A DNA stretch of 32,000 nt from contig NC_020304.1 in assembly GCF_000341395.1 (NCBI RefSeq), positions 1,530,001 to 1,562,000 of the forward strand. The letters are read 5' to 3'. Below are positions 1 through 32,000 of this stretch, in pieces. Each line of letters starts with the position of its first letter. Position 1 is the first letter of the stretch. Origin of the DNA: Desulfocapsa sulfexigens DSM 10523 (GTDB lineage Bacteria > Desulfobacterota > Desulfobulbia > Desulfobulbales > Desulfocapsaceae). The translations under genes and the position numbers were made by a program. The notes under the pieces were generated by a model. That model was not told the origin of the DNA. It worked only from the letters and a program-made list of their open reading frames with translations, and did no database searches.

Positions 1-1
1 G

Positions 2-196
2 GACAGTACGGCCCTTGGTGTTGTAATTAAAAGTTTTAAATGGTTGCGACAGGCCGATAACGGAAATGGAGAACTGGGCCTTTGCAGTGTCAATGACAAG
101 ATAATGAGCCTCCTGCAGTTGACTCGAATGGATAGAGTTTTTCTCGTTTTTCCCGATAGTCAGGAAGCAATAAAAACAATAACTGAATCCAGATGA
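2..196 (+). CDS. STAS-domain anti-sigma-factor antagonist (RsbV/SpoIIAA-like), 5'-truncated by the window edge
   Basis: The frame is open from base 2 to TGA 194-196. It is missing from the ORF track because it has no start in the window. It reads DSTALGVVIKSFKWLRQADNGNGELGLCSVNDKIMSLLQLTRMDRVFLVFPDSQEAIKTITESR. DSTxLG matches the phospho-serine motif of RsbV/SpoIIAA, and the tail is STAS-like. The stop overlaps the next start (ATGA 193-196). Confidence 0.75.
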   Translation, partial: DSTALGVVIKSFKWLRQADNGNGELGLCSVNDKIMSLLQLTRMDRVFLVFPDSQEAIKTITESR

Positions 197-636
197 GTTC
201 TCCTGAAAGTCACTATTTACAACTGATTATTCCAAGCGAAAAGGAGGACTCTCGCCTTATTGGCAGGGCCGTGTATTCATTTTGTCTTCATATGGGATTT
301 GATGAGGTTCAAAGTTATCAGATTGAGTTGGCAACGGTTGAGGTTACACATAATATTGTTGGTCACGCCTATGATAATTGTCCCGACTGTGTGATCGAGC
401 TTCATGCGCAGGGATTGGCTGACAGGATTATTTTCACCATAATTGATAACGGTAAATCTGCAGACGCTTTTGCGTTCCCTGCCTGTTGTCCCGTTGATCC
501 GGGGAGTGCGATTGACAGGTTGCCGGAGTCTTCCATGGGACTCTATATTATAGCTTCTGTTATGGATACCGTGGAGTACGAGGTGTATGAAAATTCTAAT
601 ATACTGACCATGATGAAGTATCTGCCCAAATCATGA
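193..636 (+). CDS. Anti-sigma regulatory factor, RsbW/SpoIIAB-type serine protein kinase (HATPase_c_2)
   Basis: The 147-aa ORF has an N-box-like ATVEVTHNIVGHAY, a G1-like IIDNGKS and a G2-like GMGLYIIASVMD. Its size is typical of RsbW/SpoIIAB. It shares ATGA overlaps with both neighbours (193-196 and 633-636). Confidence 0.8.
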   Translation: MSSPESHYLQLIIPSEKEDSRLIGRAVYSFCLHMGFDEVQSYQIELATVEVTHNIVGHAYDNCPDCVIELHAQGLADRIIFTIIDNGKSADAFAFPACCPVDPGSAIDRLPESSMGLYIIASVMDTVEYEVYENSNILTMMKYLPKS

Positions 637-2924
637 ACGTTAACGGGTTCTTTTCTCAAAAAAACTGGTTAGCTCCTGTTGTTATTGGTTGTCTGCTGCT
701 GACCACTCCTCTATTCCTCTCAGGAGTTATCACCCGCCTTACCACCAAAGAGCAGTTTTTTTTCGCCTGGGGACTGATCTTTCTGGTTCTTGTTTTACGG
801 AAGGTGGCCCATCATTTTTCTGTCTTTTTTGGTATCCTTATTTCCTTCTGCACTCTGTTTCTGCTGAGCCGATATTTCTTTTTTCGTCTGAGTTCGACCC
901 TGCTTTACACCTCAACTCTGGAGTTTTTCTTTATTCTGGTTCTTTTTGCGGCGGAAATCTACGGTATGTTTATTCAGGTGATGGGGATGATCATCAATGT
1001 AATGCCTCTGTATCGACCGGCAGTGCAATCCATTGAACTTAGTGATCCCGATCTCCCCGTTGTCGATGTCCTTATTCCCACCTACAATGAGCCGGAACAG
1101 ATGGTTGCCATTACCGCCAGTGCCTGTACGCTTTTTGATTATCCTCGGGAAAAACTCAACATTTATATTCTCGATGATGGAGGAACAACTCAGAAACGTA
1201 ATGCTGCTGACCCGAAAAGTGCCGCCGCTGCCCTCGTTCGTCACGAAACCCTCAAGGTGCTGGCTGAATATCTTGAAGTGAATTACCTGACCAGAGAGGA
1301 AAATATATCTGCAAAGGCAGGAAATATTAATGCCGCGCTCTACACAAGCGACGATGGTCAGCAACATCCCAGTGGAGATCTAGTCCTGGTTCTGGACTGT
1401 GATCACGTGCCCACAAGGGATTTTCTTCAGAATACGGTTGGCTACTTTTTGAAAGATCCGAAGCTGTTTCTGGTACAGACTCCGCATTTCTTTATTAACC
1501 CTGACCCGGTGGAAAAGAATCTCGATACCTTCAATAAGATTCCGGGAGATAATGTGATGTTTTACGGGAAGGTACTTCCCGGACTTGATTTATGGAATGC
1601 GGCGTTTTTTTGCGGTTCTGCCGCTGTGCTCCGCAGAAGCTGTCTCGATGAAGTTGGAGGTATCGTAGGGGAAACCATCACCGAAGATGCGGAAACTGCT
1701 TTGACCATGCATGGTCGGGGGTACAATTCTGTCTATGTTGGCAAACCAATGGTTTGCGGACTCTGTCCAGAAACTTTTGAGGACTTTATAATTCAGCGAA
1801 ACAGATGGGCTCAGGGGATGGCTCAGATTTTGTTGCTTAAGAATCCTCTTTTTGCCCGTGGACTCAGTCTGATTCAGCGACTTTGTTATCTGAACTCTGC
1901 CGGATTCTGGTTTTTCAGTTTTTCCAGGCTGATGTTTATGCTGGCCCCGTTTTTTTATCTTTATGGAGATCTGCAGATATATCATGCAACCCTGTTACAG
2001 TGTCTGGCCTATCCCATCCCGTACATGATTTTGTCCATGATTGTGACAAATTTCATGTACGGTGCAGTGCGGCATCCGTTCTTTTCAGAGCTCTATGAAA
2101 CTGCCATGAGTTTTTATAATGTCCCGGCAATTTTGAGTGTTTTGCGTAATCCCCGTTCTCCTCAGTTTAAGGTAACTCCAAAGGACACCAGCCTTGCCGA
2201 GGATTCGGTCAGCCCGCTGGCGACTCCCTTTTACATAATGCTTGGGCTTTTTGCCGCCATGTATCCGGTTGCCATGTATAGGGCCGTCACTAATCCACAG
2301 TTTCTTGGTTCCATTATTATCTGTACTGTCTGGGGCACTTTTAATTTTCTTCTTTTGCTCCTCTGTCTCGGGGTGGTATGGGAAAGAAGACAGATCAGGA
2401 AAAAATACCGTATGCCCGTGAAGGAACCGATTCGTCTGAGGGTTCAAGATAGCGGACAGGACGGTTGGCTGAACGGTCTGGCCACGGATCTTTCAGAAGA
2501 AGGCATGGGAATTATCCTGGATGGAAAGAGATTAGTGTCCGAAGGGGCGATGATAGAGATCGAGACCGAAAACAGTGCTGGAAGGCACTTTTTGTTTACT
2601 GCCGAAGTTGTCAGGATAATGAAACATGGGAATGGGGTCCAGCTGGGTTGCCAGTATCAATTTGAAGATGAGGAAAGTTTTCTTGCTATCACTAACTATC
2701 TGTATGGTGAAAGTGACAGGTGGGAGAAGTTATGGAAAGGGCGTCAGCACAAGGTACCCATTGTTGCCGGGTTCTTCTTTGTTCTGAAACTTGGTTTTAC
2801 GGGAACGTATCACCACTTCATAGGGTTGGCTCGAATTTTTTGGAAAAAATTACATATATATCAGGAGAAGATATGGAGCAGGTTTGTTGCAAAAAAAACA
2901 AAACGTTCTGGTTGTTCCTATTAG
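633..2924 (+). CDS. bcsA: Cellulose synthase catalytic subunit (UDP-forming), GT2 with C-terminal PilZ domain
   Basis: The 763-aa multi-TM protein carries the GT2 processive motifs ILDDGG, LDCDH, ITEDAETAL and QRNRWAQG (QxxRW). The PilZ c-di-GMP motifs RRQIR (RxxxR) and DLSEEGMG (DxSxxG) are present. Confidence 0.95.
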   Translation: MNVNGFFSQKNWLAPVVIGCLLLTTPLFLSGVITRLTTKEQFFFAWGLIFLVLVLRKVAHHFSVFFGILISFCTLFLLSRYFFFRLSSTLLYTSTLEFFFILVLFAAEIYGMFIQVMGMIINVMPLYRPAVQSIELSDPDLPVVDVLIPTYNEPEQMVAITASACTLFDYPREKLNIYILDDGGTTQKRNAADPKSAAAALVRHETLKVLAEYLEVNYLTREENISAKAGNINAALYTSDDGQQHPSGDLVLVLDCDHVPTRDFLQNTVGYFLKDPKLFLVQTPHFFINPDPVEKNLDTFNKIPGDNVMFYGKVLPGLDLWNAAFFCGSAAVLRRSCLDEVGGIVGETITEDAETALTMHGRGYNSVYVGKPMVCGLCPETFEDFIIQRNRWAQGMAQILLLKNPLFARGLSLIQRLCYLNSAGFWFFSFSRLMFMLAPFFYLYGDLQIYHATLLQCLAYPIPYMILSMIVTNFMYGAVRHPFFSELYETAMSFYNVPAILSVLRNPRSPQFKVTPKDTSLAEDSVSPLATPFYIMLGLFAAMYPVAMYRAVTNPQFLGSIIICTVWGTFNFLLLLLCLGVVWERRQIRKKYRMPVKEPIRLRVQDSGQDGWLNGLATDLSEEGMGIILDGKRLVSEGAMIEIETENSAGRHFLFTAEVVRIMKHGNGVQLGCQYQFEDEESFLAITNYLYGESDRWEKLWKGRQHKVPIVAGFFFVLKLGFTGTYHHFIGLARIFWKKLHIYQEKIWSRFVAKKTKRSGCSY

Positions 2925-5113
2925 CCGGGAGCCTTTTGTCTGTCCTGTTGCTCAGGACCGTTCCTGCGTACTGCCAGGAGCAGCTCAGGATTCCTCTAAC
3001 CAAGTTTAACGCACCGGGAATTGTAAAACTCACCAATAGCGACGATAGCTATAGTCTTAAAATTGCAACACCAAAGCGCTGGCAGGTTGAGGATGCAAGC
3101 CTGGAGCTTGCTTATGTCAACTCAACGGCCCTTTTGCCCACCCGTTCCCGTCTGGTTATCCTTTTTAACGACTATCCCCTGGCCCAGGTGACTCTGGAAG
3201 CAGACGCTCCAGAAGGGCTTATTACCGTAGCCATACCTGGCCGTCTCTTTAAGGTAGGCTATAACGACTTGAAGATTCAAGTGGCACAGGCGTTTAAAGA
3301 GGATGGTTGTATTCCCTCAAACCCGCCTGAGGTGTGGACAACTCTAGAGTTTATTGATTCAACCCTTGAATTTTTCTATACCCGAAAAGAAGTACCTTTG
3401 AGCCTGGCATCCGTTGCAGATTTCCTCTTTGATCCGAAAATAAGCGAGAAGAATAAAGTCCATATTGTGACGGAAACCACCGAAAACAGAGATGTATCCC
3501 TGGCAGCCTTAACTGCTGCTGCCGTTGCCCTGCGTTTTGATTATCGTCCTGTACAGTTTTCCACTGGGCAGGCGTTGTTGCCGGGGAGAGATAACATCGT
3601 TATTGGTAAGCGTTCATTTCTCCAAAAAATTACAGGAAGTGAGACCGTTCAAGGAGATATGGGAATATTTCCCATGCCAGAGGGGGATGGTACCATAGAT
3701 CGTTTACATGGACTGATCTATCTGGGGGGAGGGGATGCTGAGGAAATTCGACAAAGTGTTGAAGCTTTTTCCATTCTTTCCCTGCCACTGCCAAATGTGC
3801 AGTTCTGTGATATCACTGAGGTTCGGTTACCCCCGATTTCTTCCTATTCGGGGAAAAACAGGCTTGCTCCTGAAAAACGCTATACCTTCCGAGAGCTTGG
3901 GTTGGCGACGACAACATTTCGTGGACAGCACACCGATCCAGTGTCGGTCCAATTTACCCTGCCCACAAATTTTTTACTTGAGGGGAATCGGGATATTCTC
4001 CTTCGCCTGGATTTTTCCTATGGAGCTGCTCTGCGTGAAGATTCTGTATTCTCCCTGGCGGTAAATGGAAAGTTTGTCTCTTCAATTCCTCTCAGCTCGC
4101 CGACGGGGGGGCAGTATCAGGGGTATACCGTTCGTTTGCCTCTCAGCTATTTTAGACCTGGCAGTAATGTCTTTCAGCTTGATGCCGTCATGACACCGCT
4201 GCATACGACAGCCTGTGAGGCGCTGCAAACCGACCATCTGGCCTTGACACTTTTTGAGAGCTCAACAATTCAGGTGCCAGAAATGTTCCAGTGGGTCAAG
4301 CTGCCCCAGCTCAGTTATCTCTTTAATGATGGCTTTCCTCTTACCGCTGCTCCGGATTTCTCGCAAACCAGTGTAGTACTGGCACAGAGAGATGAAAGAA
4401 TTCTGGCAGCAGCGCTCAATGTTATTGCAGGAATAGTTCAGAAGACAGGGGTGTTACCCTATGGCCTGACAGTTACCGATGCAGTATCAGAAAGTGAGGC
4501 CAACAATCTTCTGGTCATTGGTTCACGGGAAGGTTTAGGTGAAAATATTCTCCATGCCTCTCCACTGGCAAAGAATATTACACTGCCTGTTCATGGCAGG
4601 TTACCTGGAACTCTGCGTGTTGTAGATTGGAAGGACAGGTTGTGGCAAATGCTGTTTGATGAAGTGCCTGAACCTGGCACCATTGCACCTGATATAGCTA
4701 CTCTGGGGACTGATATTCGATTCAGACCGCAACAGGCTGTCCTCTGTGAGTTCGAGTCACCATTCAGTCCCATGAAGAGCGTGGTACTGCTCATTGCTGA
4801 AGATCCTGATGATGTCCTTCAGGCCTCCCTGCTGCTGCAGGAAAATGAGGTGGCTCAGCAATGTGATAACGGCTTTGTTGTCATCGATTTTGATGGTAGA
4901 AAACCGGTGGTGCAGCAGGCTGACCTGATTCCATCCTATTCCGTAGGCGAGATAACAGCCTACAACCGCATAAGCTATCTTATAGACAAGTACCGTTGGT
5001 CTTTTATTGCGCTTCTTACCGGTCTGCTGGCTTTTATATCCCTGGGCTTAACGATTCTTTTGAAAAGACGACGTCGCAATCGACTACAGGCGATGAACAT
5101 GGAAGAGGAATAA
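2873..5113 (+). CDS. bcsB: Cellulose synthase regulatory (periplasmic) subunit BcsB
   Basis: This large periplasmic protein follows bcsA directly. I chose the start at ATG 2873, preceded by AGGAG at 2864-2868, which gives the signal peptide MEQVCCKKNKTFWLFLLAGSLLSVLLLRTVPAYC. A single C-terminal TM anchor plus basic tail (LTGLLAFISLGLTILLKRRRRNR) is typical of BcsB. The ORF-track start at 2720 lies inside bcsA and has no RBS. Confidence 0.85.
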   Translation: MEQVCCKKNKTFWLFLLAGSLLSVLLLRTVPAYCQEQLRIPLTKFNAPGIVKLTNSDDSYSLKIATPKRWQVEDASLELAYVNSTALLPTRSRLVILFNDYPLAQVTLEADAPEGLITVAIPGRLFKVGYNDLKIQVAQAFKEDGCIPSNPPEVWTTLEFIDSTLEFFYTRKEVPLSLASVADFLFDPKISEKNKVHIVTETTENRDVSLAALTAAAVALRFDYRPVQFSTGQALLPGRDNIVIGKRSFLQKITGSETVQGDMGIFPMPEGDGTIDRLHGLIYLGGGDAEEIRQSVEAFSILSLPLPNVQFCDITEVRLPPISSYSGKNRLAPEKRYTFRELGLATTTFRGQHTDPVSVQFTLPTNFLLEGNRDILLRLDFSYGAALREDSVFSLAVNGKFVSSIPLSSPTGGQYQGYTVRLPLSYFRPGSNVFQLDAVMTPLHTTACEALQTDHLALTLFESSTIQVPEMFQWVKLPQLSYLFNDGFPLTAAPDFSQTSVVLAQRDERILAAALNVIAGIVQKTGVLPYGLTVTDAVSESEANNLLVIGSREGLGENILHASPLAKNITLPVHGRLPGTLRVVDWKDRLWQMLFDEVPEPGTIAPDIATLGTDIRFRPQQAVLCEFESPFSPMKSVVLLIAEDPDDVLQASLLLQENEVAQQCDNGFVVIDFDGRKPVVQQADLIPSYSVGEITAYNRISYLIDKYRWSFIALLTGLLAFISLGLTILLKRRRRNRLQAMNMEEE

Positions 5114-6249
5114 TGTTCTGTTGCAGACTCACTGTCTTTCTGCCCATGTTACTCTTTCTCTGTTGCCTGCGTCCAGTTTGCGCTGCGGAACCGGGCACGT
5201 GGGCAGGTTTTAAGGAAGAATTTATCACCGCCGAGGGACGGGTGATTGATCGTCATCAACAAGGCATCAGTCATTCCGAAGGACAGGGCTACAGTATGCT
5301 CCTGGCAGTAGCATTTGACGATCGTAAAACATTTTCTCTGCTCTGGCAGTGGACGAAAGGTCATCTTCAGGTAAGAAAGACGGATGCTCTCAGCGCCTGG
5401 AGCTGGGGAAAATTACCCAACGGAGCGATGGCACCCATCGATTTTAACAATGCCAGTGATGGGGATATCTGCATCGCATGGGCACTTTTGCTGGCCAGGG
5501 AGAAATGGAACCTGCCGACTCTGCAGGATGAAGCGAGCAGGATACTGTCAAGTATTCGGAGCTATCTGTTGCTGGAAAAATTTGGCAAGACGCTGCTTCT
5601 TCCAGGGTATTATGGATTTGCGCATACCGATACGGTGACAGTCAATCCTTCCTATCTGGTTCTTCCTGCCTTCAAGGTGTTTGGCAGATACGGGGACAGG
5701 GTTCTCTGGCAGCGGGTGTATGATGAGAGCCTTTCATTATTGAAAGAGACGTCCTTTGGCAGCTGGCAACTTCCTGCAGACTGGCTTTTTCTGAGTGAGG
5801 ATGGTGTTACGCTTCTTGCCGAAAAACCACCTCTTTTTGGCTATGAGGCCATTCGAGTGTTTCTCTGGACCTGTTGGGATGATTTCCCCGTCAGCCTTCC
5901 AGGGACAAAGATGTTAGTGGATTTGATCGAATCCAGTGGCAGGTTTCCAGTAACTGTTGACTTGAATACCGACAGCTTCAGTGAGCAGGATGCCCCTGGA
6001 GGATTCGTCGCGATAGCTGCAAACTGTGCCAGGCAACTGGATAGAAAAAAACTGGCGAAAACCTTGTGGCTGCAGGCTGAACAAAAAATCCAGCAGGAAG
6101 GGGGGATTATTATTCACAGGTTCTCTATCTTCTGGCCAGTACCCGGAGGATTCCATGAGTTGTCTGAGTGGAATCTCTTTTGTAATTGCAGGACTCTGCT
6201 GGAGTTACCTGCTTCCCGCTACGGGAATGGCTCAGACCCCACTCTCTGA
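5113..6249 (+). CDS. bcsZ: Endo-1,4-beta-glucanase BcsZ (glycoside hydrolase family 8), with a probable frameshift in the 3' end
   Basis: The start at ATG 5113 overlaps the bcsB stop (TAATG) and gives the signal peptide MFCCRLTVFLPMLLFLCCLRPVCA. The catalytic-acid motif HSEGQGY is present, and ASDGDICIAWALLLAREKW fits the GH8 PROSITE-type signature. The last ~48 aa of the ORF as given look unnatural. A different frame gives a GH8-like C-terminus that ends at 6158 (see findings). Confidence 0.85.
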   Translation: MFCCRLTVFLPMLLFLCCLRPVCAAEPGTWAGFKEEFITAEGRVIDRHQQGISHSEGQGYSMLLAVAFDDRKTFSLLWQWTKGHLQVRKTDALSAWSWGKLPNGAMAPIDFNNASDGDICIAWALLLAREKWNLPTLQDEASRILSSIRSYLLLEKFGKTLLLPGYYGFAHTDTVTVNPSYLVLPAFKVFGRYGDRVLWQRVYDESLSLLKETSFGSWQLPADWLFLSEDGVTLLAEKPPLFGYEAIRVFLWTCWDDFPVSLPGTKMLVDLIESSGRFPVTVDLNTDSFSEQDAPGGFVAIAANCARQLDRKKLAKTLWLQAEQKIQQEGGIIIHRFSIFWPVPGGFHELSEWNLFCNCRTLLELPASRYGNGSDPTL

Positions 6250-8944
6250 AAAAAAAGTACATAATCAGGCAGCTGTTGTGTACCAGAAAGAGCAGCAATC
6301 CGTCCTGAAGTCCACAAACAGAACTGTAGTCAGGGAATCTGTTGAACAGAGTCCGGCCAGAGTATCCAGAACCCCGCAGCAGTTTCTGCGCAGTTTACCT
6401 TCTCCTTCATCAGAGGATACACAGGAGGCAGCTGCAGATCCGTTGGCAGCTGTCCTGGCCTATGGCTGGCAGGAATATGGGCTGGAGAACTATGCTCAGG
6501 CAAAAAAGTTCTTTTTACAGGCAGTTATTTCGAAAAACGTTGAAAATCGCCGTAATGCTGAATATGGCCTGATGTATAGCTATCTGAAACTCGGTGAAAC
6601 AGATTCCGCTCTGCCTCTGCTGCAACATTTCGTTGCCCGGGGTGAGCAACTTGAATCGACAGCCCCGGTTCTGGCTGCACTTCTCTTTGATCGGGGAGAT
6701 ATTGAAGCTCTTCAGGAATTACTTCCGAAGCTCTCCCCGGCCGACCAGAAAGAGTGGCGGGAGCGAATTGTTTTTGCCCAGTTTCAAGACGCTCTGGTGG
6801 CATTGAATGAAGGCAGCAGGCAGGATGAAGTGAGGAATTTTCTCCAGCAATACAGACCCGTCCTTGAAGAGTGTCGGCAGCAGGAACAGTTTTTTCGTCT
6901 GGCTACCCTTTTTATGAAGGACAGTCCTTACCTGGCAAAGAATATCTTCGCAGATTTGAGGAAATGTTTGCCGGAGGATCATCACTGGCAGGAACGGGTT
7001 CTCCGTGAACAGTTGCAGGTAATGAGTAATAACGAGCTGTTTACAGCGGTATCGATTCCATTCGATGGAACAGTATCGGAGTCGACCTGGAAGCGCTTGC
7101 TCAAGGAAACCACGTGGCAGAGATTGGAGCAGCTTGAGCCGAAGGATCCAGTCTACGATTCTTTTGTCCAGGCACTCTACGAGTTGGATCCGAACAATCC
7201 TGAAGCGGCTTCAATGGCAGCCTGGTCCTGTTATCAGCGAGGAGAGTATGCTTGTGCCGGAGATATTTTCTCTACTCTGCTGCGCAATAATCCAACGGAT
7301 GATACACTGCTCGGCCTTGCTTACACTCTGCAGAAAAAAGGTGAATCAGCTGAAGCCCTGTACCTGCTCGATCAGCATTCCGACAGGAAAAGTGAACTCC
7401 TCAATCAACTCCGCTATGATCTTCATGCAACTCTGGGGGGAAATTTTTATCTGAGCAAAGACTATGAGAAAGCAGTCGTGCACCTGGAGCTGGCTCTGAT
7501 CCAGCGGCCAGAGAACGTGGACCTTGAGCAGATGCTCCTCTGGAGTCGCTTTCATCTGGGGGAGAGCAAGCCATTAGTGGAGTTTCTCTGGCAGCAGTAT
7601 GAACAGGATGAGGCGGCCGATACGGCAATATCACTTTCTCATGTGCTTGGAGTTATAGAGGATCCTGAGTTTACAAAAGAGGTGATGGCACGTTTTGCAG
7701 AATCAGAGAAAGCAGAGGTACGGAAAGTAGCTGGAGAGTACGCTTTTCGGCAGAACCATCCGGTACTGGCGGACCAGATTTATCAGGGGCCGGGACCCTA
7801 TGCTGGAAGTGCTGCGCCAGCACTTGATAGCTTGTTTCACTTTCGCAGCAAGGGGGGAGATGAGGGTACCTCCAGTCTCAATGCGGCAACCCTTGTTGCG
7901 AGACAAACGTTTTCCAGTCATTCCGGAAAAACCTGGTCGATTGCTATCTTCCCTCTGTCCATTGATTCTGGATCCCTGGCGGCAGACGTTCAGGTTGGAA
8001 GTGCATTTCGCTCGCCCGATCAATCACAGGTTCGGCCAGAGCTGTGGGAGGAAGATGCTTTTGCCTTGGGATGGCGCGGTGGTTTGCAGATTGAAGGGGA
8101 GCTGGACTGGGATATTGGGATTGGTAGTACACCCCTCAATGGAGTTATTTCTCCGACTCTTGTCGGTAGGTTGCAGGGCAGTGGCTCCGATTGGGGCTTT
8201 GCCTTGGAAAGGGATTCCGTCAAGGAGTCCATGCTTTCATGGCTTGGTCAAACGGATCCGTACAGTGGACAGGCGTGGGGGAGGGTAGTAGAGACAAAGC
8301 TTGGTGGACATAAAACGATTTCTCTCAATGACTGGTGGCTGGCCGTAGAAGGACAGTATGGCTGGTATAATGGGGAGCGTGTGGAACAAAACACTTCTTT
8401 GACTGTATCGCTGAGTGGCGGGTATACCGAGGACTGGGATGATTTTGAACAGTCAACCGGACTCTTTCTCTTCGCTCGCGGCTTTGAGCGTAACTCTAAT
8501 TTTTATACCTTTGGGCATGGAGGCTATTACAGCCCTGAGCAACAAATTATTGCCGGACCATTTTTTCGCTTAGTGACATCAGTAGCCACCAATTATTGGC
8601 TGGAGGCCTCCTGTTCTGCAGGCCTTAATTATCGTAAAACCGACGACGCACCCCGTTACGCCAGGCTTGGTGCTGTCAACGTTGGCGCAGAAGATCCTGG
8701 CTGGGATGATCTGCTTGGAACATACGCCGGGGAAAGTGACACCGGGCTGGGTCTGGATGCGCGGGTTCGTGGTATTCTGCCGCTATCAAATGGATGGTTT
8801 ATCGGTGGAGATGCTTCAATTAATAATGTGGCTGATTTTACCCAGTGGCAGGTTGCTGTAGCGCTTCGTTATCGTTTCGGTAAAGGAATGGGGCTTGGCT
8901 TACCAGAGAGGGATCTTTCAATGTTAACAGGTCTGGTTCAATGA
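6155..8944 (+). CDS. bcsC: Cellulose synthase operon protein C (TPR repeats plus C-terminal outer-membrane beta-barrel)
   Basis: I chose the start at ATG 6155, preceded by GGAGGA at 6145-6150, which gives the signal peptide MSCLSGISFVIAGLCWSYLLPATGMAQ. The N-terminal ~550 aa are TPR-like helical repeats. The C-terminal part is Gly/aromatic-rich alternating beta-strand sequence containing FGHGGYYSPEQ (BcsC_C-like) and ending ...VAVALRYRF. Confidence 0.8.
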   Translation: MSCLSGISFVIAGLCWSYLLPATGMAQTPLSEKKVHNQAAVVYQKEQQSVLKSTNRTVVRESVEQSPARVSRTPQQFLRSLPSPSSEDTQEAAADPLAAVLAYGWQEYGLENYAQAKKFFLQAVISKNVENRRNAEYGLMYSYLKLGETDSALPLLQHFVARGEQLESTAPVLAALLFDRGDIEALQELLPKLSPADQKEWRERIVFAQFQDALVALNEGSRQDEVRNFLQQYRPVLEECRQQEQFFRLATLFMKDSPYLAKNIFADLRKCLPEDHHWQERVLREQLQVMSNNELFTAVSIPFDGTVSESTWKRLLKETTWQRLEQLEPKDPVYDSFVQALYELDPNNPEAASMAAWSCYQRGEYACAGDIFSTLLRNNPTDDTLLGLAYTLQKKGESAEALYLLDQHSDRKSELLNQLRYDLHATLGGNFYLSKDYEKAVVHLELALIQRPENVDLEQMLLWSRFHLGESKPLVEFLWQQYEQDEAADTAISLSHVLGVIEDPEFTKEVMARFAESEKAEVRKVAGEYAFRQNHPVLADQIYQGPGPYAGSAAPALDSLFHFRSKGGDEGTSSLNAATLVARQTFSSHSGKTWSIAIFPLSIDSGSLAADVQVGSAFRSPDQSQVRPELWEEDAFALGWRGGLQIEGELDWDIGIGSTPLNGVISPTLVGRLQGSGSDWGFALERDSVKESMLSWLGQTDPYSGQAWGRVVETKLGGHKTISLNDWWLAVEGQYGWYNGERVEQNTSLTVSLSGGYTEDWDDFEQSTGLFLFARGFERNSNFYTFGHGGYYSPEQQIIAGPFFRLVTSVATNYWLEASCSAGLNYRKTDDAPRYARLGAVNVGAEDPGWDDLLGTYAGESDTGLGLDARVRGILPLSNGWFIGGDASINNVADFTQWQVAVALRYRFGKGMGLGLPERDLSMLTGLVQ

Positions 8945-10158
8945 GTGATGTGACAGCAATAGCGGATTTTACAGATAGCAGGATTCTTGTTGTTGATGAC
9001 AACCCGGTCAATAGAGAGCTTTTGGCATCAATTGTGCGAAATGCTGGTTATGGTGTTGTCACTGCTATCGGAGGCAAGGAAGCGCTGGAACTGGTAAGGC
9101 AGCATCCTTTCGACCTTATTTTGCTTGATATCGTAATGCCGGAAATGGATGGCTTTGCGGTGTGTAAGTCCCTGCAGGAGGACCTGCAAACCAGAGACGT
9201 ACCTATCATAATGGTTTCTTCTCTTGATCTTTCTGAAACGAAAATTCACTGTTTTGATCTGGGTGCCATCGATTATATAACCAAACCCTTTCACAGGGGA
9301 GAAGTTCTTGCCAGAATACGCTCACAACTCGGTATTAAACACCTGACAGCCTCTCTCCAAAAGAGCAATAAGAAGCTCCAGGAGAGACAGAATGTTGTTG
9401 AGCAGGATCTGATGGCAGCAGCAGCAATTCAACGGGCATTGCTGCCGGAACGTATTCCGTTCACCGATCGCCTTCAGGTAGAATACGTCTTTACTCCCTG
9501 TGAGCGTATCGGGGGCGATATCTTCAATGTTTTTGCTCTTGATGATCATTCTGTCGGGATATACATAGTCGATGTCTGCGGCCATGGAGTACCCGCTGCG
9601 ATGATTGCAACGCTGGTTTCCCAGGCCATGTCGCAGAGTGGGAATGTTATCTGTTCCTTGTTCACAGAGGATAAGTGCTCGACCATACAAAGCCCGCTAC
9701 AGGTACTTGAACGGCTTGACAGGCTCTTTCCGATTGAACGTTTTGATCGTTATTTTACCATATCGTATATGGTTCTTGATCTGCGTGATGGGTCATACAG
9801 CTACAGCAGTGCCGGACATCCTCCTATTCTGCTGCAGAAAAAAAATGGAGAGGTTGTTTTTTTAGAAGCCGGTGGACCGATAATTGGTCTGGGTGAGTTC
9901 GCCCCTCGGCGGGAAGCGGATTCAGGGCAACTTACTCCTGGAGACAGACTCTTTTTTTATACCGATGGTATTATTGAACTTGAAAATGCGGTGGGAGAGA
10001 TGTTCGGTGTGGAAGGGATGAAATTACTGGTGAAGCAACAGAAAGATCTCCCTCTTGGTTGCTATTCTTCAGCCATCGCTCAAGGGCTGGAAAAATTTTC
10101 CCACGGTTCTTCTGTAAATGATGATATCAGCTTACTTTGTCTTGAATATTTAGGCTAA
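8941..10158 (+). CDS. Response-regulator receiver fused to a PP2C/SpoIIE-family serine phosphatase (RsbU/RsbY-like)
   Basis: The N-terminal REC domain shows ILVVDDNPVNRELL, the phospho-acceptor context DLILLDIVMPEMDG, and ITKP. A coiled linker is followed by a PP2C/SpoIIE domain (GGDIFNV, YIVDVCGHGVPAAM, LFFYTDGIIE, NDDISLLCLEY). The start overlaps the bcsC stop (ATGA 8941-8944). Confidence 0.9.
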   Translation: MSDVTAIADFTDSRILVVDDNPVNRELLASIVRNAGYGVVTAIGGKEALELVRQHPFDLILLDIVMPEMDGFAVCKSLQEDLQTRDVPIIMVSSLDLSETKIHCFDLGAIDYITKPFHRGEVLARIRSQLGIKHLTASLQKSNKKLQERQNVVEQDLMAAAAIQRALLPERIPFTDRLQVEYVFTPCERIGGDIFNVFALDDHSVGIYIVDVCGHGVPAAMIATLVSQAMSQSGNVICSLFTEDKCSTIQSPLQVLERLDRLFPIERFDRYFTISYMVLDLRDGSYSYSSAGHPPILLQKKNGEVVFLEAGGPIIGLGEFAPRREADSGQLTPGDRLFFYTDGIIELENAVGEMFGVEGMKLLVKQQKDLPLGCYSSAIAQGLEKFSHGSSVNDDISLLCLEYLG

Positions 10159-10216
10159 TATCTGTACTGTCAGCATCTCCTGAACGTATCTACTCTAAGA
10201 TAGGACTGTACCACTC

Positions 10217-11626
10217 ATGAGCACTGGACATTTGTTATCGCAAGCCCATTGTTTTCTTTTTTGTCTGCTGAGTCTTGTCTCTTTCTCAGCTTGCAGCCAT
10301 ATTGTTCAGGACGATGTCCAGCCATCTGTTGTTGCCGAACCATCCTATACCATCAGCCACCACCAAGCCCTTGAGAAGCTCCCGACTAAATGGTGGCAGG
10401 TGTTTGATGATCCACTTCTTGACGCCTATATAGAACAGGCCCTGGCGAATAATTTTACCCTCCAGGAAGGCTTTGCAAGACTGAAACAGGCGCGTTCCAT
10501 TCAAAATCAGGCCGGTTCTCAGCTTTATCCAACGCTGGATGGCCGGGTTCGGGCGGAATCGGAGTGGGAAGCGGAGAATACTCGAACTGACAGTAACAGA
10601 ATAGAGCTGGATCTGTCCTGGGAAGTGGATCTCTGGGGTCGACTTTCTTCAGTTGCACAGGCAACATCCTTTGAAACCTTTGCTGCCGAAGACGAGCTTC
10701 AGGGACTGGCTCTGCTCCTCAGTGTCGAGGTGGCAGATACTTACTTCCAGCTTGTTGTGCAGTATCTTTACCAGCAGTTGCTGCAACGTCAGATAGAGGC
10801 TAATACAATTTCTCTTAATGTGATAAGGCTTCGCTTTGCAAATGGCCTGGTCTCTCTTGTCGATGTTTACCAGCAGAAACAGCTTCTTGCCGCTGTCAAG
10901 GCAGAACTCCCCGTCAGTGAAGCACGAAATATTATTCTTCAGAACAGGCTTCATGTGCTTCTTGGACAACCTCCGGAATCAACTCCCCTGGTGTTTCGTC
11001 AAACCTTTCCTGAAATTCCCGCCCTGCCGATGCTTGGGATCCCCGCCGATCTGCTGCAAAACAGGCCCGATCTCAGACAGTTGCAGAGAGAACTGGTTGC
11101 CGCGGATTACCGGGTGGCCGAGGCTGTGGCTGATCGTCTGCCTGCTTTGAAAATTGGAGGGTCTGCAGCATTTATCAGTGGCGACTTTATCACTGCTCTC
11201 TTTGCAGATGCCCTGGCGACAATTGTTGACTGGGGAGGGAAAAAGAGTGAAGTGGAGAAAAAGAAGGCGATGGTGGAAGAAAAAACAGCCCGTTATTCCC
11301 AGAGATATCTAGTGGCCATCGAGGAGGTGGAGAACAGTCTCTGGCAGGAACGAAAGCATGAACAGTTACTCACTGCTCTTGCGGAACAGCTGATGATCTC
11401 AAAGGCAACGCTGCGCGAAAGCAGGAGTCGATATATCCAGGGAATGACGGATTATATCCCTGTTCTTACAGCGTTAGTCTCATTTCAAAAACTGGAAATT
11501 AATATCCTGCAGCGCAAGCAGGAAAAAATTTCCTACCGGCTTCTTCTCTACAGGGCTCTGGGCACTGATGTCCTGGGTTCTGATCGCGATGCTCTACTAA
11601 TTGATAACTCAAAAAATCTCCTATGA
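10217..11626 (+). CDS. RND efflux outer-membrane factor lipoprotein (NodT/TolC family)
   Basis: The 469-aa protein has a signal peptide with a lipobox-like SFSAC. Its two-repeat OEP architecture includes conserved WW..F.D..L, LDLSWEVDLWGR, NRPDLR and LYRALG motifs. Confidence 0.85.
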   Translation: MSTGHLLSQAHCFLFCLLSLVSFSACSHIVQDDVQPSVVAEPSYTISHHQALEKLPTKWWQVFDDPLLDAYIEQALANNFTLQEGFARLKQARSIQNQAGSQLYPTLDGRVRAESEWEAENTRTDSNRIELDLSWEVDLWGRLSSVAQATSFETFAAEDELQGLALLLSVEVADTYFQLVVQYLYQQLLQRQIEANTISLNVIRLRFANGLVSLVDVYQQKQLLAAVKAELPVSEARNIILQNRLHVLLGQPPESTPLVFRQTFPEIPALPMLGIPADLLQNRPDLRQLQRELVAADYRVAEAVADRLPALKIGGSAAFISGDFITALFADALATIVDWGGKKSEVEKKKAMVEEKTARYSQRYLVAIEEVENSLWQERKHEQLLTALAEQLMISKATLRESRSRYIQGMTDYIPVLTALVSFQKLEINILQRKQEKISYRLLLYRALGTDVLGSDRDALLIDNSKNLL

Positions 11627-12795
11627 AAACCTTTCTCTCGTTCCTTGTTTTGATTCTGGCGGTAGCAGTGTCATTCTGGTTATACGCGAATAAACCGCAG
11701 ACGAAAAAGAGTAAACCCGAGCGCCCTGTTCCAATGGTGAGAACCATACTAGTTCAGCCGACGAATGAGGCCGTGGTGTTTGAGGCCGCTGGTTTAGTGA
11801 TTCCGGCTCGGGAAGTGGAATTGCAGACTGAGGTGGAAGGGCGCATTATTGAACAGAATACTGAGCTTGTTCCAGGTGGGATTGTTGCTGAGGGGGAAAT
11901 GCTGATTCAGATTGATCCCCTCGACTACCGTCTGCAGGTGAGCGAGCGCGAAGCGGAACTGGCCACGGCTCGTTATGAACTTGAGGTCGAAGAGGGGAGA
12001 CAGATCATTGCCCGTGAGGAATGGAGCATCCTCGAGCAGGAGCTTTTGGGAGATAAGGTTAGTAAGCATCTGGCGCTGCGTGAGCCACACTTGAGAAACA
12101 GTCATGCCCGCCTTGAGGCCGCTGAGAGTCGTCTTGCTGCAGCAAAGCTTGCAGAGAAACGGACTACCATTCGTGCCCCTTTTAATGGTCTGATCCTTAA
12201 AGAGTCCGTTGAGACAGGACAGTTTGTTGGCAGGCAGACAGTGATTGCAGCCCTAGTCTCCACGGATCAGTTTTGGGTTCAGGCCTCGGTGCCTCTCTCT
12301 CTCCTTGATAGATTGCAGTTTCCGGACGGGCAGGGAGGGAAAGGCAGTGCTGCTCAAATTGTGCTCGACAAAGGATACGGAGGGAAACCGACCCTGCGTG
12401 AGGGCACAATTTTTAAGCTTCTGCCAGATCTTGATCCCAAGAGTCGTATGGCCAGACTGCTGATTGAAATTCCAGATCCCTTTAACCTTGATAAAGAAAT
12501 ACAGGGAAATCTGGGAGGGAAAATACTCCTCGGTAGCTATGTAAAGGTGCAGTTGAATGCTGGTGAATTTCCCGATGTGTATGTGGTACCTCGTGCAGCA
12601 CTGCGTGAAGGTGACCTGCTGTGGCTGATATCCGCAGAAGGGCGGTTGGATATACGTCCGGTAAAGGTTCTGTGGCGACGCATTGATGAGGTTCTGGTTA
12701 CTGCCGAAGAGGCTCTTGATGAGCCGATTGTTGTCAGCCGTCTGGTTTCACCCGTAACTGGGATGCAGATTCGCACCGACGCGCACAGGAAATAG
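11623..12795 (+). CDS. RND efflux periplasmic adaptor (membrane fusion protein, HlyD family)
   Basis: The 390-aa protein has an N-terminal TM anchor, a lipoyl-like segment, a coiled-coil hairpin (LQVSEREAELATARYELEVEE...LEAAESRLAAAKL...TTIRAPFNG) and a beta-barrel domain. An ATGA overlap links it to the upstream OMF gene. Confidence 0.85.
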   Translation: MKTFLSFLVLILAVAVSFWLYANKPQTKKSKPERPVPMVRTILVQPTNEAVVFEAAGLVIPAREVELQTEVEGRIIEQNTELVPGGIVAEGEMLIQIDPLDYRLQVSEREAELATARYELEVEEGRQIIAREEWSILEQELLGDKVSKHLALREPHLRNSHARLEAAESRLAAAKLAEKRTTIRAPFNGLILKESVETGQFVGRQTVIAALVSTDQFWVQASVPLSLLDRLQFPDGQGGKGSAAQIVLDKGYGGKPTLREGTIFKLLPDLDPKSRMARLLIEIPDPFNLDKEIQGNLGGKILLGSYVKVQLNAGEFPDVYVVPRAALREGDLLWLISAEGRLDIRPVKVLWRRIDEVLVTAEEALDEPIVVSRLVSPVTGMQIRTDAHRK

Positions 12796-12807
12796 AAGGA
12801 CAGTTAT

Positions 12808-15800
12808 ATGAGCATACTACCCTCTAAAGAACAGGGGCTGATAGCCTGGATGGCCTCTAATCCTGTGGCTGCCAATCTGCTGATGCTGCTGTTCGTCATC
12901 GGTGGTCTCCTTGCTGCAGGCCGGATAACCCAGGAGGTTTTTCCGAGTTATGCTCTTGATATTGTAACGGTCTCTGTTCGTTACCCTGGCGCCAGTCCTG
13001 AAGAGGTGGAAGAGGGGGTTGTTCTGGCTGTCGAAGAGGAGATCAGGGCATTGGATAATGTGGAGCGGGTGACCTCGGTTTCCATGGAAGGTAATGCCTC
13101 GATTAGTGTGGAATTGCTTTCAGGTGCTGATCCCAATAGCAGTCTCCAGGAAATTAAAAACGGCATTGACAGGATTAGCACTTTTCCTGGTGATGTGGAA
13201 AAACCTCTGGTCAGCCTCGCAACGAGGCGACGGGAGGTGCTTCGCCTTGCCCTTTATGGTGACATTGATGAGGGCTCCCTCTTCAGTCTGGTTGAAACGA
13301 TTCGGTCAGAACTGCTTGATATCACTGAGATTGCCCAGGTAGAACTGAATGGAACCAGAGACCCTGAACTTTCCATTGAGATCTCCAGAGACATGCTCAG
13401 GGCTCACAATCTCAGCTTAGAGGAAGTGGCCGATACCATTAAAGAACGGGCAGTGGATGTGCCTGCCGGTGGAATAAAGAGTCAGGGTGGTGAGGTGCTG
13501 TTACGAACCTCGGAACGACGGGAAGTGGCCAGCGAATTTTCTGATCTGGTACTGGTTAGCAGAGAGGATGGAACCAAGCTCATTCTCGGGGAAGTCGCTG
13601 AGTTGCATCAGGGGTTTGAGGAGAGTGATCGCGAGGCCTGGTATAACGGGAAACGGGCAGCCCTGCTTTATGTTTATCGAACTGGAGACCAGACTCCAAT
13701 TGACATTTCCAATGCTGTTCATGCCTATATGGATAAGCGTATTCCTACTCTTCCTCCCTCTGTGCAGCTCACGGCCTACAGGGATAGATCGGAGCTGTAT
13801 AAGGATCGAATGGAGCTCCTGCTGACTAACGGAGTATTCGGTCTATGCCTGGTACTGCTCACCCTCGGTCTTTTTCTTGAGCCGCGTCTTGCGTTCTGGG
13901 TCTCAATGGGGGTGCCCATCTCCGTTATCGGTTCTTTTCTTATACTCTATTTTATTGGTGGCAGTCTCAACATGATCTCCATGTTTGCCTTTATTATCAC
14001 GCTGGGGATTGTAGTTGATGATGCCGTGGTCGTTGGTGAGAATATTTTCTATAAACGGAGACAGGGAATGGAGCCTTTACGGGCTTCCATTGAAGGGGCA
14101 CGGGAAATGGCGGCTCCTGTCGTTATAGCTGTCGCTACCAATATTTTCGCTTTTCTTCCTCTGCTCTTTGTCTCAGGATCCACCGGTCGCTTCTTTGCAA
14201 TTATGCCTGCAGTGGTGATTGCGGTATTTCTGGTTTCGCTGATTGAGTGTCTGTATGTGCTTCCAGCTCATCTCAGTTATCGCAGGAAGGAGCGGAAGGG
14301 GAAAATGTTCCAATTGCTGGAGCAGGTACCTCGCTTTTGTGAACAGTGGCTTGATCGTTTTGTGAGCGGTCCCTTTGCAAGGATTCTGCGCTGGAACCTT
14401 TCGTTTCGGTATCTGGTTTCTGCCCTTGGTCTGGCTGTGCTGATTGTGGCCTACTCCTATTGGGACAGTGGTCATATTAATTTTTCATTCAGACCAGACA
14501 TTCAGACGGACAGTGTTGACGCCGAGGTAGAATTGCCCTACGGAGTGAATATGGATGAGGTAAAAGAAATTACCCGTCTTGTCGAGGAGGGTGGCAAACG
14601 GGCGGTTGAAAAAAGTGGAGACAGTGAAATCCTGGTGGGAATACGGACTGATATCGGTCGTGGTGGGGCTAATCGTGCTGAGGTCTCCATCACTCTGGTG
14701 CCTCAGGAACAACGAAAAATTACCACCCGGGAGTTCAGTGTTCTGTGGAAAAAAGAGGTTGGGGAGATTGCAGGCCTCGAGAAACTGTTTTTTGATTATC
14801 TGATGGGGCCGGGCGGCTCGGCGGCCATCAATGTGGAACTCACTCATCCGGATCCGCAAACCCTTGAACTCGCTGCAGCGGATCTGGCAGAAGCTATTTC
14901 ACAGTATAGTGGGGTCACCGATGTGAATGACGGCTTCGCACGGGGCAAGGTACAGTATGATTTCAAGATGCTTCCCGAAGGGAAGGCTGTTGGGTTGACT
15001 GCGCAGGATCTTGGCAGTCAAATCAGGCATGCCTTTTATGGAGCGGAGGCATTGCGGCAACAGCAGGGCAGAAATGAATTGAAGGTTGTTGTCCGTCTTC
15101 CTCGTGCAGAGAGAAGCTCCCTCTTTCACCTGGAGCAGCTGCTGATCCGAACACCTGATGGTGGGGAAATCCCTCTGGAGCGTGCAGCAAGAATAATCCC
15201 CAGTCGGGCTTACACCGAGATCAACCGTGTTGATGGAAAGCGGGTTCTCAGCGTGACAGCCAATGTGGTGGCAGGTAAGTCCAATGAGAATAAAATTCTG
15301 GACAGTTTGAAACGGGAATACTTACCCGAGTTGCTTGCAAACTACAGTGGGCTGAATTATTCCTTTCAGGGGCAGCAGCGTGAAAAACGCATGGCCGTGC
15401 ATGATCTTCTGATGGGGATTGCTTTAATGATGCCAGCGATTTTCTGTCTCCTTGCCATTCTTTTTAGGAGCTACGGGCAGGCCCTGCTGGTAATGATTTC
15501 CATTCCATTCGGTCTGGTCAGTGCCCTTTTCGGCCATATTATTATGGGGTACAGCCTCTCTATTATTTCCATATTCGGGATGATTGCTCTCTGCGGGGTA
15601 GTAATTAATGGCGGGCTGGTGTTTACGGTGACAGCCAATCGGTACCGAGGTGAGGGGAAAACAGTAGCCGAGGCAGCATTTATGGCTGCAACACGGAGGT
15701 TCCGTCCTATCATACTCACCTCGCTCACTACTTTTTTTGGTCTGGCTCCAATGATATTTGAGCAGTCTGTGCAGGCCCGTTTTCTCATTCCCATGGCCAT

Positions 15801-15912
15801 TTCACTGGGGTACGGAATTCTTTTCTCAACAGCGATTATCCTTTTTCTCATGCCTGCATTTTACCTGATTTATGATGACGTCCTTGGGCTGATGAGGAAT
15901 AGGAAAAGTTGA
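12808..15912 (+). CDS. RND efflux inner-membrane transporter (AcrB/AcrD/AcrF family)
   Basis: The 1034-aa protein has a 12-TM architecture with two large periplasmic loops. The TM4 motif LGIVVDDAVVVGENI is AcrB-like (DD), not the CzcA-type DFG..DGA. An AAGGA RBS lies upstream of the ATG. Confidence 0.95.
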   Translation: MSILPSKEQGLIAWMASNPVAANLLMLLFVIGGLLAAGRITQEVFPSYALDIVTVSVRYPGASPEEVEEGVVLAVEEEIRALDNVERVTSVSMEGNASISVELLSGADPNSSLQEIKNGIDRISTFPGDVEKPLVSLATRRREVLRLALYGDIDEGSLFSLVETIRSELLDITEIAQVELNGTRDPELSIEISRDMLRAHNLSLEEVADTIKERAVDVPAGGIKSQGGEVLLRTSERREVASEFSDLVLVSREDGTKLILGEVAELHQGFEESDREAWYNGKRAALLYVYRTGDQTPIDISNAVHAYMDKRIPTLPPSVQLTAYRDRSELYKDRMELLLTNGVFGLCLVLLTLGLFLEPRLAFWVSMGVPISVIGSFLILYFIGGSLNMISMFAFIITLGIVVDDAVVVGENIFYKRRQGMEPLRASIEGAREMAAPVVIAVATNIFAFLPLLFVSGSTGRFFAIMPAVVIAVFLVSLIECLYVLPAHLSYRRKERKGKMFQLLEQVPRFCEQWLDRFVSGPFARILRWNLSFRYLVSALGLAVLIVAYSYWDSGHINFSFRPDIQTDSVDAEVELPYGVNMDEVKEITRLVEEGGKRAVEKSGDSEILVGIRTDIGRGGANRAEVSITLVPQEQRKITTREFSVLWKKEVGEIAGLEKLFFDYLMGPGGSAAINVELTHPDPQTLELAAADLAEAISQYSGVTDVNDGFARGKVQYDFKMLPEGKAVGLTAQDLGSQIRHAFYGAEALRQQQGRNELKVVVRLPRAERSSLFHLEQLLIRTPDGGEIPLERAARIIPSRAYTEINRVDGKRVLSVTANVVAGKSNENKILDSLKREYLPELLANYSGLNYSFQGQQREKRMAVHDLLMGIALMMPAIFCLLAILFRSYGQALLVMISIPFGLVSALFGHIIMGYSLSIISIFGMIALCGVVINGGLVFTVTANRYRGEGKTVAEAAFMAATRRFRPIILTSLTTFFGLAPMIFEQSVQARFLIPMAISLGYGILFSTAIILFLMPAFYLIYDDVLGLMRNRKS

Positions 15913-16461
15913 CCTGTAGTGTTGGTAATTGTCTGAAATACCAAATGGGTATTGAATCGTAGGGGCTTCTCTGCACAATCTTTTGATGGTGCTGCCTGGG
16001 TTGGAGTATTATTGGGTGTCTTTTTTTCTGCAGAAAGTGATTTCTCCCAAAAACCAGAGAACTATTCCTGTAAGCATCGATGACAACCTGAGTGATGCTA
16101 CGGTTGCGACTGACTTGGAATAAATCTGGATGACGCCAAGGATATCATTGTATTAATCTATCAATCAATGGCGGATCAGTCTGCGGTAGCCAGGAGTTGT
16201 TATATTATATCACGTCAGCAGACGGATCCTGTAAGTCAACCAATACCTTTTCTTTTGAAATCTTCGTTATTCTGTTGGTCTAGCAAAATCTCTTGCCATA
16301 TTCTTGAGAACACCTCAATGAACAATTAGTGACATTTTTGAATGGCAGCTGTTGTCAAATAGCACGAAAATGTATTGAAATGCCTGTTGAAACCCTCTGC
16401 TTCTCGTTCTGTTTGTGTTTTATGTGATTGATTTGATGTCGTATTCTCTGTTGGGTGAAAG

Positions 16462-16478
16462 TTGGCACAAATCATGCT
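16462..16478 (+). promoter_or_regulatory. Candidate sigma-54 (-24/-12) promoter
   Basis: TTGGCACAAATCATGCT has TGGCAC (16463-16468), a 5-nt spacer and ATGC, so GG and GC sit at the canonical spacing of the TGGCAC-N5-TTGCW consensus. It lies ~72 nt upstream of the porin ATG at 16550. Confidence 0.55.
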
Positions 16479-16549
16479 CTTATCGCAGAAAAGGCAATGA
16501 AAGGTATCTTTCAGGCATTAAATAAAACATTTCAATGTGGAGAAAAGTG

Positions 16550-17284
16550 ATGAGAAAAAGTATTCCAATGGCAGCCTTAACCGCAATTGTAAGCGCTTTG
16601 AGTGTGCCCCAGGCTATGGCGGCGGATGTTACCGCAGCCGCGGATATCAATTCAGCATATGTATGGCGAGGACTTACCTTTAACGACGGCATCGTTATTC
16701 AGCCAAGTATTGATGTGGCGGCTGGCGGCTTTGGCTTTAACGTATGGGGCAACTTGGATGTCGATGACTACAACGACACACTCGATTCTGGTGAGTTTTC
16801 TGAAGTAGACCTTACCGTTTCTTACTCGTTTGATATTGGGCCTGTAGGCGCCAGTGTCGGCTATATTGAATATCTGTTTCCAGCGGGTGGTGCAAGTACC
16901 AGCGAAATATTTGCTAGCACCAGCATGGATATCGTCTATGGAATCTCTGCTGGCCTGGAACTCTATTATGACATCGACCAGGTGGATGATTTTTACGCTA
17001 CAGCAAGCATTGGTTACGCGTTGGATATCAATGAGAAACTGGGGCTTGAGTTAGGTGGTCTGATAAGTTATGCAGGTAAGGATTTTACAGCAGCCTACGC
17101 AGGAGGTACTGACAGTGGATTTTTTAATTATATCCTCTCTGCCTCCCTTAGCTATGCAATAAGCGACACCCTGAGCACTGGCATAAATGTCAACTACACA
17201 GATTCGATGGAGTCGGATGCGCTTCCTGATAGCGCGATGGATAGCGACATCTACGGCGGAATCAGTATGGCTTATACCTTCTAA
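16550..17284 (+). CDS. TorF-family putative outer-membrane porin (Gcw_chp / TIGR02001-like)
   Basis: The start at ATG 16550 has GGAG 7 nt upstream and gives the signal peptide MRKSIPMAALTAIVSALSVPQAMA. The mature N-terminus ADV..AADINSAYVWRGLTFNDGIVIQPSIDV...GFNVWGNLDV matches the family pattern (...Y.fRG.s.t...p..Q...d....Gf..g.W.sn). It is an alternating beta-strand protein ending in aromatic ...MAYTF. Confidence 0.7.
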   Translation: MRKSIPMAALTAIVSALSVPQAMAADVTAAADINSAYVWRGLTFNDGIVIQPSIDVAAGGFGFNVWGNLDVDDYNDTLDSGEFSEVDLTVSYSFDIGPVGASVGYIEYLFPAGGASTSEIFASTSMDIVYGISAGLELYYDIDQVDDFYATASIGYALDINEKLGLELGGLISYAGKDFTAAYAGGTDSGFFNYILSASLSYAISDTLSTGINVNYTDSMESDALPDSAMDSDIYGGISMAYTF

Positions 17285-17314
17285 TCGTCACTTTTTGAGC
17301 ACCATTCCTCACAA

Positions 17315-17352
17315 AGTTGCCATGCTTGAAATATGGCATGGCAACTCTTAAA
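17315..17352 (+). terminator. Hairpin terminator candidate downstream of the porin gene
   Basis: A perfect 11-bp stem pairs AGTTGCCATGC (17315-17325) with GCATGGCAACT (17336-17346) around a 10-nt loop. The trailing CTTAAAAT is only a weak U-tract. It lies 31 nt after the stop codon. Confidence 0.55.
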
Positions 17353-17606
17353 ATCCGTAACTCACTCTTCAATGTTATTGCAGTATCAAGAAATTCTCCC
17401 CTGCTGACACATCGTTTAAATCATTCAGGAAGTCCTGCTTGCGTGTCCCTGGCCAAAATCGGGTGTAAGACGCAATACTCTCCACTGCAAACCAAAAAAT
17501 TATATTAGGTCTGAGTACCTTTTGAATATATACTTGAAGGTAGCAAGCTCAAAACAAAGTCGCCCACACCAAGAATTTAAAATCCCTTCATAAGGAAAAA
17601 GACGAT

Positions 17607-19004
17607 ATGTTTGTAAAAAAGAGCCAAAAGGAACTGGAAGATCACGCCAACATACAGCCGACTTACGGCTCAAGAACAATGAGGGAAGAGATTCCAAAAT
17701 ATGAGCTCCCAGATGAGGGGATGCCGCCGACCGCTGCCTATAACATTATCCATGATGAACTGGCATTAGACGGAAACTCACGACTGAACCTTGCCACTTT
17801 TGTCACAACCTGGATGGAACCTGAAGCGCGTCAGTTGATGACGGAAACCTTCGACAAGAACATGATTGATAAGGATGAGTACCCGCAGACTGCAGAAATT
17901 GAATTGCGCTGCGTCAACATCCTGTCACGCCTGTGGAGCTCACCCGAGGGAGAAGAGGCTGTGGGGTGTTCAACAATTGGATCCAGCGAAGCTGCAATGC
18001 TTGCCGGAATGGCACTGAAGAGAAAATGGAAGCACCGCATGCAGGCAGCAGGCAAACCGACTGACAAACCAAATTTCATCATGGGAAGAAATGTTCAGGT
18101 ATGCTGGGAAAAATTCTGCAACTACTGGGAAGTGGAACCTCGTTTTGTCATGGCCGAAGGTAATAGCTTCAATCTCCGTCCCGAGGATGCCATAGAACTC
18201 TGCGATGAAAACACCATCGGTGTACTGGCGATTATGGGGTCCACTTTTGATGGAAGCTATGAACCTGTGGCAGAGTTAAATGCTGCTCTGGATGCGTTCT
18301 ACGAAAAGAGCGGTCTCGATATTCCTATTCATGTTGATGCTGCCAGCGGAGGTTTCGTAGCTCCCTTTCTTCAGCCTGAACTGATGTGGGATTTTCGGGT
18401 GCCGCGAGTGAAATCAATAAATGTGTCTGGCCACAAATACGGACTTGTCTATCCCGGCGTGGGATGGGCAATCTGGCGGGACAAAAAGGAACTGCCGGAG
18501 GAATTAATTTTCCACTGTGACTACCTGGGGGGGGACCTTCCCAACTTTGCCCTCAACTTTTCCCGGCCCGGAAATCAGGTGATAGCACAGTACTACAATT
18601 TTTTACGCCTTGGCCTTGATGGATACACAGCTATCCAGGAAACCTGTCGTGAGATCGCTCTTTTTCTGTCATCGAATATTGCGAAAATTGGACCTTTTGA
18701 ACTCATAAGTAAAGGTGATACCATCCCTGTATTTGCCTGGAAACTCAAAGATCATTTTGCTGATACTGCAAACTTCAGCCTTTTTGATCTTGCCGAAAGG
18801 CTCCGCTACAATGGCTGGCTGGTACCCGCCTACAGAATGCCGGAAAACAGGAAAGACCTTATCGTTCAACGCATTGTTGTAAAAGAAGGGTTCAGTCGTG
18901 ATATGGCCGGTGCCCTCCTTGCTGATATACAAAAACATGTGCAATGGTTTGCCGATCATCCCGGTTTTAACAGGACAATGGAAGGCAAACAGTTCTCACA
19001 TTAA
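17607..19004 (+). CDS. gadB: Glutamate decarboxylase (PLP-dependent, group II)
   Basis: The 465-aa protein shows long colinear identity to my memory of enterobacterial GadA/B. Examples are NLATFVTTWMEPEARQLM...DKDEYPQTAEIELRCVNILSRLW and the PLP-lysine motif SGHKYGLVYPGVGWAIWRD. An AAGGA RBS is present. Confidence 0.95.
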   Translation: MFVKKSQKELEDHANIQPTYGSRTMREEIPKYELPDEGMPPTAAYNIIHDELALDGNSRLNLATFVTTWMEPEARQLMTETFDKNMIDKDEYPQTAEIELRCVNILSRLWSSPEGEEAVGCSTIGSSEAAMLAGMALKRKWKHRMQAAGKPTDKPNFIMGRNVQVCWEKFCNYWEVEPRFVMAEGNSFNLRPEDAIELCDENTIGVLAIMGSTFDGSYEPVAELNAALDAFYEKSGLDIPIHVDAASGGFVAPFLQPELMWDFRVPRVKSINVSGHKYGLVYPGVGWAIWRDKKELPEELIFHCDYLGGDLPNFALNFSRPGNQVIAQYYNFLRLGLDGYTAIQETCREIALFLSSNIAKIGPFELISKGDTIPVFAWKLKDHFADTANFSLFDLAERLRYNGWLVPAYRMPENRKDLIVQRIVVKEGFSRDMAGALLADIQKHVQWFADHPGFNRTMEGKQFSH

Positions 19005-19024
19005 ATACATTCCAGGGAAACTTC

Positions 19025-19972
19025 ATGATTATAAATACCTATATAAAAGAGAATGCCCCAGGCACGGGTAATGGTATTCGCCTGGCCGTATATCAGGGAA
19101 AAGGCCCGGCAGGGACTCCAGAAGCAATCCGACATAATACGGACCAGCTTGAACAAGTGGTTCGCACAGCCAGACAGTTCAATGCTCAATTGATCAGCTT
19201 TCCGGAGCTCTATCTTAGCGGTTACGCTATCACACCAGAGACAGCTCAGGAATTGGCAATGGAAACAGCTGGTCCAGAGCTTGCTAAGGTGGCTGAAATT
19301 GCAAAAGCAAATGATATAACTATTATCTGCCCCTACCCTGAAAAAGCAACAGTTGGCGGAAAAACCAGATACTATGATTCCATCGCAGTGTTTGATATAA
19401 ATGGATTTCTTCTTAAAAATTATAGAAAGACCCATCTCTGGGGACCGGATGAAAAGAAAATCTGGAACATTGGCTACGAGTTGGAGGAAGAAGGAGAGGC
19501 CTATTCGGTTTTCTTAGTGAATGATTTTCCTGTTGCAGTTCTTAACTGTTATGAAGCTGAATTTCCCGAGCTTGCAAGGATACTGGCTCTAAAAGGGGCA
19601 AAGTTGATTGTCATTCCAACGGCCGCTGATGAATCTACGGTTCTATCCAGTGGAAAATGGACAACAACACCCTATCCAGACGTTTCAAAAACCCTGATTC
19701 CTGCACATGCGTATGAAAACAATATTTTCATTTCGTACAGTAACAGATGTCAGGAAGAAACTTTAAAAGGGAAAATCGTAGGAAAATATCTTGGCAACAG
19801 TATGATTGCCAATTGTCACGGTGAGCTGATGGTTGCAGCTAAAAACGAAGTGACCCTTCTTCTTGCAGATTGCATACCTGCAAACTATGGCCCGACTCAT
19901 CCCGAGAACACCGATTATTTGAAAGACAGACGGGCCTCTCTCTACAGGGAACTGGTGAAAACAACGGAATAA
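19025..19972 (+). CDS. Carbon-nitrogen hydrolase (nitrilase superfamily amidase), substrate unknown
   Basis: The 315-aa protein has the E-K-C catalytic triad in the expected contexts: FPELYLSGY (Glu), NYRKTHLW (Lys) and VLNCYEAEFPE (Cys). It starts 20 nt after the gad stop. Confidence 0.85.
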   Translation: MIINTYIKENAPGTGNGIRLAVYQGKGPAGTPEAIRHNTDQLEQVVRTARQFNAQLISFPELYLSGYAITPETAQELAMETAGPELAKVAEIAKANDITIICPYPEKATVGGKTRYYDSIAVFDINGFLLKNYRKTHLWGPDEKKIWNIGYELEEEGEAYSVFLVNDFPVAVLNCYEAEFPELARILALKGAKLIVIPTAADESTVLSSGKWTTTPYPDVSKTLIPAHAYENNIFISYSNRCQEETLKGKIVGKYLGNSMIANCHGELMVAAKNEVTLLLADCIPANYGPTHPENTDYLKDRRASLYRELVKTTE

Positions 19973-20057
19973 GCTATGCCAGATGGCTCCATCTTTCCCC
20001 CTGACTTGAAAAGAAAGTATCGTCCACAACCTTTATCACTCAACACACTCAACTCAG

Positions 20058-20879
20058 TTATTTGTCGTGGGGTGTTGGAATTGTATCAAATTCGTAGTGA
20101 AGAAGATCGGTCTCCAGCCAACCTTCAGTTAATAAAGATTTGTAGCCGAGCAGAAATTTGATCGTCTCTGCGGCCTGTATGGATGCAACAAGGGAAACAG
20201 TCATGGGGAGTACCTGGGGAGGTATGCCTGAGTCTGTTTTTTTTGGATAGAGTCTGCTGATAAGTTTGTTCGATATCTGATCGATGCCAGCGTGACCGTA
20301 CCACTCCTTTACTGCTCCGTGAACTAGGGGGATGCCTTGTCTTTGGCAGAGTGTGGAGAGTTCTTTTCGTGCCTTCGTTGAGTCCAGGGCATCGATTGCG
20401 ATATCTGCGGTTTTTATTGCAATAGGGGTGAATTCGCAGTTGTGAAGCGTGGTTTTTAGTACGGGATTGATTTTCTGTAACTCTCGGCCCACGATATCAA
20501 CTTTGCTGCAGCCAAGGGTTTCAGTGCTACAGAAAATCTGACGGTTGAGATTTGATTCGGAAAAAACGTCAGGATCCGTGAGGATGAGGTGACCGATGCC
20601 AAGCCTCGCAAGCAGTTCAGCCGTTCTGCCTCCCAGGCCGCCGCAGCCGATAATAGCCACCCTGGATTGAAACAACCTGAGCTGCTCCCGGCAACTCAGG
20701 TTGTTTCGTTGAAAACGTGAAGGGGTGATGGAATGATCAAGCGCGAGCGTTTCGATATTGCGCAGCGAACAGTTATGCTTTTGAGCGATCTTCCAGGCGT
20801 CAGCAAGAGAGAGATGTGCATCTCGAGCATGCCGTTCTATGCTCCGAAGGATCTCGTTGCTGTCAGACTCAGCCACCAC
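20058..20879 (-). CDS. ThiF/MoeB/HesA-family E1-like adenylyltransferase
   Basis: The 273-aa protein has a Rossmann nucleotide loop (VAIIGCGGLGGRTAELLARLGIGHLILTDPDVFSESNLNRQ). I see no C-terminal rhodanese domain or obvious Zn CxxC pairs. The ~65-aa N-terminal extension is of unknown nature. The gene overlaps the moaD-like gene by 11 nt. Confidence 0.85.
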   Translation of the reverse strand: MVAESDSNEILRSIERHARDAHLSLADAWKIAQKHNCSLRNIETLALDHSITPSRFQRNNLSCREQLRLFQSRVAIIGCGGLGGRTAELLARLGIGHLILTDPDVFSESNLNRQIFCSTETLGCSKVDIVGRELQKINPVLKTTLHNCEFTPIAIKTADIAIDALDSTKARKELSTLCQRQGIPLVHGAVKEWYGHAGIDQISNKLISRLYPKKTDSGIPPQVLPMTVSLVASIQAAETIKFLLGYKSLLTEGWLETDLLHYEFDTIPTPHDK

Positions 20880-21093
20880 CGATTACCGGAAATATTGCAT
20901 AAATATCTCCTTCATGGAGAACGGTTTCGAATGTGCAGTGACGGGAGTTGACCATCAGCACGCCAACCTCTTCCCGGTCAATAGAAAGGTCATCGACAAT
21001 TTTACCGGCGGTGGTGCCTTCGGGAAGCTCTTTGTCTTCTTTAATGAAACGGCCTTCTCGAAAAAAGGCAAAGAGCTTTACCTGTACCCGCAT
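20869..21093 (-). CDS. moaD: MoaD/ThiS-family ubiquitin-like sulfur-carrier protein
   Basis: The 74-aa protein reads MRVQVKLFAFFRE...GDIYAIFPVIGGG. The pattern is beta-grasp and the C-terminus is an exposed Gly-Gly(-Gly). The gene starts 9 nt after the aor stop, with an AGGA RBS. Confidence 0.8.
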   Translation of the reverse strand: MRVQVKLFAFFREGRFIKEDKELPEGTTAGKIVDDLSIDREEVGVLMVNSRHCTFETVLHEGDIYAIFPVIGGG

Positions 21094-21102
21094 GGGAATA
21101 TC

Positions 21103-22830
21103 CTAGAAATTCCAGAAGGTGTCGATTTCCTCACCGGTGAAATCCCATACTGCATTGTGCGGCGTAACGGGCTCAATCTCAAAAAATTCCGGTAATCTGT
21201 CATCAAGATTGGTAAATCCGGCGGCCGTGTTAAATGCATGCTCGGTCTTCAGGATAGTCATGCCAAGATTGGTAACATCGTTTGCGGTGAGGTTGATTCC
21301 AAAACGGGCATTGATCATATCAATGAGTGACGGCAGGCAGGTACTATCATCGAGTGCTGCAAATGCAATAAAGAGACACATGCCTGTGGAGTCAATGGCA
21401 GCTGTCGCAATCTGCAGATTGCGGGAGAGTTCCACCTGGCCTTCTTTGGAAAGAGGGTCGGCTTTTCCTCCAACGCCAAGAATTTCTGTGGCAATGGTAT
21501 AGCCCATGGTGTGATCCGCGCCCTGAGTGGAGGTGGCATAGGTGACGCCGATGCCTTTAATGGCGCGGGGGTCGTATGCAGGGATTGCTTGATTTTTCAC
21601 CACAGGGACCCGTGTTATGCCGTATGTCCGGCCAACGTTGCCCGCACCGTTGCCGATGACACGGCCAAGAGGGCTACCCTTGGCAATCTCTTCTGTCATG
21701 ATGCGGATCATTTCGTTGCTGTCACCAAACGCAAGGACACCGGCTTCCATGGCTACACCAAAGGCCACGGCAGTTTCGATGGTGTCAAGTCCGATATCAT
21801 CAAGAATATGATCCATCTCGGCGATTTGATCCAGGTTGTCAATGGTGCAGTCGGCACCCATAGCCCATATGGATTCGTACTCAATACCGGATGTTTTGTA
21901 GTTCCCTTTGATGTCGTTATAAATTTGAGAACACTGGATCACGCAGCCTGCGTGACAGCCATGCTTTGGCTTGCCACCGCGTTCAACTATGAGGTCATGC
22001 ATGGTTTCACCTGAAATCTGCTCATGTCCCTCAAACTGTCCCTGGCTGAAGTTTTTGGTAGGAAGTCCACCAGCTTCATTGATGATGTTAACCAGAACAT
22101 TGGTGCCGTAGGTCCCAAGAGCTTGACTTACAGGATGGTCAACCAGTGCTTTGGTGAATGTTTTGTTAGCTGCTTTGAATGCTTCAGGGTCTGCGATTTC
22201 AACCTTGGCATCTCCTGAGTCAAGTGCGATAAATTTAATCTTTTTGGAACCCATGACAGCTCCAAGGCCACCGCGTCCCAGAGAACGGATATGGCTGTCG
22301 GGATCTTTTATAGAGATATTGGCTGCAGCCATCTGCATCTCACCGCCCTGACCAATGGAGATTACACCAATTTTATCAGAGAATCTTTTTTCAACATCCT
22401 CCACTACAGCAAAGTTGCCCTTGCCGACCAACTTTTCTTCCTTGCTAATTGTGATTTCACCAGGCTTGAGGCTGATTGAATACCAGCTGTCATCTTGAGG
22501 CTGACCTTCAATGATAAGTGCTTTGCAGCCAATTCTTGCAAGTTTCTGTGCGGATGTGCCGCCTGCGTTGGCTTCTTTGATTGTTCCGGTCAATGGACTT
22601 TTGGCTCCGGCAGAAATACGGCCGGAGTTAGAAGCTGTAGTACCAGACAGTAATCCTGGGGCAAAAACCAGTTTGTTGTTTGGTCCCAGGGGATGACAGG
22701 TGGGAGGAACCTCAGCGGCCACGATGGTAGATGTGAGTCCGCGACCTCCATGACCGGCCCATTCAGCAGGGACGTCTTCAATGGAAGTGGAAAGATCCGT
22801 CATATTTACGCGAAAAATTTTGTCAGCCAT
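21103..22830 (-). CDS. aor: Aldehyde:ferredoxin oxidoreductase (tungsto-bispterin AOR family)
   Basis: The 575-aa protein has an AOR N-terminal domain (RVNMTDLS...GGRGLTS...LGPNNKLVFAPGLLSGT...SGRISAGAKSPLTG). It also has a Cys-rich FeS segment (HGCHAGCVIQC) and pterin-binding-type motifs (GLDTIE, QGADHTMGY). A GAGGAG RBS is present. Confidence 0.95.
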   Translation of the reverse strand: MADKIFRVNMTDLSTSIEDVPAEWAGHGGRGLTSTIVAAEVPPTCHPLGPNNKLVFAPGLLSGTTASNSGRISAGAKSPLTGTIKEANAGGTSAQKLARIGCKALIIEGQPQDDSWYSISLKPGEITISKEEKLVGKGNFAVVEDVEKRFSDKIGVISIGQGGEMQMAAANISIKDPDSHIRSLGRGGLGAVMGSKKIKFIALDSGDAKVEIADPEAFKAANKTFTKALVDHPVSQALGTYGTNVLVNIINEAGGLPTKNFSQGQFEGHEQISGETMHDLIVERGGKPKHGCHAGCVIQCSQIYNDIKGNYKTSGIEYESIWAMGADCTIDNLDQIAEMDHILDDIGLDTIETAVAFGVAMEAGVLAFGDSNEMIRIMTEEIAKGSPLGRVIGNGAGNVGRTYGITRVPVVKNQAIPAYDPRAIKGIGVTYATSTQGADHTMGYTIATEILGVGGKADPLSKEGQVELSRNLQIATAAIDSTGMCLFIAFAALDDSTCLPSLIDMINARFGINLTANDVTNLGMTILKTEHAFNTAAGFTNLDDRLPEFFEIEPVTPHNAVWDFTGEEIDTFWNF

Positions 22831-22876
22831 GGTGTCTCCTCAGGGTAAATGATAATGAAAATTATAATCTCAATAG

Positions 22877-22904
22877 ATTATAGATTCTTCCATTAAAAGA
22901 GCAA
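22877..22904 (-). promoter_or_regulatory. Candidate sigma-70 promoter for aor
   Basis: The minus strand reads TTGCTC-N16-TATAAT, with the -35 at 22904-22899 and the -10 at 22882-22877. A second TATAAT lies at 22866-22861. Together with the palindrome at 22864-22881, this gives a ~40-nt leader. Confidence 0.4.
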
Positions 22905-22928
22905 GAAGTATTCGACTGAAACTGCTAT

Positions 22929-22956
22929 TTGACAATTTGTTGGCGATCAGTAGACT
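22929..22956 (+). promoter_or_regulatory. Candidate sigma-70 promoter for the hybrid histidine kinase gene
   Basis: TTGACA (22929-22934), a 16-nt spacer and TAGACT (22951-22956) lie ~108 nt upstream of ATG 23065. Confidence 0.35.
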
Positions 22957-23064
22957 AAAAGTATGAGTTAGCGTACCACACTGTTCAGGGGAGGAGTCTT
23001 TTAGGAATGCTGAACTGCACCCTCTCCTACTATCTTTTAGAGTTCCGCTTTTTCAGGACTTTCA

Positions 23065-25848
23065 ATGAATAAACAAAGACATTTAACGAAAACGGTTCGA
23101 ATGCACCTGTGGCTTCTGTCGTCTCTGTTAGTTATCGTTCTTGGCTATTTATGGGTGGACACTGAAATTAAACAGGCAGATCGTAATGGACTGAAGATTC
23201 GAGAGATGTTTTTAGGGCAACAAAAAGAGATTCTTCAAAACGACGTTGAGCATGCAGCTGCCCATATTGCTTACATGAGAGGTCAGCTCGAAAAGCGTGT
23301 GCAGATTGAGGTGAAGGCACGAACTGAAGAGGCATACGAAACCGCTCTGTATCTTTACGAACAACATAAAGCCACAAAGAGTCTTTTAGAAATTGGACAA
23401 ATTATTCATGATGCCCTGTATGCAGCAAGCTGGGATGATGGGAGAGGCTATTATTTTGCGGAGGACATGCAGGGAAATGAACTTGTAAACCGCAATAATC
23501 CCGAGTTAGAGGGAACAAATATTATTGATGTTCAGGATAAGGTCGGGACCTACATTATGCGGGAGATTCTTGCCGTGGCGCGTTCGGAACAGCAAGAGGG
23601 CTTTTGTACTTATTTCTGGAATAAGCCAGAAGATCCGGGAGTTCTGATCCGTAAGATCTCTTATGTTAAATATTTCGAGCCCCTGGATTGGGTGATCGGC
23701 AATGGCGTATATATTGATGATGAAGAAGAGGAGATCAAAAAAGAGGTTCTTGACTGGTTGGAGGAGAGCAAGGATCTCTTCGTCAGCTATCTCTTTGTTG
23801 GAACCGTGGAAGGTGATATTCTTTCCGGGCCCGGAAAGGGTGAAAATATGTGGGATGTGACTGATTCCAACGGCTTTAAAGTAGTACAGGCGCTCGTTCA
23901 GAAAGCGCTTGATGGTGGAGGCTTTGTTAAATATGTGATGCCTAAGCTGGAAGGAGAAAGGCCTGCTCCGAAATTGAGTTATGCTACTTTGATTCCGGAC
24001 TGGCAGTGGTATATGGGAACTGGAGTTTATATTGATTATATTGAAAATGAAATACTGGAGGAACAGAAAGCTTCCAGCGAAGTTGTCAAAAAAATTATAA
24101 TCCAGGTTGTTCTGGTTCTTTGTTGTTTTTTGTTCCTCTCCCTGTTGTTGTCCTGGGCTCTTACTGCCAAAATGAAAAAAAACTTGGATCTGTTTCTGGA
24201 ATTTTTTAATAAATCAGCTTCGGAAGAATTGATCATTCCAGCCGATAAGGTGAATTTTCTTGAGTTTCAATCTCTTGCGTTGACAGCTAATCAAATGGCA
24301 AGGGATAGGCAAAGGGCCTGGGACAACCTGAGTGCAGAACAGGAACGGCTTGCAGTTACCCTGGAGAGTATAGGTGATGGTGTGATGACCACCGATACAG
24401 ATGGACGAGTTGTTCTGTTAAACAGAGTTGCCGAGGCCCTCACTGGATGGACCAAGGAAGCCGCAGCAGGAAAACCCTCCACTGAGGTGTTTCATATTGT
24501 CAATGAAAAAACAGGGAAGAAATGCCAAAGCCCTATACAGCTGGTGTTGGAATCCGGTAAAATCGTAGGGTTTGCCAATCCAACAGCCCTCATTGCAAAA
24601 AACGGCACCATTCGATCCATTGCTGACAGCGCTGCTCCAATTCGCGATAGAGATGGTAATGTTATAGGAGTTGTCCTGGTGTTTCAGGATGTTACCAATG
24701 AAAGGAAAATGGAAAATGAGTTGCTTAAAATTAGAAAACTTGAATCCGTTGGCGTACTTGCCGGTGGTATTGCCCATGATTTCAATAATATCTTATCCGC
24801 GATTCTTGGTAATGTAGAATTGGCAGCCTACCGAATTGCTGAAGAGGATGTCGGGACGGCTACTCTGCTTTCCGATGCTAAGAAAGCGACAAGAAGGGCG
24901 ACTAAGCTTACCAGTCAGTTACTTACCTTTTCCAAAGGTGGAGATCCTGTCAAAGAGGAAACCTCTCTAGCGTCACTTATTACAGAATCTGCAGGCTTTG
25001 TGCTTCATGGCAGTAAGGTAGTGTGTGACTATAGTTTTCCTGAGGATCTTTGGAATGTCGATGTTGATAGCGGACAGATTGGTCAGGTTGTTCAGAATAT
25101 CATCATAAATGCTAAACAGGCCATGCCCGAAGGCGGTACAATTTTTATTGAATGTTCCAATGTGTATGATGTCGTTGAAGAAAAACTCTTAAATGTGACT
25201 ATGGGTGACTATGTCTGTGTACGTATCCAGGATTCAGGAACAGGGATCTCAAAAGAAATTATTGATAAGGTGTTTGATCCTTATTTCACAACGAAGCAGG
25301 GAGGTAGCGGGCTCGGCCTTGCAATCTGTCATTCCATTGTCAATAAACACAGTGGGTACCTCACCGTCAATTCCATTGCAGATAAAGGGAGCATCTTTAC
25401 TCTATACCTTCCTGCCATGCACTTCACAAAAGAAAATAGAGCAGAAAAGGCTGAGGAAAAGCTCAAGCCAGCTGAGGCCGTTAGAGTGATGGTAATGGAT
25501 GATGAAAAAATGCTGCTGGATGTTGCGAAAGCACAGTTGAGTGTTCTTGGTCATGAGCCTGTCCTGGTAAGTGATGGTGCCGAGGCAATCTCTGTGTATA
25601 AGGAGATGAAGGCGCTTGGTACTCCCGTTGATATTGTTATTATGGATTTGACTATTCCCGGGGGAATGGGTGGGCAGGAAGCCGCAGAAAGGCTTCTGCA
25701 GATCGATCCTGGCGCGAAAATTATCGTTTCCAGTGGTTATTCAAATGATCCGATAATGGCTGAATACAAAAAATATGGATTCTGCTGCGCCATCGCCAAA
25801 CCTTTTGACTTAAAGGAACTGGGGGATGCTATAGCTGCTTCTTGCTGA
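23065..25848 (+). CDS. Hybrid sensor histidine kinase: TM, tandem Cache-type periplasmic domains, TM, PAS, HisKA, HATPase, REC
   Basis: The 927-aa protein has two TM segments flanking a ~320-aa periplasmic region. That region contains two Cache_2-like repeats (YFWNKPEDPG...YVKYFEPLDWVIGNGVYIDD and GGGFVKYVMPK...SYATLIPDWQWYMGTGVYIDY). Downstream come PAS (LESIGDGVMTTDTDGRVVLLNRVAEALTGW), an H-box (GGIAHDFNNIL), N/G boxes (NAKQAM, QDSGTGI, GSGLGLA) and a C-terminal receiver (VMVMDDE...IVIMDLTIPGGMGG...IAKP). Confidence 0.9.
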   Translation: MNKQRHLTKTVRMHLWLLSSLLVIVLGYLWVDTEIKQADRNGLKIREMFLGQQKEILQNDVEHAAAHIAYMRGQLEKRVQIEVKARTEEAYETALYLYEQHKATKSLLEIGQIIHDALYAASWDDGRGYYFAEDMQGNELVNRNNPELEGTNIIDVQDKVGTYIMREILAVARSEQQEGFCTYFWNKPEDPGVLIRKISYVKYFEPLDWVIGNGVYIDDEEEEIKKEVLDWLEESKDLFVSYLFVGTVEGDILSGPGKGENMWDVTDSNGFKVVQALVQKALDGGGFVKYVMPKLEGERPAPKLSYATLIPDWQWYMGTGVYIDYIENEILEEQKASSEVVKKIIIQVVLVLCCFLFLSLLLSWALTAKMKKNLDLFLEFFNKSASEELIIPADKVNFLEFQSLALTANQMARDRQRAWDNLSAEQERLAVTLESIGDGVMTTDTDGRVVLLNRVAEALTGWTKEAAAGKPSTEVFHIVNEKTGKKCQSPIQLVLESGKIVGFANPTALIAKNGTIRSIADSAAPIRDRDGNVIGVVLVFQDVTNERKMENELLKIRKLESVGVLAGGIAHDFNNILSAILGNVELAAYRIAEEDVGTATLLSDAKKATRRATKLTSQLLTFSKGGDPVKEETSLASLITESAGFVLHGSKVVCDYSFPEDLWNVDVDSGQIGQVVQNIIINAKQAMPEGGTIFIECSNVYDVVEEKLLNVTMGDYVCVRIQDSGTGISKEIIDKVFDPYFTTKQGGSGLGLAICHSIVNKHSGYLTVNSIADKGSIFTLYLPAMHFTKENRAEKAEEKLKPAEAVRVMVMDDEKMLLDVAKAQLSVLGHEPVLVSDGAEAISVYKEMKALGTPVDIVIMDLTIPGGMGGQEAAERLLQIDPGAKIIVSSGYSNDPIMAEYKKYGFCCAIAKPFDLKELGDAIAASC

Positions 25849-25884
25849 TATTACTGAAGTATTGTGCTCCTAGAGAAACGGGTT

Positions 25885-26187
25885 TCATCTATCTTTTTCT
25901 GAAGAAGTCCCGTGATCCTGCTTTCCGGAGGTTCCTTTTAACAGTTTCTCGCCAAGCTTCTTAAAGTTTATAATTGGTTTGTCTCCGGGGTTTAGGGAGC
26001 CTGTAACCCAGAGGAATGTATAGAGAATGCAGGTGACAACGGCAGCTCCTGATATGAAGTTGACCAGAGTTCGCTCCGTCAGGGTGGCGATGTTTCCCTG
26101 AACACGAGCTGTCATCGTAAGGAAGGCGATCAGGATTATTAGTGCAATACATGGAAATCTTTTAATAATTTTCCAGAATCTAGTCAT
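25885..26187 (-). CDS. Small hypothetical membrane protein (two predicted TM helices)
   Basis: I chose the start at ATG 26187, with an AAGGAG RBS 6 nt upstream on the minus strand (26199-26194). The protein reads MTRFWKIIKRFPCIALIILIAFLTMT...FISGAAVVTCILYTFLWVTG with a Lys/Ser-rich tail. I recognise no family. It lies downstream of the moeA-PBP gene on the same strand. Confidence 0.4.
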   Translation of the reverse strand: MTRFWKIIKRFPCIALIILIAFLTMTARVQGNIATLTERTLVNFISGAAVVTCILYTFLWVTGSLNPGDKPIINFKKLGEKLLKGTSGKQDHGTSSEKDR

Positions 26188-26297
26188 ATCATTCTCCTTC
26201 AATATATCCATTACTGGCTATGGTCATTCCATGGCCCGAGCATGTACTTCTCATAGAATATCTTCAGTGTTCAGTTTTTTCTATACTTGCCCAAATC

Positions 26298-28223
26298 TCA
26301 TTGTTCATACATGATATTTCCAGAGTCCCGCAGGTTGTAGCCACCAAGTGCCAGTACCAGCTTTTGAAATTCACTGTTGTTGCGAATTACATCAAGAAGA
26401 GTTTTTATCTTTAAGTCATTCAAAAATTCTTTGGGAATGATAAGGTCATAGCGTTCTTCGGCTACCGGTACAAAATCAAGATTGAGAGCATTTGCTGCAG
26501 CCAGAATTCCCATACCGCAATTCACGCTGCCGTTGGCAATGGATGCTGCCACACTCATATGGGTGTATTCTTCATGCTCATATCCGTTAATTGTGGTTGG
26601 ATCGATATTCATGTCTCTGAGTGTTTTGTCGGTGAGCAGCCGGGTACCTGCACCATTCTGGCGGTTGATGAAACTGTATTTATTCTTTGCCACATCCTCA
26701 AATCCTTTGATTTTAAGGGGGTTTCCTTTGGCAACAATCAAACCCTGCTGACGGTAGCAGAGGTTGATAAGCTGCAGGGGGACATCTGGAAGAAAGCGTT
26801 TGATAAAGGAGATATTGTACTCACCTGTTTCCTCATCCAAAAGATGACTTCCGGCCAAATGTGCCTCCCCGCGCCTGATGGCCATGATACCTCCCATGGA
26901 TCCAACATGAGCTGAGGATATGCGGATGGTTTTTCGTCCCTTGTGAAGGAGATTTGCAAGGACATCAATGATGTTATCATGGCTACCAATGGCAACCAGT
27001 GTTGACTGCACATCGGTGAGAGGACGCAACAGTTCGATCTCTACTTCCTCACCTGCTCCAACTCCCTCGGATCCCGCTTTAAGGGTGAGGATTCCATCGG
27101 CCCGAACCAGAGACATCACCGCACCTGCGCCTTTTCCGGCAGGTGTTGCCATGAGTTCATCACCCACCTGACCCAGGGTAATACGTACAAATTCGTCCAC
27201 TCCCATGGCTGAGTGCATGGGGCGTGACATGCGGGCTGTGGCCCATTGTGTCGGCGGCATCTTCATGTCCATAAAGTCATAGATCATTTCATGAACAAAG
27301 ATGCGCATGGTGAGTATGGCAGAGACCGGGTAGCCGGGCAGGCCAATTACCGGGGTGTTGTCCACAATGGCAAGAATTACCGGTTTCCCAGGCTTGGTTG
27401 CAACACCATGAACAACCACTTCGCCAAGTTCTGCGAGTACGGTTGATGTGTAGTCACGGGTTCCGGCGGAGGCTCCCGCATTCATAACCACAATATCATT
27501 CTCTTTTACTGCTTTGCTTATAGCGTCACGAAGTTGTTCTTTGTCATCGGAAATGGGCTTGGCGCCCGTTGCCACCGCTCCCCATTCGTTGAGAGTACCT
27601 GCAAGAATACGGGAATTAAATTCAATAATCTGGCCGGGGGCCGGAGGAGTGCCCGGTTGGATAAGTTCGGATCCCGTGGGGATAACCAGCACCTTGGGGG
27701 GAACCTTCACAAATACTCTGGTGACTCCGGTGGCAAGCATGGCCCCCTGGTCAATGGGTCGGATTGTGTGTCCCTCCGGCAGGATCAGTTCCGTTGCCAC
27801 AATGTCTTCACCAATGGTGCGGACGTGCTGCCAGGGGGTTGCAGGGATAGCCAGCTCCACCTCATTTTCATTAATGTAGTGGACATCCTCTATCATTACT
27901 ACGGCATCAAATTCCTGTGGCAGGCTGTTTCCGGTATTGACGGCTTTGAACTGTGTGGGGCCCAGTCGTACAGGCGCAGCATCACTGGCAGAGGCCAGAT
28001 CAGCAAAATGAACAGCAATACCGTCCATGGCAGCTGCGTTATAGGCAGGAGAAGAATGGCCTGCAAAGACAGGGGCTCCGGTTATCCGTCCAAGTGCTTT
28101 TTCTACTTCAATCTCTTTGACTTTTGCGCCATGATAAAAGTTGATTTCTTGGAGTGCATTATGCCATTTCTCTTTCGCTTCACCGAGTGGCATGTTCTTT
28201 ACGTAAATGTCTTTCTGATTCAT
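26298..28223 (-). CDS. moeA: Molybdopterin molybdenum/tungsten-transferase MoeA fused to a C-terminal periplasmic-binding-protein-like (PBP_like) domain
   Basis: The 641-aa protein has a MoeA core (SPAYNAAAMDGIAV, VIPTGSEL, VVMNAGASAGTRDY, GVATKPGKPV, IGLPGYPVSA). Its ~230-aa C-terminal extension (VAIGSHDN...GSMGGIMAIRRGEAHLAG...NRQNGAGTR) is of the oxyanion-binding PBP type seen in ModE-like or MoeA fusion proteins. An ATGA overlap links it to the upstream moeA. Confidence 0.9.
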   Translation of the reverse strand: MNQKDIYVKNMPLGEAKEKWHNALQEINFYHGAKVKEIEVEKALGRITGAPVFAGHSSPAYNAAAMDGIAVHFADLASASDAAPVRLGPTQFKAVNTGNSLPQEFDAVVMIEDVHYINENEVELAIPATPWQHVRTIGEDIVATELILPEGHTIRPIDQGAMLATGVTRVFVKVPPKVLVIPTGSELIQPGTPPAPGQIIEFNSRILAGTLNEWGAVATGAKPISDDKEQLRDAISKAVKENDIVVMNAGASAGTRDYTSTVLAELGEVVVHGVATKPGKPVILAIVDNTPVIGLPGYPVSAILTMRIFVHEMIYDFMDMKMPPTQWATARMSRPMHSAMGVDEFVRITLGQVGDELMATPAGKGAGAVMSLVRADGILTLKAGSEGVGAGEEVEIELLRPLTDVQSTLVAIGSHDNIIDVLANLLHKGRKTIRISSAHVGSMGGIMAIRRGEAHLAGSHLLDEETGEYNISFIKRFLPDVPLQLINLCYRQQGLIVAKGNPLKIKGFEDVAKNKYSFINRQNGAGTRLLTDKTLRDMNIDPTTINGYEHEEYTHMSVAASIANGSVNCGMGILAAANALNLDFVPVAEERYDLIIPKEFLNDLKIKTLLDVIRNNSEFQKLVLALGGYNLRDSGNIMYEQ

Positions 28224-29491
28224 TGGAGGAGGGTTACCTTAACTTGAGAACCTTTATTTATTCCCTGGGTTGGCTCATCAATGAGGAAGTACCCATGGGC
28301 GCGGGAGAGAGTGGATATCGATCCTGATTTTCCAAGAACGGGAATGGCAAGTGGTGGCATGTCTTCCTGCTCCTGGAGCTGAACACGGACAAAATCAAGC
28401 CTGCCCGCAGCCGAGTTAATATTTCTATCAATAATTGCCGTGATAGATTGGGTAAACTGTTTGTTTGGGGTTGGAGCGCCTGCAAAAAAGCGTATGGCAG
28501 GATCTACAAACAGCTCAAAGCAGACCATGGCCGAGACAGGGTGTCCTGGCAGACCAAAAATTGCTGTTCCATGGCTCAGTCCAATAATAACTGGTTTGCC
28601 GGGTTTTAGCGCCACACCATGAACAAGGATGCCGGGGTTGCCAAGCTTTTCAATCACCCGTTCTCCTAAATCCCGCATCCCTACGGAACTACCGCCGGAA
28701 AAGAGCACCACGTTGTTTTCTCCGGTGGCACGTTCAAGTGTGGCAAAGAAAATATCCTCACTGTCGGAGACTATGCCGTAATCGGTGACCTCTGCTCCAA
28801 GACGTCTACATGATGCAGCCAGGGTTATTCCATTGATGTTACGAATTTTTCCAGGTGGAGGTGATTCCGACCATGGGACAATCTCATCTCCGGTGGAGAG
28901 GATACCGACCCTTGGGCGGGTATATACTGCAACGTCTGCAATACCCAGGCCTGCAAGCAAGCCAAGATCCTGAGGACGGAGCAGATGGCCTTTGGGGAGT
29001 GCGGGGTTCCCCTTTTTAATATCCTCGCCTCGGTTGATCAGATTGATTCCTACCCCCACACTTTTGACCACCTCTATCATCTTGCCGTCAACGGGAATGG
29101 TGTGCTCAAACATCACAACTGCATCGCTGCCTTCTGGCAGGAGACCGCCGGTAGCAATGCGGAAACATTTTCCCTGCACTACTTTGCCCGTAGGCATCTG
29201 GCCCATGGCCACCTCTCCATCAATCTCCAGATAGCAGGGCATGGAACTGCTTGCACCAAAGGTGTCTGCTGCCCGCACTGCAAAACCATCCATGGTAGAC
29301 CGAGGGTGGGTTGGTAGATCCTCAGGTGAAAGGAGATCTTTTGCCAGGAGTCTATCCAGGGCATCGGGTAATGGACAGGTTTCCGTCTGTCTGGTACTGC
29401 CTGTCAGTGCGTTGAGGAGAACGGATTGCGCTTTTTTTACCGGCGTGAGGCTGACGCGGCCAAGCATGTCTTTCAGTCTATCGGTTGTCAT
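28220..29491 (-). CDS. moeA: Molybdopterin molybdenum/tungsten-transferase MoeA (stand-alone paralog)
   Basis: The 423-aa protein has the MoeA motifs HPRSTMDGFAVRAADT, ILSTGDEI, VLFSGGSSVGMRD, GVALKPGKPV and FGLPGHPVSA. Confidence 0.9.
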   Translation of the reverse strand: MTTDRLKDMLGRVSLTPVKKAQSVLLNALTGSTRQTETCPLPDALDRLLAKDLLSPEDLPTHPRSTMDGFAVRAADTFGASSSMPCYLEIDGEVAMGQMPTGKVVQGKCFRIATGGLLPEGSDAVVMFEHTIPVDGKMIEVVKSVGVGINLINRGEDIKKGNPALPKGHLLRPQDLGLLAGLGIADVAVYTRPRVGILSTGDEIVPWSESPPPGKIRNINGITLAASCRRLGAEVTDYGIVSDSEDIFFATLERATGENNVVLFSGGSSVGMRDLGERVIEKLGNPGILVHGVALKPGKPVIIGLSHGTAIFGLPGHPVSAMVCFELFVDPAIRFFAGAPTPNKQFTQSITAIIDRNINSAAGRLDFVRVQLQEQEDMPPLAIPVLGKSGSISTLSRAHGYFLIDEPTQGINKGSQVKVTLLQ

Positions 29492-30075
29492 GTCCGGTTC
29501 CTGATAGTAAGTATGATCTTGTCGTCGCTTTCAAGGTGACTAGTAACCGTGTCGGAACCAAGATCTTTGCCATTAAGGGTAATTGTCTGGATAGCTGCAA
29601 GAAGTGGTGGCCGATAAGCAAGAAATTTTTTCAGAGATACTGATGCAACAACGCAACTCTTTTCTAAGAGTTCAACGCCTTTTTCAACGGCAATCATGTT
29701 GAATAGCTTTAAGCGAACCTGGACGGGTTGGTCGTCCCTCTTGACCCCGGAAGGTTCGGTCGCAGTTTCAGTACGAAGAGATGAGTGGACTCCTCCTTTA
29801 CGAAATATTGCACCGGCAAGACCTGGCATGGCTGCAGAAATGGCAAGTACAACCTGCTGTCCCCAGAGATGCTGTTCAAGATTGTCTGCGGGCAGTCCAT
29901 TTAAAAAAATTGTCTGAACCCTGCTCTTTACATATTCAACTGAGAAACCGGGGAGGGCAAAGAGCAGATCACCTATGCTGGTTCCCTGGTTCACTTCAAG
30001 GTATATTCCACTCTGAAGTAATGTGGTGAACCTGGGAAGTGACCCACTTTCCACGGTGAGGGTGATATGCTTCAT
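29488..30075 (-). CDS. Hypothetical protein, possibly two tandem MoaD/ThiS-like beta-grasp domains without terminal Gly-Gly
   Basis: The 195-aa ORF starts 9 nt after the upstream permease stop, and its TGA overlaps the moeA ATG (ATGA 29488-29491). I recognise no named family. The beta-grasp reading is pattern inference only (see findings). Confidence 0.6.
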   Translation of the reverse strand: MKHITLTVESGSLPRFTTLLQSGIYLEVNQGTSIGDLLFALPGFSVEYVKSRVQTIFLNGLPADNLEQHLWGQQVVLAISAAMPGLAGAIFRKGGVHSSLRTETATEPSGVKRDDQPVQVRLKLFNMIAVEKGVELLEKSCVVASVSLKKFLAYRPPLLAAIQTITLNGKDLGSDTVTSHLESDDKIILTIRNRT

Positions 30076-30084
30076 TGGCAGTGC

Positions 30085-31182
30085 TCACATTCGTTGAACA
30101 TATTGGTCGTATTTGGCAAAATAGATCTCCGTCAGTGTCAGAAAACCGGTGACTATCAAAGGCCCATAAATAATGCCCAATACCCCGTAAACACTGAGGC
30201 CTCCGAGGATAGACAAAAACACCAGCAGAGTATGCATCTGCACCTCATTCCCAACCATCTTGGGTTTTACCAGATATTCGATAGAAAAGGAAAGGGAGAG
30301 ATAGAAGAAAAAGATAAAAACACCCTGCCCTACACTGCCGTTCAGCATAAGGATCAGGGCAGTTGGTATCATTACAAGGCCAATGCCGAATATGGGAAGG
30401 AAGGCCAGAATGGCCATGATGCCACCCCAGAGAAGAGGCGAACTCAGGCCCATGATGGAAAAAACGACACCTCCCAGTATACCCTGTATCAGGCCGCAGA
30501 TACCGTTTCCTTTTAGTATGGCATTAGCAATTTCCTCGAATTTTTCCAGGAGTAACCTGTCCTCATCGTCCGGGAGTGGTGATACGGCAATTATAAATTT
30601 GATCAATTTGTCCTGATCGATGAGTAGAAAAAAGATGGTCAGAATCATCATAAAAAAGAGGAAGATAAACTGAAGGATATTTGCCGCCCAGGAGCTCGCC
30701 TGGTTGTAAATAAAGAGTCCTGCCATTTTGGCTAGATAGGAAAACATCGAAGTGATCTGGGCTGGTTCAAAACTGAAGCCAAATCCTTTGAGGTAGTCCT
30801 GAAACTGGAGAATGAGTGGACTGTCCTGGAGGAAGATCTGAAGTTTCATCCCTACCTGAGTGCTGCGTCCCCAGTGATAAAGGCCTAATGCCTCGCTTGA
30901 GAGGGCCCCGACAAAAAAGAGGAGTGGGATGAAAACTATGAATATTATGAGGAGGCAGGTGAATATTGATGCCCCTGTTTCAGGTATTTTTCTGGAGAGT
31001 ATTCGATAGACAGGTCGGAAAATATTAGTGAGCAGAAAGGAGAGCACCAGGATAGACCAGAAGGGCCAGAGGATGTGGCCAAGAAAAAGGATGGAGATAA
31101 GGAAAATAAACAGGAAATACCAGATTCTCATGGAATTGGGCCTGTTTGTCAGTTTTACCGGTGGCGTGGAGTGTTCATTCAT
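30085..31182 (-). CDS. AI-2E family transporter (PerM/UPF0118 permease)
   Basis: The 365-aa polytopic membrane protein has the family's characteristic central cytoplasmic segment (LIDQDKLIKFIIAVSPLPDDEDRLLLEKFEEIANAILKGN). This is followed by GLIQGILGGVVFSIMGLSSPLLWGGIMAILAFLPIFG. Confidence 0.85.
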   Translation of the reverse strand: MNEHSTPPVKLTNRPNSMRIWYFLFIFLISILFLGHILWPFWSILVLSFLLTNIFRPVYRILSRKIPETGASIFTCLLIIFIVFIPLLFFVGALSSEALGLYHWGRSTQVGMKLQIFLQDSPLILQFQDYLKGFGFSFEPAQITSMFSYLAKMAGLFIYNQASSWAANILQFIFLFFMMILTIFFLLIDQDKLIKFIIAVSPLPDDEDRLLLEKFEEIANAILKGNGICGLIQGILGGVVFSIMGLSSPLLWGGIMAILAFLPIFGIGLVMIPTALILMLNGSVGQGVFIFFFYLSLSFSIEYLVKPKMVGNEVQMHTLLVFLSILGGLSVYGVLGIIYGPLIVTGFLTLTEIYFAKYDQYVQRM

Positions 31183-31372
31183 TTTATTCTTTTCTCTGTC
31201 GCCTCTCTACTCCTGAAGCAGGAAAATGTTGCAATTTCCACGGAGTTGAGTACTTTTATGTCCTTTCCGGAGAGTACTGTCCAAACAGTATTTTCCGATC
31301 ACCTTACAATTACTATTCACTATATAATGGACTGCGGTTGTTTTAAAGGGAAACCGTAAAAGAGGCACATCA

Positions 31373-32000
31373 TGTGGAAAGATTTAGATATATCGGTGGT
31401 TAGATGCGACTCCGAGAAACGAAAGGATAAGCCGGATCAAAAGAATCTCGGCTTCGGTAAATTTTTCACCGATCACATGTTCCTTATGAAATGGGATCGC
31501 GAAAATGGCTGGCATAATGCTGAAATCTGTCCCTATCAGAATTTCAGCATGGATCCTGCTGCCATGGTTTATCACTACGGTCAGGCGATCTTCGAAGGTT
31601 TAAAAGCCTATAAGGGTGAAAATGACCAGATCTACATGTTTCGCCCTGAAGATAATCTGGAGCGCATGAACAGCTCGGCACTTCGTATGTGTATGCCGCG
31701 TATTCCTGTGGATAAGGTCCTGAAAGGCATTAAGGCTCTTGTCTATCTCGATCGGGACTGGATCCCCAGTGGTGATGGCGCAACACTCTATCTTCGTCCT
31801 ACCATGGTTGCTGTTGAGCCGGCACTTGGTGTCCGGCCCTCCAGTCAATACTATTTCTTCGTCATCATGTCCCCGGTTGGTGCCTACTACGCTGAAGGTT
31901 TTAATCCCACCAAGATCTGGGTGACAGACAAATATGTCCGGGCAGTCAAAGGTGGTGTGGGGCATGTCAAAACCGCGGGTAATTACGCAGCATCAATCAT
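31373..32000 (+). CDS. ilvE: Branched-chain amino acid aminotransferase (class IV), 3'-truncated by the window edge
   Basis: ATG 31373 is preceded by AAGAGG (31361-31366). The frame is open to the window end and is missing from the ORF track because it has no stop. It reads MWKDLDISVV...NLGFGKFFTDHMFLMKW...MDPAAMVYHYGQAIFEGLKAYKGENDQIYMFRPEDNLERMNSSALRMCMP...LYLRPTMVAVEPALGVRPS...VGAYY...VRAVKGGVGHVKTAGNYAASI, which is typical of long-form BCAT. Confidence 0.9.

Follow-up and report, generated by a model that had tools for sequence, protein, structure and literature searches.

Classical partner switches have the sigma factor gene adjacent to the switch genes, and in rsbV-rsbW-sigB-rsbX the switch genes are placed inside the operon that they regulate. 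In Pseudomonas, HsbA acts on FlgM and on a diguanylate cyclase. The SypE/SypA pair of the Vibrio fischeri syp locus has the unphosphorylated STAS protein as its active output and involves no sigma factor; the target of SypA is still unknown (PMC8256260, PMC11112999). HsbA also acts on RpoS availability, according to PMC6482189. In the SiaABCD system of P. aeruginosa, a small phosphoprotein works with a kinase and a PP2C phosphatase; when unphosphorylated, it binds an enzyme and controls matrix production (PMC8457831, PMC7647112). In the HenR/All4160/Alr3423 system of Anabaena PCC 7120, a STAS domain governs a heterocyst polysaccharide glycosyltransferase, not a sigma factor; the phosphorylation of this domain depends on a receiver-SpoIIE phosphatase and a kinase, and its non-phosphorylatable form is active (PMC13555669). 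A full-text literature search that included the main Bcs review (PMC8892547), in which the terms STAS, anti-sigma and Desulfo are absent, found no account of bcs operons with a partner switch, in agreement with an earlier note on this DNA.

We analysed a 32-kb stretch of Desulfocapsa sulfexigens DNA (the window) in which the cellulose-secretion operon of this sulfur bacterium holds a complete serine-phosphorylation partner switch, with no sigma factor gene nearby. From sequence comparison, we put at roughly 0.5 the probability that the gene order represents a conserved operon with a complete, apparently active partner switch dedicated to BcsABZC cellulose secretion. A second control on cellulose production alongside c-di-GMP would be undescribed.

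Gene order and junctions

Positions 1-10158 of the window carry, all on the + strand, genes for a STAS protein, an RsbW-like kinase, bcsA, bcsB, bcsZ, bcsC and a REC-PP2C phosphatase (Table 1). The switch module is split, with STAS and kinase genes before bcsABZC and the REC-PP2C gene after it, joined by overlapping stop and start codons. Direct reading of the junctions confirmed the chain of seven genes described in the earlier note: ATGA overlaps at 193-196, 633-636 and 8941-8944, TAATG at the bcsB/bcsZ junction (5111-5115), and a 52-nt overlap of bcsA and bcsB, with AGGAG ahead of the bcsB ATG at 2873. The bcsC ATG at 6155 is preceded by a GGAGG Shine-Dalgarno sequence and begins a signal-peptide-like N-terminus. 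The operon contains no bcsD, E, F, G, Q, R or K.

The earlier note left the bcsZ/bcsC junction unstated. As read in the window, bcsZ is frameshifted and overlaps bcsC by 95 nt because a G run has six G and not seven. The run has seven G on contig L003, which is 99.99% identical to the window, and this is the sole difference between the two over 10.6 kb. Contigs L001 and L002 (96.85% identical) show a single gap against the window, corresponding to one extra base, and have an unshifted bcsZ (348 and 337 aa as called) that ends in an ATGA overlap with bcsC. With seven G, bcsZ would terminate at the TGA of 6156-6158, which overlaps the bcsC ATG in an ATGA junction, and BcsZ would end in the conserved ...DYYSQVLYLLA..., as judged by a comparison that included other species.

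Table 1. Features of the operon, in window coordinates.
Feature	Position	Strand	Basis
STAS (anti-sigma-antagonist-type) gene, 3' part	2..196	+	Translation, Pfam STAS; last 64 of 118 codons and stop
RsbW/SpoIIAB-type serine kinase (HATPase_c_2), 147 aa	193..636	+	Pfam E 7.5e-18; start overlaps STAS stop (ATGA)
bcsA, cellulose synthase catalytic subunit with C-terminal PilZ	633..2924	+	Pfam GT2 and PilZ; start overlaps kinase stop (ATGA)
bcsB	2873..5113	+	Pfam BcsB E 1e-128; start and Shine-Dalgarno AGGAG read
bcsZ (GH8 endoglucanase), as read in the window	5113..6249	+	Pfam GH8; frameshifted after codon ~331
Homopolymer G6 (bcsZ frameshift site)	6100..6105	+	Comparison with L001-L003
bcsC, TPR region and outer-membrane BCSC_C barrel	6155..8944	+	Pfam BCSC_C E 3e-78; gene calls in L001/L003
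Receiver (REC) and PP2C/SpoIIE serine phosphatase, 405 aa	8941..10158	+	Pfam SpoIIE E 2e-37, Response_reg E 4e-30; start overlaps bcsC stop (ATGA)

Proteins of the synthase and of the switch

BcsA passes the TIGR03030 CelA equivalog cut-off (803.8 vs 699.1 bits), and its translation contains DDG, DCD, FFCGS, TED and QRNRW. The PilZ motifs that the earlier note had described as intact are present as RRQIR (RxxxR) and DLSEEG (DxSxxG), and its naming of bcsB, bcsZ and bcsC agrees with the Pfam matches to BcsB, GH8, and TPR plus BCSC_C.

Profile searches found all four expected switch domains. The STAS gene begins 160 nt ahead of the window, and the visible fragment (Pfam E 4.9e-4) is under the Pfam cut-off; the full 118-aa gene (329-685 on L003, 8717-9073 on L001) matches PF01740 and passes TIGR00377. 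Codons 1-6 of the visible part encode the DSTALG phospho-acceptor motif, and in an alignment the Ser of this motif coincides with the phosphorylated Ser of SpoIIAA. In family and structure comparisons the STAS protein was matched best by SpoIIAA and RsbV, the closest solved structure being SpoIIAA (1TH8). The kinase likewise proved to be of the RsbW/SpoIIAB type, with B. subtilis RsbW (6M36, E 8.5e-10) as its closest solved structure and the anti-sigma factors RsbW and SpoIIAB as its best family matches. Its E50, N54, D85, G87 and G116 are invariant among bcs-linked homologues, and over its sequence it matches a protein of D. sulfexigens DSM 10523 with 100% identity. The proposed receiver-PP2C phosphatase has the receiver residues DD19-20, D63 and K115 and the PP2C motifs GGD, DVCGHG, TDG and NDD in its translation. 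All three switch proteins retain their catalytic or phospho-acceptor residues.

We found no cognate histidine kinase or Hpt gene in the window. In L006, L010, L027, L029, L094, L116 and L117, the module has genes for hybrid kinases, Hpt proteins or both next to it. The absence of a sigma factor gene from the operon, remarked on earlier, holds for the 32-kb window and for 9 kb upstream on L001; the STAS gene is preceded by a 240-nt spacer and then by a gene for a secreted protein of 737 aa that matches no Pfam family.

Conservation of the switch beside bcs genes

Four other Desulfocapsa species, with BcsC as little as 55% identical, have the identical seven-gene order, as do L027, L028 and L029 (BcsA 67, 66 and 57% identical). 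Rearranged versions, carried by a Desulfobacteraceae MAG and Desulfonatronum, read bcsABZC-REC/PP2C-STAS-kinase (L030 and L092) and PAS-PP2C-STAS-kinase-bcsABZC (Desulfonatronum L032). Wherever kinase and bcsA are adjacent, they either show translational coupling or are separated by less than 51 nt. In a neighbour-joining tree of STAS plus kinase (our trees are without support values), L032 falls outside the main bcs-linked clade, suggesting independent recruitment, and the adjacency appears to have arisen at least twice. The adjacency, whose possible uniqueness the earlier note had raised, is conserved across Desulfobulbia, Desulfobacteria and Desulfovibrionia, and it survives both rearrangement and an altered sensor domain of the phosphatase. 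Three other, similarly divergent bcsABZC operons are without the switch module, which makes the switch an accessory and not a requirement.

Two variants bear on the role of the STAS protein. In L031, a single example on a contig that ends ~0.7 kb upstream of the STAS gene, this gene lies directly upstream of bcsA with Lys replacing the phospho-Ser and no kinase gene between them. In L049 and L093, STAS is fused to a PilZ domain with RxxxR and NxSxxG motifs, and both fusions nest within the bcs-linked clade in both trees. Sequence similarity between the PilZ of the fusions and that of BcsA was not detectable; the fusion might be a simple addition of c-di-GMP input. Because L031 keeps STAS beside bcsA without the kinase, and because the fusions fall within the bcs-linked clade, STAS is the likely effector.

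Among 24 well-flanked metagenomic loci picked solely by kinase similarity, the neighbours were glycogen phosphorylase (10), a PilZ-less CelA-like synthase (6), bcsA (3), a Wza-like exporter (1) and a STAS-PilZ fusion (1). Polysaccharide-linked genes or a STAS-PilZ fusion thus accompany 21/24 relatives vs 0/12 outgroup kinase loci (Fisher p ~4e-7), and the subclades of the module track the neighbouring enzyme, whether bcsA, CelA-like synthase or glycogen phosphorylase. The presence of related switches beside other glucose-polymer enzymes suggests a second cellulose control alongside c-di-GMP.

A proposed control on the synthase and its alternatives

We consider it very probable that the module controls cellulose output, most likely as a phosphorelay-controlled switch. 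A histidine-kinase phosphorelay would control the activity of the phosphatase by phosphorylating its receiver domain; phosphate would be added to STAS Ser56 by the kinase and removed by the phosphatase. The output would be the phosphorylation state of STAS, with the unphosphorylated protein as the active form. Its most likely target would be the glycosyltransferase/PilZ region of BcsA, the one sizeable cytosolic portion of the machine. Control exerted directly on BcsA through STAS is a tentative reading of the gene neighbourhood, with odds somewhat short of even. It counts against this reading that alignment of switch-linked with switch-less BcsA revealed no cytosolic feature particular to the former at which STAS might dock. 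The post-translational checkpoint on the synthase itself that the earlier note proposed becomes more plausible, though we still infer it, because no sigma factor or cyclase is co-encoded, a STAS-only variant exists, the STAS-PilZ fusions are nested, and sister modules lie by glucan enzymes. If this is correct, the switch would be a second gate beside c-di-GMP and not a sigma-factor switch.

The kinase could instead be an anti-sigma factor for a sigma encoded elsewhere, which dephosphorylated STAS would free to transcribe this operon, and perhaps further ones, much as the sigB operon regulates itself. The best matches of kinase and STAS and the location of the switch genes within the operon, as in rsbV-rsbW-sigB-rsbX, are what such a system would show. 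We consider it unlikely: no sigma-70-family gene was detected within 10 kb, either in the window or in 116/117 related loci, the sole exception being a distant Chloroflexia outgroup locus (L012), and the kinase scores far under the RsbW/SpoIIAB equivalog cut-offs (62 vs 145 bits). The tracking of neighbouring enzymes by subclades and the persistence of the kinase-less STAS beside bcsA in L031 also argue against it, and so, weakly, does a conserved upstream block in Desulfocapsa (TTGTAT-N17-TG-n-TACGCT) that looks like a housekeeping-type extended -10 promoter. Quite unlikely is an indirect effect through the BcsA PilZ domain, with STAS or the freed kinase binding a cyclase or phosphodiesterase encoded elsewhere. 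This has Pseudomonas precedents in SiaC-SiaD and HsbA-HsbD (PMC8457831, PMC6482189), and would fit the intact c-di-GMP-binding motifs of BcsA, the link of the STAS clade to c-di-GMP signalling through the STAS-PilZ fusions, and a GGDEF gene two genes upstream in Desulfonatronum L032. However, only 2 switch loci have GGDEF genes in their vicinity. Sister modules, moreover, adjoin glycogen phosphorylase and PilZ-less CelA-like synthases, and c-di-GMP sensing is not known for either enzyme.

Kinase and phosphatase might also modify a Bcs protein themselves, for example at a Ser/Thr in cytosolic BcsA, so that the output is synthase phosphorylation and STAS is merely a competing substrate or inhibitor. 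The tight spacing of kinase and bcsA and the ATP-binding residues, all kept across the kinase clade, agree with this, but RsbW-type kinases, to our knowledge, phosphorylate only STAS partners, and L031 retains STAS and not the kinase. The BcsA alignment revealed no conserved switch-specific Ser/Thr or insertion; we regard direct modification as very unlikely. Highly improbable, finally, is a chance neighbourhood, in which this lineage happened to inherit a general stress or carbon-status module together with bcs, and the module regulates other processes. The STAS subfamily has many members (2561 database proteins at E <= 1e-10), most relatives of the module are contiguous and without bcs, and three bcsABZC operons do without it; yet the switch genes lie on both sides of bcsABZC, with stop and start codons overlapping, the adjacency withstands rearrangement and sensor-domain change with apparently at least two origins, and the 21/24 association is absent from the outgroup loci.

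Comparison with known systems

The three families of the switch, and the position of the phospho-Ser, are shared with RsbU/RsbV/RsbW-sigmaB and SpoIIE/SpoIIAA/SpoIIAB-sigmaF of Bacillus, which also provide the closest structures (6M36 and 1TH8); here, however, no sigma gene lies in or near the operon, the kinase is sub-threshold and the phosphatase is receiver-controlled. Like PilZ of BcsA, BcsE and BcsQ/BcsR, which are operon-encoded and cytosolic and tune BcsA post-translationally, the switch would act beside a BcsA that keeps its PilZ c-di-GMP site, but these accessories involve no Ser phosphorylation and none is a STAS, GHKL-kinase or PP2C protein. SiaABCD resembles the proposed switch as a sigma-independent PP2C/kinase/phosphoprotein system, and differs in that its target is the co-encoded diguanylate cyclase SiaD, a kind of enzyme that bcs-linked operons do not encode.

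In the HptB-HsbR-HsbA system of Pseudomonas, a hybrid kinase/Hpt phosphorelay leads through a receiver-PP2C to STAS phosphorylation and biofilm output, and the module relatives L094 and L010 bear hybrid kinase and Hpt genes beside the switch. HsbR includes a kinase domain too, HsbA lies outside a polysaccharide synthase operon, and the window has no detected Hpt or cognate kinase gene. With SypE/SypA the operon shares a phospho-Ser STAS, an RsbW-like kinase, a PP2C and a receiver all encoded inside a polysaccharide locus. SypE fuses kinase, receiver and phosphatase in one protein, whereas here they form two proteins at opposite ends of the operon, and the 18-gene syp locus is of the Wzx/Wzy type, whereas BcsABZC is a four-protein synthase-dependent system, with BcsA as the sole component to have a large cytosolic domain. 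In HenR/All4160/Alr3423 of Anabaena, as proposed here, a STAS governs a glycan enzyme and has its phosphorylation determined by a REC-PP2C and a kinase. The Anabaena STAS is fused to its glycosyltransferase and the genes are scattered, whereas the STAS of our operon is a separate protein, encoded with its partners in tight linkage to c-di-GMP-sensing cellulose synthase genes; the control of the Anabaena protein by a REC-PP2C provides a precedent for the proposed STAS control of the synthase.

The operon and its Bcs proteins

The ORF listing and the Pfam/NCBIfam scans bear out the gene order proposed in the earlier note, in which a STAS gene, a gene for an RsbW-like serine kinase, bcsA, bcsB, bcsZ, bcsC and a gene for a receiver-PP2C phosphatase follow one another on the forward strand. 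The overlaps described there are also read directly from the sequence: ATGA junctions at 193, 633 and 8941, TAATG at 5111, and a 52-nt overlap of bcsA with bcsB, whose ATG at 2873 is preceded by AGGAG. BcsA scores 803.8 bits against TIGR03030 (cut-off 699.1), and its translation contains the D, DxD, TED and QxxRW motifs of processive GT2 enzymes as well as the RxxxR and DxSxxG motifs of the PilZ domain, intact as had been noted. Pfam also identifies the co-polymerase BcsB, the GH8 endoglucanase BcsZ, and BcsC with its TPR region and outer-membrane barrel. The genes bcsD, bcsE, bcsG and bcsK are absent from the operon and its flanks; in the Romling and Galperin classification, bcsD reportedly marks type I, bcsE with bcsG type II, and bcsK type III. 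Apart from the switch, the Bcs system here consists of nothing more than the bcsABZC core, with none of the accessory genes that define the types.

Features of the operon and of its downstream neighbours (window coordinates)
Feature	Position	Evidence
STAS gene, last 64 codons	2-196	Pfam/NCBIfam scans, ORF listing
HATPase_c_2 kinase, 147 aa	193-636	Pfam, E 7.5e-18
BcsA (GT2 + PilZ)	633-2924	Pfam; above TIGR03030 CelA equivalog cut-off
BcsB	2873-5113	Pfam, E 1e-128
BcsZ (GH8)	5113 onward	Pfam, E 4e-58
BcsC (TPR + BCSC_C)	6155-8944	Pfam BCSC_C, E 3e-78
Receiver + SpoIIE/PP2C protein	8941-10158	Pfam SpoIIE, E 2e-37
Outer-membrane factor, HlyD-type adaptor, AcrB-type RND pump	10217-15912	
Probable tungsten/molybdenum cofactor cluster	20058-30075	
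dCache-PAS hybrid histidine kinase	23065-25848	

The window differs by a single base from L003, a contig 99.99% identical to it: the run at 6100-6105 has six Gs in the window and seven in L003. The contigs L001 and L002 (96.85% identical) show one gap relative to the window, that is, one extra base, and their bcsZ is unshifted. With seven Gs, the BcsZ protein terminates in ...GGDYYSQVLYLLASTRRIP, which other species conserve, and the bcsZ stop and bcsC start overlap in a further ATGA. In the window record the last ~17 bcsZ codons are frameshifted, an unrelated 47-aa tail replaces the DYYSQVLYLLA end, the bcsZ/bcsC overlap is 95 nt, and the ATGA coupling is lost because of the six-G frameshift. 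The shift is confined to the window record and is either a sequencing error in that record or a real bcsZ lesion.

Integrity of the switch proteins

All three switch proteins named in the earlier note retain their key residues. The complete STAS protein, read from L003 and from L001, which reaches farther upstream, is a single-domain protein of 118 aa that passes TIGR00377. Its DSTALG motif (window 2-19) is a D-S-(S/T)-x-L-G loop with a phosphorylatable serine, Ser56 within FMDSTALG. In alignment this residue matches the phospho-serine of SpoIIAA, and neither it nor D55 varies among 10 relatives. The kinase, in which Pfam finds HATPase_c_2 as anticipated, is a small GHKL serine kinase whose ATP-site residues (N-box E50 and N54, G1 D85-x-G87, G2 G116) are invariant across divergent bcs-linked homologues. 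Its closest solved structure is B. subtilis RsbW (6M36, E 8.5e-10); because it scores far under the equivalog cut-offs for RsbW and SpoIIAB, we call it RsbW-like and not an RsbW orthologue. In the phosphatase, for which Pfam finds both SpoIIE and a receiver, the receiver residues DD, D63 and K115 and the metal-binding aspartates of the PP2C domain are kept, and the PP2C motifs GGD, DVxGHG, TDG and DD occur in all bcs-linked homologues.

Upstream region and downstream neighbours

The upstream region was viewed in contigs with an identical kinase. The STAS gene is preceded by a 240-nt spacer, by the gene for a 737-aa secreted low-complexity protein and then by unrelated genes. The secreted protein (L001 6264-8477) has a C-terminal half rich in Gly, Tyr, Asn and Arg, gives no Pfam match, and also precedes the operon in one other Desulfocapsa species (L005 1247-3421). 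Alignment of the upstream region yields just one promoter-like block shared by Desulfocapsa species. It is TTGTAT-N17-TACGCT, carries the TG of an extended -10 element, and reads as a putative -35/extended -10 promoter. The block, GTTTGTATATTG...TCAGATGATACGCTGA, lies at L003 215-260, ~70-115 nt before the STAS start, with equivalents in L001 and in the Desulfocapsa contigs L005-L008. A palindrome-like element just upstream of it is perfect in L003 of D. sulfexigens (GCCGGAATCCGGC) and has one mismatch in its close relative L001 (GCCGGAATCCGGT). A search of the window and L003 for riboswitches and leader RNAs gave no Rfam match at gathering thresholds, and scanning L003 for consensus promoters and terminators was uninformative, with counts near shuffled expectation.

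Downstream, the outer-membrane factor, adaptor and pump genes begin on the same strand 58 nt past the phosphatase gene with no terminator-like site predicted in between, and read-through transcription from the operon into them is possible. The trio is probably unrelated to bcs, because it is not found beside bcs in more distant loci. Farther on, the probable cofactor cluster encodes a ThiF-like protein, an aldehyde:ferredoxin oxidoreductase-like ORF, a MoeA-PBP_like fusion, a second MoeA-like ORF and an unassigned 195-aa ORF. The hybrid histidine kinase, which separates the oxidoreductase-like ORF from the MoeA genes, has no obvious partner. It is the only hybrid kinase in the window, lies 13 kb from the module, and matches the neighbours of related modules in the generic transmitter core only, with no specific relationship to them. 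The window contains no Hpt gene; in relatives, a hybrid histidine kinase and/or Hpt gene lies beside the module (loci L006, L010, L027, L029, L094, L116 and L117).

Conservation of the switch beside bcsABZC

The adjacency reported for this genome, whose kinase is 100% identical to the Desulfocapsa sulfexigens DSM 10523 protein (Thermodesulfobacteriota, Desulfobulbales), is not unique. Four further Desulfocapsa species turned up in a genome scan with the kinase alignment; all have the order STAS-kinase-bcsABZC-REC/PP2C, and BcsC identity among them goes as low as 55%. The scan of genome contigs used two very narrow Desulfocapsa-specific peptide patterns and for that reason missed more distant bcs-linked loci, which were reached through BcsA homologues. 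The same order occurs in L027 (BcsA identity 67%), L028 (66%) and a Desulfobulbaceae MAG, L029 (57%), while in a Desulfobacteraceae MAG, L030 (56%), and a metagenomic contig, L092, bcsABZC is followed by REC/PP2C-STAS-kinase. Desulfonatronum thioautotrophicum (L032, 47%, Desulfovibrionia) has PAS-PAS-PP2C, STAS and kinase genes ahead of bcsABZC. In L031 (49%) a sole STAS gene (685-1029) sits directly 5' of bcsA with no kinase between, and its product has Lys in place of the phospho-Ser (FMDKTAM); this contig ends ~0.7 kb upstream of the STAS gene, after a transposase-like fragment. Three other bcsABZC operons (45-49%, Desulfacinum included) have no switch. On this distribution the module is a recurrent accessory of bcsABZC in Thermodesulfobacteriota and not a universal part of it. 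The bcs-linked modules form one clade in neighbour-joining trees without support values, and the Desulfonatronum module falls outside it, which suggests a second, independent recruitment.

In a Desulfocapsa MAG (L006 12166-14405, also L035), bcsB matches fall into two adjoining pieces in different frames, joined near 13404, possibly through a frameshift or an assembly error. Comparison of eight switch-linked with three unlinked BcsA sequences gave no cytosolic signature specific to linked operons, and the one variable BcsA insertion does not track the switch.

STAS-PilZ fusions and the wider kinase clade

In L049, L093 and, by similarity, L074, STAS continues into a PilZ domain that has RRRHR and NISPGG motifs. 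The fusions (L049 8966-9817, L093 8503-9312) are 269-283 aa long with canonical c-di-GMP-binding motifs, and downstream of each fusion gene come those for the kinase and the REC-PP2C protein, while bcs genes are absent from the vicinity. These loci nest within the bcs-linked clade in both trees. Joining STAS to the kind of domain that gates BcsA, they may be a Rosetta-stone-type hint at cooperation between the free STAS protein and the PilZ domain of BcsA, a weak one because the two PilZ domains give no alignment and have no detectable sequence similarity. Only single-domain proteins were found among the best 120 matches of a STAS profile search, and the searched literature has no mention of a STAS-PilZ architecture.

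A metagenome scan by kinase similarity only returned 80 loci (65 distinct), which are those most similar to one alignment and not a random sample. For most loci in this analysis, annotation relied on tblastn using a small set of query proteins. Among the 24 metagenomic loci flanked by at least 4.5 kb on each side, the module adjoins a glycogen/alpha-glucan phosphorylase in 10 and a CelA-like GT2 synthase without a PilZ region in 6; bcsA is present in 3, a Wza-like exporter in 1, a STAS-PilZ fusion in 1, and none of these in 3. Outgroup loci with more distant kinases show no such features (0/12; Fisher p about 4e-7). Two further STAS relatives from the profile search are flanked by a glycogen phosphorylase on one side and a hybrid kinase on the other, and subclades of a STAS+kinase tree (neighbour-joining, without support values) track the neighbouring enzyme.

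The phosphorylase gene lies directly beside STAS-kinase-REC/PP2C in L010, L037, L043-45, L055-57, L059/60, L077, L097-99, L105, L109, L112, L116 and L117, often accompanied by genes for a hybrid histidine kinase and for an Hpt protein. These neighbourhoods suggest that glycogen breakdown may be controlled by a phosphorylation switch. A different cluster, at L094 47-11868, encodes an unknown 480-aa protein, a PilZ-less CelA-like GT2 synthase and a GH26-like protein, then a hybrid kinase, Hpt, REC-PP2C, STAS and kinase. The layout is repeated in L051/52, L066, L079 and L096, a UDP-glucose pyrophosphorylase gene follows the cluster in L094 and L079, and the whole looks like an uncharacterised synthase-dependent glycan system, putatively under switch control.

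A proposed model for control of cellulose output

We propose that a phosphorelay would set the activity of the receiver-PP2C protein, that this phosphatase and the RsbW-like kinase would set the phosphorylation of STAS Ser56, and that the STAS protein, most likely unphosphorylated, would act on cellulose output. The Ser-to-Lys STAS-only variant of L031 and the STAS-PilZ fusions are indirect hints that the unphosphorylated form may be the effector, acting below transcription. From sequence and neighbourhood, the basis of the functional statements made here, we put the probability that the module controls cellulose output by some route at about 0.8. Mere co-location of switch and bcs would agree with the bcsABZC operons that have no switch, and is made the less probable reading by the persistence of the adjacency through rearrangement.

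Among the routes, a direct effect on BcsA is favoured, with a chance that falls a little short of even. Two of the rivals are regulators encoded elsewhere. A remote sigma factor would suit the resemblance of the kinase to RsbW; none is co-encoded, as judged by synteny. Extension upstream, as the earlier note had advised, revealed no sigma-70-family gene in the 9 kb ahead of the STAS gene; the 32-kb window has no sigma-70-family gene either, and 116 of 117 related loci have none within 10 kb, the exception being L012, a distant Chloroflexia outgroup (tblastn with RpoD, RpoE and SigB query sequences). A remote diguanylate cyclase would act on cellulose indirectly, through the PilZ domain of BcsA; GGDEF genes lie near just two switch loci. 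This lack of a co-encoded sigma factor or cyclase favours direct action on BcsA. So does topology, because a large cytosolic part is seen in BcsA alone of the Bcs proteins here: the tail of BcsB past its C-terminal anchor is short, and BcsZ and BcsC have signal-peptide-like N-termini, as read from the translations. Direct phosphorylation of a Bcs protein by the kinase appears less probable given the variant with STAS, and no kinase, next to bcsA. That STAS-only variant and the fusions within the clade favour a STAS effect on BcsA, as does Anabaena, where a glycosyltransferase carries a fused STAS domain that is under the control of a REC-SpoIIE phosphatase (PMC13555669).

A broader reading, which we regard as rather unlikely, is that these loci form an unrecognised sigma-independent switch family. 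STAS proteins would directly gate enzymes that build or degrade glucose polymers (BcsA, PilZ-less CelA-like synthases and glycogen phosphorylase), a histidine-kinase phosphorelay would direct glucose units either into storage or into extracellular matrix, and STAS-PilZ would be a fused form of the STAS-BcsA(PilZ) contact. Were this so, the choice would run parallel to, or in place of, c-di-GMP, and STAS would gate BcsA through its PilZ-gated active site.

Relation to known systems

The full-text literature searched on partner switches, STAS, SpoIIE or RsbW with cellulose synthase, glycogen phosphorylase, PilZ or Desulfocapsa does not describe this arrangement, and the main Bcs review (PMC8892547) makes no mention of STAS, anti-sigma or Desulfo, so that the absence of a partner switch from bcs descriptions, claimed earlier, holds in these sources. 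Nothing about the switch components is unusual; what appears to be undescribed is that they are integrated, in a conserved way, into a cellulose synthase operon, and that the wider clade is linked to glucan enzymes. Bacterial cellulose synthase is the textbook case of activation by c-di-GMP, and a conserved Ser-phosphorylation switch in its operon would be a second layer of control, independent of the first, and would link two-component phosphorelays directly to matrix production. It also bears on the long-standing question of what "non-canonical" single-domain STAS proteins (SypA, HmpV) bind. Here that question becomes directly testable, because there are very few candidates, BcsA alone in the machine having a large cytosolic domain, and because in vitro reconstitution of BcsA-BcsB activity is feasible. 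Switches of one clade repeatedly accompany glycogen phosphorylase, UDP-glucose pyrophosphorylase and CelA-like synthases, a pairing that suggests possible phosphorylation control of bacterial glucan flux, of which the searched literature has no description.

By its protein families the module is a partner-switching system of the RsbV/RsbW/RsbU type without a co-encoded sigma factor, the one defining feature that synteny can check. Closest in logic are SypE/SypA and HptB-HsbR-HsbA. As with SypE/SypA, the switch genes are embedded in a polysaccharide biosynthesis locus. Unlike SypE, in which kinase, receiver and PP2C domains are fused, the Desulfocapsa operon encodes the kinase and the REC-PP2C protein separately, 8.3 kb apart, and the separation of kinase and phosphatase into two proteins likewise sets it apart from HptB-HsbR-HsbA.
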